Source: Pseudomonadota bacterium | GTDB taxonomy: Bacteria > Pseudomonadota > Gammaproteobacteria > Steroidobacterales > Steroidobacteraceae | NCBI GenBank assembly: GCA_016704655.1 | Contig: JADIZR010000007.1 | Location: 1,348 to 65,347 of the forward strand | Length of the DNA stretch: 64,000 nt | Direction: 5' to 3' | Shown here: one piece after another, positions 1 to 64,000 of the stretch | Layout of the letters: every line of letters begins with the position of its first letter | Numbering within the stretch: position 1 is the first letter of the stretch | Program-made: the position numbers and the translations under genes | The notes under the pieces: model-generated | Told to the model about the DNA's origin: nothing | The model's database searches: none | The model's input: only the letters and a program-made list of their open reading frames with translations

Positions 1-80
1 TAGGCGGCCACGAGCCTGCGGGCCGTCGCCTGCGCATCCGAGCGCTTGCCCGACTCGAGTTGGAACGACGTCAGCGCCAT
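1..80 (-). CDS. partial CDS (5' end only), unknown product
   Basis: ATG at 80-78 on the minus strand overlaps the TGA of the upstream cytochrome gene (ATGA). It reads MALTSFQLESGKRSDAQATARRLVAA and runs off the window. Confidence 0.3.
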   Translation of the reverse strand, partial: MALTSFQLESGKRSDAQATARRLVAA

Positions 81-2257
81 CAGCAGGTCGCGATCGTAAG
101 GCCAGCGCTGGTGGCTTGCTGCAGGCGGCGGATCGATTCCTCCGCCTGCCCCGTCGAATGCAGCGCCACCGCGTAAACGTATGTGTAGCGCGCAGTCGCC
201 GGATCGAGTTCGACCGCACGCCGCAGCGACGACAGCGCGAGTTCCGTCTGCCGCAGTCGCACACGCGCGAGACCCAGCGCGTGGTGCAGCGTGGCGCTCG
301 CAGGCACGTGTTGCAGTCCCTGTTGCAGCATGTCGGCGGCTTCCTGATCACGGCCCTGCACACGCAGCGCGTCTGCCGCATTGACGTAAGCCGGCACGAA
401 CTCCGGGTCGAGCCGGACTGCCGCAGCGAACTGCTCCTGGGCGTCGCCGGTCTCGCCCAATGTCGCCCGGACCCCCCCGAGCGCAACGCGGGACTCCGGC
501 CGATCCGCGTTGTACTGCAGGGTGGCGACGTACTCCTGCAACGCGGTATCCCAGTGTGTTTGCAGTTCTTGCGGCAGCCGGTCCTGGCCGCCCGCCAGCG
601 ACCGCGCCGCCTCGATGCGAACGGCGCGCGTGGCATCGCCGAGCAGCGGCCCAAGAACCGCGGCGCGCGCTTCGGCGGGCATCACGTCGGCCAGCTGCAC
701 CGTTGCCAGTCGCACCAGCGGACTGGCGTCCTGCGACATGCGCTGCGCGAAGTCGCGCGTGAACTGGCCGCTGCCGGCGAGTCGCGCGAGCGCAGAGGCA
801 CGCACGATGGCGGGTTGCGCCGTGTCGCCAGCGACACCAGCGAGCCGATCCAGTGCGGACGGTTCGCCACCTTCTGCTGCGTGAAAGACCGACGCGAACG
901 TCTGGTAGCCCGTGGCGTCGCGGCCGAGCCAGTCGTGCACCGCTTTGGCCGCCCACTTCACATCGTGGTCGGTGTGGCACGCATTGCAGGCATTCGGCAC
1001 GCCGAGCGCCACGCTTTCATCGGGTCGTGGCACACGCATGCTGTGATCGCGCCGCGAATCGACCACCATGTACGTGGTCTGCGGCATGTGGCAGTTGACG
1101 CACTGCGCGCCCGCGGTGCCCGGCTCGTGACGATGGTGCGCGGCCACGTCGTACTTCTGGGCATCGTGACACTGCGCACAGACTGCATTACCGGGGGCTC
1201 GCAGCTTCTGCGTGTGCGGATCGTGGCAGTCGCTGCAGGTGACGCCGGCCGCGTGCATGCGGCTCTGCAGCCACGAGCCCCAGATGAACACCTCGTCCTG
1301 CTGCTGGCCATCGACGTGGTACAGCGCGGGCGTCAGCAGTGTAGGCAGGTAGTGATCGAGGAACGGACGCCCAGGCTCGTACCCTTCGGCGATCTGCGCA
1401 CGACGCGCATGACATTGGGCACAAACCTCGATTTCGCGCTCGGTCTGGCGCGGCTTGCTGCGCACGGGCTTTCCAGCCTCGTCGCGGACCCATGCCACGC
1501 CACGCCGCTCGTCGAGCTGCACGGTCAGCCCCTTGCCCGGCTCGTTGCCTTTGCGCTGGGCCCACTGCAGGTGTGCCGAGCCGGGCCCGTGACACGCTTC
1601 GCAACCCACCGCGATTTCGGCGTAAGTCGTCTTGAACGAATCTGCCGTGGCGTCGTAGCCCTTGCTCACCTGGGTCGAGTGGCAGTCGGCGCACATGAAG
1701 TTCCAGTTCTGCGACCGACGCGTCCAGTGGAGTTCGTCCGTGTGGTCGATCTGCTCGTCGGGATACTGGCGGAACCAGCGCTGGCCACCGTGTTCGCGCG
1801 GCCGCGCATCCCAGGTCACGGCGGCGGCCTGCAGGCGCCCGCCGGGCAGTTCGACCAGGTACTGCTGCAGAGGCGCGATGCCGAACGTGTACTTGACCTC
1901 GAAGTCCGCGAGCTGGCCGTCGGGTCCGTCCGTACGGATGAAATACTTGTCGTCGCGACGGAAGAAGCTGGTCTGGACGCCCTGGAAGCTGTAGGTCGCG
2001 TCGTTGAAGTTTCCCAGCACGGCCTGCTCGGTGGCGTGCTGCATGGCGACGGCGTGCTGCGAGGACTGCCAGGCTTTCGATTCGGCCGCGTGACATTGCG
2101 CGCAGGACTGCGAGCCGACGTAGGCAGCCGCGGCGGCGACTGTCTCGCTTACTGCCGTCGCCGCGGGCACGCCTGGCTGGCGCCCGGCGAGGAAATGCCA
2201 GGCAGCCAGGGCGAGCATCGCAATGCCCGCCAGCACGCTGATCCGCAACACGGTCAT
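80..2257 (-). CDS. octahaem c-type cytochrome with C-terminal TPR domain
   Basis: ORF 80..2362 (-). Likely start is at MTVLRISVLAGIAMLALAAW (membrane anchor or signal). Eight CXXCH motifs (CAQCH, CADCH, CEACH, CAQCH, CSDCH, CAQCH, CVNCH, CNACH) are followed by ~250 aa of TPR-like repeats. Confidence 0.85.
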   Translation of the reverse strand: MTVLRISVLAGIAMLALAAWHFLAGRQPGVPAATAVSETVAAAAAYVGSQSCAQCHAAESKAWQSSQHAVAMQHATEQAVLGNFNDATYSFQGVQTSFFRRDDKYFIRTDGPDGQLADFEVKYTFGIAPLQQYLVELPGGRLQAAAVTWDARPREHGGQRWFRQYPDEQIDHTDELHWTRRSQNWNFMCADCHSTQVSKGYDATADSFKTTYAEIAVGCEACHGPGSAHLQWAQRKGNEPGKGLTVQLDERRGVAWVRDEAGKPVRSKPRQTEREIEVCAQCHARRAQIAEGYEPGRPFLDHYLPTLLTPALYHVDGQQQDEVFIWGSWLQSRMHAAGVTCSDCHDPHTQKLRAPGNAVCAQCHDAQKYDVAAHHRHEPGTAGAQCVNCHMPQTTYMVVDSRRDHSMRVPRPDESVALGVPNACNACHTDHDVKWAAKAVHDWLGRDATGYQTFASVFHAAEGGEPSALDRLAGVAGDTAQPAIVRASALARLAGSGQFTRDFAQRMSQDASPLVRLATVQLADVMPAEARAAVLGPLLGDATRAVRIEAARSLAGGQDRLPQELQTHWDTALQEYVATLQYNADRPESRVALGGVRATLGETGDAQEQFAAAVRLDPEFVPAYVNAADALRVQGRDQEAADMLQQGLQHVPASATLHHALGLARVRLRQTELALSSLRRAVELDPATARYTYVYAVALHSTGQAEESIRRLQQATSAGLTIATC

Positions 2258-2288
2258 CCCGCTCGATCCATTTGCAAAGACTTCGGGC

Positions 2289-4359
2289 TCAGGGTGCTGG
2301 CGGGGCCGGGACGAACGCTTTCGTTCCAGGCATGATCTCGAAATACTGATCGAACTCGCCAAGGCTCCCCATCAGTTGCTTCAGCACGTCCGCATTGCCG
2401 GCCAGGCTGGCCCGGCCGGCGGCGGCCTGGGAGGCGAATGTCGCTTTGCGCATCATGATCGGCTCGAGGTCCGCGCGGTTGATCGTGATGGTGAGGTCCG
2501 CGTCCTGCGCCTGGTACCCCTGGATGTTCGTCAGCGTCGCATGGCTGAGTTCGAGCACATGCTGTTCACCGTTGTCGGGCGTCACGAGGTTGATCCTGAA
2601 GGCCAGCCCGTCCGCCTTGCGGCTGTCGAGCAGGATACCCAGGTAGTCGAGCCACAGTTCCGTCGTCATGGCGCGCACGGTGTCCGGCGAAGCCGACTGC
2701 GGCAGCAGGCCGCTCGGGATGCCCGACCGCAGTTCATGCGCAGCGGCGAGGAAGCTGTTGCGCAGGCTCGAGCTTTCCTTCTGGTAGCCCACCTGTTCGA
2801 AAGCGTCGGCGAGCAGGTTCCTGGCGGCCTGGTTTGGCGGGCTGCGCGAACACGAGCTTGTTCAGCAGCTCGATCGCCAGCCGATACTCGCCGGCCGCGT
2901 ACAGTTCGCGGGATCGCGCGACGATCTTGTCGGCACCTCCCATCATTTCGACGTACAGCGGCGCGGAATCCCGCGGCGAGGTCGGCACGAGCGTGGCCGG
3001 ATTGCCGTCCCAGTAACCGAGGTAGCGATTGATGACCGCACGGCTGTTGTGTTCTTCCGACCCGTGGTAACTGCGCGCTGCCCAATCCTGCTGCAGGCTG
3101 GCGGGCAGGCGGTAAACATTCTGGATCTCGTTGATCGTCACGCCCTGGTTCGCGAAGTGCAGCACGTCGTTGTTCAGGTTCGCGTACGCGTCGCGCTGTG
3201 TGCGCATGACTTCCTGGATGCGGGCGTTGCCCCAGCGGGGCCAGGTGTGCGCTGCAAACATCACCTCGGCCTGCGGGCCGAAGCGGTACAGGGCCGCGTT
3301 GATGTATTTCGACCATTGCAGCGCATCGCGGACGAGCGCTCCGCGCAGCGTGTAGATGTTGTGGATCGTGGCCGTGATGTTCTCCGCGGCCCAGAACGCC
3401 TTGAACTGCGGGAACCAGGTATTCATTTCGGCCGGCGCTTCGGTGCCCGGCGTGTTCTGGAACACCATCGTCACGCCATCGACGACGATTTCCTCTATGT
3501 CTTTGGCTACGAGCCGCGTAGGTGCGATCAGGCCCGTGGTACCCGAGGAGGCCCGCTTGCCGATGGCCTGGTCGACATGGCCGAACGGACTGGACGGCAG
3601 CAGCATGCCGTACTGGTACATCGCACGACGGATCATCGCGTTGCCGGCGTAGACATTCTCCGAGATGGCCGCCTCCATGAAGCCGACGGGCGCGATGACC
3701 TGCACCTTGCCCGCCTTGACGTCGGCCTCTTCGATCACGCCGCGCACACCGCCGAAATGGTCGATGTGCGAGTGCGAGTAAACGACTGCCACGACGGGAC
3801 GGGCGCCAAGTTGCTCATTGGCAAATGCGAGCGCCGCGGCGGCAGTTTCCTGCGAGACGAGCGGATCGAAGACGATCCAGCCGGAATCGCCCTTGACGAG
3901 GGTGATGTTGGAGAGGTCGAAGCCGCGCACCTGCCAGATTCGGCCGGGCACGACTTCAAAGAGTCCGTACTGCGCATTGAGCACGGCCTGCCGCTGCAGC
4001 GACGGGTGGATGCTGTCGAAGTCCTCCTTTGTGTCGAGGAACGCGTAGCGGCCGAAATTCCAGGCTGGTGTGCCTCGCGCGGTCTTGATTTCGGTGTACG
4101 TGGGCGCCGCGACGAACCCTCGCTTCGACTCCTCGAAGTCCCGCTTGTCCTCGAACGGCAGCGACGATCGCGCCATGCGCTGCAACGCCACCGTCGCCTG
4201 CGAGGGCGGCTGTGCCTGCGGGTGAACGTGTGCGCTGGGCACAGGATTTCCCACCGCCCCAGTGTCACGGGCTCCCGCATTCAGTGGAGCGCACGCGCCC
4301 CAGACTGTGAGTACCAGCAAAGTCTTGAGACTGTCGAATCCAGCCATGCCACTCTCCAC
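2289..4359 (-). pseudogene. MBL-fold alkyl/aryl-sulfatase (SdsA1/Bds1 type) interrupted by a 1-nt frameshift
   Basis: ORF 2734..4359 has a signal peptide and the MBL motif HSHIDHFGG, and ends ...LNKLVFAQPAKP. The reading continues in another frame as [28 protein letters not shown]... (ORF 2289..2792, SCP2-like C-terminal domain). Dropping one base of the TTT run at 2834-2836 restores a single ~690-aa ORF. Confidence 0.8.
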
Positions 4360-4407
4360 TGCAGCGTTCTCCGCGGGCGACGCGCCGCGCGGCGTCCGGT
4401 CACTGTG

Positions 4408-4614
4408 TCAATAAATCCACTGCAGGCGCGTCAGCAAGGTCCTGGTGTTGCCGGTGACGCCGAAGCGGTCGAGGTCGATGTTGCCGTAGCCGATGCTCGC
4501 CTTCCAGCGTTTGTTGGCCCACCAGTTCACACCGGTCCACCAGCCATCCATGGTGCCACCGCGACCAGTGCCTGACGCATCGAAGGCTCCCCTCGTTGCG
4601 CGTTCTCGGCCTTG
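4408..4614 (-). pseudogene. C-terminal remnant of an outer-membrane porin (OprO/P-like)
   Basis: Open frame without a usable start: ...FDASGTGRGGTMDGWWTGVNWWANKRWKASIGYGNIDLDRFGVTGNTRTLLTRLQWIY*. The aromatic-rich beta-strand pattern and terminal aromatic residue are typical of porin C-termini. Only ~69 codons fit between the two sulfatase genes. Confidence 0.35.
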
Positions 4615-4721
4615 TCAGAAAGAAGCCACGGCGCACCGCCCGGGAATCCGCCTGCGGGGGTGGGAATGCAGGCGGCTCCCGCGCGGGCGCCGTGGAATTT
4701 CTGGTCCTGGCGGCGATTGGC

Positions 4722-6272
4722 CTACTGTTTCGAGCCCTGCGTCACCGCCTCCATCACGCGGTCGAGGTTGAAGCTACCCGGCTTCTGCCGCGGTGGAAAC
4801 TCCCTGAAGCTCTGCAGCCACTGGCCGACGTACGCACCGGCCGGCGCGATGGCGAACATGCGCTCCATGTACCAGCGCTGGTACCCCATCGCGTTCTCTT
4901 CCTCGGCGCGCTCGAACGGGTCCATGCGCAGATTCGTAAGCTTCGGCGCCCGCAGCTCGACGAACGGTTCCTGCCAGACCTTGAGACCCTCGGCCTGCTG
5001 CTCGAGGAAGGTCACCTTCAGGTCCTCGTATCGCAGCGCCGCGACGCTGCCGTCGTCGGTCCAGTAAATGAACTCCTTGCGCGGCCACTCCGCCTGGCCC
5101 CTGAGCGCCGGCCCCAGATCGTAACCGTCGAGATGGACCTTGTAGGTCGTCGCACCGATCTTGCGACCCTTGAGCAGGTCGGCCGTGACGTCGGTGTCGC
5201 CCGCTGCGGCCAGGAACGTCGTCAGCATGTCTTCATGGGCACCGATCTCGTTGATCACAGTGCCCGGCTTGATGACGCCAGGCCACTTGATCATGGTCGG
5301 CACACGGTAGCCGCCTTCCCACTGCGTGTTCTTCTCGCCGCGGAACATGGTCGTACCACCGTCAGGCCAGGTGAAGGTCTCGGCGCCGTTGTCGGTCGAG
5401 TACATGACGATGGTGTTTTGCTCGAGCCCCAGTTCCCTGAGCTTGGCGAGCACCTGCCCGACGTGGCCGTCGTGCTCGACCATGCCGTCGGCATAGATGC
5501 CAAGACCGGTCTTGCCCGCGGCCTCCGCGTGCAGGTGGGTGAAAATGTGCATGCGCGTGGAGTTCCACCACAGGAAGAACGGCTTGCGCGACTGCGCTGC
5601 ACGTTCCATGAAGTCGAGCGCCTTTGCCGTCACTTCGCGGTCGATCGTCTCCATGCGCTTTCTGGTCAGCGGACCGGTGTCGGTGATCCGGCCGTCGGCA
5701 AAACTGTGGATGACGCCACGCGGCCCGAACTTCTTCTTGAACTCGGGGTTCTTCGGGTAGTCGACGTTCTCGGGTTCTTCTTCGGCGTTGAGATGGTAGA
5801 GGTTGCCGAAGAACTCATCGAAACCGTGTGCGGTCGGCAACATCGAGTCGCGGTCGCCGAAGTGATTCTTGCCGAACTGCCCGGTGACGTAACCCTGCGC
5901 CCTGAGCAGCGTGGCGATGGTCGGGTCGGCCGCCATCATGCCTTCCGGCGCGCCCGGTAGGCCCACCTTGGTGAGACCGGTGCGGATCGGCGACTGGCCC
6001 GTGATGAATGCCGCGCGACCGGCGGTGCAGCTCTGCTGGCCGTACCAGTCGGTGAACAGCGCGCCTTCGCTGGCGATGCTGTCGATGTTGGGTGTCTTGT
6101 AACCCATCATGCCGCGGTTGTACGCGCTGATGTTGAAGCCGCCGATGTCGTCACCCCAGATGACGAGGATGTTGGGCTTCTGCGTCTGCGTCTGCGCCTG
6201 GGCGGTTCCGCCCAGCACGCCCAGCACCGCGAACAGCGCGGCGCCGAAAACTCCTGCGAATTTCTTTTGCAT
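4722..6272 (-). CDS. arylsulfatase (type I, formylglycine-dependent family)
   Basis: ORF 4722..6386. Likely start is MQKKFAGVFGAALFAVLGVLGGTAQA (signal peptide). N-terminal NILVIWGDDIGG and the active-site region SCTAGRAAFITGQ are present. Stop is TAG. Confidence 0.85.
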   Translation of the reverse strand: MQKKFAGVFGAALFAVLGVLGGTAQAQTQTQKPNILVIWGDDIGGFNISAYNRGMMGYKTPNIDSIASEGALFTDWYGQQSCTAGRAAFITGQSPIRTGLTKVGLPGAPEGMMAADPTIATLLRAQGYVTGQFGKNHFGDRDSMLPTAHGFDEFFGNLYHLNAEEEPENVDYPKNPEFKKKFGPRGVIHSFADGRITDTGPLTRKRMETIDREVTAKALDFMERAAQSRKPFFLWWNSTRMHIFTHLHAEAAGKTGLGIYADGMVEHDGHVGQVLAKLRELGLEQNTIVMYSTDNGAETFTWPDGGTTMFRGEKNTQWEGGYRVPTMIKWPGVIKPGTVINEIGAHEDMLTTFLAAAGDTDVTADLLKGRKIGATTYKVHLDGYDLGPALRGQAEWPRKEFIYWTDDGSVAALRYEDLKVTFLEQQAEGLKVWQEPFVELRAPKLTNLRMDPFERAEEENAMGYQRWYMERMFAIAPAGAYVGQWLQSFREFPPRQKPGSFNLDRVMEAVTQGSKQ

Positions 6273-6395
6273 GTTGTCTGGGTCCCCACCCATCAAAGTA
6301 ACTTCTGTAATAGCCGGGTACAGTATCCCGAGGCCTCGCCGGCAAGGCCGGGGCGTAACTTGGCTCAAACGGAGCCATGTGTCCAATGCATGTTT

Positions 6396-6412
6396 GATAT
6401 CGATGCTATATC
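6396..6412. promoter_or_regulatory. candidate LysR-type box in the divergent sulfatase/LysR intergenic region
   Basis: GATAT-N7-ATATC inverted repeat (fits T-N11-A logic) in an AT-rich patch just upstream of the LysR start at 6421. Confidence 0.25.
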
Positions 6413-6420
6413 CTTAACGC

Positions 6421-7464
6421 ATGGCTCTCGAGCTCCAGCAATTGCGCCAGGTGGTCGCGCTGGCCGAACACCGCAGTTTCGTGCGCGCGTCGGCCGCGCT
6501 GCACATCAGCCAGCCCGCACTCTCACGCAGCATCCAGAACCTGGAGCGCCGGTTCGGCAGCAGCCTGTTCCAGCGCTCGACGACCGGCGTCGTGCCCACC
6601 GATCTCGGCCGGTTGTACATCGAGCGAGCGCGCGACCTGCTGCGCATGGCCGACGAACTCGAGAGTGAGGCGATCGGTCATGCGGCGATGCGCACCGGGC
6701 GGGTGGACGTCGGCGGCGGCCCGTACCCGACGGACTCGTTCCTGGGACCGGCGGTGGCGCGCTTCGTCGAGCAGTTTCCACAAGTCAGCGTACAACTGAA
6801 TTCGGGCGACTGGGACGACCTCGTCCACCAGTTGCGCAGCCGGACACTGGATTTTTTCGTGGCGGAAACCAGTCTGCTGGCGCGCGAGCCGGACCTCGAC
6901 GTGGTGCCGATGCCCGTGCGGCACCCCGTGTACTTCTTTGCGCGCGCCGGCCATCCCCTGACGACGAGCGGTGCGACGATTCGGGCAGCCGACGTGATGA
7001 CCTGGCCCTTCGTCACTCCTTCGCGAATCCCGCCCCGAGTGCTCGATCCCATGCTGGCTGCGCACCGCGAAGGATCGTCGCGACTGCCATCGGCACGGCC
7101 TTTTCCCGCGATCGCTTGCAATGGTCTCGCACCGGTGAAGCGCATCGTCGCGGCTTCGGATGTCGTGTCGGCTTCGATCCTGCCCTGCATCGCGGAGGAC
7201 CTCGACAGCGGACGCTTCAAGTTGCTCGCCACGGAGCCGTGGATGCACCTGCAGTACGGCCTCGTCAGTCTGCGCGGTCGGCCATGGACCCAGACAGCCG
7301 ATACAATGCGTGAGTTCGTGTTCGATGCCGAGCGCGACGCGACGCAGCTCGAGCGCAGGTTGCTGGAGAATCATGCCCCGCAGAGACGCGCCAGGAGCGC
7401 TCGAGCGAAGAGAGCCGTTCGCTCCAGGCACGTGGCGGGGCAGGCCCGGATCGGACGCGGCTGA
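6421..7464 (+). CDS. LysR family transcriptional regulator
   Basis: N-terminal HTH LRQVVALAEHRSFVRASAALHISQPALSRSIQNLERRFG. The gene is divergent from the arylsulfatase gene. Confidence 0.85.
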   Translation: MALELQQLRQVVALAEHRSFVRASAALHISQPALSRSIQNLERRFGSSLFQRSTTGVVPTDLGRLYIERARDLLRMADELESEAIGHAAMRTGRVDVGGGPYPTDSFLGPAVARFVEQFPQVSVQLNSGDWDDLVHQLRSRTLDFFVAETSLLAREPDLDVVPMPVRHPVYFFARAGHPLTTSGATIRAADVMTWPFVTPSRIPPRVLDPMLAAHREGSSRLPSARPFPAIACNGLAPVKRIVAASDVVSASILPCIAEDLDSGRFKLLATEPWMHLQYGLVSLRGRPWTQTADTMREFVFDAERDATQLERRLLENHAPQRRARSARAKRAVRSRHVAGQARIGRG

Positions 7465-7483
7465 GCCAGTCACTGGAGCAAAC

Positions 7484-7915
7484 ATGTCCTGCCTGAAGCC
7501 CTTCCCTCGTGGCCTGCTGAGCCTGGTGCTGTTGCTTGCCGGATGCACTGCGACGCCAGTCGTGCCCGCATCCGGCACTGGCACGGCCACCAGCAAGGTG
7601 ACTGGTTCCGTAACGTACCGTGAGCGCATCGCGCTGCCGCCGTCGGCAGTAGTCACCGTGAAGCTGGTCGATGTTTCACTGGCTGATGCACCTGCCGTGC
7701 TGATCGCCGAACAGGTCATCGCCACGGCGGGACGACAGGTCTCGTTCGAATTCGCACTCGCGTACGACGCGTCGCGTATCCAGCCCTCCCATACCTACGC
7801 CGTGCAGGTGCGCATCGAGGATGGCGGCAAACTGTTATTCATCAGCGACACAGTGAACCGCGTCATCACGCGGGACGCGCCCACCCAGCTGGACATTGTC
7901 GTGCGACGGATCTGA
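7484..7915 (+). CDS. YbaY-like lipoprotein
   Basis: MSCLKPFPRGLLSLVLLLAGC lipobox. The body (VTGSVTYRERIALPPSAVVTVKLVDVSLADAP...) resembles YbaY family proteins. Confidence 0.6.
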   Translation: MSCLKPFPRGLLSLVLLLAGCTATPVVPASGTGTATSKVTGSVTYRERIALPPSAVVTVKLVDVSLADAPAVLIAEQVIATAGRQVSFEFALAYDASRIQPSHTYAVQVRIEDGGKLLFISDTVNRVITRDAPTQLDIVVRRI

Positions 7916-7974
7916 GACTGCGGACTGACGACGTCGCAGGCGCGACAGCGGCTGATCGCGAGAGCAGCGTCCGT

Positions 7975-8883
7975 TCAGCCGAAGTGGTTCAACGCCGCGA
8001 GCGCGACCTCATCACCCCACTCCTGCACGAAGTGCCCGGCCTCGGCCAATTCGAGCGGCGGTGCGCAATTCCGGATGAGCCGACGCAGCGCGTGCATCGC
8101 CGGCGGTGGAATCACGGTGTCCTGCATGCCGATGGCCATGAACGCCTGACCCTGCCACTGGTCGCGCCACCAGCGTGCTGCTGCGCGCGACGTTTCCGCG
8201 CCGTCCGCGTCCGGGTGATCGCACACGAGATTCGGAAAGCGGCGGGCGCCCGCCTTGAACCGCTGGTCCGGGAATGGCGCGTCGTAGGCGGCCGCCTCGT
8301 CGTCCGTGAGGTGCCCGCAGACGCGCTGCATCAGCGCGCCGACGCGCAGATCCGGGTTCGCGTTGACCCACGCGCGCCAGGCGTCAAAGCCTGCACCCAG
8401 TGACTGCGTGCCAGTTGCCAGCGCCGTATTCATGACCAGCAGACGCGTGAAACGCTGCGGGTCGTCCATCGGCAATGTCAGGCCGAGGATGCCACCCCAG
8501 TCCTGGCAGGCGAGCGTGATGTTGCCCAGGTCGAGCGCCCGCACGAACGCCTGCAGCGAATCGCGGTGCCGCGTAAATGTGTACCAGGCGTCGTCAACGG
8601 GTTTGTCCGAGCGCCCGAAGCCGAAAAAGTCGGGCGCAACCACACGCGCGCCGGAGCCGAGCAACACGGGAATCATCCGCCGGTACAGGTAACTCCACGT
8701 GGGTTGCCCGTGCAGGCACAGGAACACATGGCCGGCGTCGCGCGGGCCTTCGTCGAGGTAATGCATGCGCAGGCCTTCGAAGCCCGGCAGGTTTTCGGCG
8801 TAGTGTGGAGCGAACGAGCAACCCGGCAAGTCGTCGAATCGTTCGTCAGGCGTGCGCATGAATTCCGGTGTCGAAGCTGCCAT
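7975..8883 (-). CDS. haloalkane dehalogenase-type alpha/beta hydrolase
   Basis: HGQPTWSYLYRRMIP and the nucleophile elbow CQDWGG. Start chosen at MAASTPEFMRTPDERFDDLPG. Confidence 0.8.
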   Translation of the reverse strand: MAASTPEFMRTPDERFDDLPGCSFAPHYAENLPGFEGLRMHYLDEGPRDAGHVFLCLHGQPTWSYLYRRMIPVLLGSGARVVAPDFFGFGRSDKPVDDAWYTFTRHRDSLQAFVRALDLGNITLACQDWGGILGLTLPMDDPQRFTRLLVMNTALATGTQSLGAGFDAWRAWVNANPDLRVGALMQRVCGHLTDDEAAAYDAPFPDQRFKAGARRFPNLVCDHPDADGAETSRAAARWWRDQWQGQAFMAIGMQDTVIPPPAMHALRRLIRNCAPPLELAEAGHFVQEWGDEVALAALNHFG

Positions 8884-8937
8884 CGTGGTGTCCTCTCGAT
8901 TCGGTTGGCGATCAGCCGCGCGGGCGCTCACCCGGAT

Positions 8938-9558
8938 TCAGCGCCTCTCGGTCAGGAGATTCAACCGCAGCGCCTCGTCGACGGTGAGGTCGCGAATCCG
9001 GTCGTGCGGAATGGTGTCCATGATGTTCGCGACTTCGGCGTGCACTCCCATCTCGGCCAGGTACTCGACCACCTGCGTCCTGACGACATGCCGGAAAGCG
9101 TCTTCGTCGCGGACAGGCACGCGATTCTCCGCCCGGTGCAACCCGACTGCGGATCCCGCCTCCACCGAACGCCGAACACCACCGGCGAGGACGAAAGGAC
9201 ACGCGCTGTGACACGTCCCCGCCGTTGCCCGGGCCGCGTCCATCGTGCGGGTTCCAACGCGCGTGTCGAATGCGTGTTCGCGCAGCACACGCCCGAGCTG
9301 CATCGCGGTCACGAGACTGCCACCGGGCGAGTTCAGGTAAACGACGGCGCGGGTAATGCGCTCGGTGAGGATCAGTCTCACGACGCGCGACGTCGCTCCT
9401 GGATCGACCGGACCGTCGAGGTAAATCAGCCACTGCCCGTCGCCCTGCAGCCTGCCGGGATAGTCCGGCGCGACAGCCACGACCTGCAAGGCCGCGGGCA
9501 TGTCGGGCGCTGTGGGAGCTGCGATCAGCCCGAGCAAAGTCAGTAACGGCATGCTCAT
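8938..9558 (-). CDS. periplasmic ClpP/crotonase-fold protein (COG3904-like)
   Basis: Signal-like MSMPLLTLLGLIAAP, then VYLNSPGGSLVTAMQLGRVLRE, which resembles the ClpP/SppA Ser region. The function call is weak. Confidence 0.45.
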   Translation of the reverse strand: MSMPLLTLLGLIAAPTAPDMPAALQVVAVAPDYPGRLQGDGQWLIYLDGPVDPGATSRVVRLILTERITRAVVYLNSPGGSLVTAMQLGRVLREHAFDTRVGTRTMDAARATAGTCHSACPFVLAGGVRRSVEAGSAVGLHRAENRVPVRDEDAFRHVVRTQVVEYLAEMGVHAEVANIMDTIPHDRIRDLTVDEALRLNLLTERR

Positions 9559-9578
9559 CTCGGAGTTGGCGTGTCGCG

Positions 9579-10589
9579 CTAGAACCCCGCGACGCGCTCG
9601 AACACCCAGTAGCTTGCGAGTCCGCCGATCGCATACGGAGGCACGCGCCACAGCCATGCCGGGCTGCTCAGTCGCATCGAAGCCGCTGCTCGCGTGCCGG
9701 CCGCCAGCAGCAGGAGCACGATAGCGATAAAGATCAGCTGCCCGATCTCCACCCCGACGTTGAAGAACAGCAGCGCCAGCGGGATCGAGTTCTGCGGCAG
9801 GCCGGCCTCGGCCAGCGCGCTCGCGAATCCCAGCCCATGCAGCAACCCGAACGCGAACGACACGATCCAGGGATAGCGCTGGGTGAGCCCGGGCCGGCCC
9901 TGCCGACCATGCACGATCTCGGCCGCGACGAAGACGATACTGAGCGCGATGAGCGCCTCCACCGGTGGACCCGGGACGTGCAGCACGCCGAGCGAGGCCA
10001 GCGCGAGCGTGATGCTGTGTGCGACCGTGAAAGCCGTGATGGTGACGATCAGTCGGCGCGTGCCGTCGACGATCAGCAGCAGCGCGAGCACGAACAGCAG
10101 GTGATCGAAGCCGAGCAGGATGTGGCCGATACCGAGCACGGTGTAGGTCTTGACCACTTCGAGGCGCCCAGGACTCGAGGTCACCGTGAAACGCGGATCG
10201 ACCGGCAACACGCGACCCAGCTGCTCGGTACCGTCGGCGCGCTCCACTCGCACCAGCACGTCTACGCGGCTGCCCGGCAGCTGCGGGAATTCAACCGCCC
10301 GGCCGGCCATGCCACCCTCCACCCGGATGCGCCAACGCAGTACCGCGGCATTGCCCGCATAGCTGCTGGTGCGCTCCGTCAGGTCCTGGGTGCCCGGCGG
10401 AAAGACTGGCTGCAACCGCAGCGTCGTAGTCGCATCGAGTGCCGGGACCCGCCAGAGCACGTCGTACGTCGTGGCATCGAGCTGCTTCAGCTGCAGGTAG
10501 GCCGGTCGAAAATCGTCGGCCATCGCCGGCGTCACGAACGCGACGAACAGCGCGAGCACGCTTACCAGCCGCAGCAAGCGCGCGCTCAA
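9579..10589 (-). CDS. HupE/UreJ family membrane protein
   Basis: C-terminal half has HILLGFDHLLFVLALLL and several TM helices. A TTG start at 10589 overlaps the stop of the upstream PPIase gene and gives the signal peptide LSARLLRLVSVLALFVAFVTPAMA. The 408-aa ORF N-terminus is Arg-rich and implausible. Confidence 0.65.
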   Translation of the reverse strand: MSARLLRLVSVLALFVAFVTPAMADDFRPAYLQLKQLDATTYDVLWRVPALDATTTLRLQPVFPPGTQDLTERTSSYAGNAAVLRWRIRVEGGMAGRAVEFPQLPGSRVDVLVRVERADGTEQLGRVLPVDPRFTVTSSPGRLEVVKTYTVLGIGHILLGFDHLLFVLALLLIVDGTRRLIVTITAFTVAHSITLALASLGVLHVPGPPVEALIALSIVFVAAEIVHGRQGRPGLTQRYPWIVSFAFGLLHGLGFASALAEAGLPQNSIPLALLFFNVGVEIGQLIFIAIVLLLLAAGTRAAASMRLSSPAWLWRVPPYAIGGLASYWVFERVAGF

Positions 10590-11443
10590 GGTGACGGCAC
10601 CGGCGGCAGCGCTGCCTGGATCTCGACCTGGTACTGCTGGCGCAGCTTCGTGAGCGCGGTCGCGTGCGCTTGCTTGCGCCGTTCGCTTTCCCATTCGCGA
10701 GCCACGACGTCGCGCACGTCGGCGAGTGCGGGCGACCGCGCCGCCTGGATGTCGTTGACGCGGACAAGATGCACGCCGAACCCGGACACGACGGGTCCGG
10801 TCCACTCGCTCACGGGAGACTTTGCAAGCTGCCCGGCGAACTCCTCGCCGAAATCGCGGGTGACGAGATCGAGCGGCATGGCGTCCTGGCGGGACGGCAG
10901 CAGGGTGGCCTGGCCCAGCGTCGCGGGATCTGCGCCACGCGCAAGGGACGCGCGTGCCTGTTCGAGCCGGTCCTGCGTGTCTGCGTCGGAACCGAAGTAG
11001 ATCTGGTCGAAGCTCACGACCGCCGGCTGGCGGAACGCGGCAGGATTCGCATCGAGATAGGACTGCAGGTCGGCGTCGGTGGCAGGATTCTGCGCGATCG
11101 ATTCCTCGAACAGCACGTCGAGCTTCTGGCGGACGCGGCGCTTGACCACGGCATCGTCCCGGTCGAGGCCAAGCGCAACGCCTTCACGGTACAGGATCTC
11201 GTCGCGCACGTAGGAATCGACCAGCCCGTTGAGTTCGACCGGGCTCGGCGGCCGGTTCCAGGTGCCCTGGAACTGGGTGGCCAGCAGGTCGACTTCGGCC
11301 TGGGACACGACGATGCGGCGCTTGCCGTCGTCGTCCGGCGCCACACGCCCGTAGTAAGCGAACACAGCCAGGCCGAGCAGCAGGAAATGCAGCAGCGGCT
11401 CACGCAGAATTCGACGGACTTGCAATATCGCTCCCCGAGGCAC
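10586..11443 (-). CDS. PpiC-type peptidyl-prolyl cis-trans isomerase, membrane anchored
   Basis: N-terminal TM LLHFLLLGLAVFAYY. C-terminal parvulin-like segment SEWTGPVVSGFGVHLVRVNDIQAAR. Confidence 0.7.
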   Translation of the reverse strand: MPRGAILQVRRILREPLLHFLLLGLAVFAYYGRVAPDDDGKRRIVVSQAEVDLLATQFQGTWNRPPSPVELNGLVDSYVRDEILYREGVALGLDRDDAVVKRRVRQKLDVLFEESIAQNPATDADLQSYLDANPAAFRQPAVVSFDQIYFGSDADTQDRLEQARASLARGADPATLGQATLLPSRQDAMPLDLVTRDFGEEFAGQLAKSPVSEWTGPVVSGFGVHLVRVNDIQAARSPALADVRDVVAREWESERRKQAHATALTKLRQQYQVEIQAALPPVPSP

Positions 11444-11638
11444 GGACGGTTCGGAATGCAGGTCCGGGGATCAGTCCCCGAACTGGGCGGCCGCAGAGTC
11501 TACCGAAGTGCGCTGGCCGCGCCACGGCCAGTTGCCGATGGTTGCCGGCTCGTGCGGTTTGTCGGGTGCCTGGGCCGAGGTCCATGGGAAGTTTCGGCGG
11601 TAAGATTGCGCCTGATGCGAATAGGCAGGAGATTCACG

Positions 11639-12346
11639 ATGACCCGAACCCGCTGGTTCACAACTGCCCTTACGGTTTGTCTGGTCACGTTCGGCGCTGT
11701 CGCCAGCGCGGAGGATGCACGGGACAACTGGGACGGCCTCGTCCAGATCAAACCCAGGCGCATGGACCTCGTCTACGTCCTGCCGGGCGCGGACTTCCGG
11801 CCCTACACGAAAGTCATGCTGGACAGGACCGAAGTCGCCTTCCGCAAGGACTGGCAGAAAAACATGAACGACACCCGTTCAGTGTCGCGCAAGATCGACG
11901 ACGACGAAGCGGCGAAGATCATGGCTGCTGCCTCCTCCAACTTCACCGACGTCTGGACGAAGGCGCTGGAAAAAGCCGGCTACCAGGTGGTCACAACGCC
12001 TGGTCCCGACGTGCTCCGCCTGTCGACCGCGATCGTCAACCTCTACATCAACGCGCCCGACACGATGGAAGCGGGCCGGGTGCAGACGTACGCCGCCGAG
12101 GCCGGCGAAGCGACGCTGAACCTCGAAGTGCGCGATTCGCGGACGAACGCCTTGCTCGGGCGCGTGGTCGATCGCCGGGAAACGCGCTCGCAGGTTGCCC
12201 TGCAGCCGGCGAGCCGCGTCACCAACCAGGCGGACTTCCGCTCGCTGTTCTCGCAGTGGGCCTCGATCGCCGGCAAGGGTCTCGACGAACTCAAGGCGCT
12301 CTCACCCGTGCCGGACACGCTGACCCCCGGGCAGAAGCTCAAGTGA
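11639..12346 (+). CDS. DUF3313-like secreted protein
   Basis: ATG at 11639 preceded by AGGCAGGAG. Signal peptide MTRTRWFTTALTVCLVTFGAVASA. Only the C-terminal 235 aa of ORF 10664..12346 look protein-like. Confidence 0.55.
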   Translation: MTRTRWFTTALTVCLVTFGAVASAEDARDNWDGLVQIKPRRMDLVYVLPGADFRPYTKVMLDRTEVAFRKDWQKNMNDTRSVSRKIDDDEAAKIMAAASSNFTDVWTKALEKAGYQVVTTPGPDVLRLSTAIVNLYINAPDTMEAGRVQTYAAEAGEATLNLEVRDSRTNALLGRVVDRRETRSQVALQPASRVTNQADFRSLFSQWASIAGKGLDELKALSPVPDTLTPGQKLK

Positions 12347-12383
12347 ACTCGCGACCTTACGGCACTCCCGGGTCAATCACCGC

Positions 12384-12789
12384 GTGACGGCTTTCGAGTT
12401 CCTGCTGGCCCAGTACGCGATTGTCGCGGGCCTCGGCGTGTCGCTGCTCGTGACCAGCGTGGGTCAGTTGATCTAGGCGCGCGACCGCGTGCGTCTCTAC
12501 TGGGTGCACGGTTGCTGGATCGCGCTGACATTCGTCGGCCACGTCGTCAGCTGGTTCACGATCTGGCGCTTTCATGAGCACGCGCCGTGGCCTGTGCTGC
12601 AGGCATTGCTGCTGCTCTCAGTGCCGATACTGCTGTACCTGATCAGTCACCTGGCCGTACCGGATCTCGAGGACGATCGCAGCCACGACATGCGCGACTA
12701 CTACTTCCGCCATGCGCGCAGCGCAGGCGGTGCTGCTGTGCGCCGCGATTGCAGTCGCTGCGACTTACCTGTCGCAACCCATCGGCTGA
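12384..12789 (+). pseudogene. small membrane protein gene with an in-frame TAG and a probable frameshift
   Basis: The GTG 12384 frame reads VTAFEFLLAQYAIVAGLGVSLLVTSVGQLI, then TAG at 12474-12476, then ARDRVRLYWVHGCWIALTFVGHVVSWFTIWRF...DMRDYYFRHA. After ~12715 the hydrophobic continuation RAAQAVLLCAAIAVAATYLSQPIG* lies in the +1 frame. Confidence 0.3.
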
Positions 12790-12801
12790 ACCGGCCGCCG
12801 C

Positions 12802-13779
12802 TCAGACGGGCTTCGCGCCCGAACCTCGCCCGCCCCGAAGCTCGTACTCCTGCGTGCCGCGGTGATAAATGTGATCCGTGTCGAGCGCGGCCGTCTTCGC
12901 GTACTGGAACGCAGGCGCGAGCGACTCATAGATCGGCTCGAACCCGCGCTGCTCCGTCAGGTGGAACAGCTCGCGGAACGACTCGATCACGAAGTAGGTC
13001 GCCTGCAGGTCCGAGATCGTGTAGTCGGTGCGCATGACGCGATCGACGTTGAGGTGGATCCGATTCGGTGACCGCCCTTCGATCGAGAACACCGTTTCCG
13101 TCGGGCCCGAGAGAATTCCAGCGCCGTAGATCCGCAGCTGCTCGTCCTCGAGGATCAGGCCGAACTCCACCGTGTACCAGTAGAGCGCGCTCAGTGCCTT
13201 GAGACGGTTGTACTTGAGCGCCTTCCAGCCGGCGCGGCCATACGCCTGCATGTAGCTCGCGAAAATCGGGTCGGTCAGCAGCGGCACGTGCCCGAACACG
13301 TCGTGGAAGACATCGGGCTCCTGAATGTAATCGAACTGCGCGCGCGAGCGGATGAAGTTGCCGGCCGGGAAGCGTCGGTTAGCGAGGTGGTAATAGAACA
13401 CGTGGTCGGGGATCAGCATCGGCACCGGCACGACGGACCAGCCGGTGAGACTGCGCAGTTCCTCGCTCATCTCGCTGAAGTCCGGCACGCCGCCGCGGCC
13501 GAGATTGAGGCGTTCGAGTCCGCGCATGAATTCGCGGCAGGCGTGACCTGGCATGAGCCCGATCTGACGCTGGTAGAGTTCGTCCCAGATCCGGTGCTCT
13601 TCCAGGCCGTACTTGCGCTGCGCGGGCTCGAGCCAGTCGTCGCCCAGTCCGGAAGGTTTCTTGAGCGGCGCGACGAAGACGGACGCCGGCATGTCGGGGA
13701 TGCACGAATAGTCGAACGACGCGGGCACGGTGGGCTTCTCCATGGCCCCATGGTCGCGCATGGGATGCGATATTTCCAT
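12802..13779 (-). CDS. phhA: phenylalanine 4-hydroxylase
   Basis: Aromatic amino acid hydroxylase core FIRSRAQFDYIQEPDVFHDVFGHVPLLTDPIFA...YWYTVEFGLI. Confidence 0.85.
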   Translation of the reverse strand: MEISHPMRDHGAMEKPTVPASFDYSCIPDMPASVFVAPLKKPSGLGDDWLEPAQRKYGLEEHRIWDELYQRQIGLMPGHACREFMRGLERLNLGRGGVPDFSEMSEELRSLTGWSVVPVPMLIPDHVFYYHLANRRFPAGNFIRSRAQFDYIQEPDVFHDVFGHVPLLTDPIFASYMQAYGRAGWKALKYNRLKALSALYWYTVEFGLILEDEQLRIYGAGILSGPTETVFSIEGRSPNRIHLNVDRVMRTDYTISDLQATYFVIESFRELFHLTEQRGFEPIYESLAPAFQYAKTAALDTDHIYHRGTQEYELRGGRGSGAKPV

Positions 13780-13812
13780 CGGACAGCTCCGTCGATACGC
13801 CGGAGCGCCGTT

Positions 13813-15363
13813 CTAGAGCTGGGAATCCAACCGCAGCACCTTCGCCAGCCAGGCCTGGAATTTCTGTCCGCCTGAGGCTTCGGGCGAATCGTCGTATGTG
13901 TGTTTACCGTCGCTCCAGCGCAGCTTGCCATGCTCGAGCGTGACGGCCCACGCGCGCTCACCCGACGATTCCTGGTCGAAAATCGCCTCGAGCTGAGTCG
14001 CAACCGTCGGTTCTTCGATGAACACGCCCTGCTCGCAGTTGAGCGACGTGGAGCGCGGATCGAGGTTGTAGCTGCCCACGAAGAGTCTCGAGGAATCTGC
14101 CGCCAGGGCTTTCGTGTGCAGGCTCGCGCCGGACGAGCCGAACATGCTCCGCTGTGCCTGCACGCCAGGCAGGGGCTTCAGCTCCCAGATCTGCACTCCG
14201 CCCTTGAGCAATGCCGGTCGCGATTTCGAGTACCCGCCGTACACCATCGCCACGTCGTTGGCTGCGAGCGAATTGGTGAGCACTCGCACCTCCGTGCCTG
14301 CGCCGACCTGGCTCACGAAAAAGATGCTGCCCTGTTTTCCGGGTACGAAGTACGGCGAGATGATGGAGATGCGCTGCTTCGCGTCCTCGAGCATGGGCCC
14401 GATCATGGCCAGGACCTGTGACTCCACCGGCCCGCCGCCAGCGTCGAACGCTTTGGCAGGATCGTCGGCAACGAAAAGATAGCTCGACGTCCAGTGCATC
14501 GGCCAGTCGCCCGCCACCAGGCGCTGAATCGCGTCGCTGTTGCGCAGTTCGACCGCAAAGGGATGATCGTGCGCAACGGCCGCGCGTGACGCAGCAGACT
14601 TTCGCAGCGCATCGAGGGCTGCGGTCGTGACGTCGTCGGGCGCCAGCAGCGCCATGGGATAGGAGGCCTGGGAATTCCAGTAACGATCGAACGACGCGGA
14701 GGCGTCGCGCACGACCGGTCCCACCATCGCGAAGTCGAGGTCGACGAAGTTGACCCCCTTGCTCGCACCAAAGTATTCGTTGCCCAGGTTGCGGCCGCCG
14801 ACGATGGCGATGCGGTTGTCGGCGATCCACGACTTGTTGTGCATGCGCCGGTTGATGCGACTGAAGCTGCCCAGGGCTTCGAAGGCGAACTGCAGGGCTC
14901 CGGTGCGCGACCCGAACGGGTTGAACATGCGCACTTCGATGTTCGGGTGCGCGGCGAGCGCCGCGAACTTGTAGTTCTTGCCGCGAGCGTCCATGTCATC
15001 GACCAGCAAGCGCACCTTTACGCCGCGATCGGCAGCCTCGATCGCGCGATAGGCGAGGAAAGCACCCGTTGCGTCGTCTTTCCAGATGTAGGTCTGCACG
15101 TCGAGGCTGCGGCCGGCCACCAGCGCCGTATGCGCGCGAATCGCAAACGCCTCGGGCCCCTCGCGAACGAGCCGAAAGCCGGACCGGCCAGGATGCGCGG
15201 CCTCGGCCTGACCAATGAGGTCGTCGAGGACGGTGCCCTGTGCGAGTGCCACGGCATTCTGGGCCGGCAGCTCGGATCGCGGCGCGAGCGACGAGCAGCC
15301 CGCCAGCAGCAGAACGAGCAGACCGGACAGCAGACGGGCGTGGAAGGGCGTGGGCATTCGCAA
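13813..15363 (-). CDS. phospholipase D / cardiolipin synthase-family lipoprotein
   Basis: Lipobox LLLAGCSS. Two HKD motifs: RMHNKSWIADNRIAIVGGRNLGNEYF and SLHTKALAADSSRLFVGSYNLDPRS. Confidence 0.85.
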   Translation of the reverse strand: MRMPTPFHARLLSGLLVLLLAGCSSLAPRSELPAQNAVALAQGTVLDDLIGQAEAAHPGRSGFRLVREGPEAFAIRAHTALVAGRSLDVQTYIWKDDATGAFLAYRAIEAADRGVKVRLLVDDMDARGKNYKFAALAAHPNIEVRMFNPFGSRTGALQFAFEALGSFSRINRRMHNKSWIADNRIAIVGGRNLGNEYFGASKGVNFVDLDFAMVGPVVRDASASFDRYWNSQASYPMALLAPDDVTTAALDALRKSAASRAAVAHDHPFAVELRNSDAIQRLVAGDWPMHWTSSYLFVADDPAKAFDAGGGPVESQVLAMIGPMLEDAKQRISIISPYFVPGKQGSIFFVSQVGAGTEVRVLTNSLAANDVAMVYGGYSKSRPALLKGGVQIWELKPLPGVQAQRSMFGSSGASLHTKALAADSSRLFVGSYNLDPRSTSLNCEQGVFIEEPTVATQLEAIFDQESSGERAWAVTLEHGKLRWSDGKHTYDDSPEASGGQKFQAWLAKVLRLDSQL

Positions 15364-15568
15364 ATTCTTGGCAGCGGCTGGACGTCAGCGAAGATACACG
15401 GCTTCGAGTACCGTGAGCGACAGGCCCGTTGCATCGAATGCAATTGACGTCCCGCTCACCTGATACGAGCCGGCACATCGTCCGCAACCGGCAGTGGTCA
15501 CGCCGAGGCATGCCCAACGGGCAATGGCTCGCGCCGAGTACCTTCCTGCCATGGATCCTCCTCGTGAT

Positions 15569-15790
15569 CTATTTCGCTGGCGCGTAGACCGTCATCAATT
15601 CGAGTATCTGGAAGTCGCCGTCTGAATTGCCGAAGGCCATGATCGGCCGCTTGCCGATGAACTTGTGGATCCCGACCGGCTTGCCTTCGCGGACCGCGTA
15701 CTACGTCCTGATGCTCGAACCGATGACGCGCGCGGGTGGCCAAAGGATATCTGCACCTGCAACTCCTTGATTGTCTTGAGGCGCAGCTGG
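15569..15790 (-). pseudogene. remnant of a HAD-family hydrolase gene
   Basis: Minus-strand frame reads ...DILWPPARVIGSSIRT(TAG)YAVREGKPVGIHKFIGKRPIMAFGNSDGDFQILELMTVYAPAK*. This includes HAD motif IV (GNSDGD) but has an in-frame stop, no N-terminal domain and a premature end. Confidence 0.4.
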
Positions 15791-15989
15791 TGCCGGTGAG
15801 CGGCAGCTAGCCACAGCTTGCCGGGCGATTCAAATCAAACCTCCGCCTGACATCGATGCGCCGTGCGTATCGACCCAGGAGCCGGCAAGTCCCGAATTGC
15901 ACGAACGAGTCCGCTCGTTCATCGTTGCCTTACCCGGACTCACCGGCGGCTGACCGCAGCACCGAAACTCACTGCAGGGACATACCTGG

Positions 15990-17000
15990 ATGATGACGAC
16001 TGGCACACCGTTGCTGTGGACCCTGTTCGTGGCCTTCGTACTGGTCGCGCTGGTCGTGGACTTCTTCGCGATGGAGAAGCAGGGCGCCCACAAGGTCACG
16101 ATGAAGGAAGCAGCCGTCTGGTCGCTGATCTGGGTCGCGGTCTCGTTCGTCTTCGTTGCCGGGCTCTGGTGGTACCTCGGCGGACCCGACGGCAATCCAG
16201 TCGCCGACGCCAAGGCGCTCGAGTTCGTGACCGGCTACCTGGTCGAAAAGGCGCTTGCGGTCGACAACATCTTCGTGTTCCTGCTCGTGTTCACGTACTT
16301 TGCCGTACCGGCCGCCTACCAGAAGCGCGTGCTGATGTTCGGCATCATGGGCGCGCTCGTGCTGCGTGCCATCATGATCCTGATCGGCGCCTGGCTGATC
16401 GCGCAGTTCCATTGGATTCTCTACCTCTTCGGCGCCTTCCTCGTCTTCACCGGCATTAAGATGTGGGTCGCCACGGGGCACGAGCCCGACCTCGAGGCGA
16501 ATCCGGCGCTCAAATGGATTCGCCGGCACATGCAGATCTCGCCAACCTACGACGGCGAGAAATTCTTCACCATACAGAACGGCGTAAAGCTGGCCACGCC
16601 GCTGTTCGTGGTCATCCTGCTGATCGCCATCGTGGACATCGTCTTCGCCGTCGACTCGATCCCGGCCATTTTTGCCATCACGATGGACCCGTTCATCGTG
16701 CTGACGTCGAACGTCTTCGCGATCCTCGGCCTGCGCGCGATGTATTTCATGCTGGCGGAGATGCATGAGCGCTTCCACCTGCTCTCGTACGGCCTGGCGA
16801 TCGTGCTCGTCTTCATCGGCACGAAGATGCTGCTGCTGGACATCTACAAGATCCCGGTGTCCTGGTCGCTCGGATTCACCGTCGTCGTGCTGGTGCTGAC
16901 GATGTTCCTGTCGCTGAAAATCCCGCCGAAAAAGGTCGGAGCGCAAAGCGCCTACCCCTTCGCGGCGAAGCGGGACGAGGAGCAGGAGCCGCGCGACTAG
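15990..17000 (+). CDS. TerC/Alx family integral membrane protein
   Basis: EFVTGYLVEKALAVDNIFVFLLVF and a second DSIPAIFAIT repeat; multi-TM. Confidence 0.85.
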   Translation: MMTTGTPLLWTLFVAFVLVALVVDFFAMEKQGAHKVTMKEAAVWSLIWVAVSFVFVAGLWWYLGGPDGNPVADAKALEFVTGYLVEKALAVDNIFVFLLVFTYFAVPAAYQKRVLMFGIMGALVLRAIMILIGAWLIAQFHWILYLFGAFLVFTGIKMWVATGHEPDLEANPALKWIRRHMQISPTYDGEKFFTIQNGVKLATPLFVVILLIAIVDIVFAVDSIPAIFAITMDPFIVLTSNVFAILGLRAMYFMLAEMHERFHLLSYGLAIVLVFIGTKMLLLDIYKIPVSWSLGFTVVVLVLTMFLSLKIPPKKVGAQSAYPFAAKRDEEQEPRD

Positions 17001-17028
17001 TCGCTACGCACGGGGCGCCAGGCCGCGG

Positions 17029-18954
17029 CTAGGGCGTATACCAGATGGGTGAACTCCAGGCGCGTTCCTGGGTGGTCGTCGGCACCTTCGGATCCATCTT
17101 CACCTTGAAGTACGCCGCATCGTATGCCGTCCAGCGCGGCGTTGGAATCTCCAGCACTCGCGCATAGTAGAAGGCGCGCGCTGCGGGATCGAACTCCGGA
17201 TCTTTCCACACGGCGATCAACTCGGGCGTGCCGATCGTGTTGGTCCAGGAAGCCGTGGCGACGTCAACGGTGCTGCCGACCGGGGTCAGCCTGCCCTGCG
17301 CATCGACCTTGCGCTGCTCGGGGTTGCTCCACGCAACGTCAAAGATCTTTTCGTGCGTCTTGCCGGCCTTGTCTACCCAGCCCTTGATGACCTGCACGCG
17401 ATCGAGGTTGCCGCCGTAAGGATCGCGGGCCGCGGCGACGAGGAACGTCGGCGCCTTGCCAGCGGCGGCCTTTTGCAGGTCGCCACCCATCGGCACGCCT
17501 TTCCTGTATCCAGCAATGGCAGGGGCGCGCGTGGTGGTGTCGGCCGCGACGAAATCGTAGCCGCCGAAAAAGCGTAACCACATGCGCGAACCTGTGGTCG
17601 CGTATGTCTCCTTGCGCTTCATTGCGTCCCAGATCGCTTCGCGCGTGTTCTCGGTGGCCCAGACCGCCGTGTAACCGGCGGCGGTCAGCTCCCACCCCTT
17701 GACGACCCGGTCGCCGAACTTCATCGCGTTCTCGTCGGCGCGCTCGGCACTGGGCTCGCTGGAGGCGAACTTGCCGTAGAAGTTGTCCTCTTCCGCGGCG
17801 ACCAGCGCGTTGTGCGTGTCCGTCCCCGCGGCCATGCCGTACTTGAACGCGTTGGCGCCGAGTTGCTGGTCGAGCAGCAGCCCGTTCTTCAGGGCCTCGC
17901 GCAGGTATTCATGCGCGATCATGCCGGGCTTTTTCGGCACGAGGGTCAGGTTGCCGCGATCCCAGAGTTCGTAGCCTGCGGTGAATTCGTCGGTCGGCGA
18001 CAGGCTGGGGTGCGCCTCGCTCTGGCCCTTGTATTGGATAGCCTCGAACAACGGCTCCCACTTCGCGCGCTGCTCGGCCCACTCCCTGGTGATCGGGCCG
18101 CCCTTGAAGGTCTGCAGCTCGAACATGCGGCCGTTCGACAGGTTGCCGTTGTGCGGAATCGCGAGCAGCCGGCCACCCGTCTGCTTCTCCCAGTTCGCCA
18201 TCCAGGCCCAGAGATCTTCCGGATTCTCGGAAACGAACGTCGTCATCGGCAGGACCTGATCCGCCTTCGCCTTGCCGTCGCGGTAGATGACGTTGCGATG
18301 CAGGTTATCGCCGCCCCCGGCGTTCGACGTCCATTCGTAACCGATCAGCGCCGTGAAGCGGCCCGGCTCGTTGTACTTCTCCGCGAAGTCGTTGTTGCGC
18401 TCCCACGTCGTCTTCGCAAACCGCGGGTCCATGATGAGTTGCGGCAGCTTCTTCTGCGTCTGGGCGGCGATGAGTTCCAGCATCGCGGCCTGCGCATCCG
18501 CCCCGCCCTTCGCCATCAGATCGTGCCAGCGCTTGAGCGTCGGGTCCGTCATCATTTCCGCGTTACCGTCGCGGATCATCGCGATCGTGCCCATGCCGTC
18601 GGAATGGTCGGTGACCGCGATCCAGTCGAGCGGACGCGACAGGCGCACCGGTTGGCCGCTGGTGGAAACGACTTCCTCGCCACGCGCGAAACGCAGCGCT
18701 TCCTCGGGGCCGAGCGTGGTTCCGCCCATTCCGGCATCGCCCGACCAGCTCGTGTGCACGTGCTGGTCGCCGAACAGCGGACGCTCGGGGTAACGCCGTC
18801 CGGCGTAAGGCGAATATCCGGCGACCTTGTGAAACGTCGCGGGGTCGGCCGCCGGTGGGTAGGCATCCGAACCCACGACAACCTTCTCCTGAGCACCAGC
18901 CGGGATCGCGAGCCCAATGGCTGCAGCAAGGACGACGAGCCGGCTTATTTTCAC
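17029..18954 (-). CDS. DUF3604 domain protein (PHP-like metal-dependent hydrolase fold), secreted
   Basis: GTG start at 18954 preceded by AAGGGGA. Signal VKISRLVVLAAAIGLAIPAGAQE. N-terminal FGDQHVHTSWSGDAG motif. Confidence 0.7.
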   Translation of the reverse strand: MKISRLVVLAAAIGLAIPAGAQEKVVVGSDAYPPAADPATFHKVAGYSPYAGRRYPERPLFGDQHVHTSWSGDAGMGGTTLGPEEALRFARGEEVVSTSGQPVRLSRPLDWIAVTDHSDGMGTIAMIRDGNAEMMTDPTLKRWHDLMAKGGADAQAAMLELIAAQTQKKLPQLIMDPRFAKTTWERNNDFAEKYNEPGRFTALIGYEWTSNAGGGDNLHRNVIYRDGKAKADQVLPMTTFVSENPEDLWAWMANWEKQTGGRLLAIPHNGNLSNGRMFELQTFKGGPITREWAEQRAKWEPLFEAIQYKGQSEAHPSLSPTDEFTAGYELWDRGNLTLVPKKPGMIAHEYLREALKNGLLLDQQLGANAFKYGMAAGTDTHNALVAAEEDNFYGKFASSEPSAERADENAMKFGDRVVKGWELTAAGYTAVWATENTREAIWDAMKRKETYATTGSRMWLRFFGGYDFVAADTTTRAPAIAGYRKGVPMGGDLQKAAAGKAPTFLVAAARDPYGGNLDRVQVIKGWVDKAGKTHEKIFDVAWSNPEQRKVDAQGRLTPVGSTVDVATASWTNTIGTPELIAVWKDPEFDPAARAFYYARVLEIPTPRWTAYDAAYFKVKMDPKVPTTTQERAWSSPIWYTP

Positions 18955-19167
18955 GCTGTTCCCCTTCACATTTCTGATTGATGTCCAGGGTCCGGACGGG
19001 ACCGCGGCAATCCCAATAGTTTCAGCCAGAACCTCAGTATGCAAGCTCGTACGGTCGAGTCACCCGCGTGGCGTGGCCCCGGACGCAACGATTGACGGAC
19101 GGCCGCCTTCTCTTGAAACTGCTGCGCGGGGGCCGGGACGACTCAGACCAACTTTTGGGAGCATTCA

Positions 19168-19986
19168 ATGGACATGGCAGCAGTCGAGACTTTCCTCCGC
19201 ACCACGGTGGCGGACCTCGCCGTCAAGGTGGCCGCGGCCATTGTCTTCTGGTTCGTCGGTCGCTGGCTGATCAGCCGGGTCATTCACCTGGTGCAGGCCA
19301 CGATGCACCGCAACCAGATCGACCCGACGCTGACGCGTTACCTCGGCTCGATCATCACCGTCGCGCTGAACATCGCCCTGGTCCTCGGGATCCTCGGATA
19401 CTTCGCCATTCAGACGACCTCCATCGCTGCGATGCTGGCCGGCGCGGGTCTCGCGATCGGCGCGGCCTGGAGCGGCATGCTCGGCAACTTTGCCGCTGGC
19501 GCGTTCATGCTAGTACTGCGGCCGTTCAAGGTGGGTGACTTCGTCAGCATCGCCGGCGTCACGGGCACCGTGCACGAGCTCGGCCTTTTCGGCACCACGA
19601 TCGTCACACCCGACAACGTCCTCACGCTGATCGGCAACGGCAAGATCTTCAGCGACACGATCCAGAACTTCTCGTCGCTGCCGCACCGTCGCGTCGAGCG
19701 CACGGCACAACTGGCCGGTGGCGTGGATCACAACGACGCGATCGCGCGCTTTCAGGCGGCCGTTGCGCAGATCCCGAACGTCCTCGCGCAACCCGCGCCG
19801 GAAGTGAGCCTGCTCGACATCAACCTGCTCGGCACGGTCATCGCGGTGCGCCCGTACTGTCACACCGACCATTACTGGCAGGTCTACTTCGACACCAACC
19901 AGGCGATGATGCGCGTCGCTAAGGAAGCCGGCTGGCCCGCGCCGACGCCCGCCAACCTCACGCGGATGATCCAGGTACAGGCGTAG
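19168..19986 (+). CDS. small-conductance mechanosensitive channel (MscS family)
   Basis: Three TM helices, then LRPFKVGDFVSIAGVTGTVHELGLFGTTIVTPDNVLTLIGNGKIFSDTIQNFS. Confidence 0.85.
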   Translation: MDMAAVETFLRTTVADLAVKVAAAIVFWFVGRWLISRVIHLVQATMHRNQIDPTLTRYLGSIITVALNIALVLGILGYFAIQTTSIAAMLAGAGLAIGAAWSGMLGNFAAGAFMLVLRPFKVGDFVSIAGVTGTVHELGLFGTTIVTPDNVLTLIGNGKIFSDTIQNFSSLPHRRVERTAQLAGGVDHNDAIARFQAAVAQIPNVLAQPAPEVSLLDINLLGTVIAVRPYCHTDHYWQVYFDTNQAMMRVAKEAGWPAPTPANLTRMIQVQA

Positions 19987-20000
19987 CCGATTTGGAAACG

Positions 20001-20028
20001 GGAGACGCGCACTTACCGGCGCGTCTCC
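20001..20028 (+). terminator. stem-loop downstream of the MscS gene
   Basis: Perfect 10-bp stem GGAGACGCGC / GCGCGTCTCC with an 8-nt loop, 15 nt after the stop. No clear U-tract. Confidence 0.4.
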
Positions 20029-20128
20029 TCACCACCGGGAGCGACGGCTCCAGGCCTCCCGGGCCTTAAGGCGCCGATAAGCTTCGCCGCCTAGCCTTCT
20101 CATCGATCCCCATTCAGGAGATGGATCG

Positions 20129-20536
20129 ATGTTCAGAAAGGCACTCCTTGCAGCCACGGTGCTGCTCGCGGCCCCCGCCCTCACCGACACGCCGGAGTCG
20201 CTGATGCGGGGTTATGCCGAGCAGGCACGCACCACGTCGGCATCCTATGCCGGGCCGTCCCCCGCGGCGGGTCGTCGACTGTTTCACCAGCAGCCGCGCG
20301 ACTGGAGTTGCGCAACCTGCCACACGGATCAGCCCACCGCTACGGGACGCCACGCCATCACCGGCAAGGCGATCGGCCCGCTTTCACCCGTCGCAAATCC
20401 CGAGCGGCTTCGCGATGCCGCCAAGGTCGAGAAATGGTTCAAGCGCAATTGCAGCGATACGCTCGGTCGTCCGTGTACGCCTGCAGAAAAGGCCGACTTG
20501 ATCGCGTTCCTCCTGGGCGCAAGGGAAGGAGCCTGA
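20129..20536 (+). CDS. DUF1924-type monohaem periplasmic protein
   Basis: Signal peptide, a single CATCH motif, and KWFKRNCSDTLGRPCTPAEKADLIAFLL. Confidence 0.7.
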   Translation: MFRKALLAATVLLAAPALTDTPESLMRGYAEQARTTSASYAGPSPAAGRRLFHQQPRDWSCATCHTDQPTATGRHAITGKAIGPLSPVANPERLRDAAKVEKWFKRNCSDTLGRPCTPAEKADLIAFLLGAREGA

Positions 20537-20538
20537 CA

Positions 20539-21018
20539 ATGCGCACACGTTCGGGCATTCGTCGCATCGATCGGATCGTCTGGTCACTCGCAACCGTGTT
20601 TCTCGCCCATGCCGCCGTGGCGGCAGTTCCACCCGCCCAAGCCGCCAAACCCACCGCCTACGCGGAGGAGTGCGGCGCATGCCACACCGCCTATCCAACA
20701 CGACTGCTGCGGCCAGCGGATTGGGCCGTCGTGCTTGCATCGCTCGACCGTCACTTCGGTGTCGATGCATCGCTCGATAGCACGACACGTGCGGCAGTGG
20801 CGACGCAGCTGGGCGTGGATCCCGCCGTCTCCAGCGCGGCCACCGCTAAGGCAGCGCCGCGGATCACGCAGCAAGGCTGGTTCCGCGAGGAGCACGATGA
20901 AGTATCAGCGCAACAGTTTCGTTCTCCAGCCGTACGCAGCGCTGCCAACTGCAATGCGTGTCATGCCGGTGCCGACCGTGACCAGTTCGACGAGCATTCT
21001 GTCCGCATTCCGAGGTAA
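20539..21018 (+). CDS. dihaem cytochrome c
   Basis: ATG at 20539, 2 nt after the previous stop. Two CXXCH motifs (CGACH, CNACH). Typical partner of DUF1924 and cytochrome b. Confidence 0.75.
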   Translation: MRTRSGIRRIDRIVWSLATVFLAHAAVAAVPPAQAAKPTAYAEECGACHTAYPTRLLRPADWAVVLASLDRHFGVDASLDSTTRAAVATQLGVDPAVSSAATAKAAPRITQQGWFREEHDEVSAQQFRSPAVRSAANCNACHAGADRDQFDEHSVRIPR

Positions 21019-21023
21019 CGCCG

Positions 21024-21714
21024 ATGACCAGCAACACCAAGGTCTGGGACCTGCCAACCCGCATCTTTCATTGGGCGCTTGCCGCCTCGTTTGCCGGTGC
21101 CTACGTCCTCTCCGAATCGGAGCGGCTGCGCAACGTACACGTTGCGCTCGGCTACACCGTTCTCGGGCTGCTCGCGTTCCGTCTCGTGTGGGGCTTCATC
21201 GGCCCGCGGTATGCGCGATTCAGCTCGTTCGTCCACAGCCCCGTCGCGGCGTTCCGCTACCTGCGCGACGAGGTGCGAGGCTGTGCTCCGCGCTACGTCG
21301 GTCATAACCCTGCGGGCAGCTGGGCTGTCTTCGGGCTGCTCATTCTCGGCGTGGCCACCGGCGTAACCGGCTACCTCAACTTCAACGAGCAGGGCGGCGA
21401 GTCGATGGAGGACCTGCACGAGGTCTTCGCCAGCGCCTGGCTCGTGCTCGTTGGCCTGCACATTCTTGGCGTCGCCTTCAGCAGCTTGATGCAGCGCGAA
21501 AACCTCGTGCACTCGATGATCACCGGCTTCAAGCGTGGCGTTGCCGAAGGCACCGAGCCACGCAATGCCCGTGGCCTCGGGCTGGCGATGGTCGCTGCGA
21601 TTCTCGGCTTCTGGGGCTGGACCGCTACCTCCGGAGGCGTGGCGCCGGGTGCCGGACCCGGGACAGGGCGAACAATCCGAACTGGCGACAGAAAGCGAAA
21701 CCGACGACGATTGA
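21024..21714 (+). CDS. cytochrome b561-family membrane protein (PF01292-like), probable frameshift in the 3' tail
   Basis: VWDLPTRIFHWALAASF...HNPAGSWAVFGLL...LHEVFASAWLVLVGLHILGV. The annotated ORF runs to 21974 as an Arg-rich tail overlapping the response regulator by ~250 nt. In the +1 frame it ends ...GQGEQSELATESETDDD* at 21712-21714, 3 nt before the regulator ATG. Confidence 0.7.
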
Positions 21715-21717
21715 GAC

Positions 21718-22380
21718 ATGCGAATCCTGCTGGTCGAAGACGATGCATTGCTCGGCGACGCACTACAGGTCGGCCTGCGCGAGCATGGCTTCGCGGTCGA
21801 GTGGATCAGAGACGGCGCGGCAGGAGAAGCTGCGCTGGCCTCCGACGAATTCACGGCAATCGTGCTCGACCTGGGGTTGCCGCGCATGTCCGGACTCGAA
21901 CTGCTGCAGCGTGTGCGAAATCGCGGAGATCACACGCCCGTGATCATCCTCACTGCGCGAGAAGCCGTCGATGATCGCGTGCGCGGCCTCGATCTCGGCG
22001 CCGACGACTACGTCGTGAAGCCTGTCGCACTCAAGGAGCTCGCGGCCCGACTGCGAGCCGTTGCTCGTCGCGCGCAGGGCATTGCGAGTGGATCGATCAT
22101 CGTGGGCAGCCTGTCGCTGGACCTCGCCTCGCGTGCCGTAACGTTCGAAGGCAATCCAGTCGAACTGCAGCCGCGCGAGTTCGCGCTGTTGCAGGAACTG
22201 GTGTTGCGTGCGGGCCGGGTCGTCACACGCACTCAGCTGGAGACCCAGCTGTACGAATGGGACCGCAGCATCGACAGCAATGCAATCGAGGTTCACGTCC
22301 ATCATCTGCGGCGCAAGCTCGCACCCACGCTCATCCGGACAGTGCGTGGCGTTGGCTACATGATCCCGCGCGAAGACTGA
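21718..22380 (+). CDS. OmpR/PhoB-family response regulator
   Basis: MRILLVEDD...DLGLPRMSGLELL receiver domain plus a winged-helix C-terminus. Confidence 0.9.
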   Translation: MRILLVEDDALLGDALQVGLREHGFAVEWIRDGAAGEAALASDEFTAIVLDLGLPRMSGLELLQRVRNRGDHTPVIILTAREAVDDRVRGLDLGADDYVVKPVALKELAARLRAVARRAQGIASGSIIVGSLSLDLASRAVTFEGNPVELQPREFALLQELVLRAGRVVTRTQLETQLYEWDRSIDSNAIEVHVHHLRRKLAPTLIRTVRGVGYMIPRED

Positions 22381-22383
22381 AAC

Positions 22384-23737
22384 GTGCGAACTCACTCGAT
22401 CCGCCGGCATATGCTCACGCTGCTGCTACTCACGCTCACCGGCACGTGGCTGGCGTCTGCGGCCCTGACTTACCGCGAAGCGCATCGGGGCATCGATGCC
22501 TTGCTCGACGCACATCTGGCCCAGGCCGCGCGGATGCTGGTGGCGCAGGCGGGCCACGAACTCGAGGAACTCGACTTCGATGAGAATTCGACGCCCGCCG
22601 GACTTCCGCACCAAGGTTGCCTTCCAGGTGCGCGAGGCGGATGGGACGCTCATTCTTCGCTCAGCCAACGCCCCGACGACGCCGTTCGCCGGGCCGGTCA
22701 GCGGTTTCAGCGAAGCTGTGTTCGGTGACATTTTCTGGCGCGTGTATTCGGCAACCGAAGCCGCGCAGGGCGTGGTCGTGCACGTGGCGGAAGACCACGC
22801 AACGCGCGAACGGATCGCGCGACGCGTCGCCCTGAGCGCACTCGTCCCACAGCTCGTCGCACTGCCCCTGCTCGGGCTCGCGATCTGGTGGGTCGTTGGT
22901 CGTTCGCTGCGTCCGTTACGGCGGCTGGCGGAGCAACTCGCCCACCGCAGCCCCGACGATGTTCGGCCGCTGGCCGCGGGACCGATGCCCGTCGAGTTGA
23001 CGAGTCTCGCCGAACGGCTCGAGGAACTCCTGTCGCGGGTTCGTGACTCGCTCGATTCAGAACGACGGTTTACCTCGCATGCTGCCCATGAATTGCGTAC
23101 GCCGGTCTCTGCAATGCGCGCGCAGGCGGAGGTGGCGTTGGCAACCATTGACCCTGACGTCCGCGACGCGGCACTGCGTCATGGCATCGAGGCCTGCGAT
23201 CGAATGACACGGCTCGTGACGCAGCTGATGCAGCTTGCCCGTGTGGACGAAGCCGGTCACCTTGCAAGTGCGACTTCGTGCGAACTGCGTGCGATTGCGG
23301 AACGTGTGCTGGCGGACAGCGCGCCGGCAGCAATGCAGGATGGAAATTCGGTAGCGCTGGAGGCGTCGGATCCCGGGCGCGTTCTTGGCGACGGCGCATT
23401 GCTCGAGGCGCTGGTGCGTAACCTGGTCGACAACGCACTTCAACATGGCGGACCACACGGCGAGGTACGGGTGGGGCTGGTGCAGCATGACCGCCAGATC
23501 CGGCTCACCGTCGAGGACACGGGACCCGGTGTGACACCGGAAACACTCGAACGACTTGGCCGACGTTTTTACCGCGCGGCTGAAGCGACGGCCACGGGCA
23601 GCGGACTGGGGCTATCGATCGTCAAGCGGATCACGGAGTTGCACGGCGGCTGCGTGAGCTTTCGCAATGGCGATGCCGACCGTGGGCTGCGGGTCGAGGT
23701 CACGATCCCAATGCAGGGCTGCGAGCGTTCGAATTAG
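22384..23737 (+). pseudogene. sensor histidine kinase (QseC/PmrB-like) split by a 1-nt frameshift
   Basis: The N-terminal TM and sensor part (ORF 22384..22728, ...AQAGHELEELDFDE) continues in the +1 frame as FRTKVAFQVREADGTLILRSANAP... It includes the H-box FTSHAAHELRTPV and an HATPase domain (ORF 22496..23737). The frame change lies within ~22585-22606. Confidence 0.8.
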
Positions 23738-25755
23738 CTCGATCGGATGCGTGCCGCAACGGCGTCAAAGCCGCGCGCGGCTGCCGCATCGGCTGCGGCA
23801 ATCCCGTCACGGTTGCGCAGTGTCTTCTTCGCACCCGCCTGCAGCAACAGGTCGACCACGTCGCCCGCGCCTGCCTGACTCGCCAGGATCAGCGCGGTAT
23901 CGCCGAACGTGTTCTGCGCATCCAGCCCAACTCGCAATGCGACCAGCCTGCGCACGATCACGGCGTGGTTGCCGCGAGCCGCGAGCATCAGAAGTGTGTC
24001 GCCCGAGCGGCTGAGTGCCTGCACCTCGGCGCCTGCACGCAGCAGCTTGTCGAATGCCGCGTCGTTGCCGCGCGCCGCCGCGCAGGCGATGGGCGTAACG
24101 CCGTCGGCGGCCGCCGCATTCACATTGGCTCCGGCACCCAGCAGCAGCGCAAGGACCGCGGCGTCATCGCGGCACGCAGCGTGCCAAAGCGCGGTGTACC
24201 CGGTGGCATCTGTCGTTTCAGGACTCGCACCCGATCGCAGCAACAGCGACACCATGGCCGCATCGCCTCGCTGCGTCGCGAGGACCAACGACGCGTCATC
24301 GCCCTTGCCCGTGTCGGCTCTGGCTCCGTGCGCCAGCAACACCTGCACGATGCCTGCATTACCCCGGCGAACCGCGGTAGTGAAAGGCGCGCCGTCGCTG
24401 GCGCCATGCTCGTTCGGATTGGCACCGCGCTCGAGCAGCATCCGCACGATGTCCTTGCGTCCGTGACTGACGGCCACGCCCAGCGGTGTGTGGCCCGCGC
24501 GATCCGGGCGCGTCGGCGACGCGCCTGCTGCGAGCAGCACACCGACGCTGGCGGACGAAGACGCGGCGATGGCGACCTGCAGTGCTGGCTGGCCAGCGGC
24601 CGTCGTAGCCTCCGGGTCGCCGCCCCGGCCGAGCACCGATTTCAGCATGGCCGGATCGGTGCGACTTGCTGCGAGCGCCACGTCCGGCCAACCGGCATAG
24701 GCATCGCCTGCCGCAGCGCGAAGAATTGGGCCAGCCGACCTTGGGCCGGGTCCGGCGCCCGTAGTGCGCCTGCGCGCCGGTTGTGCGCCGTGCTGGACCA
24801 GGAAGCCGGTGACCGCGTCCTGTCTTGATTGCACCGAGTAATCCACGGCGCTCCAGCCGCCCGCATTACGCAACTTTGGGTCAAGGCCCGCGGCCACCAG
24901 GCGCTCGGACTGTGTGACGCGGCCACGGCGCGCCGCGTAGAGCAGAGCCGAGTTCCCGAGCGCATCCACCGCGGCAATGTCGGGTTTCGACAGCATCAGC
25001 ACTTCCAGGGCGTCCGCGCGCTCGGCCGTCGCGGCCAGCATCAAGGGTGTGATTCCCTGCGCGTCGATCGCATCGACTCGGGCGTCGTGTGCAACCAGCC
25101 AGCGCACCGATTCTGCAGCGCCCGACTCGGCTGCGTGATGCAGCACCGAACGACGGAATGCGTCGCTGGCATCTTCCGGCAGTAGCGGCCAGAGCGCGGC
25201 CAGCGTGTCGACGTCACCGCGGCGCACAGCTGCGATGGTCATCGACAAGGTCACTGCGGGTTCGGTTGCAAGGACGCGAGGATCCACTTGCAGTGGCAAC
25301 TGGCCTGCCTGCAGCAGGCGCGCCGCATCGGCGTGCCCAGCCGCCGCGGCCGTGTCGAGCCAGGTCCGTGCCGCTGATTCGTTTGCAGGCGAGTCGTACG
25401 CCGCAAGCGCTGCCAGTGCATACGCCGCGCGTGGCTCGCCCTTGGCTGCCGCGGCCTCGAAGAGAGTCCGCGCACGTTGCGAGTCCTCGCCGACGCCGAG
25501 ACCGGCCAGGTACAGGGTGCCCAACAGGTATTGCGCGCGTGAATCGCCGGCCAGCGGATCGGTCGCGAGCCGCCCGGCTGCATCCGCGAATTGCTTCAGA
25601 CGCAGCGCGCTCTTGGCCGGCTCGAGCAGGTCCGGCGCCGCGAACTTTGATGGAGTTGCGGCAACTGCCTGCACTGCGCCCAACGCACCGAACGAACACA
25701 GGAGCAGGGTGGCCAGCGCGGCGGCGCGAGCAGCTGAAGGGTCATGCCGTCCCAT
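23734..25755 (-). CDS. secreted Sel1-repeat plus ankyrin-repeat protein
   Basis: Signal peptide MGRHDPSAARAAALATLLLCSFGALGAVQAVAA. Sel1-like repeats (AQYLLGTLYLAGLGVGEDSQRARTLFEAAA) are followed by ~12 ankyrin repeats (G.T.L..AA..G....V..LL..GA). Confidence 0.8.
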   Translation of the reverse strand: MGRHDPSAARAAALATLLLCSFGALGAVQAVAATPSKFAAPDLLEPAKSALRLKQFADAAGRLATDPLAGDSRAQYLLGTLYLAGLGVGEDSQRARTLFEAAAAKGEPRAAYALAALAAYDSPANESAARTWLDTAAAAGHADAARLLQAGQLPLQVDPRVLATEPAVTLSMTIAAVRRGDVDTLAALWPLLPEDASDAFRRSVLHHAAESGAAESVRWLVAHDARVDAIDAQGITPLMLAATAERADALEVLMLSKPDIAAVDALGNSALLYAARRGRVTQSERLVAAGLDPKLRNAGGWSAVDYSVQSRQDAVTGFLVQHGAQPARRRTTGAGPGPRSAGPILRAAAGDAYAGWPDVALAASRTDPAMLKSVLGRGGDPEATTAAGQPALQVAIAASSSASVGVLLAAGASPTRPDRAGHTPLGVAVSHGRKDIVRMLLERGANPNEHGASDGAPFTTAVRRGNAGIVQVLLAHGARADTGKGDDASLVLATQRGDAAMVSLLLRSGASPETTDATGYTALWHAACRDDAAVLALLLGAGANVNAAAADGVTPIACAAARGNDAAFDKLLRAGAEVQALSRSGDTLLMLAARGNHAVIVRRLVALRVGLDAQNTFGDTALILASQAGAGDVVDLLLQAGAKKTLRNRDGIAAADAAAARGFDAVAARIRSS

Positions 25756-27051
25756 ATTTCGTCTCCACGTGAATCCCGACTCGCCGCAGGAAGTCGGAGG
25801 GCAGGATGCCGCCGGCGCTGACGATCACCGCGTCGTTCGGCAGAATCAGGTGACCGTCCTGGCTGCGCAGCAGAACCCGCTCCTGCTCGATGCGCTCGAC
25901 CTTTGACTGCAGCAGCAGTTGCAACTGTCCGGCGCGTTCGGCAGCGGCGATCCGGTCGCGGTTGCGGGGCTTGGCACGCGTGAACGCGTCGCCACGATAG
26001 GAGAGTGTGACCTGGCCGCCCGCTTCCGCGACGCTGGCAGCCGCCTCCAGGGCGCTGTCACCGCCACCCACGACCAGGACGCGCTGTCCGCGGTACTGCT
26101 CCGGGTCGATCAACCGGTAGACGACTTTGGGCAAGTCCTCGCCTGTCACGTCGAGCTTGCGTGGCGTGCCGCGCCGGCCGATCGCCAGCAGTACTTTCGC
26201 TGCCCGGTATTCCGCGAGTGAGGTCCGAACGATGAAGCCTTGCGCACCATCGCGATCGACGCTCTCGACGCGCTCACGATACCGCATGCTGCCGGCCACC
26301 CCGGTCTTGCGTTCGATATCCTGCCAGAACGCAAGCAGGTCTTCCTTGGAGGTCTGGCGAAAGCTGACCTTGCCCACCAATGGAATTTCTGCCGGTTGCG
26401 TCATCACGAGCTTGGCCCGCGGATACTGGAAGACGCTGCCGCCAAGACTCTCCTGTTCGATCGTCACGAATTGCATCTTGTGCGACTTCGCGGCAAGGCT
26501 GGCCGAAAACCCTGCGGGACCCGCACCCACGATCACGAGATCCAGTTGCCCTGGGATGGCTGTGCGCAGCTTGCGATGGATCGCGTCGACCGCCTGCCTG
26601 CCCTGCGCCAGCGCGTTGCGAATGAGGCCCATTCCCCCCAGTTCCCCCGCAACAAAGAGCCCCGGCACGGTCGACTCGAACTCCGGGCTCAGCAATGGAA
26701 TCTCCACGCCACGGCGTTCCGTGCCGAAAACAAGCGTGATCGCGTCCGCAGGACACGCGGCACGGCACGCACCGTGCCCGATGCAATCCGTCGGACTCAC
26801 CAGGTGCGCCTTGCCGTCGATCAGCCCAAGCACATGGTGTTCCGGTTGTTCCGGACAGGCTTTCACGCACGATCCGCACCCGATGCAACGGACGGGATCG
26901 ATCACGGGATGCAGGGAAGCGGGTCGATCAAGCCCGCGGCGACCGACTGCTCCCGCACGGTGCGGCTCGCATCCTCGTGTCGTCTACGCCGGACGAGGTA
27001 CCAGCCCCATATCAGTAAGAGTGGCAGCAGGTAGACGGCGAGCAACGACAT
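25742..27051 (-). CDS. membrane-anchored 2x[4Fe-4S] ferredoxin-domain / FAD-NAD(P)-binding oxidoreductase; N-terminal anchor is in another frame
   Basis: ORF 25742..26905 has CIGCGSCVKACPE and CIGHGACRAACP clusters, then VIVGAGPAGFSASLAAK and a thioredoxin-reductase-like fold. The ATG 27051 frame upstream encodes MSLLAVYLLPLLLIWGWYLVRRRRHE...AAGLIDP and shifts by -1 near GGG 26921-26923 into ASLHPVIDPVRCIGCG. Alternatively the gene simply starts at GTG 26905. Confidence 0.7.
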
Positions 27052-27256
27052 CGATGTTGAGCCTGCAATCGTCGAGGGTAGTCGCGGTCGACGCATGCGG
27101 CAAACATAGCGCCTGGAGCAAGCCTCGCATCCCGCTCGCCCGCACGGTGTCGACTGCGTCACGATTACATCAACTAATCGTTCGGGTCGGTGTCCCTCAA
27201 CCTCCCGCCTCGCTATGTTCTCGTCTCCGGTCGACTCCGACTGGCGGGAGACGACG

Positions 27257-27898
27257 ATGCAGACGAGAAATGCCGCGCTGATCGCGCTGGCGGGTTTTGC
27301 ACTGGGAGTGTTCGTCGGCAAGGGACCGACCGTATTCGAAACTGACAGCACGACCGACACGCTCGAGCCCGTTACCGGGATGGCTTCGGTGCCGGTCGGC
27401 CATCCGCGCCTTGCAGAACGCGGTCTCGGCGATGTCGTGATGACGACATTACAGATGCGCGCCGCGCCTGCTGCCAATGCGTCGGCGATGGTGCCAGGCG
27501 CTGCTGCGCGTGCCAGATCGACGGACCTGATCGCGCAGGCCGACGACCTCCGGCGCCAACGAAGATCCGGCGAAGCCGTCGAGGCCTACCGTCGCGCTGC
27601 GGCCTCGGGCCGCATGAACGCGGATTCCTGGGCTGACTACGCCGATGCACTGGCTTCGGCCGGATCGAGCCTCAAGGGAGCGCCCGCGGATGCGCTGGCG
27701 CAGGCGCTCGCGCTCGACCCGCGGCATCCCAAGGCTTTATGGCTCAAAGCCAGCCTCGAGCACGAGGAACACCACTACCGCGACGCCGTCAGCACGTGGC
27801 GCAACCTGCTGGCCGTGGTGCCAGCCAATTCGTCCGACGCCCGCATCATCGAAGCGAACATCGCCGAAGCGTCGCGACTTGCCGCCGGCCAGGGCTGA
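27257..27898 (+). CDS. membrane-anchored TPR protein resembling the C-terminal (apocytochrome chaperone) part of CcmI/CycH/NrfG
   Basis: TM anchor MQTRNAALIALAGFALGVFVG. C-terminal region is ALALDPRHPKALWLKASLEHEEHHYRDAVSTWRNLLAVVPANSSDARIIEANIAEA. Confidence 0.55.
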   Translation: MQTRNAALIALAGFALGVFVGKGPTVFETDSTTDTLEPVTGMASVPVGHPRLAERGLGDVVMTTLQMRAAPAANASAMVPGAAARARSTDLIAQADDLRRQRRSGEAVEAYRRAAASGRMNADSWADYADALASAGSSLKGAPADALAQALALDPRHPKALWLKASLEHEEHHYRDAVSTWRNLLAVVPANSSDARIIEANIAEASRLAAGQG

Positions 27899-27900
27899 CA

Positions 27901-28872
27901 ATGACTGCACAACGCCTTCTCCGGGAACGGTATGACGATGTCGTCGACGAAAGCGCGCCGCGCATCACGACGCCTGCAACCGTTGACACCTCCCGCAAGA
28001 AAGTTGCCGCTCCAGGCGCGGCAGCCGCCAAGGGAGCGGCGAACCGCAGCCGGTTGCTCACGCCAGCCAGCATCTACTTCATGGCCGTCCTCGCAGCGAT
28101 CGCCTTCGGCATCAACCTGCCGACGTCCGCTTACCTCTCCCCGCAGTCCGGTCTCGGCTATGCGCTCGGAATCGCCGGCGGCAGCGCGATGTTGCTGCTG
28201 CTCCTCTATCCGGTCCGCAAGCGAATGCCGAATGCACGCTACCTCGGGTCCACGCGCGCCTGGTTCAGGCTGCACATGACGCTCGGCATCTTCGGGCCCG
28301 CGCTCATCCTGTTTCATTCGAACTTCAGCCTTGGCGCGACCAACAGCAACGTCGCGCTGGTCTGCATGCTCATCGTTTCCGGCAGCGGACTCTTCGGCCG
28401 GTACTTCTACGGTCACATCCACCAGGAACTGAATGGACGCGAAGCCACGCTCGACGAACTGCGGGAGTTCTCGAGCCGGCTGCAACTGACGTCGTCGGTG
28501 TCCTTCCTGCCTGCGCTGGCGCGGCACATCGACGCGGAACAGACCGTCATCGAGCGCCGCTTTGCGGCGACCGCGCTGCTGCTGCAACCGCTGCTGGGTG
28601 CAGCTTGGGCAATCGGCGCAAGACGTCGACTGCGGCGTGCAGTCCGTGAAGCCATTGCTGCGGGAGCCGACCGTCGTCACGACCCGACCCGCGAATCGCT
28701 GCAACTGATCGCGTATCGCTACATCGACGATCGCATCAGCGCGGCGCGGCGCGTGCTCGAGTTTCGTGCTTTCCAGAAGCTCTTCTCGCTGTGGCACGCC
28801 TTGCACCTGCCGCTCTTCGTCATGCTCATCATCGCCGGGACCGTCCATGTGGTCGCGGTACACATCTACTGA
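27901..28872 (+). CDS. polytopic membrane protein with two His-x13-His pairs (putative dihaem b-type cytochrome)
   Basis: ATG 27901 lies 2 nt after the previous TGA. About 5-6 TM helices. One helix carries RLHMTLGIFGPALILFHSNF (His and His+14). The last helix carries WHALHLPLFVMLIIAGTVHVVAVHIY (His and His+14). Confidence 0.6.
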   Translation: MTAQRLLRERYDDVVDESAPRITTPATVDTSRKKVAAPGAAAAKGAANRSRLLTPASIYFMAVLAAIAFGINLPTSAYLSPQSGLGYALGIAGGSAMLLLLLYPVRKRMPNARYLGSTRAWFRLHMTLGIFGPALILFHSNFSLGATNSNVALVCMLIVSGSGLFGRYFYGHIHQELNGREATLDELREFSSRLQLTSSVSFLPALARHIDAEQTVIERRFAATALLLQPLLGAAWAIGARRRLRRAVREAIAAGADRRHDPTRESLQLIAYRYIDDRISAARRVLEFRAFQKLFSLWHALHLPLFVMLIIAGTVHVVAVHIY

Positions 28873-28890
28873 CTGGACGGAGTCGCCCGC

Positions 28891-30456
28891 ATGCCCCGCT
28901 GGCACAGCGCCTGCCGACTCCTGTTCGCGATCCTGGGCCTGACGATGTCACCGTTGAGCGCCCGAGCGGCGAACCTCGAGACGTTGCTGATGCCCGGGCC
29001 GGTCATCGCGGGTCACGCGAAATACGAACAGGAGTGCTCGCGCTGCCACGATCGCGCGGATCGTTCGCGGCAGGCGGTCCTCTGCCGCACTTGTCATGAG
29101 CCCGTTGCCGCCGATATTGCGCAACACAAAGGATTCCATGGTCGATTGCGCGGAGCAGAGGCCGCCCAGTGCGGCGCCTGCCACACCGAGCACAAGGGCC
29201 GGCCGGCCGACATCGTCAAGCTCCAGCCGGCTTCGTTCCCGCATGCCCAGACGGACTTTCCGCTGCAGGGAGCACACGCGACAGTAGCGTGCACGGCTTG
29301 CCACCAGGAAGGCCGCAAACATCGCGAAGCGGCGTCCGCGTGCGTCGAGTGTCACAAGCAGGACGACCTGCACGAGGGCAAGCTTGGCCGCGATTGCTCC
29401 AGCTGCCACGACGCCGGAGGCTGGTCACGCGTGCGGTTTGATCACGCAAAGACCCGGTTCGCGTTGACCGGCAAACATGTGCAGGCGACCTGTGCGTCCT
29501 GCCACCTGGGCAACCGGTACAAGGACACCCCAACCCAGTGCGCTGCCTGCCACGCGCCTGATGACGTCCACGGTGGCGCGCGCGGGGCCGGCTGCGCCGA
29601 CTGTCACCAGACGACCGGTTGGACCGGCACCAGGTACGACCACCTGAAGACCAGCGGATTTGCGCTCACGGGCGCGCACTCCTCGCTCGATTGCAGGACG
29701 TGTCACAAGACGTCGAATTTCAAGGACCCGTTGCCGAGGGACTGCGCGGGTTGCCACCGCAGCGACGATCCGCACGCCACCCGCTTCGGTGCAGGCTGCG
29801 AGAAGTGCCATGCCGCAAGCGGCTGGACGCCTTCGAGTTTCGATCACACCCGCGATGGCAAGTTCGAGCTGCGCGGAGCGCACGAGAAGCTGAACTGCCA
29901 TGTCTGCCACACCGGGGTAATCGCCAGCCAGAAGCTCGGCACGGAGTGTGCCGGATGCCACCGGGCGGATGACGTGCATGCGGGCAACCTGGACACCGAC
30001 TGCGCGCAGTGTCACGGCGTGGAGACGTGGCGCGGGCATCTGCAGTTCGATCACGACTTTTCGACGTACCCGCTCGTGGGGCTCCACGTCGCGGTTCCCT
30101 GCTTTGCGTGTCATCGCTCAACGTCGTTCAAGGACGCACGGCAGACGTGTGTCGACTGCCACGAGGCGGACGATCGTCACAAGGGCTCACTCGGCCGGGA
30201 CTGCGAAACATGCCATTCGGTCAACGGCTGGAACCTGTGGCAGTTCGATCACGGCAAATCCACCAAGTTCGCCCTGACGGGTGCGCACTCGAAGGTGGCC
30301 TGCGCAGGCTGTCACAAGCAGCCCGCACACCTGGCGAAGCTGTCGCAGGACTGCGCGGCGTGCCATGCCGAGGACGACGTGCACCTCGGTCAGTACGGTC
30401 GGCAATGCCAGCGCTGCCACGTGACCACGACTTTCAAGGCTGCGCGGCTGCAGTGA
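28891..30456 (+). CDS. 21-haem periplasmic c-type cytochrome built from seven c7-like triheme modules
   Basis: Signal peptide plus 21 CXXCH motifs. The recurring module is FDH..T.F.L.G.H....C..CH - ~11 aa - C..CH..DD.H.G..G..C..CH. Confidence 0.9.
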   Translation: MPRWHSACRLLFAILGLTMSPLSARAANLETLLMPGPVIAGHAKYEQECSRCHDRADRSRQAVLCRTCHEPVAADIAQHKGFHGRLRGAEAAQCGACHTEHKGRPADIVKLQPASFPHAQTDFPLQGAHATVACTACHQEGRKHREAASACVECHKQDDLHEGKLGRDCSSCHDAGGWSRVRFDHAKTRFALTGKHVQATCASCHLGNRYKDTPTQCAACHAPDDVHGGARGAGCADCHQTTGWTGTRYDHLKTSGFALTGAHSSLDCRTCHKTSNFKDPLPRDCAGCHRSDDPHATRFGAGCEKCHAASGWTPSSFDHTRDGKFELRGAHEKLNCHVCHTGVIASQKLGTECAGCHRADDVHAGNLDTDCAQCHGVETWRGHLQFDHDFSTYPLVGLHVAVPCFACHRSTSFKDARQTCVDCHEADDRHKGSLGRDCETCHSVNGWNLWQFDHGKSTKFALTGAHSKVACAGCHKQPAHLAKLSQDCAACHAEDDVHLGQYGRQCQRCHVTTTFKAARLQ

Positions 30457-30469
30457 TGGGAAGGCAACC

Positions 30470-33400
30470 ATGAAGCTGCAATGGATCTGCCGTGCACTGC
30501 TGCCCTTGCTGCTGCTGGCTGCGGGCACCGTGTCAGCCCAGGTGACCGGGCGCAACTTTGACCACCTGACGACAGGATTCGAGCTTACTGGCGCGCATCG
30601 TCTGCAGGCCTGCGAGAGCTGCCACGTCGACGCCGTGTTCGCCGGCACCCCACGAGTGTGCGCGGCGTGCCATGCACAGAGGTCGCGCATCGGAGCGACA
30701 CCGAAGCCGTCGGCTCACGTGGCCTCCACGGACAACTGCGGCGCGTGCCACACCACCTCGGGCTGGATACCGGCAGGACGATTCGATCACCTGGAAGCGC
30801 GCGGTGATTGCGCAACCTGCCATGACGGGCTGCAGGCGCAGGGCAAGCCGGCGGGCCACCTCACGACCAGCCAGGAGTGCTCGAGTTGCCACAGCAATAC
30901 GGCCTGGAGTCCCGCGAAATACAACCACTCCGGCATCACCGGCGTGTGCGCCTCCTGCCACGACGGCGTCAGAGCAACGGGGAAGCGGGCCACTCATCCG
31001 CAGACGACGAGCAGCTGCGAGTCGTGCCACACGATCGCGGCCTGGGCCCCGATCAGCCGCATTGACCACACGCAGGTCAGCGGCTCCTGCGCGTCGTGCC
31101 ATGACGGCACGTCTGCGACGCGCAAGCACGCATTGCATGTACCGACTACCGCGACGTGCGACACCTGCCACGTGACAGTCGCGTGGCAGCCAGCCAGCTT
31201 CGCTCACGACGGTATCGTCGACGGCTGCGCCAGCTGCCATGACGGGGCGCGGGCCACCGGCACCGGACCGCGTCACATCAAGGCGACGAACACCTGCGTG
31301 GCCTGTCATTCGATGACGGCATGGCAGCCGGCAACGCGCGTGGACCACGCCAACGTGCTGGGCAGCTGCTCGACCTGCCACGACGGACTCGCGGCCAGCG
31401 GACAGCCGGCCAATCACATTCCCACGTCGGCGGAATGCGACAGCTGCCATGCGACCAACGCCTGGACTCCCGCCAGGTTCGATCACACCGGGATCGCCAC
31501 CAACTGCGCCTCCTGTCACGACGGCACCCGCGCCACAGGCAAGAGTCCGACCCACATCAATACCTCGACGACCTGCGAGTCATGTCACGTCATCGCGGCC
31601 TGGCAACCCGCGTCGCGTGTCGATCATGCCCAGGTGCTCGGCAGCTGCGTCTCCTGTCACGATGGCACCGTTGCAACCGGCAAGAACGCCACGCACATCC
31701 TGTCCGACAATGCCTGCGAGAGTTGCCACACGACCGTCCAGTGGCAGCCCGCCAACTTTTCACACACCGGGCTGACGGAAACCTGCTCAGCCTGCCACGA
31801 CGGTACTCGGGCCACCGGCAAGAGCACGACGCACATCATCTCGAGTACCTCCTGTGGCGCCTGTCACGCGACGTTCTCGTGGCGCCCGGTCACGCAGGTC
31901 GACCACACACAGGTGAGCGGCAGCTGCGCCTCGTGCCACAACGGCACGACGGCCACCGGCAAGAACGCGGGTCACATCGCCTCCAGCACGGCCTGCGCTG
32001 CCTGCCATGCCACGCTGGCATGGAAGCCCGTCACAAGCGTGGATCATGCGCAGGTCACCGGCGCGTGCTTCTCCTGCCACGATGGCACCCTGGCCACCGG
32101 CAAGCCGTCCGCTCACATTCCGAGCGACAACTCCTGCGACAACTGCCATTCGCCGCTGGCATGGCAGCCAGCGCGCTTCGACCACACGGGCATCACGGTC
32201 AACTGCGCCAACTGTCACGACGGCATCAAGTCTCAGGGCAAGCCGACGACGCACATAACCAGCAGCAGCACGTGCGAGTCCTGTCACGCCGTGGCGGCCT
32301 GGAAGCCGGCAACGAGCGTCGACCACACCCAGGTGACGGGAACCTGCGCCAGTTGCCACGACGGCGCCAGGGCGACCGGCAAGGGCGTTAACCACATCCC
32401 GACCAGCGGCGAATGCGGCACGTGCCACGCCACGATCGCGTGGCAGCCGGCAACGTTCTCGCACACTGGTATTACCAGCGGTTGTGCCAGCTGCCACGAC
32501 GGGATCAAGGCGCCGGGCAAAAACGCCACGCACCTGTTCACGTCATCGACCTGCGAAGCCTGCCACTCCGTGACGACCTGGAAGCCCGCGACCCGCGTCG
32601 ACCACGCGCAGGTGCAGGGTTCGTGTTCGAACTGCCACAACAACATCAAGGCGACGGGCAAACCGGCGACGCACGTCGTTACGACGTCCGAATGCAGCAT
32701 GTGCCACGGCACGCAGGCCTGGAAGCCAGCGACGGGCTTCACGCACGACGGCATCACGGCCGCATGCGCGACCTGCCACAACGGCGTGAACGCGACGGGC
32801 AAGAACACCAGTCACCTGCAGACGAGCAATACCTGCGAGTCCTGCCATACCCCCACTGGCTGGAAGCCGGCGGCGAAGGTGGACCACACACAGGTCATCG
32901 GCACCTGCTTCTCGTGCCACAACGGCACGCTTGCGACCGGCAAGAACTCGGGTCACATCGCAAGTGACAACGCGTGCGACAGCTGCCACCAGTCGACGGC
33001 GTGGAAGCCGACGATCCGGGTCGATCACGCGCACGTCACCGGAACGTGTTCCAGCTGCCACGATGGCGTGCAGGCGGCGGGCAAGCCCACCACGCACCTG
33101 CCGACGACAGCCGAGTGCGGCAGCTGTCATTCAACCCTGGCCTGGACACCGGCGAAGGTGGATCACACCAGCATCACGAACTGCAAGGGTTGCCACAACG
33201 GCTCCAGCGCGACGGGCCCGTCGACCAGCCACATGACCTTCCCGGTCAACAGCTTCGACTGCAACCAGTGCCACACCACGACGGCCTGGTCGCCGAACAC
33301 GTTCAAGCACCGCGTGGGTGGCGGCTACCCGGGCGATCATCGTGTGGCGCTGACCTGCAGGAGCTGTCACACGACCGGCACGGATGCCGCCACCTGGCGC

Positions 33401-33610
33401 ACGCCGGCCTACAAACCCGACTGCGCAGGTTGCCATTCCAGCAATTTCAAGCCCGATCCGCACACCAAGTACGGCAACGTGAAGTACACCGTCAGTGAAC
33501 TGCGTAACTGCTCGGGAGCGTGCCACACCTATACGGACTCCACGCTCACGAAGATCTTGAAGAGCCGCGCCGGTCCGGAACATCGCATCACGGACACGGA
33601 ACTTCACTGA
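30470..33610 (+). CDS. giant multihaem c-type cytochrome: 41 CXXCH plus one CX3CH
   Basis: Sec signal MKLQWICRALLPLLLLAAGTVSAQ. There are 41 CXXCH motifs at ~23-aa spacing plus a terminal CSGACH. Consensus repeat is C.SCHDG..ATGK...H..T...C..CH...AW.PA..VDH..V.G. Confidence 0.9.
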   Translation: MKLQWICRALLPLLLLAAGTVSAQVTGRNFDHLTTGFELTGAHRLQACESCHVDAVFAGTPRVCAACHAQRSRIGATPKPSAHVASTDNCGACHTTSGWIPAGRFDHLEARGDCATCHDGLQAQGKPAGHLTTSQECSSCHSNTAWSPAKYNHSGITGVCASCHDGVRATGKRATHPQTTSSCESCHTIAAWAPISRIDHTQVSGSCASCHDGTSATRKHALHVPTTATCDTCHVTVAWQPASFAHDGIVDGCASCHDGARATGTGPRHIKATNTCVACHSMTAWQPATRVDHANVLGSCSTCHDGLAASGQPANHIPTSAECDSCHATNAWTPARFDHTGIATNCASCHDGTRATGKSPTHINTSTTCESCHVIAAWQPASRVDHAQVLGSCVSCHDGTVATGKNATHILSDNACESCHTTVQWQPANFSHTGLTETCSACHDGTRATGKSTTHIISSTSCGACHATFSWRPVTQVDHTQVSGSCASCHNGTTATGKNAGHIASSTACAACHATLAWKPVTSVDHAQVTGACFSCHDGTLATGKPSAHIPSDNSCDNCHSPLAWQPARFDHTGITVNCANCHDGIKSQGKPTTHITSSSTCESCHAVAAWKPATSVDHTQVTGTCASCHDGARATGKGVNHIPTSGECGTCHATIAWQPATFSHTGITSGCASCHDGIKAPGKNATHLFTSSTCEACHSVTTWKPATRVDHAQVQGSCSNCHNNIKATGKPATHVVTTSECSMCHGTQAWKPATGFTHDGITAACATCHNGVNATGKNTSHLQTSNTCESCHTPTGWKPAAKVDHTQVIGTCFSCHNGTLATGKNSGHIASDNACDSCHQSTAWKPTIRVDHAHVTGTCSSCHDGVQAAGKPTTHLPTTAECGSCHSTLAWTPAKVDHTSITNCKGCHNGSSATGPSTSHMTFPVNSFDCNQCHTTTAWSPNTFKHRVGGGYPGDHRVALTCRSCHTTGTDAATWRTPAYKPDCAGCHSSNFKPDPHTKYGNVKYTVSELRNCSGACHTYTDSTLTKILKSRAGPEHRITDTELH
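30690..33240 (+). repeat. in-frame tandem repeats (~138-141 bp, ~18 copies) inside the 41-haem cytochrome gene
   Basis: Periodic TGC..TGCCACGACGGC / GCCTGGCAGCC / GTCGA(C/T)CAC blocks. Copies are clearly diverged at the nucleotide level. VDH..V.G.C and F.HTGI...C subtypes partly alternate, giving a ~280-bp super-repeat. Confidence 0.85.
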
Positions 33611-35986
33611 TGCGCCCAGGTATTCGACTGCTGCTCGCCGCCAGCGCCGTCCTGGCCAACCTGGCGGCCACTCCGCTCCGGGCACAGGGCCGGATCGTCG
33701 AAGACGTCGTGGCGAGCGAGCAACGCGGCTACGTGTCCGTTACGCTGCTCTTCAGCTGTTCGATGCGCTACCTGTCGCACACGCCGGCTACCGATGGCGA
33801 AGCATTGCAGGTCCGCTTCTCGGCGGGCCCGGATTGTGGCCGGACATCTGCCTCGGAACCGCAGCCGCTGCTGGCCGGCGCGGCGGGTTTCGTGCGCTCG
33901 GTCGACGTCGTGCGACCGTTCGGCTCGGAGGTCCAGGTCCGGATCGGCTGGTCGAAGCCCGAAACGTTCGTGCTGACGCCTTCGATCGACGGGCGCCTGT
34001 TGCGAGTCAGGCTGCTGCGCACCGAGACACCGCAGGTTACGGTGCAGGAAATGCCCCAGGGCACCTCCACGTACGCCGTAAACCTGGCCTCGTCGACCAC
34101 CCCTCACACCCGATGCACTCGCAGCCGCCGCAAAGGTCGCGGGCACGCGCACCTACGTTTCGGCGACCGTCGTCGACGAGCAGCGCTGGTACCGCCTGCG
34201 GGCCGGGCCTTTCGTCAACGAGGCGGCAGCCAGGCAGGCACTGGCCAATTCGCGCAGCGAATTCCCGAAAGCCTGGATCGCGATTTCGGATGACGACACG
34301 CTGAACGAGATCGGCACTCCTTCGGGCGTGGCGACCGTGCGGTCAACCGCCCCGCAGGTCAACGCCTCGATGACGCCGGATGAAATCAAGGGAACCCTGG
34401 CCCAGGCCAAAGTTGCGTTCCGCCACAAGGATTACGCCACGGCGATCCCGCTGCTGACGCAGATCACGCAGCAACCCGAGTTTCCGCAACGGGCCGAAGC
34501 GCAGGAAATGCTCGCTCTTGCGCGCGAACGCAGCGGCCAGGTCGCTCACGCCAAGGCCGAATACGAGGACTATCTGCAGCGGTATCCAACCGGCGACGGC
34601 CCCACGCGCGTGCGCAAGCGGCTGCAGGCCCTGGCCTGGGCCAGCCGCCCTGGTCGCAGTGGCGCGGCAGATAGCGACCATGACGAATCCCCGTGGCGAG
34701 TCTACGGCGGCTTTTCGCAGATTTATCGCCAGGACCAGAGTCACCTCGAGAGCGGTCTCGCCGTCAGCGACCAGACGACGCAGAACGCCTTGCTCAGCGA
34801 CGTGAGTCTCGTTGCGCGTCGCCACGGCGAACGCTTCGACTTCACCACACGCGCGAGCGCGGGTTACAGCTACGACATGCTTGCCGACGGGCCGGGAAGC
34901 CAATCTCGAGTGTCGATGTTGTTTGCCGAGTTCGCCGACCGCATTGCAGGCTGGTACGCCCGCCTCGGCCGCCAGGCCGGCGGCTCGGCCGGACTCATGG
35001 GAACGTTCGACGGGATGCAGGCGGGGTACCAGCTGTGGCCCCGGCTGCGCGTCAATGGCTTCTTCGGCTTCCCGGTGGATTCGACACGCGAAGGGCCGGA
35101 CAGCGAGCGCAGGTTCGTCGGCATCTCTGCTGACGTCGGCACGCTCGCGAACGCCTGGGATCTCTCGTTCTATGCCGTCGACCAGCAGTATTCCGGCGTG
35201 ACGGACCGGCAGGCCGTCGGCACCGAGGTGCGGTACTTCCGGCCCGGCATCACGCTGGTCGGACTCGCGGATTTCGACATCCACTACAGCACGCTCAATA
35301 CCGTGCTGCTGCTGGGCACGTTCGCGCTGCCTGCGCGCTGGACGCTGAACCTGAACCTCGATCACCGCAAGAGTCCAGGCCTGTCGACGCGCAATGCCAT
35401 GATTGGGCAGCCAGTGCGCCGGTTCGACGAACTGTTCGGCCTGTACACACCCCAGGAGATCGAGCAACTTGCGCTCGACCGCACGTCGGAGTCGACGATG
35501 TACTCGGCGGGCGTATCGCGACCCTTCGGCGAGCGATGGCAGTGGTCGCTCGATGCGTCGACCATGACTCTCGGCTCGACGCGCGAATCGGGCGGGGTGC
35601 CCGCCACGCCGTCGTCGGGAACGGACACCGCGGTCTCGACGCAGGCCATGGGCTACGGATTGTTCGGCCGCGGCGACGTCACGTCACTGGGCCTGCAGTA
35701 CCAGACGGGCGAGAGCGCGCAGATGCTTTCGCTCGGCGTCGGCGCCCAGCTGCCTGTCGGCGAGCGTTGGCGCGTCGGCCCCCGGCTGCGCCTGGATCAA
35801 CGCAAGCTCGAGAGCGACCGGTCGACATCGCTCGTGTATTCACCGGCGCTGCGGGCGGAGATGCGCGGCAAGCACCTGACGTTCGAGGTGGAGGGCGGGG
35901 CCGAGTTCGGATCGCGCGACCTCGGCACGAGCTCCGAGGACACGTCGCGTTACTATTTCAGCCTTGGCTATCGCTATGACTTCTAG
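33610..35986 (+). CDS. outer-membrane protein: signal peptide, N-domain, SPOR domain, TPR-like region and beta-barrel; a single ORF only after correcting a 1-nt frameshift at ~34100
   Basis: ATG 33610 overlaps the TGA of the cytochrome gene. Frame 1 reads MRPGIRLLLAASAVLANLAATPLRAQG...STYAVNLASSTT, then turns Arg-rich. From the C4 run at 34100-34103 the +1 frame reads PLTPDALAAAAKVAGTRTYVSATVVDEQRWYRLRAGPFVNEAAARQALANSRSEFPKAWIA (SPOR-like). It runs without a stop into ORF 34328..35986, which has a TPR-like segment and then amphipathic beta strands ending YYFSLGYRYDF. Confidence 0.65.
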
Positions 35987-36560
35987 CGGTCATTCCGGCG
36001 GCGATGGGACACAGGTCTGCAGGACCGTCTCGGTCGCGCTGGCAGCTGGAACATTGCTCGCTGCAATCCTCATGGCAGGCTGCGCCAGCGAGCAACCGGC
36101 CGGTCCGCGCGAATACCTCGACGAACGCACTGCTGCGACGATCACGGTGGCTGGCGAACCCATGGTCTTCGCCTGCGATCGCCCCGAACTGGGTGTGAAC
36201 GCGCGCGACTACGTCACACTGACCGCTGTGGACGTCAACACGTCCGGCAGGCATGCCACGCATCTCGTGGGTTACTCCTGGTCGACGCTGGACAAGCGCG
36301 CCATCAAGGAAAGCGACAGCGACTACGAAGTCATTGCCGATGATCGAACGCTGTCGCTGCAGCCGATGCCGGACGGATTCCGCGCGATCGGCGTCAACGA
36401 ACCACCGATTCCAGTCCCTTCACGCGGCGCCCTGCCGCTGACGGCGCCGATCACCCGGGATCAGCTGCTGTTTCTGCGGGACACCTCTGGCGCGCACATC
36501 GTGCGAACGCGCGACGGGGTCACGGAACGGTTCGAACTCTGGCGCGGCCCCGGCCACTGA
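35976..36560 (+). CDS. lipoprotein of unknown function
   Basis: ATG 35976 overlaps the end of the barrel gene. Lipobox AAILMAGCASE. No recognisable domain. Confidence 0.55.
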   Translation: MTSSGHSGGDGTQVCRTVSVALAAGTLLAAILMAGCASEQPAGPREYLDERTAATITVAGEPMVFACDRPELGVNARDYVTLTAVDVNTSGRHATHLVGYSWSTLDKRAIKESDSDYEVIADDRTLSLQPMPDGFRAIGVNEPPIPVPSRGALPLTAPITRDQLLFLRDTSGAHIVRTRDGVTERFELWRGPGH

Positions 36561-36575
36561 GCACAGTGCCAGACG

Positions 36576-36591
36576 CGCTGACCCGTCAGCG
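36576..36591 (+). terminator. weak stem-loop followed by a T-rich stretch at the end of the cytochrome operon
   Basis: CGCTGAC-CC-GTCAGCG followed by GCTCGTCGTTTCTTGC. Short stem and tiny loop. Confidence 0.3.
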
Positions 36592-36648
36592 GCTCGTCGT
36601 TTCTTGCTAATGTGGGCTACGACCGGTTTACCTGGCTGGACCAGAGCG

Positions 36649-37416
36649 ATGCTGATTGCCTACACCCGCGAGGTGAGCCCCGCGCTTGCCGATTGCGAGC
36701 TGACGCACCTCGAGCGTGAGCCGCTCGACGTCGCCGGCGCAATTGCCGAGCACGAACTATACGAGTCGAAGCTCGAACGCCTCGGCGCGAGGGTGCGGCG
36801 TTTGCCCTCGACTCCGCACCTGCCCGACGGCGTTTTCGTCGAAGACGCGGCCGTGGTGCTCGACAACGTGGCTGTCATCACTCGACCCGGTGCGCCTTCC
36901 AGGCAACCGGAAACGACGTCCGTGGAGGCTGCGCTCGCCACCCATCGACCCCTGGTTCACGTACGCGCTCCCGCAACCCTGGATGGCGGTGACGTACTGG
37001 TCGCCGGGCGCACGATCTACATTGGCCTGTCCACGCGTACGTCCCGCGAAGCAATCCAGCAACTGGCCGATCAACTCGCGCCCTTTGGCTATGATGTGAT
37101 CCCGTTGGCTTTCACGGGCTGCCTGCACCTGAAGTCCGCGGTGACATGCGTCGCCGACGACCTGATACTGCTGAACCCGGCCTGGGTCGAAGCAGATGCC
37201 TTCCCCGGTTATCGGGCGCTGACAACCGATCCCGCGGAACCGCACGCGGCCAACGCCCTGGCGCTGGGTGGTGCGGTGATCCATCCACTGCAGCACGAGC
37301 GTACGCGCGCGCGGCTCGAGGCCGCGGGACTGACCGTCGTGACCGTGCCGCAGGTGGAACTGGCCAAGGCCGAAGCGGGCGTCACCTGCTGCAGCCTGCT
37401 GGTCGAGGTTCCCTGA
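36649..37416 (+). CDS. dimethylarginine dimethylaminohydrolase-family (amidinotransferase fold) enzyme
   Basis: MLIAYTREVSPALADCELTH...PDGVFVEDAAVV...GGDVLVAGRTIYIGLSTRT, with C-terminal catalytic Cys region AGVTCCSLLV. Confidence 0.8.
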   Translation: MLIAYTREVSPALADCELTHLEREPLDVAGAIAEHELYESKLERLGARVRRLPSTPHLPDGVFVEDAAVVLDNVAVITRPGAPSRQPETTSVEAALATHRPLVHVRAPATLDGGDVLVAGRTIYIGLSTRTSREAIQQLADQLAPFGYDVIPLAFTGCLHLKSAVTCVADDLILLNPAWVEADAFPGYRALTTDPAEPHAANALALGGAVIHPLQHERTRARLEAAGLTVVTVPQVELAKAEAGVTCCSLLVEVP

Positions 37417-37564
37417 AGCAGGATTCCGCGGGATTTTGCGCGGCTGGCGATGTCCCATTGCCGCGGTGAGTTCATGTTGCAACGCCACGTGCGCGAAACC
37501 GTCCAGGCGGACTATTCTTGCTGCGTTGCGACCCCCGGTCGCATTCACTGGCCAGGGAGAACCA

Positions 37565-37990
37565 ATGTCGACTTACCAAGCGGGTTGCATGTGTGGCGCA
37601 GTCCAGCTCGAGATCACGGGCGAGCCGGCGGTGCAGGCCTTCTGTCACTGCAGTTCGTGCCGCGGCTGGTTGAGCGCGCCCATCCACGCGGCTGCGCTCT
37701 GGCCCGCGACGAGCGTAAAAGTCACGAAAGGCGCCGACAACCTCGGCCTCTACAAGAAGACGGAGAACAGTCACCGCCAGTTCTGCAGGACCTGCGGCGC
37801 CGCGGTCCTGGTCGATCATCCGGGCATGGGCATGGTCGACGTGCCAGCGGGCTCGGTGGCCGGGCTCAGCTACAAGCCTGCGGTGCACGTGCACTACGGC
37901 GAGAAAGTCATGGCCGTGAAAGACGGCCTGCCGAAGTTCAAGGACTTCCCGAAGGAATTCGGCGGCTCAGGCGACATGCTGCCCGAGTAG
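37565..37990 (+). CDS. GFA (glutathione-dependent formaldehyde-activating / CENP-V) family protein
   Basis: CMCGAVQLEITGEP...FCHCSSCR...FCRTCG zinc-binding Cys pattern. Confidence 0.8.
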   Translation: MSTYQAGCMCGAVQLEITGEPAVQAFCHCSSCRGWLSAPIHAAALWPATSVKVTKGADNLGLYKKTENSHRQFCRTCGAAVLVDHPGMGMVDVPAGSVAGLSYKPAVHVHYGEKVMAVKDGLPKFKDFPKEFGGSGDMLPE

Positions 37991-38083
37991 CACCGACGGC
38001 GACGGTTTCACCGCGTCGTCACCGATCGCGGGTTTGTTCCCGCCTGTGCAACTCCGGCTCGACCGGACTTGCTCTGCGGGTCT

Positions 38084-38107
38084 ATATTTCGATATATTTA
38101 GAAATAT
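38084..38107. promoter_or_regulatory. candidate ArsR operator in an AT-rich island
   Basis: ATATTTC-N10-GAATAT-like inverted repeat (ATATTTC...GAAATAT) in TCTATATTTCGATATATTTAGAAATATG. It overlaps the arsR start and contrasts sharply with the ~67% GC background. Confidence 0.35.
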
Positions 38108-38453
38108 GAATCAAAAGGATACCGTCATTGCGCTCGCCGCTCTCGCGCAGGAATCCAGGCTCGCGGTCTTCCGCCTGCTGGTACAGCGCGGACCGGACGG
38201 CTACCCGGCCGGTGAGATCAGTGAGCGGCTGGCAATCCCAGGCCCCACCCTGTCTTTCCATCTCAAGGAACTGGCGGCGGCGGGCCTGGTGGCGGCACGC
38301 AAGGACGGCCGGTTCATCTATTACAGCCCCAACTTCGAACGCATGCGCACGCTGGTGAGTTACCTGACCGACAACTGCTGCAGCCTCGCCGCCACGTGTG
38401 CACCGGAATGTGCAGCCCCTGTCGTCACCCGTCGCAAGAGCAAAGCCGCATGA
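38106..38453 (+). CDS. arsR: ArsR/SmtB family transcriptional repressor
   Basis: LAQESRLAVFRLLVQRGPDGYPAGEISERLAIPGPTLSFHLKELAAAGLV and a Cys-rich C-terminus (NCCSLAATCAPEC). Confidence 0.85.
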   Translation: MNQKDTVIALAALAQESRLAVFRLLVQRGPDGYPAGEISERLAIPGPTLSFHLKELAAAGLVAARKDGRFIYYSPNFERMRTLVSYLTDNCCSLAATCAPECAAPVVTRRKSKAA

Positions 38454-38535
38454 CGCAAGTTCGCACCACGGTTGCCGCTGCAGTTGGCAATAGCTCCACG
38501 CCAACTGATCTTCGCCACGTCCCCGCGGGGAAAAA

Positions 38536-39036
38536 ATGAACGAAAGCAACAAGGTTTACAACGTGCTGTTCCTTTGCACGGGCAACTCGGCACGCAGCAT
38601 CCTCGCCGAGGTCCTGCTGAACAGCCGCGGCGCCGGACGCTTCAGGGCATTCAGTGCCGGCAGCCATCCCGTTGGCCGGGTCAATCCGTACGCGGCGGCC
38701 TTCCTGCAGCAGGCCGGGCACGCGACGGACGGGTTGCGCAGCAAGTCATGGGACGAATTTGCGCAGCCGGGATCACCCGCGCTCGACTTCGTCTTCACGG
38801 TCTGCGACAGCGCAGCGGGCGAGGCCTGCCCGATCTGGCCGGGCCAGCCGATGACGGCGCATTGGGGCTTGCCCGATCCGGCCGCGGTGCAGGGCTCCGA
38901 CGCGGAAAAGGAGAAAGCCTTCCGTGATACGTACGTCACGCTCGACCGGCGCATCGGCTTGTTCACGAGTCTGCCGATCGCCGGACTCGATCAACTGTCC
39001 CTCTCGCGCAAGGTGGCCCGGATCGGAACGTCGTGA
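38536..39036 (+). CDS. arsC: arsenate reductase, LMW-PTPase (thioredoxin-coupled) type
   Basis: VLFLCTGNSARSILAE (CX5R-S P-loop) and downstream Cys residues. Confidence 0.9.
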   Translation: MNESNKVYNVLFLCTGNSARSILAEVLLNSRGAGRFRAFSAGSHPVGRVNPYAAAFLQQAGHATDGLRSKSWDEFAQPGSPALDFVFTVCDSAAGEACPIWPGQPMTAHWGLPDPAAVQGSDAEKEKAFRDTYVTLDRRIGLFTSLPIAGLDQLSLSRKVARIGTS

Positions 39037-39086
39037 TCGTGTCCGCGCCGCGCGGTAACGTCGAAAGGAGGACGGCCCCGGCACCC

Positions 39087-40118
39087 ATGAGTGTCTTCGA
39101 GCGATACCTGACGCTCTGGGTATTCATATGCATCGTCGTCGGCACTGCCGCGGGGCACTACTTCCCCGACCTCTTCCAGGCGCTCGGGCGGATGGAGCTG
39201 GCCAAGGTCAACCTGCCCGTAGGCGTGCTGATCTGGGTGATGATCATTCCGATGCTGGTGAAGGTGGACTTCGGCGCGCTCCGTGAAGTGCGCGGGCATG
39301 TCCGCGGCATCGGCGTGACGCTGTTCGTCAACTGGCTCGTCAAGCCGTTCTCCATGGCGTTGCTGGCGTGGATTTTCATCCGTCACCTGTTTGCACCCTG
39401 GTTGCCGGCAGAACAGATCGACAGTTACATCGCCGGGCTCATCCTGCTGGCCGCCGCCCCCTGCACGGCAATGGTGTTCGTCTGGAGCCGGCTGACGAAC
39501 GGCGATCCCATGTTCACGCTGACACAGGTCGCACTCAACGATTCGATCATGGTGATCGCCTTTGCTCCAATCGTGGGACTGCTGCTGGGCATCGCGGCGA
39601 TCACCGTACCGTGGGACACGCTGATCACCTCGGTGGTGCTCTACATCGTGATTCCGGTGATCCTGGCGCAGCTATGGCGCCGCTCGCTGCTGCGCAGGGG
39701 ACAAGCGACGTTCGATGCGGCCATGGCGAAGATCGGCCCGTGGTCCGTGGTGGCCCTGCTCGCGACACTGGTCCTGCTGTTTGCCTTCCAGGGCAAGGCG
39801 ATCCTGCAGCAGCCCCTGGTGATCGCCCTGCTCGCGGTGCCGATCCTGATCCAGGTGTTCTTCAACTCGTCGCTTGCGTACGTGCTGAACCGGGCGCTCG
39901 GTGAGAAGCACTCCATCGCCTGCCCTTCGGCACTGATCGGTGCATCGAACTTCTTCGAACTCGCCGTGGCGGCCGCCATCAGCCTGTTCGGCTTCGAGTC
40001 GGGTGCCGCGCTGGCCACCGTCGTCGGCGTGCTGATCGAAGTGCCGGTGATGCTGCTGGTCGTGAAGATCGTGAATTCCAGCAAGGACTGGTACGAACGG
40101 GGCAGTCCGGCCGCCTGA
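39087..40118 (+). CDS. acr3: ACR3 family arsenite efflux permease
   Basis: MSVFERYLTLWVFICIVVG...IPMLVKVDFGAL...AAPCTAMVFVWS. Confidence 0.9.
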   Translation: MSVFERYLTLWVFICIVVGTAAGHYFPDLFQALGRMELAKVNLPVGVLIWVMIIPMLVKVDFGALREVRGHVRGIGVTLFVNWLVKPFSMALLAWIFIRHLFAPWLPAEQIDSYIAGLILLAAAPCTAMVFVWSRLTNGDPMFTLTQVALNDSIMVIAFAPIVGLLLGIAAITVPWDTLITSVVLYIVIPVILAQLWRRSLLRRGQATFDAAMAKIGPWSVVALLATLVLLFAFQGKAILQQPLVIALLAVPILIQVFFNSSLAYVLNRALGEKHSIACPSALIGASNFFELAVAAAISLFGFESGAALATVVGVLIEVPVMLLVVKIVNSSKDWYERGSPAA

Positions 40119-40215
40119 GCGACGACCCTGCAACGACCTGGCGTGGCGCCGACACCACACGTGCGCACAGTACGCCATTGACGTACATGCGTCACTGACG
40201 TACCTTCCTGCGGCG

Positions 40216-40530
40216 ATGAGCCACGACGTCTTCATCAAGCTGCTGGAATCCGCGCGCGAACTGCGCCAGCAGCGCGTGCGCCGGCTGACCCGCCTGGCGC
40301 GGGTTGTCGGCGGGCGTCCCCGCCCCCGCAGCCAGACCGGGATCGACGTGCGCGCCATCCGCGCCGCGACTGGCCTGAGCCAGTCGAAGTTCGCAGAACT
40401 CCTGTCGATCGAAGTGTCGACGCTGCGGAACTGGGAACAGGGGCGGCGCGATCCCACCGGCCCCGCCCGCGCCTTGCTGCGCGCCATTTGCAACGATCCA
40501 GTCGCCGTCATGCGCGCCCTCACCGACTGA
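40216..40530 (+). CDS. XRE-family HTH protein (COG2944 / MqsA-like antitoxin type)
   Basis: IRAATGLSQSKFAELLSIEVSTLRNWEQGRRDPTGPARALLRAI. Confidence 0.7.
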   Translation: MSHDVFIKLLESARELRQQRVRRLTRLARVVGGRPRPRSQTGIDVRAIRAATGLSQSKFAELLSIEVSTLRNWEQGRRDPTGPARALLRAICNDPVAVMRALTD

Positions 40531-40544
40531 TCCAGGACGCACCC

Positions 40545-41708
40545 ATGAGCACGATCACGCGCACGAACGTCTCCGACCTGCGGGGTGCCGCACGGCTGGC
40601 TTTCGATGCCACGCTCGGCATCACCACGCTGGTGGAGAAGATGCACCACACCATCCAGCTCGTGCATCCGCCGCTCGGTGCGTCGCGGGCGGAATCGACA
40701 CGCGGCCTGACCGGCCTCATCTACCGCAGCATCCGCGGCACGACACGCATCATCGGCAAGGGGCTCGACGCAGGCCTCGCTCCCGTAGCGGCCCTGCTGC
40801 CTGAAGGCGAATCCTCGACGAGCAGAAACGCGTGGGTTTCGGCCATCAATGGCGTCTACGGCGATCACCTCGAGCGGACGGCCAACCCGCTGGCGATCGA
40901 CATGAGCTTCCTGCATGCAGGCGACTTCGTGGATCCCGAGCGACCCGGCGACGTCGTGCAGGACGCGTCCGGCAAAGTGCTGCTGGCAATCCACGGCCTG
41001 TGCCTCAACGAACAGCACTGGGCGCGCGACGGTCATCACCGCATCGCGAACGTGGCGGAGACAACCGGCCACACGATTGTCCAGCTGCGTTACAACAGCG
41101 GCCGCTCCATCGACACCAACGGCAGGAGCCTCGCAGCGATGCTGGAGGCGTTGCTCGAGCGCTGGCCAGTCCCCGTGACGCAGCTTGTGATCGTGGGCCA
41201 CAGCATGGGCGGCCTCGTGGCGAGAAGCGCCATTCATCACGGTACTGCCGCCGGGCATTCGTGGCGGGGCCTGCTGCGCAAGCTGTTTTCGCTGGGCACG
41301 CCTCACCACGGGGCACCGCTCGAACGCGGCGGTAGCCGTCTCGATTACCTCATGGAACTGAGTCCGTACGTGGCCCCGTTCACGAGCCTGGGCAAGGCCC
41401 GCAGCGCGGGGATCACCGGCTTGCGCTACGGCAGCATCACGGACTTCGAGCATGAATTTGTCCCTTTGCCGGACGACGTCGATTGTTATGCACTTGCCGC
41501 GACTCTCGGCAAGCGTCGAAGCGCGCTTGCAGAAAGACTGGTCGGTGACGGTCTGGTTCCGCTCAACAGTGCCCTCGGCAAGCACACCGACAGCGCGCGA
41601 ACCCTGGAGCTCCCGACGGAGCGGCAGTGGATCGGTTACGAGATGGGACACCTCGAGCTGCTCGGTCGCCCCGAAGTGTATTCGCAACTGGAAAAATGGC
41701 TGCGTTAG
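40545..41708 (+). CDS. alpha/beta hydrolase (lipase/PGAP1-like)
   Basis: Nucleophile elbow VIVGHSMGGLVARSA and GTPHHGAP. Confidence 0.7.
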   Translation: MSTITRTNVSDLRGAARLAFDATLGITTLVEKMHHTIQLVHPPLGASRAESTRGLTGLIYRSIRGTTRIIGKGLDAGLAPVAALLPEGESSTSRNAWVSAINGVYGDHLERTANPLAIDMSFLHAGDFVDPERPGDVVQDASGKVLLAIHGLCLNEQHWARDGHHRIANVAETTGHTIVQLRYNSGRSIDTNGRSLAAMLEALLERWPVPVTQLVIVGHSMGGLVARSAIHHGTAAGHSWRGLLRKLFSLGTPHHGAPLERGGSRLDYLMELSPYVAPFTSLGKARSAGITGLRYGSITDFEHEFVPLPDDVDCYALAATLGKRRSALAERLVGDGLVPLNSALGKHTDSARTLELPTERQWIGYEMGHLELLGRPEVYSQLEKWLR

Positions 41709-41729
41709 TGACTGACGGACGGACACCCC

Positions 41730-42731
41730 ATGATTCCCGAGACCATGCGCTACGTTGCCGCGACTGCCGCGGGCGGACCCGAAGTCCTGACGATCGGCAC
41801 GACCGCCGTGCCGCAACCCAGACCCGACGAAGTCCTGATCCGGGTGCAGGCCGCAGGCGTGAACCGTCCCGACGTGGCGCAGCGCAAAGGGCTGTACCCG
41901 GCGCCTCCCGGGGCGAGCCCGATCATCGGTCTCGAGGTGGCAGGCGAAGTCGTCGCGCTTGGGAGTGAGGCGCAGGGCTTCGCCATCGGCGAGCGTGTGT
42001 GCGCGCTTGCGAATGGCGGCGGATACGCCGAGTACTGCGCTGCGCCGATCGCGCAGTGCCTCCGCTGGCCAGTGGGCTACGACGCCGTCCGCGCCGCAGC
42101 CCTGCCCGAAACGTACTTCACCGTCTGGGCCAACCTGTTCATTCATGGACGTCTCGCACGCGGCGAGACGGTGCTGGTGCACGGCGGCAGCAGCGGGATC
42201 GGTGTCACGGCCATTCAACTCGCGCGCGAGTTCGGGGCGCGCGCCTACACCACCGCCGGCAACGACGAGAAATGCGCCGCGTGCGTGCGACTGGGCGCAG
42301 ACGCTGCGATTAATTACCGGACGGCAGACTTCGCCGAGCGCATCGCAGAGCTGACTGGCGGTCGTGGAGTCGACGTGGTCATCGACATCGTCGGGGCACC
42401 ATATTTCGAGCGCAACCTCAAGTGCCTGGCGCTGGACGGCCGACTGGTCGAAGTTGCAACCCAGGGGGGCACGCGCGTCGAAGGCCTCGACCTGTTCGAC
42501 ATCATGCGGCGTCGCCTGACCATCACCGGGTCAACGATGCGCCCGCGAACCACGGCCCAGAAAGCGGCGATTGCCAGGGACCTCCGCGAGCGCGTCTGGC
42601 CCGCGCTGGACGCCGGCCGCGCCGGCCCCGTCATTCACCAGGTCTATCCGCTCGAACAGGCGGCCGAGGCCCATCGTGTCATGGAATCGAGCGTCCACAT
42701 CGGCAAGCTGATGCTCGACCTCTCGCGCTAG
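41730..42731 (+). CDS. NAD(P)H:quinone oxidoreductase (zeta-crystallin/PIG3 MDR family)
   Basis: VLIRVQAAGVNRPDVAQRKGLYPAPPGASPIIGLEVAGEV and VLVHGGSSGIGVTAIQLA. Confidence 0.85.
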   Translation: MIPETMRYVAATAAGGPEVLTIGTTAVPQPRPDEVLIRVQAAGVNRPDVAQRKGLYPAPPGASPIIGLEVAGEVVALGSEAQGFAIGERVCALANGGGYAEYCAAPIAQCLRWPVGYDAVRAAALPETYFTVWANLFIHGRLARGETVLVHGGSSGIGVTAIQLAREFGARAYTTAGNDEKCAACVRLGADAAINYRTADFAERIAELTGGRGVDVVIDIVGAPYFERNLKCLALDGRLVEVATQGGTRVEGLDLFDIMRRRLTITGSTMRPRTTAQKAAIARDLRERVWPALDAGRAGPVIHQVYPLEQAAEAHRVMESSVHIGKLMLDLSR

Positions 42732-42805
42732 AACGGCGCACCCTGCCCGCCTGCTTTCGGCCTGGAATTCGCTGCCACCGTCACGCAGGTCGAAGACCTG
42801 ACCGC

Positions 42806-44587
42806 CTAGAGTACGTCCCACGGATAGCGACCCTTTTCCAGGATCGCACCCGCCAGCGCCTCGATCGACTGGTCCTCATTGTGGCTCAACCCGCGCACGT
42901 TGCGGACCATGCGACGACGCGCCTGGTGAGTGAATACCCTGGCGATGTCGGTCACCTGGGTTGCCGAAGCCGGGTCGCTCCTGATGATCGAATCCGCGCG
43001 TGAAATAACGCAGAGTCCGACGAACAGGTCGATCATTAGGTCCGCGATGCGCCGCTGCGAGTGCTGCTGCTCGGAAATGCCCCTGCCGTATTTCCGCAGC
43101 ACGCCTTCGGCTACGCGTGCGGTTGCACGGGAGTAGCTCTCGTAAATATCCACCAGTGGCCGCAATGCCGGTGCGACTGGCGTGCTGACCTTGACTGCGG
43201 CACCCAGGCCCGTGGCGCGGGCGAAGCGCCGCTCGGCATACCCGGAGAGCACGCCGAAACCCTTGATCGGATCGTTGAAGATCGAACTGACCGCTGACTG
43301 CAGTTCCTTCAGCGAAGCACCCACGTCCTACAGCGACGACAACGCGATGTAGAGCCGGAGAATTTCATTGGTGCCTTCGAAGATCGGCAGGATGCGGGCA
43401 TCGCGCACGTACTGCTCGTAGGGCAATTCGCGCATATAGCCGTTGCCGCCCGCAATCTGCAGGCTCTCGTAGGCCGTGCGCTGCATGGCCTCGCTGGCGA
43501 ACACCTTGGTGATCGCTGCCTCGACGGAGTAATCCTCGCAGCCGCTGTCGATGTAGTGTGCCACCATCCAGACCGCGCTCTCCGCGGCGAAGCACTCGAC
43601 CGTCATCTGCGCGATCTTTTCCCGCACGAGTCCGTATTCCGAGATGGATCGATCGAACTGCTTACGCTCCTGCGCCTGCGCCACGGATCGGCGGATGAGC
43701 GCCTTCATGCCGCCGACGGCGCCGCCGCCGAGGCCCGTGCGGCCGTTGTTCAGGATCCCCATCGCAACCTTGAAGCCCTTGCCGACCTCGCCGAGCACGT
43801 TCTCTGCCGGCACGCGCACGTCATTGAAGGCAACCGTGGTCGTGCAGGAGGCGCGAATTCCCATCTTGTCTTCGTGCGCACCGTGACTGACGCCGGGCCA
43901 GGCGGCTTCGACGATGAAGGCTGTGACCTTGCCTTCCGGTCCGTCGGTGCGGGCGAACACCGTGTAAAAATCCGCGATGCCACCGTTGGTGATCCAGAGC
44001 TTCTCGCCGTTCAGCGTGAAGCTGCCATCCGCATTGCGTTTCGCGGCGGTGCGAATGGCAGCAGCGTCGGAGCCGGCGCCGGATTCGGTCAGGCAGAAAG
44101 CGGCGATCATTTCGCCCGTGGCGAGCTTCGGCAGGTAGCGCGCCTTCTGCTCGGCCGTGCCGAACAGCAGCAAACCCTTCATGCCGATGGAACTGTGCGC
44201 ACCGATCGTGAGCGACACCGAACTGTCGTAGCTGCTGGTCTGGGCCAGCACGCGCGCATAGGCTGCGTTCGACAGGCCGAGACCGCCGAACTCCTCGGGG
44301 ATGATCAAGCCGAACAGGCCGAGCTCGCGCAGCGACTGGACGAACTCGTCGGGCTGGCGGGCCGCGCGATCCCAGCGCGCGAAATCGGCCTGCTTCCCTT
44401 CGAGAAACCGGTCGATGGACTCGACGATCATGCCGAGCACCTCGCGATCGCGGTCGTTGATCGCGGGGTACGGGAACAGGTTTTCTTCCAGGACGTTGCC
44501 GAACAGCAACTGCTTGGCGACGCTCTGGTCGGTCAGCGGGCCGGACGCCTTGGCGTCGGTGGAGACGGCTGATTCGATGGTGTTCAT
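42806..44587 (-). pseudogene. long-chain (VLCAD/ACAD9-like, ~594 aa) acyl-CoA dehydrogenase split by an in-frame TAG
   Basis: ORF 43328..44587 is the ACAD core and ends EGTNEILRLYIALSSL, then TAG at 43330-43328. The same frame continues DVGASLKELQSAV... (ORF 42806..43324). That part matches the extra C-terminal domain of VLCAD-type enzymes. Confidence 0.8.
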
Positions 44588-44702
44588 GACCGAAAAGTTA
44601 GCACTTCGACAGGGTGGTGGGTACTCGGTGAAATACGCGCGGCAGCCCGCCCGGGCGGCACCCCACCTCCTTACCGCAAAACGTCCGGCTACAGGTAGAC
44701 AG

Positions 44703-46538
44703 TCAGGCGGACGGCTTGGCTTGTTCCGCCTTGATCCACTCCTGCACCACGTCCTCGAGCACGGCGAGCGGCATCGAGCCGTTCATCAGGACCACTTCGT
44801 GGAACCCGCGCAGATCGAACTTTGGTCGGAGTTCCTTCTCGGCTTGATCGCGCATGCGCAGTATCGCCAGCTGACCGACTTTGTACGAGGTGGCCTGGCC
44901 CGGCCACACGACGTAGCGCTCGATCTCGCGCGTGACTTCGGCTTCGGTCATGCCCGTCTTCGCAACCATGTATTCGATCGCCTGCTCGCGCGACCAGTGC
45001 CTGGCGTGCATGCCCGTATCGACGACCAGGCGCACCGCACGGAACATTTCGGCCTGCAGCCGGCCGAGGTCCCCGAGTGGATCCGAGTCGTAGAATCCCA
45101 TATCAACCTTGGCGACACGCTCGGCATAGAGCGCCCACCCCTCGGCATAGGCACCGAACGGCAGCACCTTGCGCAACATCGGCACGCCCTTGATCAGTTG
45201 CTGCGCGGAGCGCTGGAAGTGATGACCCGGCGCGCCTTCGTGAATCATCAGCGTGGGCAGCTTCCACTTCGGGTTGTCGGCCGTGTCTTTCTGGTTGATG
45301 TAGAAGCGACCCGGGCGCGAGCCATCAAGCGCCGGCGGGTTGTAGTAGCCGCCCGGTGACGAATCCTGGGAATACTCCGGCACCCGCACGATCTCGAGCG
45401 GTTGCGGCGGGATGGTCAGGAAGAACTTCGGCGCTGCCGCCATGACACGATCGTTGATCTGGTGCAGGTACGCGATCGCTTCCGCGCGGCCCGCGTCGGT
45501 GTTCGGGAAGTTCTGCGCCGGAGCGGTGTTCAGCTGCTCGATGCGTTCGGCAAGCGTCGTTCCCTGGATGCCCTGGGCATCCAGGATCGCCACCATTTCG
45601 CGTTCGATGCGCTCCACCTCCGACAGGCCAAGCACGTGGATCTCGTCGGCCGACAGACTGGTGGTCGTGCTCGACTGGAGCGCGGCCGCGTAGATGCGGT
45701 CGCCGTCGGGGATGCGCCAGATGCCGGCGTCGTGGCTAGCCTGCGGCCGCATGTCCTCGAACAGCGCGATCATCGCCTGGTAGCCCGGAATCACTTCGCT
45801 GGCGACGAGTTCTTCGGCGCGCTTGACGTAGGCCTGGCGCTCGTCTGCCGTGAGGGACTCGATTTTCTCCAGCTTCGCCGGCAGCGTCGTGACCAGCGGA
45901 TTGTTCGCGGCGCTGTCGGCGATGAACGCGCGCATGCCGACCAGGGACTGGTCGATCACGAAATCCGGCGGGATCACGCCGGCCGCACGGTCGTCCTCGA
46001 CCCGTACCTTCGCCTCGCGCAGGACGCGTCCGAACTCGGCGAGGCGCGACAGGTACCGCTCGACGCTGCGCTCGTTCTTGATGACGTGGGCGTCGGTCAG
46101 GAATTGCGGAGTGTTGACCGTGACGCCGGAAATCTGGTTGACACGGTAACCGTTGTGCTCAAATTCGCCCCGGCGGATCAGGTCGTCGAGAAACCACGCC
46201 GTGGTCTTCCAGGTAATGAGTTCCTGGCCCGCGAGGCCGTCAGGACCGTACTTATCGAGACCGGCGCGCGCCTTCCGCAGCCGGACCAGCACTTCGTCTT
46301 CGTGCGCCTTGGTCTGGTCATCGAGCTTGCCGCTGTGGAAGTCGAATGGCGTGTTGTCGATGAAACCGAGCTGGGTGAGGATCTGCGGCGAGTCGGCGGT
46401 GAGCTGGAGGGTGATCTTGTTGACGTAGTTGTTCAGCCCGACGGGTGTGAACCAGAACCACATCGCTGCCACGGCCGGGCCGACAACGAGCAGGCCGCCG
46501 AGCCATGCCAACACTTTCCCGACTTGCCGCAACGTCAT
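44703..46538 (-). CDS. DUF885 family protein (metallopeptidase-like HEXXH)
   Basis: N-terminal TM or signal, and HEGAPGHHFQ. Confidence 0.8.
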   Translation of the reverse strand: MTLRQVGKVLAWLGGLLVVGPAVAAMWFWFTPVGLNNYVNKITLQLTADSPQILTQLGFIDNTPFDFHSGKLDDQTKAHEDEVLVRLRKARAGLDKYGPDGLAGQELITWKTTAWFLDDLIRRGEFEHNGYRVNQISGVTVNTPQFLTDAHVIKNERSVERYLSRLAEFGRVLREAKVRVEDDRAAGVIPPDFVIDQSLVGMRAFIADSAANNPLVTTLPAKLEKIESLTADERQAYVKRAEELVASEVIPGYQAMIALFEDMRPQASHDAGIWRIPDGDRIYAAALQSSTTTSLSADEIHVLGLSEVERIEREMVAILDAQGIQGTTLAERIEQLNTAPAQNFPNTDAGRAEAIAYLHQINDRVMAAAPKFFLTIPPQPLEIVRVPEYSQDSSPGGYYNPPALDGSRPGRFYINQKDTADNPKWKLPTLMIHEGAPGHHFQRSAQQLIKGVPMLRKVLPFGAYAEGWALYAERVAKVDMGFYDSDPLGDLGRLQAEMFRAVRLVVDTGMHARHWSREQAIEYMVAKTGMTEAEVTREIERYVVWPGQATSYKVGQLAILRMRDQAEKELRPKFDLRGFHEVVLMNGSMPLAVLEDVVQEWIKAEQAKPSA

Positions 46539-46596
46539 CCCGCGCGCTCCCAGTGACTGGCCGACAAGGCGGCACTATACCGAGGAAGCGACGCGT

Positions 46597-47994
46597 TCAG
46601 CGTGGCTTACGCAGCAGCTGATCGGCGATCGCCCGATACGCCGGGAGCGACGTTGGATCGAAGTGCATGTTGCCCGCCAGCGGATGGGACGCGAACCGCA
46701 CGATGACCATTTCCGCCTTCGGATCGATGTAGATCGCCTGCCCGTGGATGCCGCGAGCCATGAAGGCGCCGTGGTCGTCGTGCGAGATCCACCACTGCTT
46801 CCTGTAACTCCAGCCCGGCAAGGTCTTGTAACCCGCGGGCACGAATGCCTCGGGACTCCCGCCCCGGCGAATGTCTGCGACGACAGCTGCGGGCACGATC
46901 TGCTGCCCGTTATATTTGCCCTGCAGGCGAACCATTTCGCCGAACCGTGCGAGGTCGCGCAACCGGCAATTGAAGCCTCCGGACGCAACCGCTGCGCCCG
47001 ACGGGTCAAGCGCGATGAACGCATCGGCTTCCGCGCCCAGCCGGCTCCAGATGCGCTCCTGCAAAACGACCTCGGGCCGCTTGCCGGTCACTCGAGCGAT
47101 CAGCCAGCCGAGCACTTCCGTGTTCGGCGAACGGTAATTGAACGCCTCGCCGTGATTGCCCTTGCGCGCGATCGTCGGCAGGAATTGCATGATCGACGAC
47201 GGGCCCACGTACCCCGCCGGGCGCGGAAACACGCCCGCAGCGCGCGCGAACGACAGGAACGAATCTGAACCGCCGACGTAGTTCTCGGAAAAATCCAGCG
47301 CGGTCGTCATGTCGAGGACCTGGCCCACCGTCGCATCGCCGAAGCCACTGGCCGCGAGCTCGGGCAGGTAGCGCGACACCGGCGCCGCCGCATCGAGCTT
47401 GCCTTCGGCCACCAGCATCGCTGCCAGCGTGCCGATGACGGACTTCGTGACCGAAAAAGCGATATGCGGCTGCTCGGCGGTGAGCGCGCCGAAATACCGC
47501 TCGTAGACGATGCGCCCGCGATGCAGCACGACGATGCCATCGGTGTAATTGGCCGCCAGCGAATCCGCCCAGTTGAGCGCCGTGGATCCGCCGAGAGGCA
47601 TGAAGGTGACCGCATCGAGGTCATCGCGTTCCGCGCGGGCCAGCGGAGCCACGGGACCCGTTCCCCGCAATACTTCCGCCGATGGCATGACCTCGCGCCA
47701 GTGCGAGAAGCTCCAGCGCCATTGCGGAAAACGGTAGTGGCTGCCGTCGTCGTACCGGACCTGCTTGTCGGGCGGCGGCGGATATCCCGCCATCCAGCCG
47801 AGCTTAACCGGATCGGTGTCGGCAGCGCTTGCGAATGCCGGCGGCGCGTCAGCCGCCTGGGCCACAACGATGTTAGTCAGGACGACGAGCAAGGCGGCCA
47901 GGAATACGCAGCCACGGGACGCAGGCACATTCGGCCGCGAAAGGGCACGATTGGTTAGATTCACGACTTCCCCCTGCCGGTATTCGAAAGCCAA
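46597..47994 (-). CDS. serine hydrolase of the beta-lactamase / 6-aminohexanoate-dimer hydrolase family
   Basis: S-x-x-K motif FSVTKSVIGTLAAML; secreted. Confidence 0.8.
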   Translation of the reverse strand: MAFEYRQGEVVNLTNRALSRPNVPASRGCVFLAALLVVLTNIVVAQAADAPPAFASAADTDPVKLGWMAGYPPPPDKQVRYDDGSHYRFPQWRWSFSHWREVMPSAEVLRGTGPVAPLARAERDDLDAVTFMPLGGSTALNWADSLAANYTDGIVVLHRGRIVYERYFGALTAEQPHIAFSVTKSVIGTLAAMLVAEGKLDAAAPVSRYLPELAASGFGDATVGQVLDMTTALDFSENYVGGSDSFLSFARAAGVFPRPAGYVGPSSIMQFLPTIARKGNHGEAFNYRSPNTEVLGWLIARVTGKRPEVVLQERIWSRLGAEADAFIALDPSGAAVASGGFNCRLRDLARFGEMVRLQGKYNGQQIVPAAVVADIRRGGSPEAFVPAGYKTLPGWSYRKQWWISHDDHGAFMARGIHGQAIYIDPKAEMVIVRFASHPLAGNMHFDPTSLPAYRAIADQLLRKPR

Positions 47995-48130
47995 GCATAC
48001 CCGGCGGCGCGCCCGGATTACGCGCCTTGACTAACTGCGCCAAAGCCGTATTTTCGACGGGTCTCGCTCGCTGCAAGGCACACCGTGCATTCCTTCGGCG
48101 CCTGGACATTCCCCGGCGCCACCGCCAACG

Positions 48131-49345
48131 GTGACGCACATGTCCACGCACGGAATTCGATTCTTCACGCGCGCCCTCCTCCACGCCGCTTTCCTCGGAG
48201 TGATCCTTACCATGGGAACCGCCGCTGCTGAACCGCGAGCCCGCGACCTCGGCATTCCGTTCCCGGGCACTCCCGGGCCACTCAATGCGATCACCGACGT
48301 CGCGGGCGTCGAGGTCGGCTACACGACGCTGATTGCGGGTGACGGCAAGCTCGAGGTCGGCAAGGGACCGGTGCGCACTGGCGTGACCGCGGTGCTGCCA
48401 CGCGGCCGCAAGGACCTGAGCGGAGTCTTCGGCGGCTACGCCGTCGGCAATGGCAACGGCGAGATGACGGGTACGATCTGGATCGAAGAGTCCGGCATCG
48501 TCGGCACTCCGATCCTGATCACGAACACACACAGCGTCGGCGTCGTGCGCGATTCGGTGATCGCATGGATGCTGCAGCACGGCGGCACGGAGCAGCTGTG
48601 GGGCCTGCCCGTGGTGGCGGAGACCTGGGACGGCTACCTCAACGACCTCAATGGCTTCCACGTGCAGCGTGAGCACGTCTTTACCGCACTCGACGGCGCG
48701 CGCGCAGGCGCCATCGCCGAAGGCAATGTCGGCGGCGGCACGGGCATGCACACGTTCGAATTCAAGGGCGGCACGGGCACGTCGTCACGTCGCGTCCGGG
48801 TGCATGGCATTGCCGACTACACGGTCGGCGTCCTGGTGCAGTCGAACTTCGGCCGTCGTTCGCAGCTGCAGGTGGCCGGCATCCCGATCGGCCGCGACTG
48901 GCCCGAAGACGCGCCGTTCACGAAGGAGAGCGGTCCCGTCAACGAACTCGGTTCGATCATCGTCGTCGTCGCCACCGACGCACCGCTGCTGCCGACGCAG
49001 CTCAAGCGCATCGCGCGGCGCGCTGCGATGGGAATCGCGCGCACCGGCGGCACGGCAGGCAACGGCTCGGGTGACATCTTCCTCGCGTTCTCGACGGCGA
49101 ATTCGGCCGCAGCCACCGCGACGGAAAGCCTGCAGCAGGCTGCCTTCGTTCCGAACGACCGGCTCGACGGCCTGTTCGAAGCCACCGTGCTGGCCACGGA
49201 GGAGGCCATCGTCAACGCCCTGGTGGCGGCACGGACGATGACGGGCATCGACGGCAATCGTCTCGTGGCGATCGATCACGCGCGACTGCAGGAGATGCTG
49301 CGGCGCCACGACCGCCTCGACACGGAAAAAGAGCCCGCGCGCTGA
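48131..49345 (+). CDS. peptidase S58 (DmpA/BapA aminopeptidase) family protein
   Basis: NAITDVAGVEVGYTT...GNVGGGTGMHTFEFKGGTGTSSR self-processing site region; signal peptide. Confidence 0.8.
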   Translation: MTHMSTHGIRFFTRALLHAAFLGVILTMGTAAAEPRARDLGIPFPGTPGPLNAITDVAGVEVGYTTLIAGDGKLEVGKGPVRTGVTAVLPRGRKDLSGVFGGYAVGNGNGEMTGTIWIEESGIVGTPILITNTHSVGVVRDSVIAWMLQHGGTEQLWGLPVVAETWDGYLNDLNGFHVQREHVFTALDGARAGAIAEGNVGGGTGMHTFEFKGGTGTSSRRVRVHGIADYTVGVLVQSNFGRRSQLQVAGIPIGRDWPEDAPFTKESGPVNELGSIIVVVATDAPLLPTQLKRIARRAAMGIARTGGTAGNGSGDIFLAFSTANSAAATATESLQQAAFVPNDRLDGLFEATVLATEEAIVNALVAARTMTGIDGNRLVAIDHARLQEMLRRHDRLDTEKEPAR

Positions 49346-49509
49346 CGCGCGGGCCGGGCTGCTCGCTGCGCTGGCCTGAACCCTGCAGACTGCGCATTGC
49401 ACTGCGTCAAGCCATGCCGACCCACCTGGGGTAGAATGTGCGACCGCGCGCCGCCTTTTGCTGTCGCGTCCGCACTGTCTCCCTACGGACCGATGAGGCG
49501 CCCCACGAC

Positions 49510-50580
49510 ATGCAAGCCAGCACGCCAGCGAACACCTGGAACCGCAAAGCCCTGCTGTGTTCCTTCGAGACTTCCAGGACCCAGATCCTGCTGCCGGCCC
49601 TGGTGCTGCTGCTCGATATCGCGCTTTTCAGCGCAGGAACCGCGATCGTCCTGCTGGCCGATAGCCTGCTGCTGAAATTGCTCGGCACGCTGGTCGTGAC
49701 GTTGGCAATCGTCCGGCTTTTTCTCGTCGGCCACGATGCCTGCCATGGCAGCTTCTTCTCGAGCGCGGGACTCAACGCCATCTGCGGACGGATTGCGTTC
49801 CTGCCGTCGTTGACCGCGTTCAGCCTGTGGGAGATGGGACACAACACGGCGCATCACGGCTTCAATAACCTCAAGGGCCGCGACCAGGTCTGGGCGCCCT
49901 ACTCCAAGGCCGAATTCGATGCGCTGCCGGGTTATCGCCGGGCACTCGAGCGGTGGTATCGGTCAGGCCTCGGTTGGGGCGCGTATTACCTGTATGAGAT
50001 GTGGTGGAAGAAGCTGTTCTTCGCCAGCAAGAAGGAAGTCGGCTCGAGCCGTCGCAAGTACAAGCTCGACAGCCTGCTCGTGACGGCGTTCACCGCCGCA
50101 TGGGTCGGCGGCGTCGTGTACGCCGCAGCCGCAACGGAGCAGTCGGTCGCGCTGCTGATCACGCTGGCCGTCGTCGCACCGTTCCTGCTGTGGAACGGCG
50201 TGATCGGCTTCGTGGTGTACCTGCACCACACGAACCCGGGCATCGCCTGGTTCCAGAACCGCCAGGAATGGCAGCGCTGCCGTGCCTACCTCACATCCAC
50301 CGCCTGCGTGCGCTTCCCGTGGGGCATGGACCGCCTGATGCACAACATCATGGAACACAACGCGCATCACCTGAACCCGGGAATTCCGATGTTCTCGCTG
50401 CGTGAAGCCCAGCAGGTGCTGCGCGACAAGTTCCCGGATCTTTGCGATTACCGCATCACCCGGCGCACGTACATGGACGTCGTGCAGCGCTGCAAGTTGT
50501 ACGATTTCGCCAATCACCAGTGGCTGGACTTCGACGGCAGGGTGACCGCGCGCGTGACGCTGGCGAACGCGGCCGCCTGA
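49510..50580 (+). CDS. membrane fatty-acid desaturase family protein
   Basis: Three His boxes: HDACHG, HNTAHHGF, HNAHHLNP. Start chosen at MQASTPANTW. Confidence 0.8.
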   Translation: MQASTPANTWNRKALLCSFETSRTQILLPALVLLLDIALFSAGTAIVLLADSLLLKLLGTLVVTLAIVRLFLVGHDACHGSFFSSAGLNAICGRIAFLPSLTAFSLWEMGHNTAHHGFNNLKGRDQVWAPYSKAEFDALPGYRRALERWYRSGLGWGAYYLYEMWWKKLFFASKKEVGSSRRKYKLDSLLVTAFTAAWVGGVVYAAAATEQSVALLITLAVVAPFLLWNGVIGFVVYLHHTNPGIAWFQNRQEWQRCRAYLTSTACVRFPWGMDRLMHNIMEHNAHHLNPGIPMFSLREAQQVLRDKFPDLCDYRITRRTYMDVVQRCKLYDFANHQWLDFDGRVTARVTLANAAA

Positions 50581-50637
50581 GGCTGCTTCCGGCCGGGCCA
50601 CAGAGCACCGGCCGTCAATTACAAGAAGGGATTCCCC

Positions 50638-51699
50638 ATGCTCAATGCACGCACGGTCCAGGGCAGCCATGGGGACGTCTTCACGTACCTGCACGGCGAA
50701 CTGGACGCGGCTGCCACCCACTGCCACATGCCTTGCGATGCTGGTCCGAACAGCCTCGTCTTCGTCAGCGACCAGGCACAGCTCGCCAACGCGCGCGAAC
50801 GCGGAGCCGCCATTCTCGTCGTGCAGCGCGACATCGCCGATCAGCTGGACGCAACGGATGCCGCCTTCGGCTGCTCCTTTTCCGTCAAGACCGTGTCGAT
50901 GGGAATGGCGGTACTGCTCAAGTATTTCGACCGCAAACGCGAGCGCTTCACCCAGTGGGGCGAACGTCATCCCACGGCCATCGTCCATGCGTCAGCCTCG
51001 ATCGGCAGGGGCGTGCTCCTTGGACCGTACTGCGTCATCGGCGCCAACGCCATCATCGGTGACGGCTGCTGCATCGGGTCGCACGTCGTCGTCGAGAACG
51101 ACGCGCGCCTTGGCCCCAACACCTTGCTGCATCCGCACGTCTTCGTCGGCGCCGGTTGCGAGCTCGGGCGGGACTGCGAAGTGCATCCGCACACCAGCAT
51201 CGGCAGCGACGGCTTCGGCTATGCGGTGGGCTCGAGCCGGCGACCGCAGAAGCTTTCGCACCTGGGGAACGTGCGCATCGGTGACGAAGTCGAGATCGGC
51301 AGCAATTGCGCGATCGATCGCGCGACACTGTCGTCAACCTATGTCCGCTCCGGTGCCAAGCTCGACAACCTCTGCCACATCGCGCACAACTGCGACCTGG
51401 GCGAAGACGGGTTCTACACGGCCGGTTTCATGATGGCGGGGTCGACGACGATCGGACGACGTTTCATGACCGGCGGCAACAGCGTGGTCTCGGCGCACCT
51501 CAAGCTCGCGGACGACGTCGTGCTGGCAGGGCGCTCAACGGTGACCAGCGACGTGCCCGTGTCCGGACACTACGGCGGCTATCCGCTGCAGCCGTTAAAG
51601 GACTTCATGCGGACGCTCGCCGCGCTGGGCCAGCTCACCGAAATCCGCAGGAACCTCAACCGGGTGCTGAAGCATCTGCAGCTGCCGGAACGACCGTAA
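50638..51699 (+). CDS. LpxD-like UDP-3-O-acylglucosamine N-acyltransferase (left-handed beta-helix)
   Basis: [49 protein letters not shown] hexapeptide repeats and [10 protein letters not shown]. It is not in the usual bamA-skp-lpxD-fabZ-lpxA context. Confidence 0.7.
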
Positions 51700-51706
51700 C
51701 CCGTCC

Positions 51707-53140
51707 ATGGCGTCGACACCCCCGATAGCCGCTCCAATGAATAGTGAGTACTCCGACGCCCTGGTCGTCTTCGGCATCACGGGCGACCTTGCTTTCAAGA
51801 AAATCCTGCCCGCGCTCGAGAATCTCGAAAAGCGCAGGCGGTTGCCGGAGATCGTGGTCGGCGTCGCGCGCGGCGGAGTCACGCGGCAGGCATTGATCGT
51901 CCGGCTGCGGGAAAGCCTGGCGCAGTACGGCGACGATACCGACCCGGAGGCGCTGCGGCGACTCGAAGCCAGGCTGCAGCTCATTGATGGCGACTACCGT
52001 GACGACACCACCTTCGCGGCGTTACGCGCAGCGCTGGGCGGCGCCAGGCGTCCCTGCCACTACCTGGCCATTCCGCCAAGCCTGTTCGCCGCGGTCGCCG
52101 CCAAGCTCGGCAGTTCGGGCTGCGCAGCGAACGCCCGTGTCGTCGTCGAGAAGCCGCTGGGACGCGACCTGTCGAGCGCGCAGACGATCAACCGGGCGCT
52201 GCAACAGGTCGTCGATGAGAATTCCATCTTTCGCATCGATCATTTTCTCGGCAAGGAGGCCGTGCAGAACCTGCTGTATTTCCGTTTCGCCAACTCCATC
52301 ATCGAGCCGCTCTGGAACCGCACGCACGTCGAGCACGTGCAGATCACCATGGCCGAGAACTTCGGCGTCGAGGGCCGTGGCCGGCTGTACGAGGAACTCG
52401 GCGCGGTGCGGGACGTCGTGCAGAACCACCTGCTGCAGGTGCTGGCGATCCTGGCGATGGAACCGCCCGTCGGCACCAGCCCCGAGGCGATGCGCGACGA
52501 AAAAATGAAGGTGTTGCGCGCCATCCGGCATCCTGAACGCCGCGACATCGTGCGCGGCCAATACGAGGGGTATCGCGGGGAGGACGGGGTAAGTCCGAAC
52601 TCGGACGCCGAAACGTACGCAGCACTGCGCTTCGAGATCGACTCGTGGCGCTGGGCCGACGTGCCGTTCTTCATCCGGACCGGGAAACGGATGCCGGTGA
52701 CAGCGACCGAGGTGATGGCGACATTTCGGCGTCCGCCGCAGCGACTGTTCGATGAAACCGTGCCGCCGCGCGCGAATTACCTGCGGTTCAGGCTCGGACC
52801 GGATCGCATTGCGATCGCGCTTGGCGTCCGCACCAAGGACGCCGGCGAAGCGATGGTTGGTGAAGAAACGGAACTCTATGCCTGCAATTCGCAGGCGGAC
52901 GAGATGACTCCGTACGAGCGACTGCTGGGTGACGCAATGCGTGGCGACGCGACGTTGTTTGCGCGCCAGGATTCGGTCGAGGTGGCCTGGGACATCGTGG
53001 ATCGACTGCTGGCCAGCGGTCCGCAGGCCACGCCGTATGCTGCGAACAGCTGGGGACCGGATGCCGCGGCACGCATGGTCGAACGGTTCGGCGGCTGGTA
53101 CGACCCGCCGTCGGTCCCGATCACGACGCCCTGCGGCTGA
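51707..53140 (+). CDS. zwf: glucose-6-phosphate dehydrogenase
   Basis: [19 protein letters not shown] and RIDHFLGKE. Confidence 0.9.
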
Positions 53141-53143
53141 CGG

Positions 53144-54058
53144 TCACTTCGTCTGCACCGCGTGCCCGCCGAAGGCCTGGCGCATGCGTGCCAGCAACCG
53201 GTTGGTGAAATCGCCTTTGCCCTGGCTCGCGAAGCGCTCCATCAGCGAGAGCGTCATGACGGGCGTCGGCACGCCGAGCTCGATCGACTCGATGGCCGTC
53301 CAGCGGCCTTCCCCGGAATCCGCGACCAACGGCACCGTCGACTCGAGCGTGGCGTCCCTGGCCAGAAACTCTGCCGTGAGGTCCAGCAGCCAGGACCGGA
53401 TCACCGTGCCGTGTCGCCAGGCTTCCGTGATCTGTGGCAGGTCGAGCGCAAACTCGCTCTTGGCGCGCATCAATGCGAGCCCTTCGGCGTAGGCCTGCAT
53501 CATTCCGTACTCGATGCCGTTGTGGACCATCTTGGTGAAGTGCCCCGCACCCGCCGGGCCGCAGTGCACCCAGCCGCGATCCGGTGCTGGCGCCAGCGCC
53601 TGCAGCACGGGTTCGATCGCGCGGACAGCCGCGCCGTCGCCACCCACCATGAGTCCGTAACCGTTCTCGAGGCCCCAGACGCCACCCGAGACGCCGGCGT
53701 CGACGAACAGCATGCCGTGTGCGCCGAGGTCCGACGCGTGCCGCTGGCTGTCCTTGTACATCGCGTTGGCACCGTCGACGACGACATCGCCCGGCGACAA
53801 CAGCGGCACGAGCCGTTGCAGGGTCTCGTCCGTTGGCGCTCCAGCAGGCAACATCAGCCAGACGATCCTGGGCGTGGGAAGGCTCGATACAAGGGCTTCC
53901 AGTGTGCCGGCGAGCTCGATGCGCGGCTCGTCGGTCAATCCCGTGCGGGCTTCGGGTGAACGATCCCACGCGACCACGGCGTGGCCGGCGCGGGCGAGGC
54001 GACGGCTCATGTTGCCGCCCATCCGACCCAGTCCAATCATTCCCAACGTGAGGTTCAT
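53144..54058 (-). CDS. gnd: 6-phosphogluconate dehydrogenase, short (YqeC/Gnd-like) form
   Basis: MNLTLGMIGLGRMGGNMSRRL Rossmann start, then GDVVVDGANA...VDAGVSGGVWG. Confidence 0.85.
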   Translation of the reverse strand: MNLTLGMIGLGRMGGNMSRRLARAGHAVVAWDRSPEARTGLTDEPRIELAGTLEALVSSLPTPRIVWLMLPAGAPTDETLQRLVPLLSPGDVVVDGANAMYKDSQRHASDLGAHGMLFVDAGVSGGVWGLENGYGLMVGGDGAAVRAIEPVLQALAPAPDRGWVHCGPAGAGHFTKMVHNGIEYGMMQAYAEGLALMRAKSEFALDLPQITEAWRHGTVIRSWLLDLTAEFLARDATLESTVPLVADSGEGRWTAIESIELGVPTPVMTLSLMERFASQGKGDFTNRLLARMRQAFGGHAVQTK

Positions 54059-54129
54059 CGCGTTCCGATCCATTACAGCCCGGCGGGGGCGATCGATGGT
54101 CGCGCGATGCCGGGACGCGCACAAGGGCG

Positions 54130-54600
54130 TGCCGGCCCCCCGGGGGGCCGGCGTACCCCCCCATCGTCGCGTACGCTCACTACATGGACGGCCGGCAGCC
54201 TGCTGCGGCGCCTGCCACTGAGCACCGGAAGCTTACCGGTCGGGGGGGGGGGAGGGCGCTATTGCACCGGACCGCTGTCCATGCCGACGTGCTCGAACGA
54301 GGGCGGAGTGGCGGTCCGCGCCGGGCCCGGGCGCCGCGCCGGGCCGGCTGCCGCCGCTCCCGAGCGCCCGGGCCGCCCGGGGGGGGCGGGGCGGGGGGGG
54401 GTCCGCGGTCCCCGCCCCCCCCCCCCCCCCGGGCCTGGCAGGCCGCTTTGCCCGCGCCCGCGCGCCCCCCGAAGCGCACCCCCCCCCCCCCGGGTCGTCC
54501 CTTTCCTTGTCGGCGGGCTGCTCGCGTTCTGTCCGTTGGCGGGTTGGGGCCGCGGGCCGCCCTCCGGTCGCGCCTCCCCCCGGGGCGCCGCCGCCCCGCC
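54130..54600. repeat. extremely GC-rich non-coding region dense in G/C homopolymers
   Basis: C6G6 palindrome at 54136-54147, C7 at 54156-54162 and G11 at 54242-54252. G8-C-G4-C-G9 at 54379-54401 is followed by C4-G-C16 at 54410-54430. C6 at 54465-54470, C13 at 54479-54491 and C6G4 at 54586-54595. Confidence 0.85.
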
Positions 54601-54720
54601 GCGCCCGCCGCCCGGCCCTACCCGCTCCGTCCGCCTTGAGGCACGCTCGCCGCAAAGCCCGGGACAGCCGGCAGCCAAGGGGCTAGTCTTGCTCCACGCA
54701 AGAAGAGCCGTGGACGGGCA

Positions 54721-56034
54721 ATGGATATCGATGCACTGACACTCGCGCGGCTGCAGTTCGCCTTCACGATCAGCTTCCACATCATCTTCCCGGCCATCTC
54801 GATCGGGCTGGCCAGCTATCTCGCCGTGCTTGAGGGCCTCTGGCTCTTCACCGGCCGCGTCGTCTTCCTCGACCTCTTCAATTACTGGAAGAAGATCTTC
54901 GCAGTGGCATTCGGCATGGGCGTCGTGTCGGGCATCGTCATGAGCTACCAGTTCGGCACCAACTGGAGCGTGTTCTCCGACAAGGCCGGTCCGGTGATCG
55001 GGCCGCTGATGGGCTACGAGGTACTGACCGCTTTCTTCCTGGAAGCGGGATTCCTCGGCGTCATGCTTTTCGGCCTGTCGCGCGTGGGGCCGCGACTGCA
55101 CTTCCTGGCGACGCTGATGGTCGCGCTCGGCACGTTCATTTCCGCGTTCTGGATTCTCTCGGTCAACAGCTGGATGCAGACGCCGGCCGGCTACGCGATC
55201 AACGAAGTCGGCCAGTTCGTTCCGGCGGACTGGGTCGCAGTCATCTTCAACCCATCCTTCCCCTACCGGCTCGTGCACATGCTCCTGGCCGCGTACCTCA
55301 GCACGGCGTTCATCGTCGGTGGCACGGGTGCGCTGCATCTGTTGCGCGATGCGACGCTGCCTGCCTCGCGCATCATGTTTTCGATGGCGATGTGGATGGC
55401 CGCAATCGTCGCGCCGCTGCAGATAGTCGCCGGCGACTTGCACGGGCTCAACACGCTGGAGCACCAGCCCGCCAAGGTTGCGGCAATGGAAGGTCACTTC
55501 GAAACGCACGCGGGCGCGCCGCTCATCCTGTTCGGCTGGCCGGACATGGAGCAGGAGCGGACACGGTACGCAGTCGAGGTGCCGAAGCTTGGCAGCCTGA
55601 TCCTCACCCACGACTGGAACGGCACCGTGCGCGGGCTCAAGGAATGGCCACGCGAGGATCGCCCGAACGCGACCATCGTGTTCTGGAGCTTCCGCGTGAT
55701 GGTCGGGGCCGGACTTGCGATGCTCGCGGTCGGTGCGTGGAGCCTGGCGCTGCGGGCGCGAAAACGCCTGTACGACCAGCCGTGGCTGCTGCGCGCGTCA
55801 GTCGCCTTGAGCCCCATCGGCATCGTTGCCGTGATTGCAGGCTGGATCACCACCGAGGTCGGCCGACAGCCCTACACCGTTTACGGGTTACTGCGAACCA
55901 CGGACAGCGCATCGTCGATCGATGCCGCGGCAGTGGGCGCTTCGCTCGCCGCATTTGCAATCGTGTACTTCGCGGTCTTCGGTGCCGGTGCGTTCTACAT
56001 GCTGCGCCTGATGGGCAAGGAGCCGCGCGCATGA
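54721..56034 (+). CDS. cydA: cytochrome bd-type ubiquinol oxidase subunit I (short, CIO-like)
   Basis: LARLQFAFTISFHIIFPAISIGLA...GVVSGIVMSYQFGTNWS. Confidence 0.9.
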   Translation: MDIDALTLARLQFAFTISFHIIFPAISIGLASYLAVLEGLWLFTGRVVFLDLFNYWKKIFAVAFGMGVVSGIVMSYQFGTNWSVFSDKAGPVIGPLMGYEVLTAFFLEAGFLGVMLFGLSRVGPRLHFLATLMVALGTFISAFWILSVNSWMQTPAGYAINEVGQFVPADWVAVIFNPSFPYRLVHMLLAAYLSTAFIVGGTGALHLLRDATLPASRIMFSMAMWMAAIVAPLQIVAGDLHGLNTLEHQPAKVAAMEGHFETHAGAPLILFGWPDMEQERTRYAVEVPKLGSLILTHDWNGTVRGLKEWPREDRPNATIVFWSFRVMVGAGLAMLAVGAWSLALRARKRLYDQPWLLRASVALSPIGIVAVIAGWITTEVGRQPYTVYGLLRTTDSASSIDAAAVGASLAAFAIVYFAVFGAGAFYMLRLMGKEPRA

Positions 56035-57041
56035 TGCACCTCGATCTCGCGCTGATCTGGGCAGGGCTGCTCGCCTTCGCGGTGCTCGCTTATGTCGTGC
56101 TCGACGGCTTCGACCTCGGCGTTGGCATCCTGTTTCCCTTCATGCCCGAGGAGATGCAGCGCGACGAGATGATGAACTCGGTTGCGCCGGTGTGGGACGG
56201 CAACGAGACATGGCTCGTGCTTGGAGGCGGCGGTCTGTTCGCCGTCTTTCCGCTGGCCTACGCGATCATCATGCCCGCGCTGTATGCGCCCGTGATCGCT
56301 CTGCTGCTTGGGCTCGTCTTCCGCGGCGTGGCTTTCGAATTTCGCTGGAAGACACAGCGCGGCAAGTTCCTGTGGGATGGCGCATTCACCGCTGGATCCA
56401 CGATGGCCGCGTTCGCCCAGGGAATCGCGCTCGGCGCGCTGGTGCAGGGAATTCCAGTGGCGGGCCGCGCTTATGACGGTGGCTGGTGGGATTGGCTCAC
56501 GCCTTTCAGCGTCCTCACCGGCGTATCGCTCGTGTTCGGCTATGCGCTGCTCGGCGCGACCTGGCTCATCTACAAGACGCAGGGTCACACCCAGCAGCGG
56601 GCGTATCGATTCGCCGCTGTTGCCGGCGGCGCGACGCTGGCCGCCATCGGGCTAGTCAGCCTGTGGACGCCCTTCCTCAGTGATGTGTTCATGCAGCGCT
56701 GGTTCTCGTGGCCGCGGATCCTGTTCGTGGCGCCGGTTCCGGCTCTTGTCGCTCTCGCTGCGTATGTCCTTTTCAACGGCCTGCGACGGCGGCAGGAACT
56801 GAGCCCCTTCCTCGCGTCGCTGGCGCTGTTCGTCCTGTGCTTCGTCGGACTGCTGATCAGCTTTTTCCCGTACCTGGTGCCGACGTCGGTCACACTGTGG
56901 GACGCGGCTGCGCCGCCATCGAGCCTCAAGTTCCTGCTCGCGGGCGCCGCCTTCCTGATCCCGATCATCCTCGTGTACACCGCGTACTCGTACTGGGTGT
57001 TCCGCGGCAAGATCGAACCGGGCGGCGGCGGTTACCACTGA
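56031..57041 (+). CDS. cydB: cytochrome bd-type ubiquinol oxidase subunit II
   Basis: ATGA overlap with cydA. Sequence LDGFDLGVGILFP...VAPVWDGNETWLVLGGG. Confidence 0.9.
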   Translation: MMHLDLALIWAGLLAFAVLAYVVLDGFDLGVGILFPFMPEEMQRDEMMNSVAPVWDGNETWLVLGGGGLFAVFPLAYAIIMPALYAPVIALLLGLVFRGVAFEFRWKTQRGKFLWDGAFTAGSTMAAFAQGIALGALVQGIPVAGRAYDGGWWDWLTPFSVLTGVSLVFGYALLGATWLIYKTQGHTQQRAYRFAAVAGGATLAAIGLVSLWTPFLSDVFMQRWFSWPRILFVAPVPALVALAAYVLFNGLRRRQELSPFLASLALFVLCFVGLLISFFPYLVPTSVTLWDAAAPPSSLKFLLAGAAFLIPIILVYTAYSYWVFRGKIEPGGGGYH

Positions 57042-57043
57042 CG

Positions 57044-57157
57044 ATGGCGCCCAAAGGCTGGCAGCGCCTGCTCTGGTTTGTCGTGATCTGGGCTGGCAGC
57101 GTCATGGCACTCGGCGCCGTAGCGTGGGCGATCCGGTTGGCCCTGGGTTTAAAATAG
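57044..57157 (+). CDS. 37-aa single-TM protein of the cyd operon (DUF2474-like)
   Basis: ATG lies 2 nt after the cydB stop. Sequence is MAPKGWQRLLWFVVIWAGSVMALGAVAWAIRLALGLK. Confidence 0.5.
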   Translation: MAPKGWQRLLWFVVIWAGSVMALGAVAWAIRLALGLK

Positions 57158-57179
57158 CGGCCTGACAAGGAGAACGACC

Positions 57180-58724
57180 ATGAACGGCGCCCAGTCCCTG
57201 CTGCAGACCCTGGTCAATTGCGAAGTCGAGGTCTGCTTCGGCAACCCCGGCACTTCGGAGATGCATTTCGTCGCCGCGCTCGACTCGGTGCCGCAGATGC
57301 GGTCCGTGCTGTGCCTGTTCGAAGGCGTGGTGACTGGCGCAGCCGACGGCTACGGGCGAGTCGCCGGCAAGCCGGCCGCGACGCTGCTGCACCTGGGGCC
57401 CGGCCTTGCCAATGGCCTCGCGAACCTGCACAACGCGCGTCGCGCCAGCACGCCGCTCGTGAACATCGTCGGCGATCACGCCACCTATCACCTGCAGTAC
57501 GACGCGCCATTGACGTCCGACATCGTCGGCTTTGCGCGCCCGGTGTCCTCCTGGATTCACGAATCGAAGAGTGCTGACGGCGTCGCGTCGGATGCGGCGC
57601 GGGCGGTCCAGGCTGCCCGCTCGGCGCCCGGTGGCGTGTCCACGCTGATTCTCCCGGCCGACACCGCCTGGAACGAAGCTCAGCGCGCCGAGCAGAAGCT
57701 GCCGGACCTGCTGCCCACACCCGTCAGTTCGGCTGCCGTCGATGCCGCAGCCAGGCTGCTGTCGAATGGCAGGAAAACCGCGCTGCTGTTACGCGGTGCG
57801 TCGCTCTACGGCGCGGGCCTCGAGGCCGCCGGTCGCGTGCAGGCAAAGACAGGCGCGCGATTGCTGTGCGACACGTTCGCGCCGCATGCCGAACTCGGCG
57901 CAGGTCGCGTTCCAGTCGAACGCATTCCCTACTTCGCGGAACAGATCGTCGACTTCCTGAAGGACTTCGAGCAGATCATCTTCGTCGGCGCCAAGCCGCC
58001 GGTGTCCTTCTTCGCGTATCCCGGCAAGCCGAGCTGGTGTGCGCCCGAAGGTTCGCACCTCTGTTACCTTGCTCACGCTCACCAGGACGGCGCCCAGGCC
58101 CTCGCTGCGCTGGCCGACTCGCTGGGTGCTCCTGCGCGCTCACCGGTGCGGATTCCGCTGCAATTGCCGGAACTGCCGAACGGCCCGTTGACCGCTCTCG
58201 GCGTGGCGCAGGTGATTGCCGCGATGACGCCCGACAACGTCATCTTTGCCGATGAATCAGCAACCGCATCGTTCGCGTTGCTCACGACGATGGCGCGGGC
58301 CCGGCCACACACGCACCTGCCCCTGACCGGCGGGTCGATCGGCCAGGGCCTGCCGCTCGCCGTTGGCGCGGCCATCGCTGCGCCGGACCGCAAGGTGATC
58401 TGTCCGCATGGCGACGGCGGCGCGGCCTATACGATGCAGGCGTTGTGGACGATGGCGCGCGAGAAGCTCGACGTCGTGATAGTGATCTACGCCAACCGCT
58501 CGTACGCGATCCTCAACATCGAACTCGGGCGCGTCGGTGCGATCGGCAGCGGTCCGGTCGCGATGTCGATGCTCGACCTGCACAACCCGGAAATGAACTG
58601 GACGAAGATCGCGGAAGGCCTCGGCGTCGAGGCCAGCCGTTCAACGACGTGCGAGGAGTTTGCGGCGCAGTACTCGTCGGCGCTCAAGCACCGTGGCCCA
58701 CGCCTGATAGAGGCGATGATCTGA
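57180..58724 (+). CDS. thiamine-diphosphate-dependent enzyme (acetolactate synthase large-subunit-like)
   Basis: FGNPGTSEMHF...GAADGYGR N-terminal PYR domain and GSIGQGLP...GDGGAAYT PP domain. Confidence 0.8.
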   Translation: MNGAQSLLQTLVNCEVEVCFGNPGTSEMHFVAALDSVPQMRSVLCLFEGVVTGAADGYGRVAGKPAATLLHLGPGLANGLANLHNARRASTPLVNIVGDHATYHLQYDAPLTSDIVGFARPVSSWIHESKSADGVASDAARAVQAARSAPGGVSTLILPADTAWNEAQRAEQKLPDLLPTPVSSAAVDAAARLLSNGRKTALLLRGASLYGAGLEAAGRVQAKTGARLLCDTFAPHAELGAGRVPVERIPYFAEQIVDFLKDFEQIIFVGAKPPVSFFAYPGKPSWCAPEGSHLCYLAHAHQDGAQALAALADSLGAPARSPVRIPLQLPELPNGPLTALGVAQVIAAMTPDNVIFADESATASFALLTTMARARPHTHLPLTGGSIGQGLPLAVGAAIAAPDRKVICPHGDGGAAYTMQALWTMAREKLDVVIVIYANRSYAILNIELGRVGAIGSGPVAMSMLDLHNPEMNWTKIAEGLGVEASRSTTCEEFAAQYSSALKHRGPRLIEAMI

Positions 58725-58736
58725 TACCGATACGCG

Positions 58737-59615
58737 TCAGGTCCGCCGCAGCATCAGGACGTTGCCGCCCACGGCGAGCGCCGCGCCCACGAACGTAAGA
58801 GCGTCCGGGCGGAACCCCTCGAAGGCCATCGACACCACGAGCGCAAGGAGGGGGGTCATGACGCCGATAGTGCCCGTGGGACCCGGGCCAATTCGCTCCT
58901 GCAGGGTGAGAAAGCAGGCAAACGTCAGCACCGACCCGGCCAGGGCGAGGTAGAACAGGGCCAGCCACCACGAGGCGATGGCCGGTGGAACAAAGCTCTG
59001 GCCCTGCAGCAATGCAAGCAACGCCGACACGGCGGCTCCGTAGAGCATGCCGAACCCGAGCGCCGGCCAGAACGGCAGGCCGCGAGCACGGTTGCGACTG
59101 GCCGTCAGGCTGCCGACCGTCGACAGCAAGACGGAGCCCACCGTGAACAGCGCACCGAGCAGAGCGTTCCGATCGCCAGTGGCCTTACCGAACTCAGGCC
59201 AGAAGATCAGCGCGACGCCGGCGATGCCGAGCCAGCCGCCAAGGATGAAGCGCGGCCGCAGGTTGACGCCGAAAAGCGCGCGAGCCCCGAGGCCTGCCAC
59301 CAGCGGGGAAGCCGAGTAGCCCACTGCGACCAGCCCCGACACGAGGTGTTGCTCCGCGTGGTAGACGCAGACGTACGACACGCCGTACATGAAGCCACCC
59401 TGCAACGCGAAAATCGCGTGCTGGGCTGGCGTGAAGCGCAGGTCCTCCTGTCGCAACACGCACAGGACCAGGATCACCGCTCCGGCCAGCGCGAAGCGCA
59501 TCGCCACCCCGACCTCGGGCGCGGTGTGCCCGATCTGGAACGTGATTGCGAACCAGGTCGTGCCCCAGGTGAGCACGCAGATCGCAAACAGCTGCCAGTT
59601 CTTGAGTCGGTGCAT
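58737..59615 (-). CDS. DMT/EamA family transporter
   Basis: Start at MHRLKNWQLFAICVLTWGTTWFAI; ten hydrophobic segments. The upstream 147 aa of ORF 58737..60056 are not protein-like. Confidence 0.8.
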   Translation of the reverse strand: MHRLKNWQLFAICVLTWGTTWFAITFQIGHTAPEVGVAMRFALAGAVILVLCVLRQEDLRFTPAQHAIFALQGGFMYGVSYVCVYHAEQHLVSGLVAVGYSASPLVAGLGARALFGVNLRPRFILGGWLGIAGVALIFWPEFGKATGDRNALLGALFTVGSVLLSTVGSLTASRNRARGLPFWPALGFGMLYGAAVSALLALLQGQSFVPPAIASWWLALFYLALAGSVLTFACFLTLQERIGPGPTGTIGVMTPLLALVVSMAFEGFRPDALTFVGAALAVGGNVLMLRRT

Positions 59616-59959
59616 CGTGCTGAATGCGCCGCATGAGACGCATCGGGATTGCTTGAATTCTAGCGGAATTTCGCCCGCCGCGCCGGGGGAAACGGCGACC
59701 GCGGCGACGCGGCTGGCAGCCGGTCCCCACGCCGCTCGGGTCCGGCCTGTGGGCGTCGTGCTCGATACCTTCCGCAACCCGCTAGCCTTGCGCTCACCCC
59801 GCAGGGGCCCGGGCGGACTTTTCTGACGAAACCAGAGACAGGAATGACAAGCCGCGGTCACGGCATCGCCGGTCGCTTGCTCGCTCGGTCCGCGACAGCC
59901 AGGTGACGCAGGTAGCTCGGGGGTTGGCGGGGCGGGCCGGCCCGAACCATGAACTGACG

Positions 59960-62275
59960 ATGTCACTTTTCTCACGCCTGTTTGGTAAGCCATCGCCCAC
60001 GGCAGAGCCGCCGGCGGACAGCGAGCGCGATACCCGAGTTGTATCGCCACCCCCACCTGACCCTTCCGTGCGCACCCGCGAAGAAGAAGCGAGTCTGTCG
60101 CAAGCCATCGCCGCCGGTGACACGGCCGCGATCGGCAAGTGGGTACTCGAGGGAAGCTCGACGCGAATCCGCCAGCTGGCGGCGCGAAGCGTCACGGATC
60201 CGGACCAGCTGCGGGAACTGATCCCCGCCACGCGCCACGGGAAAGACAAGAACGTCCATCGGATTCTCACCGCCCGGCGCGATGACCTGCTCGCCGAGAT
60301 TCGCAGTACCCAGCAGCTGCAGGCGGATCTGGACGAAGCTGCCGCGGCCATCGCCCGACACTGCGGGCGCCCGTACGATGCGTCGTTCCCGACGACTCTC
60401 GCACAGCTCGAGGCCCGGTGGCGTGCGCTCGAGCCCCAGGCGAAGCCGGACCTGCGCAACGAAGTAACCCAGCACCTGCAACGTGCGCACGAAGTCGTCG
60501 TACAGCACCGCCAGGCGCTCGAAGCGGAAGCCGCGAGACAGCGGGCCGCCGCGGTCGCCGCTGCCGAGGCGCAGCGTCAGCGGGAAATCGAAGCGCAGGC
60601 GGCAGCAGCGGCGGCAACCGAGCAGGCCCAGAGAAGCGATGCCGAACGCGAGGCCTTGCGCGAGGCCGAACAGGCGCAACGAGCCGCAGACGAAGCCAGG
60701 ACACACGAAATCCTGGGGCTGCTGCGACAGGCACGGGCGGCGCTCGATCACGGCGGGACGGCACGCGCTGCCCGGCTGCGCGCCTCGATCGCGGAAAAAC
60801 TGCCTGAGGCCCCTGCCCTGCCCGCGTGGTTTGCACGGCAGCTGCAACAGGTCGACTCGCAGCTTGCCGAGCTGCAGGACTGGAAGACCTTCAGGGTCGT
60901 GCCGAAGCGGGCCGAGCTGGTGCAGCAGATGCAGTCGCTGGTCGGCGCCGATCTGTCGCCCGAGGAACTCGCGCAGCAGATCCGTCGGTTGCGCGACGAA
61001 TGGCGGACTCTAAACCGGGGCACGGGCGAGGATCCCGCGGACGAGTTGCAGCAGTTCCAGCAGGCAGCAGACCGCGCCTACGAACCCTGTCGCGAGCACT
61101 TCGCCCGGCAAGCCGAGTTGCGCAAGGAAAACCAGGAACGGCGCGAAGCATTGATCGAACGGCTGACGACGTTTGCTGCGGAGCAGGCGGGCGAGCACCC
61201 GAACTGGCGCGCGATCAACCAGGCCATCGTCGAGTCGCGGCGCGAGTGGCGTCACTACGCGCCGGTGGACCAGGCGATCGTGAAGCCGCTGCAGGCGCGT
61301 TTTCATGCGCTGGTCGACGAGCTGCAGGCGCGCCTCGATGCCGAGTACGCGCGCAACGTGCAGACCAGGCGTGACCTGATCGCCCGTACAGCAGAGCTCC
61401 TCAACCTCGAGGACACGCGCAAAGCCATCGACGAAACCAGGAACCTGCAGCGAACCTGGAAATCCGTCGGCATCGTTCCGCGCAACCTGGACAACGCGCT
61501 CTGGGACGAATTCCGGCAGCAGTGCGACGCTGTCTTTCAGCGCAGCTCACAGGAAGCGGCGGCGTACGCGGTCACCCTCGAAACCAACCAGGCGCTGGCG
61601 ACCGGCGTGTGCGAAGAGCTGGAGCGGATTGCCGGGCTGACCGACGAGTCGTTGCTGTCCGCCGTGCCGCAACTGGACGAGCTGTGCGCAAAATTCGAGT
61701 CGCTGGACCTGCCGCGAGCGTCCGCGCGTGCCTTGCAGCAACGGTTTTCGCACGCGACCGACCTTTGTGCCGAAGCCGTGCACAGGACTCGCGGGACGGC
61801 AGCGCGCCGTGGCTGGACCGATGGATTTGCGGTCGCCGCCCGGATCCGCGAGTACGCCCTTGCAGCCGTACGGGGTCGGTCGCCCACCGAGTGCGAGGCA
61901 CTGCGGGAGTCCGCCACATCTGCGGTCGCCAACCTCGCCCATGCTCCCAAGGCAGTGCGCAGCATTCTCGAGCAACGGCTCGCAGCCGTCGCCGCCGGTA
62001 CAGTCAACCCGGACGTTGCCGCGAACGAGGCGGCGTTGCGGCTGCTGTGCATCCGCGCGGAGTTGATTTCGGGTGCACCCACCCCGCCGGAGGATCTGGA
62101 ATTGCGGCGTGAATACCAGATGCGACGCCTCGTCGAGTCGATGGGGCATGGTGAACGCGTCACGCCGGCTGCGCTCGACGATCTCGCGCTCGAATGGATC
62201 GCGATCGGGCCGGTCGAGCCGGCTGTCCACGACGCATTGCTGGCCCGCTTCGAGCGCTGTCGCACCGCCAGATGA
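59960..62275 (+). CDS. DUF349 repeat protein
   Basis: Start MSLFSRLFGK. Recurrent helical repeats with the signature ...LQRTWKSVGIVPRNLDNALWDEFRQQCDAVFQR. Confidence 0.75.
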   Translation: MSLFSRLFGKPSPTAEPPADSERDTRVVSPPPPDPSVRTREEEASLSQAIAAGDTAAIGKWVLEGSSTRIRQLAARSVTDPDQLRELIPATRHGKDKNVHRILTARRDDLLAEIRSTQQLQADLDEAAAAIARHCGRPYDASFPTTLAQLEARWRALEPQAKPDLRNEVTQHLQRAHEVVVQHRQALEAEAARQRAAAVAAAEAQRQREIEAQAAAAAATEQAQRSDAEREALREAEQAQRAADEARTHEILGLLRQARAALDHGGTARAARLRASIAEKLPEAPALPAWFARQLQQVDSQLAELQDWKTFRVVPKRAELVQQMQSLVGADLSPEELAQQIRRLRDEWRTLNRGTGEDPADELQQFQQAADRAYEPCREHFARQAELRKENQERREALIERLTTFAAEQAGEHPNWRAINQAIVESRREWRHYAPVDQAIVKPLQARFHALVDELQARLDAEYARNVQTRRDLIARTAELLNLEDTRKAIDETRNLQRTWKSVGIVPRNLDNALWDEFRQQCDAVFQRSSQEAAAYAVTLETNQALATGVCEELERIAGLTDESLLSAVPQLDELCAKFESLDLPRASARALQQRFSHATDLCAEAVHRTRGTAARRGWTDGFAVAARIREYALAAVRGRSPTECEALRESATSAVANLAHAPKAVRSILEQRLAAVAAGTVNPDVAANEAALRLLCIRAELISGAPTPPEDLELRREYQMRRLVESMGHGERVTPAALDDLALEWIAIGPVEPAVHDALLARFERCRTAR

Positions 62276-62973
62276 CCATCGACTACGAACCCATCACGCC
62301 GCCGGGCAGACTCGACGCACTGCAGGAACTGCGGCTGCCGGTCGACATGCTGCGATGGGCGCCGTCCTTGCTGACGATGAAGGCCCGACGCACCGTGCAT
62401 CCGCGCACTGCCATTCTGCTTCCCGGCTTCGGCGCGGGACCGCGGTCGATGCGCGTCATGGAATCGTTCCTGCGCCGTCGCGGCCATCGCGTCCGTGACT
62501 GGGGGCTGGGCGTGAACAACGGCGATGCCCGGAAATTCCGCGTGCAGCTGGAGAGCATCGTCGGGGAATCCATCGCTGCGTACGGCGAGCCCGTCGTTCT
62601 GGTCGGCTGGAGTCTGGGCGGCTACATCGCCCGCGAGTACGCGCGGGAGCATCCGGAAGGCGTGCGCAGGATCGTCACGCTCGGCAGCCCGGTGATCGGA
62701 GGCCCGCGCTATACGGCCACATCCGAGTGGTATCGGTCACGGGGTCACGACCTCGAAGAGATGGAGCGGGCCGTCAAGCGCCGTTACGCGACACCGTTGC
62801 GCGTGCCGGTCACCGCGATCTACTCGAAGCGCGACGGCATCGTGGCGTGGCAGGCCTGCATCGACAAATGGTCGCCAGACGTGCGCCACATCGAAGTCAG
62901 CGAGACGCATGTCGGCCTGGGCTTCTCGCCCCGCGTACTGGGGCTGGTCGCGGACGAGATCGCGCGGGACTGA
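62272..62973 (+). CDS. alpha/beta hydrolase (lipase-like)
   Basis: ATGA overlap with the DUF349 gene. Contains LLPGFGAGPRSM and the nucleophile elbow LVGWSLGGYIA. Confidence 0.7.
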   Translation: MTIDYEPITPPGRLDALQELRLPVDMLRWAPSLLTMKARRTVHPRTAILLPGFGAGPRSMRVMESFLRRRGHRVRDWGLGVNNGDARKFRVQLESIVGESIAAYGEPVVLVGWSLGGYIAREYAREHPEGVRRIVTLGSPVIGGPRYTATSEWYRSRGHDLEEMERAVKRRYATPLRVPVTAIYSKRDGIVAWQACIDKWSPDVRHIEVSETHVGLGFSPRVLGLVADEIARD

Positions 62974-63018
62974 ACTCGTCCCGCTCGCGCCGCCTGGCGC
63001 GAATGCTAGGATCACCGC

Positions 63019-64000
63019 ATGAACAGGACACCGAACGTACTGGTCATCATGTACGACCAGTTGACCCCGGCAGCACTCGGATGCTATGGCAGCCGCGTCA
63101 CGCAGTCTCCGCACATCGATCGCCTCGCCGCGGCAGGCGTGGTGTTCGACGCTGCATACACCAACAGCCCTCTGTGCACACCGGCGCGGTACTGCCTGAT
63201 GACGGGGCAGCTGCCTTCGTCCACCCGCGGCTACGACAATGCCGCCTATCTCGCCAGCACGATCCCGACGTTTGCGCACTACGCCCGCGCCGCGGGCTAT
63301 CGCACCGTGCTCTCCGGCAAGATGCATTTCGTCGGCCCCGACCAGCTGCATGGCTTCGAGGAACGTCGCACGACGGACATCTATCCGGCGGACTTCGGCT
63401 GGACGCCGGACTGGCGCAGGCCCGACCAGCGCATCGACTGGTGGTATCACAACATGGAGAGTGTCGTCGGCGCCGGCGTGGCTGAAGTCACGAACCAGCT
63501 GCTGTTCGACGACGAAGTCGGCTTCCACGCCGTGCGCGCACTGCACGATGCAGCCCGCGCCGATGATCGGCGTCCCTTCCTGCACGTCGCCAGTTTCACG
63601 CACCCGCACGATCCGTACGTGACGCGGCAGGAATACTGGGACCGCTATGAGGGCGTCGACATCCCGCTGCCCGAGGTGTCTGCGGCAGACGTGGTCACTG
63701 ACCCGCACACGCTGCGTCTGCGCACGGCGTGTGACATGGAACGCACGCCAATCAACGATGCCGACGTGCGTCGTGCGCGTCGAGCTTACCTCGGCAACGT
63801 CTCGTACGTCGACGACTGGACTGGCCGGCTGCTGCAGACGCTCGAGTCGCTCGGACTGGAGGACGATACGGTCGTCATCCTGCTCGCCGATCACGGCGAC
63901 ATGCTGGGCGAGCGGGGGCTCTGGTACAAAATGAACTTCTTCGAGGCGTCCGCGCGCATCCCGTTGATCGTGCACGCTCCCGCTCGCTTCCGCGCACGCC
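63019..64000 (+). CDS. betC: choline-sulfatase-type sulfatase, 3' end outside the window
   Basis: My own translation gives MNRTPNVLVIMYDQLTPAALGCYGSRVTQSPHIDRLAAAGVVFDAAYTNSPLCTPARYCLMTGQLPSSTRGYDNAAYL... and later DHGDMLGERGLWYKMNFFEASARIPLIVHAP. It is absent from the ORF track because it has no stop in the window. Confidence 0.8.
   Translation, partial: MNRTPNVLVIMYDQLTPAALGCYGSRVTQSPHIDRLAAAGVVFDAAYTNSPLCTPARYCLMTGQLPSSTRGYDNAAYLASTIPTFAHYARAAGYRTVLSGKMHFVGPDQLHGFEERRTTDIYPADFGWTPDWRRPDQRIDWWYHNMESVVGAGVAEVTNQLLFDDEVGFHAVRALHDAARADDRRPFLHVASFTHPHDPYVTRQEYWDRYEGVDIPLPEVSAADVVTDPHTLRLRTACDMERTPINDADVRRARRAYLGNVSYVDDWTGRLLQTLESLGLEDDTVVILLADHGDMLGERGLWYKMNFFEASARIPLIVHAPARFRAR

What the first reader, a model, noticed from the sequence alone, without database searches (positions are those of the whole stretch)
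27257..36560. Six-gene operon with 62-63 haem-binding sites, a His-paired membrane protein and a SPOR-TPR-beta-barrel: candidate trans-envelope electron conduit
Seen directly: six same-strand genes with 2-18 nt gaps or overlapping start/stop codons. In order they are: (1) a TM-anchored TPR protein like the CcmI C-terminal domain; (2) a polytopic membrane protein with two His-x13-His pairs; (3) a 21-CXXCH secreted cytochrome; (4) a 41-CXXCH (+CX3CH) secreted cytochrome; (5) a protein with signal peptide, SPOR-like domain, TPR-like segment and a beta-barrel ending in YRYDF; (6) a lipoprotein. Inference: inner-membrane haem-b entry point, periplasm-spanning haem-c wire, then outer-membrane barrel. 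This is the logic of porin-cytochrome conduits (Mtr/Pio/Mto, Geobacter Pcc). From memory, a 'PCC3' module was proposed in Fe(II)-oxidising Betaproteobacteria (porin + two large multihaem cytochromes + inner-membrane protein), and this operon should be compared with it. The SPOR fusion, the dedicated CcmI-like gene and the regular 2-haem repeat architecture are not features I know from described systems.
Basis: partly seen in the sequence, partly recalled or inferred. Interest (0 to 1): 0.9.

Follow-up and report, generated by a model that had tools for sequence, protein, structure and literature searches.

The report
PCC3 porin-cytochrome electron conduit cluster
This is a copy, in an uncultured Steroidobacteraceae bacterium, of the proposed but never tested 'PCC3' gene cluster, a predicted 63-haem electron wire across the whole cell envelope. 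Comparison with about 170 related loci shows that it usually sits next to an NAD(P)H-type iron-sulfur flavoprotein not mentioned in the PCC3 papers I read, which suggests electrons flow outward from the cell.

Summary
Six co-directional, tightly packed genes at 27257-36560 encode a TM-anchored TPR protein, a 5-TM protein with two WX3HX13H motifs, a 21-CXXCH cytochrome, a 41-CXXCH (+1 CX3CH) cytochrome, a SPOR-TPR-22-strand barrel ending YRYDF, and a lipoprotein.

The barrel gene is split by a 2-nt deletion. This is probably an assembly error. A 99.3%-identical short-read contig is intact, and the window carries at least three other frameshifts.

The cluster meets every published sequence criterion of PCC3 (He et al. 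2017), a proposed and still untested porin-cytochrome system, so it is a new member of a known kind. The di-haem repeats are already described for PCC3. The SPOR-TPR barrel is shared by distant PCC3 loci.

The conserved unit is larger than reported. A divergent pair upstream (23734-27051) encodes a periplasmic Sel1/ankyrin protein and a membrane-anchored 2xFeS + FAD/NAD(P)H flavoprotein. The flavoprotein adjoins the inner-membrane gene in 75/80 Steroidobacteraceae loci, in 35/46 diverse metagenome loci, and in a Bacteroidota isolate plasmid.

My best mechanism, which is inferred, is NAD(P)H -> FAD -> FeS -> two b haems -> 21-haem periplasmic wire -> barrel -> 42-haem outer wire -> extracellular acceptor.

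The parts
23734..25755 (-). Sel1 + ankyrin-repeat protein (673 aa) with an N-terminal signal peptide. It is predicted to be periplasmic and lies downstream of the flavoprotein gene, overlapping it by 14 nt.
   Evidence: Pfam Ank_2 E 2.6e-62 and Sel1. Found in 74/80 Steroidobacteraceae loci and 11/46 diverse metagenome loci. Also present in L083 and L088. Signal peptides are visible in three orthologues.
25742..27051 (-). Membrane-anchored FeS flavoprotein: N-terminal TM helix, ferredoxin-like 2xFeS domain, then a thioredoxin-reductase-type FAD/NAD(P)H domain with no redox cysteines. In this window it is split by a 1-nt deletion near 26924 (GGGG to GGG).
   Evidence: Pfam Fer4_10 and Pyr_redox_3. 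The orthologue in L004 is one 436-aa ORF, and the indel is shown. The closest solved relatives are YpdA/Bdr and TrxR-type ferredoxin-NADP reductases. Conserved motifs are listed. It is adjacent to the IMP gene in 75/80 and 35/46 loci and in Emticicia.
27257..27898 (+). g1: TM-anchored TPR protein (213 aa), weakly similar to the TPR domain of CcmH/CycH/NrfG apocytochrome chaperones.
   Evidence: Pfam TPR_CcmH_CycH 34.8 bits (below cut-off) and NrfG at E 6e-4. PDB NrfG 2e2e at E 0.025. Found in 71/80 Steroidobacteraceae loci. In most distant loci there is no room for it between the flavoprotein and IMP genes.
27901..28872 (+). g2: PCC3 inner-membrane protein (IMP, 323 aa). It has five predicted TM helices, two WX3HX13H motifs (TM3 and TM5), SGxxG (TM4), and an Arg-rich helical insert of about 120 aa between TM4 and TM5.
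   Evidence: No Pfam or NCBIfam family matches. The family holds 3009 clusters at 50% identity.
28891..30456 (+). g3: secreted 21-haem cytochrome c made of 7 tri-haem repeats of about 67 aa. This is the 'periplasmic MHC' of PCC3.
   Evidence: A 21-haem count is found in 53/59 related loci.
30470..33610 (+). g4: secreted cytochrome c with 41 CXXCH + 1 CX3CH, containing about 19 di-haem repeats of 46-47 aa. It is rich in Thr, Ala and Ser and has no lipobox. This is the 'extracellular MHC' of PCC3.
   Evidence: Orthologues carry about 26 to 62 haem motifs.
33610..35986 (+). g5: outer-membrane protein (792 aa when intact). In order: signal peptide, beta domain, SPOR, TPR, and a 22-strand barrel ending YRYDF. 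It is frameshifted here at 34101-34105.
35976..36560 (+). g6: lipoprotein (194 aa, lipobox LMAGC) with no recognisable family.
   Evidence: Found in 56/80 Steroidobacteraceae loci and rarely elsewhere.

Best explanation
The locus is a PCC3-type trans-envelope multihaem electron conduit, and the functional unit is eight genes (23734-36560), not six.

Proposed path:
1. A flavoprotein anchored to the cytoplasmic face of the inner membrane oxidises NAD(P)H and passes electrons through FAD and two FeS clusters.
2. The electrons reach the 5-TM protein g2, which holds two b haems between TM3 and TM5: H125/H302 near the cytoplasm and H139/H316 near the periplasm.
3. From there they enter the 21-haem cytochrome g3, whose fixed length suits the width of the periplasm.
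4. They pass through or along the 22-strand barrel of g5, which its SPOR-TPR arm tethers to peptidoglycan.
5. They reach the 42-haem cytochrome g4, whose length varies between relatives and which reaches outward to an insoluble or distant acceptor.

The TPR protein g1, the periplasmic Sel1/ankyrin protein and the lipoprotein g6 are probably assembly or scaffolding factors.

Shown here: gene content, motifs, repeat architecture, predicted folds and conserved gene neighbourhood. Inferred: cofactor binding, localisation of g4, protein contacts and the outward direction of flow.
For: PCC3 identity:
- The gene order IMP, periplasmic MHC, extracellular MHC, porin equals Slit_1446-1449.
- The IMP motifs are those He et al. 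use to define the PCC3/PCC4 IMPs.
- g3 has 21 haems in 7 repeats of about 67 aa, and g4 has repeats of about 47 aa, is rich in Thr/Ser/Ala, and has 24.9 aa per haem.
- The barrel is predicted to have 22 strands, matching the 22 predicted for Leptothrix cholodnii.

Wire geometry: the inner cytochrome has 21 haems in 53/59 related loci, while the outer one ranges from about 26 to 62.

Flavoprotein partner:
- It is present in 75/80 Steroidobacteraceae loci.
- It stays beside the IMP gene in five rearranged loci where the IMP gene is separated from the cytochrome genes (L029, L031, L044, L048, L078).
- It is present in 35/46 diverse metagenome loci, mostly divergent and 40-630 bp from the IMP start.
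- It is present in Sulfuricaulis and Burkholderiales MAGs.
- It lies in the same operon, between an IMP-like gene and 23- and 40-haem cytochromes, on an Emticicia oligotrophica (Bacteroidota) plasmid, at 44% identity and E 7e-137.
- The family shares an N-terminal TM helix followed by basic residues, a GLTEPASLHP motif and two FeS motifs.
- Its flavin domain resembles TrxR-type ferredoxin-NADP reductases and has no cysteines in the window protein.

Positive-inside analysis places the IMP N-terminus, the TM2-TM3 loop and the Arg-rich insert in the cytoplasm (sequence).

In S. lithotrophicus ES-1, both PCC3 clusters are down-regulated on Fe(II). This fits a role other than Fe(II) oxidation.
Against: - No experiment exists for any PCC3 component.
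- Adjacency is not contact. 11/46 diverse loci (for example L081, L091, L093) have no adjacent flavoprotein, and no flavoprotein-IMP fusion was seen among the eight longest of the 150 listed representatives.
- The IMP model has no structural match in the PDB, and its link to the di-haem cytochrome-b superfamily rests on motifs and weak DUF4405 hits.
- The barrel model is of medium confidence (pLDDT 72.8, pTM 0.49). It has 22 strands against 26 in MtrB, and a low-confidence helical insert (residues 592-624) might plug it.
- g4 has no lipobox, and its extracellular location is only assumed.
- Outward flow from NAD(P)H through a di-haem protein would dissipate membrane potential and conserve no energy. 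A respiratory role would then need explaining.
- Two of the eight genes are frameshifted in this assembly.
Confidence: 0.55

Rival explanations
1. The published PCC3 hypothesis: the complex takes electrons from extracellular Fe(II) or minerals and passes them inward, and the IMP acts as a quinone-reducing cytochrome b. On this view the flavoprotein is an unrelated or regulatory neighbour.
For: This is the model of He et al. 2017. PCC3 is frequent in Fe(II)-oxidising Gallionellaceae and Leptothrix. About a quarter of diverse loci lack an adjacent flavoprotein. Di-haem membrane cytochromes b commonly react with quinones (established knowledge).
Against: Both ES-1 PCC3 clusters are down-regulated on Fe(II), and the authors conclude they are not involved under those conditions. 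The proteins are poorly detected or unchanged on Fe(II) substrates. The hosts here belong to Steroidobacteraceae, whose cultured members I recall as mostly heterotrophs (my own knowledge, not tested), and to an aerobic oligotrophic Bacteroidota isolate. The flavoprotein adjacency holds across phyla and through rearrangements.
Confidence: 0.2
2. The IMP and the flavoprotein (with the TPR and ankyrin proteins) form a dedicated maturation system rather than part of the wire. They would export reducing power to keep 124 haem-binding cysteines, or the haem iron, reduced while the two giant cytochromes are assembled. The cytochromes would exchange electrons with the membrane through another protein.
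For: g1 resembles CcmH/CycH/NrfG TPR domains. The Sulfuricaulis cluster lies inside the ccm operon. The Emticicia cluster starts with ccsA. CcmF itself carries a b haem thought to reduce haem before attachment (established knowledge).
Against: The IMP is the most constant partner of the 21-haem cytochrome and immediately precedes it in nearly all loci. Thiol reduction normally uses CcdA/DsbD, not haem proteins. No other inner-membrane electron carrier is conserved in the clusters.
Confidence: 0.12
3. The cytochromes act mainly as an electron store (a capacitor), or as a periplasmic or cell-surface redox buffer, rather than as a wire through the barrel. The SPOR-TPR barrel would be a peptidoglycan-tethered anchor.
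For: The capacitor idea has been raised for PCC3 and other giant cytochromes. The barrel has fewer strands than MtrB and a possible plug. Foldseek finds only generic usher and porin similarity.
Against: The strict 21-haem length of the inner cytochrome, against the free variation of the outer one, fits a spanning function better than storage. The order IMP, cytochrome, cytochrome, barrel is conserved.
Confidence: 0.08
4. The locus is decaying in this organism, and the frameshifts in g5 and the flavoprotein gene are real.
For: Two of the eight genes are interrupted.
Against: A short-read contig 99.3% identical over 3665 bp is intact and differs only by the two missing bases. Both halves of each gene keep long open frames. 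The window also has frameshifts in a histidine kinase and an alkyl sulfatase. The flavoprotein indel is a homopolymer-length error. Several close relatives are long-read MAGs with similar split genes.
Confidence: 0.05

Closest known systems
PCC3 gene clusters (He et al. 2017, Front Microbiol 8:1584; e.g. Sideroxydans lithotrophicus ES-1 Slit_1446-1449 and Slit_0867-0870, Leptothrix cholodnii SP-6)
   Same: Same four core genes in the same order. Same IMP motifs and length. A 21-haem inner cytochrome built of 7 repeats of about 66 aa. An outer cytochrome built of repeats of about 47 aa, rich in Thr/Ser/Ala, with about 25 aa per haem. A large barrel of about 22 strands.
   Different: The host family (Steroidobacteraceae) is not named in the PCC3 text I could read. 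The outer cytochrome has 42 haems. The cluster carries extra conserved genes: a TPR protein, a lipoprotein, a Sel1/ankyrin protein and an FeS flavoprotein. The flavoprotein and the SPOR-TPR arm also occur in distant PCC3 loci, but the PCC3 papers I read do not mention them.
MtrCAB / MtoAB / PioAB porin-cytochrome complexes
   Same: Same logic: a periplasmic multihaem cytochrome inserted in an outer-membrane barrel, with or without an outer cytochrome.
   Different: No Pfam MtrB_PioB match, and no MtrB among the top 50 structural matches. The barrel has 22 predicted strands, not 26. The cytochromes carry 21 and 42 haems, not 10. The outer cytochrome has no lipobox. The inner-membrane partner is not CymA/NapC-type.
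NADPH oxidase / ferric reductase (NOX/FRE) and the two-component MsrQ-Fre system of E. coli (from my own knowledge)
   Same: Two b haems held by His pairs 13 residues apart on two TM helices, fed from cytoplasmic NAD(P)H by a flavoprotein, carrying electrons outward across the membrane. In MsrQ-Fre the flavoprotein is a separate polypeptide, as here.
   Different: No significant Pfam Ferric_reduct match, only weak DUF4405, PepSY_TM and Ni_hydr_CYTB hits. The protein has five TM helices, not six. The flavoprotein is TrxR-type with its own FeS domain, not of the FNR/Fre family. The acceptor is a 63-haem chain that reaches beyond the outer membrane.
PCC4 clusters (He et al. 2017)
   Same: An IMP with the same motif pattern. 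In subgroup II, an FeS protein gene lies next to the IMP gene.
   Different: PCC4 has three small periplasmic cytochromes and no extracellular one. According to the authors its IMP family is not sequence-related to the PCC3 family.

Membership tests
PCC3 (He et al. 2017) | Cluster of IMP, periplasmic MHC, extracellular MHC and porin in a conserved order | tested here: met
   g2-g3-g4-g5 are co-directional with gaps of 18 nt or less. The order equals Slit_1446-1449.
PCC3 (He et al. 2017) | IMP of about 300 aa with 5 TM helices, SGXXG on TM4, and WX3HX13H on TM3 and TM5 | tested here: met
   323 aa. W121/H125/H139, S162-G166 and W298/H302/H316 are invariant in 56 homologues. The helices appear in the model.
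PCC3 (He et al. 2017) | Periplasmic MHC with about 21 haems (21-27) in repeats of about 66 aa | tested here: met
   21 CXXCH in 7 repeats of about 67 aa, compared.
PCC3 (He et al. 2017) | Second, repeat-built MHC with 22-39 aa per haem, rich in Thr/Ser/Ala/Gly | tested here: met
   42 motifs in 1046 aa (24.9 aa per haem). Repeats of 46-47 aa. T 14%, A 12%, S 9.6%, G 8.1%.
PCC3 (He et al. 2017) | Large beta-barrel outer-membrane protein | tested here: met
   The AlphaFold2 model has 22 strands over residues 363-791 with pLDDT mostly 70-95. Foldseek matches ushers and porins. The C-terminal Y-R-Y-D-F fits an outer-membrane beta-signal.
PCC3 (He et al. 2017) | Direct sequence homology to the type clusters of S. 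lithotrophicus ES-1 and L. cholodnii SP-6 | not testable with these tools
   Those sequences could not be fetched. The single genome scan returned only the 80 closest loci, and the supplementary tables are images. Indirect support: the IMP profile reaches loci with the same architecture in Burkholderiales, Sulfuricaulis and Methylococcaceae MAGs.
PCC3 (He et al. 2017) | Extracellular location of the second MHC and electron transfer across the envelope | not testable with these tools
   Only a Sec signal peptide is visible. No experiment exists for any PCC3.
Mtr/Mto/Pio porin-cytochrome | MtrB/PioB-family 26-strand barrel plus an MtrA-type decahaem | tested here: not met
   No MtrB_PioB hit at E<=0.1. 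g4 scores 158.6 bits on the DmsE/MtrA model against a 192-bit cut-off, from repeated motifs only. No MtrB in the Foldseek top 50.
NOX/FRE ferric-reductase superfamily | Ferric_reduct TM domain (PF01794) with two bis-His b haems | tested here: inconclusive
   No significant Pfam hit. 12/56 members give weak DUF4405 hits (best E 0.009), with single weak hits to PepSY_TM and Ni_hydr_CYTB. From memory these families belong to the same di-haem clan. The fold search gave only Dcytb/b561 at probability 0.14 or less.
SPOR-domain proteins | SPOR domain (PF05036) above the Pfam threshold | tested here: met
   P0001 residues 152-223 score 32.8 bits against a 21-bit cut-off. The model shows a beta-alpha-beta-beta-alpha-beta fold at 155-226. 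Binding to peptidoglycan was not tested.
CcmI/CycH/NrfG apocytochrome chaperones | TPR_CcmH_CycH domain above threshold in g1 | tested here: not met
   34.8 bits against a 42-bit cut-off. NrfG scores 19.4 bits against 306. PDB NrfG at E 0.025. This is resemblance only.

The most novel reading that the evidence does not exclude
PCC3 is not an Fe(II)-oxidation device. It is a three-compartment, NOX-like electron exporter: a dedicated membrane-anchored NAD(P)H-FAD-FeS reductase feeds a di-haem inner-membrane protein and then a haem wire of 60 haems or more that ends outside the cell. This would let mostly heterotrophic and even aerobic bacteria (Steroidobacteraceae, Burkholderiales, Bacteroidota such as Emticicia) reduce distant acceptors directly from the cytoplasmic pyridine-nucleotide pool, bypassing quinones. 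Candidate acceptors are Fe(III)/Mn(IV) minerals, humics, or O2 to give superoxide.
Probability: 0.35. Interest if true: 0.8.

Novelty: new member of a known kind. Interest (0 to 1): 0.55.

Why it matters
PCC3 was proposed in 2017. It occurs in Alpha-, Beta- and Gammaproteobacteria (He et al. 2017), and a related module occurs in a Bacteroidota isolate. It contains some of the most haem-rich proteins known. Its function and direction of electron flow have never been tested, and the expression data from the model Fe(II) oxidiser argue against the original idea.

A specific NAD(P)H-type FeS flavoprotein travels with the inner-membrane component across families, through gene rearrangements and into another phylum. 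This gives a concrete, testable hypothesis for where the electrons come from. It also points to a cultured organism, Emticicia oligotrophica DSM 17448 (plasmid genes EMTOL_RS21085-21110), in which to test it.

The SPOR-TPR arm of the barrel suggests how such a long, rigid wire is positioned relative to peptidoglycan.

For genome annotation, the IMP family (about 3000 clusters at 50% identity) and its flavoprotein partner have no curated model in Pfam or NCBIfam.

Tried and rejected
1. Fetching the type PCC3 loci (ES-1, L. cholodnii) for a direct homology test failed. The cluster-member look-up gave no organism names. Supplementary Tables 3 and 4 of He et al. are images. No paper lists the genes flanking Slit_1446 or Slit_0870.

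2. Structural identification of the IMP failed. There is no PDB sequence match, no Foldseek match with E<1, and no significant Pfam or NCBIfam family.

3. I looked for a flavoprotein-IMP fusion. The eight long representatives I retrieved (P0251, P0273, P0274, P0282, P0285, P0287, P0314, P0374) carry low-complexity, TPR or SPOR-like N-terminal extensions, not a flavoprotein.

4. The promoter and terminator scan was uninformative in this 65% G+C DNA.

5. Homology between the Emticicia 538-aa protein and the PCC3 barrel rests on one local match of 39 aa at E 6e-4, which is inconclusive.

6. g6 has no family and no structure match.

7. I considered and rejected membership of Mtr/Pio/Mto. The 'real pseudogene' reading is disfavoured.

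8. I could not inspect model coordinates. His-His distances, barrel lumen size and the position of the 592-624 insert were therefore not measured.

Full report
**What is in the sequence**

The window is 65% G+C. Between 27257 and 36560 the + strand carries six closely packed genes.

- g1 (27257-27898) has an N-terminal hydrophobic anchor and a TPR domain. The domain scores 34.8 bits on Pfam TPR_CcmH_CycH, below the 42-bit cut-off, and matches NrfG only weakly.
- g2 (27901-28872, 323 aa) matches no Pfam or NCBIfam model. It carries W121-x3-H125-x13-H139, S162-G-x-x-G166 and W298-x3-H302-x13-H316.
- g3 (28891-30456) has 21 CXXCH motifs arranged as seven tri-haem repeats of about 67 aa.
- g4 (30470-33610) has 41 CXXCH and one CX3CH motif, mostly in about 19 di-haem repeats of 46-47 aa. 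It is 14% Thr, 12% Ala and 9.6% Ser, with 24.9 residues per haem.
- g5 (33610-35986) is described below.
- g6 has the lipobox LMAGC, most likely starts at the ATG at 35976, and belongs to no recognisable family.

**The broken barrel gene**

In the window g5 is two ORFs. The 552-aa C-terminal part has 756 detected homologues. The best are 792-aa proteins from Steroidobacteraceae MAGs annotated 'SPOR domain-containing protein'.

A short-read contig (L092) is 99.3% identical to window 32985-36647 over 3665 bp. Its only two gaps are the two bases missing from the window at about 34101 and 34105 (ACCACACCCTTCAC against ACCAC-CCC-TCAC), and it encodes the intact protein P0001.

The window carries other frameshifts when compared with relatives:
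- a GGGG to GGG change in the upstream flavoprotein gene;
- one in a histidine kinase near 22600;
- an alkyl sulfatase split at about 2760.

Several close relatives are long-read MAGs with similar split genes. I therefore treat the g5 frameshift as a probable assembly error and not as a pseudogene. Only read mapping can settle this.

**Architecture of g5**

An AlphaFold2 model of P0001, built from 31 homologues, has mean pLDDT 72.8 and pTM 0.49. It shows, in order:
- a signal helix;
- a beta domain (residues 30-136);
- a SPOR fold (155-226; Pfam SPOR 32.8 bits against a 21-bit cut-off);
- five TPR-like helices (257-345);
- a 22-strand barrel (363-791) with a low-confidence helical insert at 592-624, ending in YRYDF.

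Foldseek against the PDB finds FimD and PapC ushers (TM about 0.27) and ordinary porins. MtrB is not in the top 50.

**Identification as PCC3**

He et al. 2017 (PMC5566968) defined 'PCC3' by these features:
- a porin;
- an extracellular multihaem cytochrome (median 34 haems);
- a periplasmic multihaem cytochrome (median 21 haems, seven 66-aa repeats in their worked example);
- an inner-membrane protein of about 300 aa with five TM helices, SGXXG on TM4 and WX3HX13H on TM3 and TM5;
- 22-39 residues per haem, outer cytochromes rich in Thr/Ser/Ala/Gly and built of repeats of about 47 aa;
- a 22-strand porin prediction for Leptothrix cholodnii.

The gene order in Sideroxydans lithotrophicus ES-1 is IMP, periplasmic cytochrome, extracellular cytochrome, porin (Slit_1446-1449). 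The window meets every one of these criteria.

The IMP residues are invariant across 56 homologues down to 29% identity. The family is large: 3009 clusters at 50% identity with E<=0.001, of which 648 have E<=1e-30.

I could not fetch the type sequences for a direct alignment. The IMP profile does link the window to loci of the same architecture in Burkholderiales, Sulfuricaulis and Methylococcaceae MAGs.

PCC3 has never been tested functionally. In ES-1 both clusters are down-regulated on Fe(II), and their proteins are poorly detected or unchanged on Fe(II) substrates.

**What is and is not special about this copy**

The regular repeats are a published PCC3 feature.

The SPOR-TPR arm is not special to this window either. 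Barrels of distant PCC3-type loci have SPOR above threshold plus TPR (L085, L087, L088, L089). The PCC3 papers I read do not mention SPOR or TPR, and no paper in the library combines 'SPOR domain' with 'multiheme cytochrome'.

g1 and g6 are conserved in 71 and 56 of 80 Steroidobacteraceae-like loci. They are rarely detected elsewhere, and in most distant loci there is no room for g1.

A link to cytochrome maturation recurs in other forms. The Sulfuricaulis cluster sits inside the ccm operon next to a genuine CcmI-type TPR gene. The Emticicia cluster begins with ccsA.

Across 59 related loci the inner cytochrome has 21 haems in 53. The others are mostly split ORFs whose counts sum to 21. The outer cytochrome varies from about 26 to 62. 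In more distant loci the inner cytochrome has 18, 21, 24 or 27 haems, which are whole tri-haem units. A fixed inner length with a free outer length is what a periplasm-spanning rod plus an outward extension would show.

Two genes run divergently upstream.

The first, at 25742-27051 (-), is frameshifted here and is a single 436-aa ORF in L004. It encodes:
- an N-terminal TM helix followed by RRRR;
- a conserved GLxDPASLHPVIDP segment;
- a ferredoxin-like domain with the motifs CxGCxxCxxxCP and CIGHGACxxxCP;
- a thioredoxin-reductase-type FAD/NAD(P)H domain.

The nearest solved relatives of the flavin domain are YpdA/Bdr and TrxR-type ferredoxin-NADP reductases. The window protein has no cysteine in this domain, so it is not a disulfide reductase.

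The second gene, at 23734-25755 (-), overlaps the first by 14 nt. It encodes a Sel1 + ankyrin-repeat protein with a signal peptide.

Conservation of the pair:
- Both genes occur in 74-75 of the 80 Steroidobacteraceae-like loci, as often as the core genes.
- In five rearranged loci (L029, L031, L044, L048, L078) the IMP gene has moved away from the cytochrome genes but stays next to the flavoprotein gene.
- In a second, much more diverse set of 80 metagenome loci (31-44% identity to a distant IMP), 35 of the 46 loci with at least 1.8 kb upstream carry the flavoprotein. It is usually divergent and 40-630 bp from the IMP start. The ankyrin protein is present in 11.
- All about 50 flavoprotein orthologues share the TM anchor, the GLTEPASLHP motif and an invariant His at the second ligand position of the second FeS motif. 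Many have Ser at that position in the first motif.
- On plasmid pEMTOL02 of the cultured Bacteroidota Emticicia oligotrophica DSM 17448, one co-directional row reads: ccsA, an IMP-like gene with the same motifs, a 440-aa 'NAD(P)-binding' protein, a 23-haem cytochrome, a 40-haem cytochrome, and a 538-aa hypothetical protein. The 'NAD(P)-binding' protein is 44% identical to the flavoprotein (E 7e-137) over its full length.

He et al. and the Gallionellaceae pangenome paper do not mention a pyridine-nucleotide oxidoreductase, FAD or ankyrin protein in connection with PCC3. No paper combines ankyrin with porin-cytochrome.

**How it most likely works**

Shown here: gene content, motifs, repeat architecture, predicted folds and conserved neighbourhood.

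Inferred from sequence and general principles:
- By the positive-inside rule, the IMP N-terminus, the TM2-TM3 loop (RKRMPNARYLGSTR) and the Arg-rich insert of about 120 aa between TM4 and TM5 face the cytoplasm. TM3 and TM5 then run from inside to outside.
- This places H125/H302 as one haem-b site near the cytoplasm and H139/H316 as a second near the periplasm. It is the geometry of NOX/FRE-type and cytochrome-b proteins, as He et al. noted.
- The flavoprotein's basic stretch after its single TM helix, and its FeS, FAD and NAD(P)H cofactors, place its bulk in the cytoplasm at the membrane surface.

The simplest chain is NAD(P)H, FAD, two FeS clusters, two b haems, the 21-haem g3, the g5 barrel, the 42-haem g4, and an external acceptor.

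The direction follows from energetics. Moving electrons inward to NAD(P)+ would be uphill in redox terms for Fe(II)-type donors, and also against the membrane potential. Outward flow is downhill on both counts, but it conserves no energy by itself. This suggests reductant disposal, reductive mobilisation of Fe or Mn, or NOX-like chemistry, and not classical respiration.

The closest functional analogue I know (from my own knowledge) is the two-component MsrQ-Fre NOX-like system of E. coli.

The SPOR-TPR arm probably fixes the barrel to peptidoglycan. A lytic transglycosylase gene lies next to the Sulfuricaulis barrel gene.

I put 0.55 on this overall picture. That splits as about 0.9 on PCC3 membership, about 0.6 on the flavoprotein being the cytoplasmic partner, and about 0.45 on outward flow.

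**Rivals**

- The published Fe(II)-uptake and quinone model: 0.2.
- A dedicated maturation and reductant-export role for the IMP and flavoprotein: 0.12.
- A capacitor or surface redox buffer with the barrel as an anchor: 0.08.
- Genuine gene decay: 0.05.

About a quarter of diverse loci lack an adjacent flavoprotein. No fusion was found. The IMP has no structural relative in the PDB. The barrel model is of medium confidence with a possible plug.

**Verdict**

The cluster is a new member of a known but uncharacterised kind.

Its added value lies in three general properties of PCC3 that the comparison exposed and that I could not find in the literature:
- a conserved NAD(P)H-type FeS flavoprotein partner, often accompanied by a periplasmic Sel1/ankyrin protein;
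- a SPOR-TPR arm on the barrel;
- a fixed inner and variable outer cytochrome length.

It also points to a cultured organism in which the model can be tested.

Noticed in passing
window 80-2362 (-): A 760-aa protein with 8 CXXCH motifs (Pfam Paired_CXXCH_1, Cytochrome_C554) fused to C-terminal TPR repeats. The TPR part gives a sub-threshold TPR_CcmH_CycH hit. It is a second multihaem protein in the same 64 kb.
   Followed up: partly
window 2289-4359 (-), about 22600 (+) and about 26924 (-): Further apparent frameshifts. An alkyl sulfatase is split into two overlapping ORFs: Lactamase_B + dimerisation domain, and the C-terminal domain. A histidine kinase is split relative to L004. The flavoprotein gene is split at a GGGG to GGG change. 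Together with g5 this makes at least four in 64 kb, which looks like long-read indel error.
   Followed up: partly
window 20308-21974 (+): A di-haem cytochrome c (Pfam DHC) is directly followed by a cytochrome b561/Ni_hydr_CYTB-type membrane protein, then a histidine kinase at 22496-23737. They are conserved only in the 9-12 closest loci.
   Followed up: no
L089 (Sulfuricaulis MAG) 777-16700; L173 (Emticicia plasmid) 4758-16556: PCC3-type clusters are embedded in, or headed by, cytochrome c maturation genes. In Sulfuricaulis, ccmABCDE-G lies upstream and SLT, ccmI-type TPR, ccmH and ccmF lie downstream. In Emticicia a 1028-aa CcsA comes directly before the IMP-like gene.
   Followed up: partly
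about 50 flavoprotein orthologues, e.g. L004 7841-9151 (-) and L173 8710-10032: The ferredoxin-like domain has non-canonical cluster motifs. The second ligand position is an invariant His in motif 2 (CIGHGAC...CP) and often Ser in motif 1 (CxGSxxC...CP). This suggests 3Fe or His-ligated clusters.
   Followed up: partly
P0251, P0374, P0282 (IMP-family representatives): Some IMP homologues carry N-terminal extensions of 190-390 aa with SPOR-like (P0251) or TPR (P0374, P0282) segments. This is odd, because the positive-inside rule puts the IMP N-terminus in the cytoplasm. They may be gene-calling fusions.
   Followed up: no
L091 10885-18341 and L093: In Methylococcaceae-type PCC3 loci the third cytochrome gene exceeds 3086 aa, with 63-64 or more CXXCH motifs, and in L091 it runs off the held stretch. 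L085 has an 1805-aa cytochrome with 55 motifs and two clusters in tandem.
   Followed up: no
P0411, P0415: NCBI names two IMP homologues 'pyridine nucleotide-disulfide oxidoreductase', although they have no such domain. The name may have been carried over from the neighbouring flavoprotein gene.
   Followed up: no
L174 (Bradyrhizobium sp. BTAi1 plasmid pBBta01) 7270-9424: A smaller module reads: 2Fe-2S protein, IMP-like protein (247 aa, 34% identity over the TM2-TM4 region), class III cytochrome c. It again pairs a cytoplasmic FeS protein with an IMP-like membrane protein and a multihaem cytochrome.
   Followed up: no
window 39672-42218 (-) and 37450-38109 (+): An 848-aa ORF and a 219-aa ORF with no Pfam match. 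The 219-aa ORF is conserved only in the closest loci.
   Followed up: no

Follow-up and report, generated by a model that had tools for sequence, protein, structure and literature searches.

The closest described relatives of the protein analysed here are the conserved inner-membrane proteins (IMPs) of the "PCC3" porin-cytochrome clusters (He et al. 2017; Front Microbiol 8:1584; PMC5566968). It was proposed there that the PCC3 IMP carries two b-type haems in the manner of ferric-reductase domain (FRD) proteins, on W-x3-H-x13-H motifs, and connects the interior of the cell with giant "wires" of multihaem cytochromes (PMC5566968). PCC3 clusters are widespread: bacteria of soil, sediment and groundwater as well as symbionts account for at least 3,072 IMP clusters at 50% identity. 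Some of the multihaem cytochromes encoded in PCC3 clusters are among the largest known. The IMP is the meeting point of the PCC3 conduit and the energy metabolism of the cell; its haem content and its partner would decide whether PCC3 conserves energy or acts as an electron vent, and would also indicate in which direction PCC3 works. Knowledge of the IMP would guide the annotation of thousands of "hypothetical proteins" that have no Pfam family.

Better-known systems resemble the IMP in some respects and differ from it in others. FRD proteins (NOX, Fre, STEAP, MsrQ) have, like the IMP, a cytoplasmic N-terminus and His pairs on the transmembrane helices TM3 and TM5 at a spacing of ~13 residues. 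The IMP differs in having five helices, not six, and in carrying a helical insert of 125 aa after TM4 and before TM5. The link proposed below between the IMP and the flavoprotein FerFAD has a parallel in NOX, whose cytoplasmic haem is fed by a flavin/NAD(P)H module; the FNR-type domain of FRD proteins is fused, whereas the candidate flavoprotein of the IMP is separate, TrxR-type and equipped with Fe-S clusters. The Hmc and Tmc systems of sulfate reducers share the logic of the IMP cluster: genes for a multihaem cytochrome c in the periplasm, a cytochrome b in the membrane and an Fe-S protein in the cytoplasm lie together, and their products connect the periplasmic and cytoplasmic redox pools. 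In these systems the cytochrome b is NarI-type, their cytoplasmic subunits are HdrD-type, they have no outer-membrane conduit, and no homology to NarI-type or HdrD-type subunits was detected in the IMP cluster. CymA, CbcL, ImcH and CbcBA of Shewanella and Geobacter occupy the place in the pathway that is proposed for the IMP, where the inner membrane connects to the multihaem cytochromes of the periplasm, but they are quinol dehydrogenases that contain haem c, some of them together with a HydC-type cytochrome b, whereas the IMP has no CxxCH and no similarity to any of them. The flavinylation-associated cytochromes (DUF4405, MsrQ-like and PepSY-like; Huang et al. 2024, mSystems, PMC11334425) are small bacterial membrane proteins in which four central His are the most conserved residues, and DUF4405, proposed to be a transmembrane electron carrier, has been shown experimentally to bind haem b (PMC11334425). 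The partners of the DUF4405-type proteins are flavinylated proteins, whereas those of the IMP are apparently multihaem cytochromes c.

In the window, that is, the whole 64,000-nucleotide stretch of DNA analysed here, the IMP is encoded by an ORF that starts with ATG and stops with TGA. Its ATG is separated by 2 nt (CA) from the stop codon of a TPR ORF (27896–27898), and a multihaem cytochrome c gene starts at 28891, 18 nt beyond its end. These coordinates agree with the original prediction, which had placed the start 2 nt past the previous stop and the gene directly upstream of the haem-c genes. We compared the neighbourhood with 84 related loci, 78 of which included upstream DNA. The genes of the cluster are as follows.

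23734–25755, reverse strand: ankyrin/Sel1-repeat protein, 673 aa, with a signal peptide (Pfam Ank/Sel1 on the homologue in locus L004); in 73 of 84 loci
25742–27051, reverse strand: flavoprotein FerFAD, divergently oriented, with a membrane anchor, a ferredoxin-like 2x[Fe-S] domain and an FAD-NAD(P)H domain (profile matches, motifs)
27215–27898, forward strand: TPR protein with one N-terminal hydrophobic helix, coupled translationally to the IMP (CcmH/CycH/NrfG-like TPR, below threshold)
27901–28872, forward strand: PCC3-type inner-membrane protein (IMP), putative dihaem cytochrome b, 323 aa (BLASTP to the PCC3 IMP of ES-1)
28891–30456, forward strand: periplasmic multihaem cytochrome c, 521 aa, with a signal peptide and 21 CxxCH; in 84 of 84 loci
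30470–33610, forward strand: larger multihaem cytochrome c, 1046 aa, with a signal peptide, 41 CxxCH and one Cx3CH; in 84 of 84 loci
33607–35986, forward strand: presumed porin of the outer membrane, TPR/SPOR-like in its N-terminal part (comparison of ORFs and relatives)
35964–36560, forward strand: conserved protein, 198 aa, with a lipoprotein-like N-terminus, after the porin (no Pfam match); homologue in 56 of 84 loci

The 1046-aa cytochrome c is presumed to be the extracellular PCC3 cytochrome. The porin gene consists of two ORFs here (33607–34293 and 34328–35986) and of a single gene of ~790 aa in relatives. The start of the ankyrin/Sel1 gene overlaps the stop of FerFAD. The TPR gene was found in 59 of the 84 loci, and TPR-IMP fusion proteins exist.

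BLASTP aligned IMP residues 57–323 with ADE11683.1 of Sideroxydans lithotrophicus ES-1 at 36% identity (E 1e-56). The neighbours of ADE11683.1 encode proteins with 24 and 28 CxxCH and an 862-aa outer-membrane protein, which matches the PCC3 cluster Slit_1446–1449; 24 and 28 are also the published haem counts for Slit_1447/1448. The ES-1 protein and the IMP in the window are alike in having ~300 aa, five helices, both types of motif, and large cytochromes and a large porin adjoining. The W-x3-H-x13-H motifs of TM3 and TM5 are represented here by W121-H125-H139 and W298-H302-H316, and the SGxxG of TM4 by S162-G163-L-F-G166; the 21-CxxCH cytochrome, the 41-CxxCH cytochrome and the split porin-like gene lie directly downstream, and 21 haems agree with the counts for PCC3 periplasmic cytochromes (21/24/27). 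By these sequence features, the IMP is a member of the PCC3 inner-membrane protein family, known since 2017. The original prediction had regarded the protein as novel and not assignable to a named family, which does not hold in view of the motifs and the similarity to ES-1; its idea of a dihaem protein was sound, but had already been published. The Gallionellaceae PCC3 clusters examined are without FerFAD, ankyrin/Sel1, TPR and the small downstream protein, whereas the cluster in the window has all four, and our search of the PCC3 literature found no mention of any of them.

The IMP contains 10 His in total and exactly two i/i+14 pairs, H125/H139 and H302/H316, so that both pairs predicted on two helices are indeed found in the ORF. 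The strings R123-L-H125...H139 and A300-L-H302...H316 were both verified (His codons at 28273–75, 28315–17, 28804–06 and 28846–48). At least two such pairs appeared in 2.6% of 100,000 shuffles of the IMP's own composition, so the motif by itself is only mildly unusual, and the weight of the argument lies in the conservation of these residues. We evaluated conservation in 150 representatives, each from a different 50%-identity cluster. H125 and H139 were each present in 149 of 149, H302 in 142 of 143 and H316 in 143 of 143. The original prediction had named poor conservation of the four His as evidence that would count against it; all four are near-invariant in this set. They lie in the following segments.

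28252–28317, forward strand: TM3, residues 118–139, W121-x3-H125-x13-H139, with G129, G132 and P133 sharing one helical face (conservation)
28339–28410, forward strand: TM4, residues 147–170, with N148 and S162-G163-x-x-G166, the SGxxG of He et al. (conservation, coevolution)
28411–28788, forward strand: domain between TM4 and TM5, residues 171–296, helical, Arg-rich, predicted cytoplasmic (charge, AF2)
28789–28869, forward strand: TM5 and C-terminus, residues 297–323, W298-H299-x2-H302-x13-H316-x4-H321-x-Y323 (conservation)

Besides the His residues, S162, G163 and G166 (150/150 each), G129, P133 and N148 (149/149 each) and K107 are invariant. W121 is retained in 143 of 149 sequences, W298 in 144 of 145, H299 in 142 of 144 and H321 in 136 of 143. 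Conserved His occupy seven positions, among them H174 and H299, where TM4 and TM5 end on the cytoplasmic side. A soluble insertion of ~110 aa had been predicted to separate the two His helices. A soluble domain is present, but it is not the sole separator: TM4 (~147–170) also lies there, followed by the helical, Arg-rich domain of ~125 aa, a candidate docking module.

Topology prediction, which the original prediction had suggested as a check, gave five helices and a cytoplasmic N-terminus. There are five strongly hydrophobic segments (53–71, 84–102, 120–138, 142–160 and 305–323). Residues 221–239 are moderately hydrophobic and belong to a long basic helix in the AF2 model; a six-helix topology using them was rejected, because the most basic segment would become periplasmic. 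Basic residues are found at the N-terminus (10 K+R), in loop 2–3 (5 K+R, no acidic residue) and in loop 4–5 (21 K+R), with 15 D+E against the 21 K+R of residues 171–296. Loops 1–2 and 3–4 (PTSAYLSPQSG and SNFSLGATNSN), periplasmic and of ~10 residues each, contain no charges. The location of both His pairs, on TM3 and TM5, the 13/13 spacing and the cytoplasmic N-terminus are as in FRD proteins.

Coevolution was analysed with 494 sequences (Neff 244). Antiparallel contacts were seen for TM2–TM3 (i+j ~227), TM3–TM4 (~290), TM4–TM5 (~464) and TM2–TM5 (~407), the contacts between TM1 and TM3 were parallel, and direct TM3–TM5 pairs were almost absent. This pattern suggests a four-helix TM2–TM5 bundle in which TM3 and TM5 are diagonal. 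In the registers of these contacts, H125 is level with residues 299–305, which include H302, and H139 with residues 313–319, which include H316; residues 162 and 148 lie at the levels of H302 and H316, respectively. Incompatible depths, also named beforehand as contrary evidence, were not seen, as both cross-helix pairs match. Charge distribution and coevolution together place H125/H302 on the predicted cytoplasmic side and H139/H316 on the periplasmic side. AF2 with 86 diverse sequences gave a model with a pLDDT of 83.5, exceeding 90 across the transmembrane core, with helices at 184–193, 203–220, 226–255 and 262–322. An earlier AF2 model from 31 close homologues (pLDDT 63.6) was discarded, its Foldseek matches being meaningless.

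We searched for relatives among known haem-b and other families. Pfam and NCBIfam returned noise alone, and the PDB, searched with the IMP sequence alone and again with the family profile, yielded no more than coiled-coil noise, confined to the cytoplasmic domain. With the model of pLDDT 83.5, the best Foldseek match in the PDB had an E value of 0.96 and no FRD protein was matched, although the long cytoplasmic helices may hide a local match. Two eukaryotic cytochrome b561 chains (E 1.6–4.1, TM-score ~0.2) in this search were not counted as evidence. The PF01794 profile did not match the target IMP at E ≤ 1 and matched 3 of 86 family members at E ~3; PF01292 matched 3 of 86, at best with E 0.042. 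By hhalign, a weak test when a profile is compared with a single sequence, the IMP family profile aligned with E. coli MsrQ, confirmed as PF01794, at a probability of 0.1%, and with E. coli CybB at 0.25%. The predicted kinship with the ferric-reductase/NOX family (PF01794) or with PF01292 thus found no support from HMM, profile or fold comparison. DUF4405 (PF14358) matched 30 of 86 family members below the gathering score of 26.7 bits (best E 0.0016), and not the target; two further scans of 10 members each gave one match, whose alignment covers TM5 alone. Kinship of the IMP family with DUF4405 is at this level of sequence similarity a weak lead.

FerFAD has a TrxR/YpdA/FNR-type FAD-NAD(P)H domain, conserved Fe-S motifs, with CxxHxxCxxxCP for the distal cluster, and, at its N-terminus, a conserved membrane anchor with RRRR after it. 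The gene is apparently frameshifted in the window by a 1-nt deletion at 26920/26921; other apparent frameshifts lie at about 34293–34328, in the porin gene, and at about 22384–22728. It was found in 77 of the 78 related loci with upstream DNA, in a divergent orientation, upstream and co-directional (L077, L080) or at the operon end (L089). Within the locus DNA examined, FerFAD was not found in the Gallionellaceae PCC3 clusters (L085–L087, L093) or in L091, and it is therefore not a universal partner. Among long IMP representatives no FerFAD-IMP fusion was found; their N-terminal extensions were TPR, SPOR-like or low-complexity. The IMP gene is linked to FerFAD and a secreted ankyrin/Sel1 protein in this lineage and in several distant ones, which points to a partner in the cytoplasm, linked to NAD(P)H or ferredoxin, instead of, or alongside, the quinone pool. 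This linkage goes beyond the searchable PCC3 papers: we found no literature on PCC3 with ankyrin or pyridine nucleotide-disulfide oxidoreductase. FerFAD is a concrete candidate for the missing cytoplasmic partner of PCC3.

A putative dihaem-b transmembrane carrier is the best-supported reading of the IMP, in view of the near-invariant His, their matched depths on TM3 and TM5, the NOX/FRD-like predicted topology and the translational coupling to multihaem c genes. We assign a probability of roughly 0.6 to the IMP being the inner-membrane subunit of a PCC3-type porin-cytochrome conduit, a putative dihaem cytochrome b fed by FerFAD in this lineage; in what follows, the bound haems, the direction in which electrons flow and the partners on both sides are inferred. 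The protein would have five transmembrane helices, a cytoplasmic N-terminus and a periplasmic C-terminus, with TM2–TM5 as a four-helix core. Two b-type haems would be held by bis-His ligation between the diagonal TM3 and TM5, one by H125/H302 near the cytoplasmic face and the other by H139/H316 near the periplasmic face, roughly 20 Å apart. Through this pair, electrons would cross the membrane between a partner on the cytoplasmic side and the periplasmic cytochrome with 21 haems, which would pass them on to the 41-haem cytochrome, or receive them from it, by way of the porin. FerFAD would most likely be the cytoplasmic-side partner in this lineage, with electrons going from NAD(P)H over FAD and [Fe-S] to haem b(N) and then haem b(P), and with the quinone pool as an alternative or additional partner. 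Against this reading stand the lack of a significant match to any haem-b family in the searches above, the frameshift of FerFAD in the window, the Gallionellaceae clusters and L091 in which FerFAD was not found, and the PCC3 transcripts of S. lithotrophicus ES-1, which fell on Fe(II).

The strongest alternative, already published as a hypothesis for the IMP family (He et al. 2017; PMC5566968), is a dihaem cytochrome b coupled to quinones: a functional analogue of CymA/CbcL/ImcH through which electrons would pass between the menaquinone/ubiquinone pool and the multihaem cytochrome of the periplasm. FerFAD would then be unrelated or accessory. The Gallionellaceae-type clusters speak for it, as they contain only the IMP, two cytochromes and the porin, with FerFAD not nearby, and their IMPs retain all motifs and the cytoplasmic domain; the additional conserved H174 and H299 could form part of a quinone site. 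However, HMM and profile searches found in the IMP no recognisable quinone-site motif and no homology to known quinol-oxidising cytochromes b, and the tight linkage of FerFAD across distant subfamilies, in varied order and with its own anchor, is hard to explain if FerFAD is irrelevant. We consider this alternative rather unlikely for the cluster in the window.

It is improbable that the IMP and the TPR protein are maturation or assembly factors that handle apocytochrome or haem during the making of two giant cytochromes with 62 haems in total, the conserved His ligating haem only in transit. The TPR neighbour does resemble, at sub-threshold level, the TPR domain of CcmH/CycH and NrfG, TPR and IMP can be fused, and membrane proteins known to handle haem rely on conserved His in their transmembrane helices. 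Neither periplasmic loop, however, contains the Trp-rich WWD-type sequence of CcmC/CcmF/CcsA, to which no HMM match was obtained either; the TPR part of the fusions would be cytoplasmic, since no transmembrane helix precedes it; the Gallionellaceae clusters have no TPR gene; and His pairs at both membrane faces are more in keeping with a wire than with one transit site. A haem-free, His-lined protein that binds, transports or senses metal ions (Fe/Mn/Cu/Zn) and is merely co-located with the cytochromes would accommodate the seven conserved His positions and the lack of a match to any haem family, but is very improbable, as bis-His haem sites, rather than ion paths, typically show what is seen here: i/i+14 spacing on two helices, matched depths, Gly/Ser-rich faces separating the His and no conserved acidic or Cys ligands in the membrane region.

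Within the reading of the IMP as a dihaem-b carrier fed by FerFAD, a tentative extension is that in most non-Gallionellaceae PCC3 clusters the two proteins form a split NOX-like transmembrane oxidoreductase, which would export cytoplasmic reductant without the quinone pool. Electrons would pass from NAD(P)H or ferredoxin to FAD, [Fe-S], the two haems b, the 21-haem cytochrome and the porin/41-haem cytochrome. If so, cytoplasmic reducing equivalents would reach extracellular acceptors, bypassing the quinone pool. Outward flow would be likelier in bearers of FerFAD, such as these Steroidobacteraceae, because the membrane potential favours electron export.

The open reading frame at 27901-28872 (+) begins with an ATG 2 bases past the TGA of a gene encoding a TPR protein (27215-27898, +) and encodes 323 residues. 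Another 18 bases separate its end from the start codon (ATG) of a gene for a multihaem cytochrome c, an arrangement that the original prediction had described correctly. Close relatives (98-51% identity) share the start and the length, so 27901 is taken as the real start; a longer frame from 27739 was rejected because the relatives begin at the position equivalent to 27901. The protein has 10 His residues and exactly two i/i+14 His pairs, H125/H139 and H302/H316, and both of the sequence strings quoted for them in the original prediction were found. Two or more such pairs arise in 2.6% of shuffles of the protein's own composition, so that the motif by itself is only mildly unusual.

The protein could not at first be assigned to a named family, but it is assignable to the inner-membrane proteins (IMPs) of the PCC3 porin-cytochrome gene clusters defined by He et al. 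2017 (PMC5566968). The PCC3 IMP was described there as a protein of ~300 amino acids with five transmembrane helices (TMs), an SGxxG motif on TM4 and two W-x3-H-x13-H motifs, on TM3 and TM5. All the IMP features listed in that paper were found in our protein. The periplasmic cytochrome of PCC3 has 21, 24 or 27 haems; the neighbouring cytochromes here have 21 (28891-30456) and 41 (30470-33610) CxxCH motifs, in agreement with a periplasmic and an extracellular cytochrome. A profile-search match from Sideroxyarcus emersonii (Gallionellaceae; P0268) led us to a reference IMP, ADE11683.1 of Sideroxydans lithotrophicus ES-1, which is followed in CP001965.1 by cytochromes with 24 and 28 CxxCH motifs and an 862-residue outer-membrane protein. 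The same haem counts, 24 and 28, have been published for Slit_1447/1448 of the PCC3 cluster Slit_1446-1449. Residues 57-323 of our protein are 36% identical to ADE11683.1 (E 1e-56). Its membership of the PCC3 IMP family, with five of five defining features present, follows from the motifs, the neighbours and this homology, and it adds a new member to a family already described. A 301-residue IMP of the same ES-1 strain (P0287, UniProt D5CRU7) carries the UniRef name "FAD-dependent pyridine nucleotide-disulfide oxidoreductase", a domain that it lacks; the name may stem from adjoining or mis-merged flavoprotein genes of the kind described below.

He et al. (PMC5566968) drew a parallel of the PCC3 IMP with both the ferric-reductase domain and cytochrome b, and proposed that it holds two haems b and trades electrons with the quinone pool. 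The dihaem reading of the original prediction is thus reasonable, but it had been published earlier as a hypothesis for PCC3 IMPs and is not novel. Later papers call PCC3 "functionally unverified", and in ES-1 the PCC3 transcripts were lower on Fe(II).

The family is large. A word-indexed search returned at least 2,002 homologues, the nearest from a Steroidobacteraceae MAG; every one is annotated "hypothetical protein", and no Pfam domain was found among them. When 1.84 billion cluster representatives were searched exhaustively with a profile, 3,072 clusters scored E<=1e-3, of which 652 reached E<=1e-30. We aligned the best 150 representatives, which come from as many 50%-identity clusters and share 32-52% identity with our protein, and found the presumed haem ligands to be almost completely conserved (H125, 149/149; H139, 149/149; H302, 142/143; H316, 143/143). 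W121, W298, G129, G132, P133, N148, K107, S162, G163 and G166 are also invariant or nearly so, and the stretches inside both His pairs consist for the most part of Gly, Ser or Ala. Conserved residues of TM2, TM3, TM4 and TM5 recur every 3-4 positions, which places each set on one helical face. Besides the four presumed ligands, four residues are 91-99% conserved: H174 (137/150) and H299 (142/144), where the membrane meets the cytoplasm, and H321 (136/143) and the C-terminal Y323, at the periplasmic end of the protein. They are candidate residues of a quinone or partner site and of the cytochrome c contact.

Hydropathy analysis gave five strong transmembrane segments. Lys and Arg residues number 10 in the N-terminus, 5 in loop 2-3 and 21 in loop 4-5, and loops 1-2 and 3-4 are uncharged, a pattern that under the positive-inside rule puts the N-terminus in the cytoplasm and the C-terminus in the periplasm. 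TM3 and TM5 would then share an inside-to-outside course, with H125/H302 near the cytoplasmic face and H139/H316 near the periplasmic face. A soluble insertion was originally thought to be all that separates the two His-bearing helices; TM4 and, after it, a helical, Arg-rich domain of ~125 residues in fact intervene. Mean-field direct-coupling analysis of the family (494 sequences, Neff 244) revealed antiparallel registers for TM2-TM3 (i+j ~227), TM3-TM4 (~290), TM4-TM5 (~464) and TM2-TM5 (~407), parallel TM1-TM3 couplings and almost no TM3-TM5 couplings. Such covariation is the signature of a four-helix bundle of TM2-TM5 with TM3 and TM5 on the diagonal. When the registers are chained, H125 is level with residues 299-305 and H139 with residues 313-319, ranges that bracket H302 and H316, so both His pairs lie at matched depths, and 14 residues at 1.5 A each put ~21 A of helix between the two levels. 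Pairs of His at matched depths on diagonal helices, with small residues between them, are the geometry of bis-His dihaem cytochromes b, which our protein, with its putative haem sites, appears to resemble. An AF2 model built from 86 diverse sequences has a pLDDT of 83.5 overall and >90 over the transmembrane core, and in it TM5 extends deep into the cytoplasm as a 60-residue helix.

Searches of Pfam and NCBIfam with the protein, of PDB sequences with the family profile and of the PDB with the confident AF2 model (Foldseek), as well as hhalign comparisons with E. coli MsrQ and CybB, returned no match. Among 86 diverse members scanned singly, Ferric_reduct was hit by 3 (E ~3) and Ni_hydr_CYTB by 3 (best E 0.042), all below threshold. 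Function in the manner of a ferric-reductase domain or dihaem cytochrome b is thus well supported, whereas membership of PF01794 or PF01292, suggested earlier for checking, is not. DUF4405 matched 30/86 members (best E 0.0016), each time below threshold and, in the alignment inspected, over TM5 only; the lead is worth noting because haem b binding has recently been demonstrated for that class (Huang et al. 2024, PMC11334425).

We put the probability that the IMP is a dihaem carrier, with putative haem binding, at about 0.6. H125/H302 would hold one haem b towards the cytoplasm and H139/H316 a second towards the periplasm. The IMP would carry electrons through the inner membrane, with the 21-haem periplasmic cytochrome as their acceptor or donor; the conserved periplasmic C-terminus (H316...H321-x-Y323) is a plausible docking point for this cytochrome. 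Rival readings are an IMP that exchanges electrons with quinones only, as in the published proposal; one that serves the maturation of the giant cytochromes encoded beside it; and, to be set against the His geometry, a haem-free metal-binding protein.

The dihaem carrier may have a partner in the cytoplasm. Two genes are transcribed divergently from the TPR-IMP-cytochrome operon.
25742-27051 (-): FerFAD, a membrane anchor, two Fe-S motifs and an FAD/NAD(P)H domain
23734-25755 (-): Ank, 673 residues, ankyrin/Sel1 repeats with a signal peptide
FerFAD begins with a hydrophobic helix trailed by RRRR, which argues for an N-out/C-in orientation with a cytoplasmic catalytic part. Its ferredoxin-like domain has the motifs CxxCxxCxxxCP and CxxHxxCxxxCP, and its FAD-NAD(P)H domain is of the TrxR/YpdA/FNR type without the CxxC disulfide. 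His replaces the second Cys of the second motif in 73/73 homologues (window 25742-26905 (-), ORF residues 41-52; loci L001-L092), so that the cluster would be His-ligated or held by three Cys. Clusters of these kinds are found where electrons leave some electron-transfer chains. The anchor is conserved beyond its hydrophobicity (Y-x2-P-x5/6-W-x-Y-x-RRRR; window 26905-27051 (-) and loci L001-L084), a hint that its helix packs against a particular partner helix, perhaps one in the IMP.

We surveyed 84 related loci, mainly from Steroidobacteraceae MAGs but also from Woeseia, Thalassolituus, Thiohalomonadaceae, Methylococcaceae, Rhodospirillales, Sphingomonadales and a Thermodesulfobacteriota MAG. 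FerFAD was present in 77/84 and Ank in 73/84; in 6 of the 7 loci without FerFAD the upstream DNA is cut off, leaving L048 as the only true exception. FerFAD is divergent in most loci and co-directional upstream in L077 and L080. Four loci of Steroidobacteraceae/Proteobacteria (L011, L012, L020 and L031) have the matched IMP between FerFAD and Ank, apart from the TPR-cytochrome operon, so that there it has parted from the cytochromes but not from FerFAD. L089, from the most distant of the subfamilies sampled (33% identity), has FerFAD and Ank co-directional at the operon end, and both are also present in L090 and L092. That the linkage survives rearrangement across orders is strong evidence for a functional partnership of FerFAD and the IMP. 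Only the four core genes were found in the locus DNA examined for the Gallionellaceae-type clusters (L085-L087, L093) and for L091.

Given its long helical domain and the conserved anchor of FerFAD, the IMP may form a complex with FerFAD on the cytoplasmic side, in which electrons from NAD(P)H would pass through FAD and the Fe-S clusters to the inner haem; we regard this wiring as a tentative proposal, appreciably less probable than the dihaem carrier itself. FerFAD bearers would more plausibly discharge electrons, because the membrane potential favours export and opposes import, and the core-only clusters of iron oxidisers may couple to quinones instead, as He et al. proposed. An Fe-S gene adjoins, and is once fused to, the analogous IMP of "PCC4" (PMC5566968); that paper mentions no comparable gene for PCC3, and our literature searches found no paper tying PCC3 to a FerFAD-like flavoprotein or ankyrin proteins. 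The FerFAD/ankyrin neighbourhood thus goes beyond the PCC3 literature searched, and the conserved module is a specific new candidate for the link of PCC3 to cytoplasmic metabolism.

Fusions tie the upstream TPR gene functionally to the IMP: in several representatives, TPR repeats are joined to the IMP N-terminus with no transmembrane helix between. N-terminal extensions are of the TPR type in P0252, P0161, P0219 and P0231 and SPOR-like in P0131, P0153 and P0144 (all IMP homologues); with no extra transmembrane helix before the IMP, these domains would be cytoplasmic. The stand-alone TPR protein of the window differs from the fusions in having a hydrophobic helix of its own. Two further genes deserve mention.
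35964-36560 (+): small protein after the porin, 198 residues, lipoprotein-like N-terminus, no Pfam match, homologues in 56/84 loci
80-2362 (-): multihaem cytochrome c with C-terminal TPR repeats, 760 residues; Paired_CXXCH, c554, c552-like
Given its homologues in the related loci, the 198-residue protein may belong to the extended cluster without having been recognised as part of it. The 760-residue protein lies 25 kb away from the PCC3 cluster.

Three genes in the window appear to be split. FerFAD has a 1-nt deletion at 26920-26921 relative to its closest relatives (GACCC-GCTTCC versus GACCCTGCTTCC in L003/L004), which separates a 49-residue membrane-anchor frame from a 387-residue Fe-S/flavin frame; either the assembly is at fault or the gene has really been inactivated. 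The presumed porin is divided into 33607-34293 and 34328-35986 (228 and 552 residues), a single gene of ~790 residues in relatives, and blastn of the region against L003 gave 10 gap positions over 2.4 kb. A histidine kinase adjoining an OmpR-type response regulator (21718-22380) is apparently distributed over the overlapping frames 22384-22728 and 22496-23737, with its N-terminal membrane/sensor part in one and the remainder in the other. Taken together, the three splits suggest indel errors typical of long-read assemblies.

Follow-up and report, generated by a model that had tools for sequence, protein, structure and literature searches.

The PCC3 porin-cytochrome cluster, defined by He, Barco, Emerson & Roden (2017, Front Microbiol 8:1584, PMC5566968) and reported from Alpha-, Beta- and Gammaproteobacteria, consists of an inner-membrane protein (IMP) of ~300 aa with two WX3HX13H motifs and an SGXXG motif, a multihaem cytochrome (MHC), a larger second MHC and a beta-barrel porin. 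Its periplasmic MHC has a median haem number of 21, and a 21-haem member in Supplementary Figure 1 of that paper is made up of seven ~66-aa repeats; described members include Slit_1447 (Sideroxydans lithotrophicus ES-1), a 21-haem protein of the Riftia endosymbiont and a 24-haem protein of Leptothrix cholodnii SP-6 (PMC5566968). PCC3 is among the most widespread predicted extracellular-electron-transfer systems. In S. lithotrophicus ES-1 and Sideroxydans CL21 expression of its genes and proteins is modest and not tied to a particular substrate, and the literature on PCC3 reports no member purified or knocked out. Steroidobacteraceae were not found in the PCC3 text or supplements searched, including the text of the He et al. 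supplements.

Gene organisation and cluster membership

The locus described here lies in a stretch of 64,000 nt (the window) from a Steroidobacteraceae genome, and its features are collected in Table 1. The genes run in the PCC3 order of IMP, 21-haem MHC, large MHC and barrel; the IMP carries WX3HX13H at aa 121 and 298 and the SGXXG motif, as SGLFG, at aa 162, and the 41-haem gene starts 13 nt past the stop of the 21-haem gene. Judged by synteny, motifs and haem counts, with named references such as Slit_1447 set beside it by description, the 21-haem gene is the periplasmic MHC of a PCC3 cluster and an ordinary member of a known family. An indirect link to PCC3 members is provided by homologues from other families and classes that are 38–45% identical and share the synteny, and by a protein of Rubrivivax annotated as 'cytochrome c3 family protein'.

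A first-pass annotation of this DNA had seen the gene in a different genomic background. That background is not unusual and the pairing of the two genes is not new, since both belong to PCC3, known from three proteobacterial classes since 2017 (PMC5566968), and nothing in the 21-haem gene itself is unexpected. The adjacent second haem polymer of different design that it had also reported is borne out by the 41 CXXCH motifs of the neighbour and their spacing of ~23 aa, but not by the N-terminus of that protein, which follows the same FDH..G.H....CxxCH..CxxCH grammar as the 21-haem protein; 67 of the 68 large partners at related loci begin in this way. No sign of recent horizontal transfer was seen, the GC content (0.64–0.67) and GC3 (0.75–0.84) of the genes matching the window.

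Table 1. Features of the 21-haem cytochrome gene and its neighbourhood, in window positions.
Feature	Position	Strand	Basis
Sel1/ankyrin protein, divergently transcribed	23734..25755	-	Pfam
2x[4Fe-4S] flavoprotein, divergently transcribed	25742..26905	-	Pfam
TPR protein resembling CcmH/CcmI, first gene of the operon	27257..27898	+	PF23914 34.6 bits, under cut-off
PCC3 inner-membrane protein (IMP), putative dihaem b carrier, 323 aa	27901..28872	+	motifs
Shine-Dalgarno GGAG, 8 nt 5' of ATG	28879..28882	+	direct sequence reading
21-haem cytochrome gene (521 aa; PCC3 periplasmic MHC)	28891..30456	+	ATG start; 41 orthologues
Sec signal peptide, aa 1-26, LSARA/ANLE, without lipobox	28891..28968	+	sequence reading; predicted cleavage site
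Module 1, divergent N-terminal cap, haems 1-3, spacing 16/29, no FDH	28969..29184	+	Pfam and module tree
Module 2, haems 4-6	29185..29409	+	repeat pattern
Module 3, haems 7-9	29410..29607	+	repeat pattern; in two-module AF2 model, pLDDT 84.7
Module 4, haems 10-12	29608..29811	+	repeat pattern; in two-module AF2 model, pLDDT 84.7
Module 5, haems 13-15	29812..30015	+	repeat pattern
Module 6, haems 16-18	30016..30216	+	repeat pattern
Module 7, haems 19-21	30217..30420	+	repeat pattern
Conserved C-terminal tail ([ST][FW]Kx[AV]R..) and stop	30421..30456	+	conservation; possible docking role
41-CXXCH large cytochrome (PCC3 'extracellular' MHC)	30470..33610	+	motif count
TPR and predicted outer-membrane barrel region, two ORFs (33520-34293, 34328-35986)	33520..35986	+	weak TPR matches; C-terminal ...YRYDF

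Modular architecture and predicted haem ligation

The 21 CXXCH motifs claimed by the first-pass annotation are present, in the 521-aa product of exactly the ORF 28891-30456(+); in 20,000 shuffled versions of the sequence CXXCH appeared 0.32 times on average and at most 4 times. The protein has 24.8 aa per haem, and 42 of its 43 Cys lie inside CXXCH, the remaining one being in the signal peptide. Its three Met are the start residue, one in the signal peptide and M34. Across 41 orthologues all 21 CXXCH and exactly 21 further His are invariant and no conserved Met ligand was found, and because of this all 21 haems are probably bis-His. The orthologue alignment also shows an invariant mature N-terminus (E30-x-L32-x-M34-P35-G36) and a tail in which T514, F515, K516, A518 and R519 vary little or not at all; the tails are alike across loci, and a docking motif at this end is possible.

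The modules are 66–75 aa long, and from haem 4 to haem 21 the motifs are spaced 16–17, 18 and 32–33 aa apart. The full pattern, F.H..G.H....CxxCH followed by CxxCH..D[DE].H and, seven residues on, CxxCH, occurs in six copies (modules 2–7, aa 116–510), so that of the seven pattern groups originally described six hold and the first, with its different spacing and no FDH, does not. The best Pfam match of this first module is the class III c3 family (PF02085, 30.6 bits, cut-off 22.9), ahead of c7 at 19.9 bits. In a tree of the modules, module 1 is a long-branch outgroup and the modules group by position rather than by species; the seven-module plan is therefore old and each position separately constrained.

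Relationship to class III (c3/c7) domains

The layout had been likened to that of polymerised c7 domains of the GSU1996 type, a comparison that survives in part. In its favour, the whole protein matches Pfam PF14522 (c7) at 89.9 bits, above the cut-off of 24.8, and when the frame is shifted by one haem single units score 32.6, 26.6 and 24.4 bits over the full profile (PpcA, for comparison, scores 31.0); in the frame originally proposed single units reach 22.1, 18.9 and 19.6 bits, under the Pfam cut-off. The match is not specific to c7 architecture, because the neighbouring 41-haem protein scores higher still on PF14522 (168 bits). The stricter c7 model TIGR04257 (nanowire_3heme, cut-off 40 bits) gave no match on the 21-haem protein at E<=0.01, nor did a genome-wide search match the DNA of its gene, whereas the same search found a true c7-type gene elsewhere in the genome at 60.9 bits (G000:C12:6118-6336).

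Domain-wise alignment likewise gave a mixed result. A two-module profile (A3) matched 3OUQ, a hexahaem fragment of GSU1996, weakly though above noise (E 1.2e-4), with profile positions 52–119 aligned to 3OUQ_A residues 20–82, DDvH opposite HDIH and all three CXXCH lined up. Hmc gave the best profile matches in the PDB (E 8e-8 and 2.5e-5), and the shifted unit aligns with the N-terminal domain of Hmc, which we take to be a three-haem domain. Alignment of the module profiles to PpcA by hhalign reached only 47–53% probability in both frames and matched the CXXCH alone, a six-sequence module profile found generic multihaem matches only in the PDB (c7 at E 0.6–1), and a whole-protein phmmer search of the PDB returned nothing at E<=0.01.

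The predicted axial ligands run His(FDH), His(GxH), CxxCH, CxxCH, His(DDxH), CxxCH in each module, and no rotation of this order matches the c7 order of His, His, haem I, His, haem III, haem IV, the axial His of PpcA presumably being residues 17, 20 and 47 (the sequence itself was verified as 1OS6). A His-Met haem, one per domain, is a mark of GSU1996 domains, and none is predicted here. Structure prediction reached a pLDDT of 84.7 for two modules and was poor for the full-length protein modelled with 41 orthologues (pLDDT 58.7, pTM 0.29); Foldseek found nothing with the full-length model, and among the fold comparisons, none of which gave a significant match, the top match was the GSU1996 fragment 3OUE. 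Membership of the MtrA/DmsE family (TIGR03508, 18.6 bits against a cut-off of 192), of HmcA (NF045713, 38 bits against 400) and of NrfB (far under the NCBIfam cut-off) was considered and rejected. The profile matches support a polymer whose three-haem repeats are related to class III (c3/c7) domains; the label 'c7-like' is only partly supported.

Conservation and haem numbers in relatives

Relatives of the 21-haem protein are encoded in more than 572 species genomes. Of 151 genomes sampled from the same family 57 carry a relative, compared with 5 of 401 in the phylum-wide sample, and ~38% of sampled Steroidobacteraceae species carry the PCC3 cluster. Synteny was surveyed at the 80 best loci from related species genomes: the IMP, the 21-haem MHC and the large MHC are kept, in conserved order, at all 80. 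The large MHC follows the 21-haem gene in every one of these loci with downstream sequence and in four distant genomes, and the gene was thus never seen apart from the partner with which the first-pass annotation had paired it where sequence continues. The same gene order recurs around distant 21- and 24-haem homologues from other families and classes. The CcmI-like TPR gene precedes the cluster at 73 of the 80 loci, the FeS flavoprotein and the Sel1/ankyrin gene are both present at 72, and the TPR and barrel region lies downstream at 64–65, the remainder being cut by contig ends; the flavoprotein is also found near the cluster, at 57–59% identity, in two of the four distant genomes.

At the 80 loci 21 CXXCH were counted in every complete copy, with 22 read in two frames, lower counts coming only from copies cut by contig ends or frame-shifted. 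Among the 120 best homologues 102 have 21 haems and most others 24, 27, 30, 33 or 36; in other lineages the periplasmic MHC has 24 to 36 haems, mostly in steps of three. The large partner, counted in complete single-frame copies from relatives, has between 17 and 70.

Proposed role and alternative readings

The analysis shows which cluster this is, that haem sites and ligands are conserved, how the modules are arranged, that the length is constant and that synteny is kept; the localisation, rod shape, bridging role and contacts of the protein are inferred. We consider it likely that this PCC3 periplasmic MHC is a fixed, periplasm-spanning haem chain. Sec export and haem attachment would yield a mature protein of ~495 aa with 21 c-type haems, built of a c3-like N-terminal cap and six repeats of ~67 aa, each with three haems and of the class III (c3/c7) type. 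The haems would form a fixed, rod-like chain whose length roughly matches the width of the periplasm, some 20 nm at the about 1 nm per haem of GSU1996. One conserved end may contact the dihaem-b-like IMP encoded just upstream and the other may enter or meet the outer-membrane barrel, where electrons would be exchanged with the 41-haem cytochrome of variable length, the product of the next gene downstream; flow could be in either direction, serving metal oxidation or reduction. The division of labour suggested by the first-pass annotation agrees with the published PCC3 model in its periplasmic and distal parts; its 'shuttle' fares less well, a fixed bridge being likelier because the length of the 21-haem protein is invariant.

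The shuttle reading would make the protein a polymerised c7 of the GSU1996 type, a soluble electron store or carrier diffusing freely in the periplasm and attached at neither end. The PF14522 and 3OUQ matches and the top, if not significant, Foldseek match to 3OUE speak for it, and Hoover et al. raise a capacitor role as a possibility. Against these stand the TIGR04257 result, the ligand order, the PpcA alignments confined to CXXCH and the missing Met ligand. A diffusing protein would, moreover, give no reason for exactly 21 haems in every complete copy from 80 species or for invariant termini, and the IMP and barrel genes are invariably linked to the gene. We regard this reading as unlikely. 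A protein that is, like MtrA, mostly sheathed by the outer-membrane barrel and acts as the wire through that membrane, with small soluble carriers crossing the periplasm instead, is very unlikely: the analogy with MtrCAB, the weak match of the N-terminal cap to the C-terminal part of the DmsE/MtrA model and the small cytochromes of the genome, including a c7-type triheme protein, are outweighed by a score that marks no MtrA homologue, by 21 haems where crossing the outer membrane needs about half as many, by a co-transcribed IMP that suggests direct contact at the inner end, and by haem numbers that shift mostly by whole modules between lineages, which fits the tuning of a long span.

A more elaborate reading, which we hold to be improbable, takes the three-haem unit as a distinct, all-bis-His offshoot of c7 whose structural frame lies one haem off the repeat frame. 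The last unit of the 21-haem protein (H498 and haem 21) would then be incomplete in cis, and the N-terminus of the large partner, with the FDH grammar noted above, would supply the missing half in trans. If true, this would be inter-protein haem ligation, as in OmcS filaments, and the invariant 21 (elsewhere 24–36, mostly in whole modules) would be a ruler matched to the width of the periplasm.

An invariant 21 haems in the inner protein beside 17 to 70 in the outer one is what the fixed-bridge proposal predicts, with an inner protein that spans a constant distance and a partner whose length is not constrained. The host genome also has an MtrA/MtrC-type system (its MtrA, encoded elsewhere in the genome, scores 300.5 bits), and PCC3 is therefore not its only possible conduit. 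What is added here is a survey of PCC3 in soil Steroidobacteraceae, abundant heterotrophs in which neither respiration nor oxidation of metals is known. If the conduit works, more soil taxa than those now listed would be able to exchange electrons with minerals or humic matter.

Comparison with known systems

The decahaem cytochromes MtrA and MtoA (of MtrCAB and MtoAB) share with the 21-haem protein a proposed role as the periplasm-side partner of a barrel and an outer cytochrome, but they are not homologous to it at the family level and have half its haems. The 16-haem HmcA (1Z1N, 1H29, 1GWS), which gave the best PDB profile matches, is likewise a polymer of class III domains, although its family model is far from matched; Hmc is built mostly of four-haem c3 domains and serves sulfate respiration. 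With c7 cytochromes such as PpcA (1OS6) the modules have in common three CXXCH in about 70 aa, predicted bis-His ligation and, in the shifted frame, PF14522 scores of 24.4–32.6 bits; the missing TIGR04257 match, the different ligand order and the below-cut-off scores of units in the earlier frame set them apart.

GSU1996 of Geobacter sulfurreducens (3OV0, 3OUQ, 3OUE), with four c7-type domains, is also a linear three-haem class III polymer of high haem density, and its domain A is the part matched by the module profile. The 21-haem protein differs in having seven modules, each of ~67 aa and so shorter than GSU1996 domains, in its probably all-bis-His ligation, in an Asp (DDxH) in place of the first His of H-x2-H, in an extra FDH His after the first haem motif, and in its genomic context, and the two show no significant fold match.

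The closest likeness is to the PCC3 MHC itself, which has the same neighbours (an IMP with two WX3HX13H, a large second MHC and a barrel), the same 21 CXXCH at about 25 aa per haem in seven ~66-aa repeats, in agreement with Table 1 of Hoover et al., a Sec signal without lipobox, and 24- or 27-haem variants in other lineages. The differences lie in the surroundings: the host here is a soil Steroidobacteraceae MAG, and the cluster is accompanied, as in most of its relatives, by the FeS flavoprotein, the ankyrin gene and the CcmI-like TPR gene.

A cap-and-repeat cytochrome with 21 haems

The 21-haem cytochrome is encoded by a real ORF, with an ATG start preceded by GGAG at 8 nt, beginning 18 nt past the upstream stop and ending 13 nt before the next start (Table). 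Its 521-aa product carries 21 CXXCH motifs, whereas 20,000 shuffles of its own residues averaged 0.32 and never gave more than 4, and all of its cysteines lie in these motifs except one in the signal peptide, which is of the Sec type (LSARA/ANLE) and lacks a lipobox. The first-pass annotation had correctly recognised this ORF and had described it as seven tandem triheme modules. Six copies of the proposed pattern (F.H…G.H x4 CxxCH x11-13 CxxCH xxD[DE]xH x7 CxxCH) were indeed found at aa 116-510, with a strict CXXCH spacing of 16-17/18/32-33 from haem 4 on, but the first three-haem group has a spacing of 16/29, lacks FDH and possesses an additional histidine past its third motif, so that the protein consists of one cap and six repeats.

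Alignment of 41 orthologues (55-88% identity) showed that all 21 CXXCH motifs are invariant, as are exactly 21 histidines outside them (H42, 83, 101, 118, 129, 161, 185, 196, 227, 251, 263, 295, 319, 331, 363, 388, 399, 430, 454, 466 and 498), while no methionine was conserved at a possible ligand position in this alignment; this conservation would fit 21 bis-His haems. Motifs unrelated to haem binding are likewise invariant at both ends of the protein: the mature N-terminus has E30-x-L32-x-M34-P35-G36, and T-F-K-x-A-R lies close to the C-terminus.

Features of the PCC3 region and further cytochrome loci of the same genome (window coordinates unless a contig of the window's genome, G000, is named)
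Feature	Coordinates	Strand	Remarks
ORF with 8 CXXCH	80-2362	-	760 aa; CXXCH in N-terminal half, C-terminal half TPR-like
2x[4Fe-4S] + FAD/NAD(P)-type flavoprotein and Sel1/ankyrin protein	23734-26905	-	divergent from PCC3 operon
21-haem cytochrome	28891-30456	+
Large cytochrome, 41 CXXCH	30470-33610	+	1046 aa
Opening of large cytochrome	30470-30880	+	includes module FDH…GAH…CESCH…CAACH…SAH…CGACH
Region 3' of 41-haem gene	33520-35986	+	two ORFs in different frames, 33520-34293 and 34328-35986
Mtr-type system	G000:C4:120774-126432		outside the window
Small three-haem protein (L092)	G000:C12:6028-6687	-	TIGR04257 cut-off 40

Relationship of the repeats to cytochrome c7

The modules had also been called c7-like, in the manner of Geobacter GSU1996, and this holds in a broad sense only. 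The Pfam model PF14522 (c7 and related) matched five stretches of the protein with 89.9 bits, although it is unspecific and scores 168 bits on the 41-haem neighbour, and a two-module profile built from 150 sequences matched the 16-haem Hmc (1Z1N, E 8e-8; 1H29, E 2.5e-5) and the GSU1996 hexahaem fragment 3OUQ (E 1.2e-4). In the 3OUQ alignment, DDvH falls on GSU1996 HDIH, FDH on FDL and GxH on a Met-containing stretch before the second haem motif. The Pfam and PDB alignments share one frame, offset by one haem from the FDH-first repeat and running DDxH, x7, CxxCH (the last motif of one module), GW…FDH…GxH, CxxCH, CxxCH (motifs one and two of the module that follows). Single units in this shifted frame aligned along the full length of PF14522 with scores of 32.6, 26.6 and 24.4 bits, compared with 31.0 for PpcA, whereas in the FDH-first frame the matches were partial and below the 24.8 cut-off (22.1, 18.9 and 19.6 bits). 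The ligand count at the termini favours the FDH-first frame, in which modules 1 and 7 each contain as many invariant free histidines as haem motifs (three); in the shifted frame, H498 and haem 21 have no partners. Comparison with the PpcA sequence (1OS6) by hhalign gave ~50% probability in either frame.

Against strict membership, the NCBIfam c7 triheme model TIGR04257 did not match the 21-haem protein, while the genuine c7-type gene L092, which lies outside the window and was used as internal positive control, scored 60.9 bits; the product of this gene is a candidate soluble periplasmic carrier. Moreover, the linear order of free histidines and haem motifs in the module cannot be rotated into that of c7. 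From these sequence comparisons we place the repeats in the broad lineage of class III multihaem domains (c3/c7/Hmc/GSU1996); GSU1996 is a fair analogy for their design, but c7 or GSU1996 membership proper is not supported, two defining features failing.

Distribution, gene order and haem number

A pattern search of one genome per GTDB species revealed relatives in more than 572 species genomes, the best 80 of which, mostly of soil origin, comprised only Steroidobacteraceae and unclassified gammaproteobacterial MAGs. One copy was present in 57 of 151 sampled Steroidobacteraceae species genomes (25 of 40 genera), and an even sample across the phylum yielded a relative in only 5 of 401 genomes. 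All of the best 80 loci encode the inner-membrane protein, the 21-haem protein and the large cytochrome; the TPR gene occurs in 73 and the barrel region in 64-65, with absences largely at contig ends, and the divergently transcribed genes for the FeS flavoprotein and the ankyrin protein in 72 each. Homologues at 38-45% identity with 21 or 24 haems were found in four distant genomes (a gammaproteobacterium of another family, with 45% GC; two genomes from a further family; and one from another class), all retaining the order inner-membrane protein, multihaem cytochrome, large cytochrome, barrel. The proposed link to the downstream partner therefore stands, the partner being present across the loci surveyed.

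All complete copies in the 80 loci carried 21 CXXCH, with 22 read in two frames, and only copies cut by contig ends or frame-shifted had fewer. Among the 120 best database homologues, 102 had 21 motifs and the other complete ones 24, 27, 30, 33 or 36, apart from two that had 35 and 38. In the 80 loci, partners complete in one frame contained 17, 19, 25, 28, 29, 31, 35, 39, 41, 45, 47, 51, 55, 57, 60, 61 or 70 haems. In six loci from long-read MAGs (L004, L012, L013, L016, L040, L047) the large cytochrome gene is split into several overlapping frames, which points to frequent frameshift errors, or to genuine decay, in a highly repetitive gene.

The two cytochromes had been taken for different haem-wire designs. 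They are not independent, however: they match each other at E 4e-8, and the 41-haem protein opens, directly past its signal peptide, with one full module of the 21-haem type, followed by two-haem repeats of ~46 aa. Of 68 related loci, 67 share this opening, regardless of how many haems the partner has in total (17-70); that it completes the 21-haem chain at the interface is speculative and rather improbable.

In a tree built from every module of 16 proteins, modules at the same position clustered together throughout the Steroidobacteraceae (all m1, all m2 and likewise for the rest), with module 1 as a long-branch outgroup, and m1, m2, m3, m6 and m7 of a distant 21-haem homologue fell in the matching groups. 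The seven-module plan is therefore old, each position being under its own constraint, and neither recent amplification nor concerted evolution was apparent in the tree. In 24-haem proteins, the first, second and final modules match their 21-haem counterparts, so that the additional unit is internal.

Proposed role and other candidate electron routes

The best-supported model is a refinement of PCC3 in which the 21-haem protein would act as a fixed bridge and not as a shuttle that diffuses, because its haem number is constant against a highly variable partner and shifts between lineages mostly by whole modules, its modules are conserved position by position, its termini are invariant, and it is tightly co-transcribed with the inner-membrane partner and the barrel. 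Haem spacing in GSU1996 is ~1 nm per haem, at which 21 haems would span ~20 nm, on the order of the Gram-negative periplasm. Hoover et al. 2023 also made this point.

The FeS flavoprotein adjoins the PCC3 cluster in two of the four distant genomes (L096 and L097, of other families or classes) at 57-59% identity; it may be an unrecognised PCC3 accessory, possibly for cytoplasmic electron input. The PCC3 inner-membrane protein has a NOX/FRE-like histidine pattern (He et al., PMC5566968), and together the two would, conjecturally, fit electron export from NAD(P)H. Expression of PCC3 in Sideroxydans is moderate and not substrate-specific.

The Mtr-type system includes a 317-aa DmsE/MtrA-family decahaem protein (TIGR03508, 300.5 bits; cut-off 192) and two ORFs (756 and ~790 aa) for lipoprotein-like decahaem proteins, one scoring 484.6 bits on TIGR03507 (OmcA/MtrC), with more 8- and 10-CXXCH ORFs nearby. 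With PCC3, this Steroidobacteraceae bacterium therefore has two different candidate outer-membrane electron conduits.

Comparison with described PCC3 systems

The neighbourhood encodes, in order, a CcmI-like TPR protein, a 323-aa membrane protein, the two cytochromes and a TPR + barrel-like region ending in C-terminal YRYDF. Relatives match both parts of the region 3' of the 41-haem gene in the same order, and a frameshift artefact is described for the corresponding PCC3 region of L. ochracea (He et al., PMC5566968). The same authors report median haem numbers of 34 (extracellular) and 21 (periplasmic), and their RADAR analysis divides the 21-haem protein of a Riftia endosymbiont into seven repeats of ~66 aa and the 24-haem Leptothrix cholodnii protein into eight (Supplementary Figure 1, PMC5566968); Gallionellaceae periplasmic subunits carry 21, 24 or 27 motifs (Hoover et al. 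2023). The gene, its repeat structure and the proposed role split of the two cytochromes are thus already published, to which our length-invariance survey and frame analysis are small additions. The 21-haem gene is an ordinary member of the described family of predicted PCC3 conduits. The PCC3 membrane protein is defined by two WX3HX13H motifs and SGXXG (He et al., PMC5566968), and that of the window bears exactly these, at aa 121 and 298 and at aa 162, respectively.
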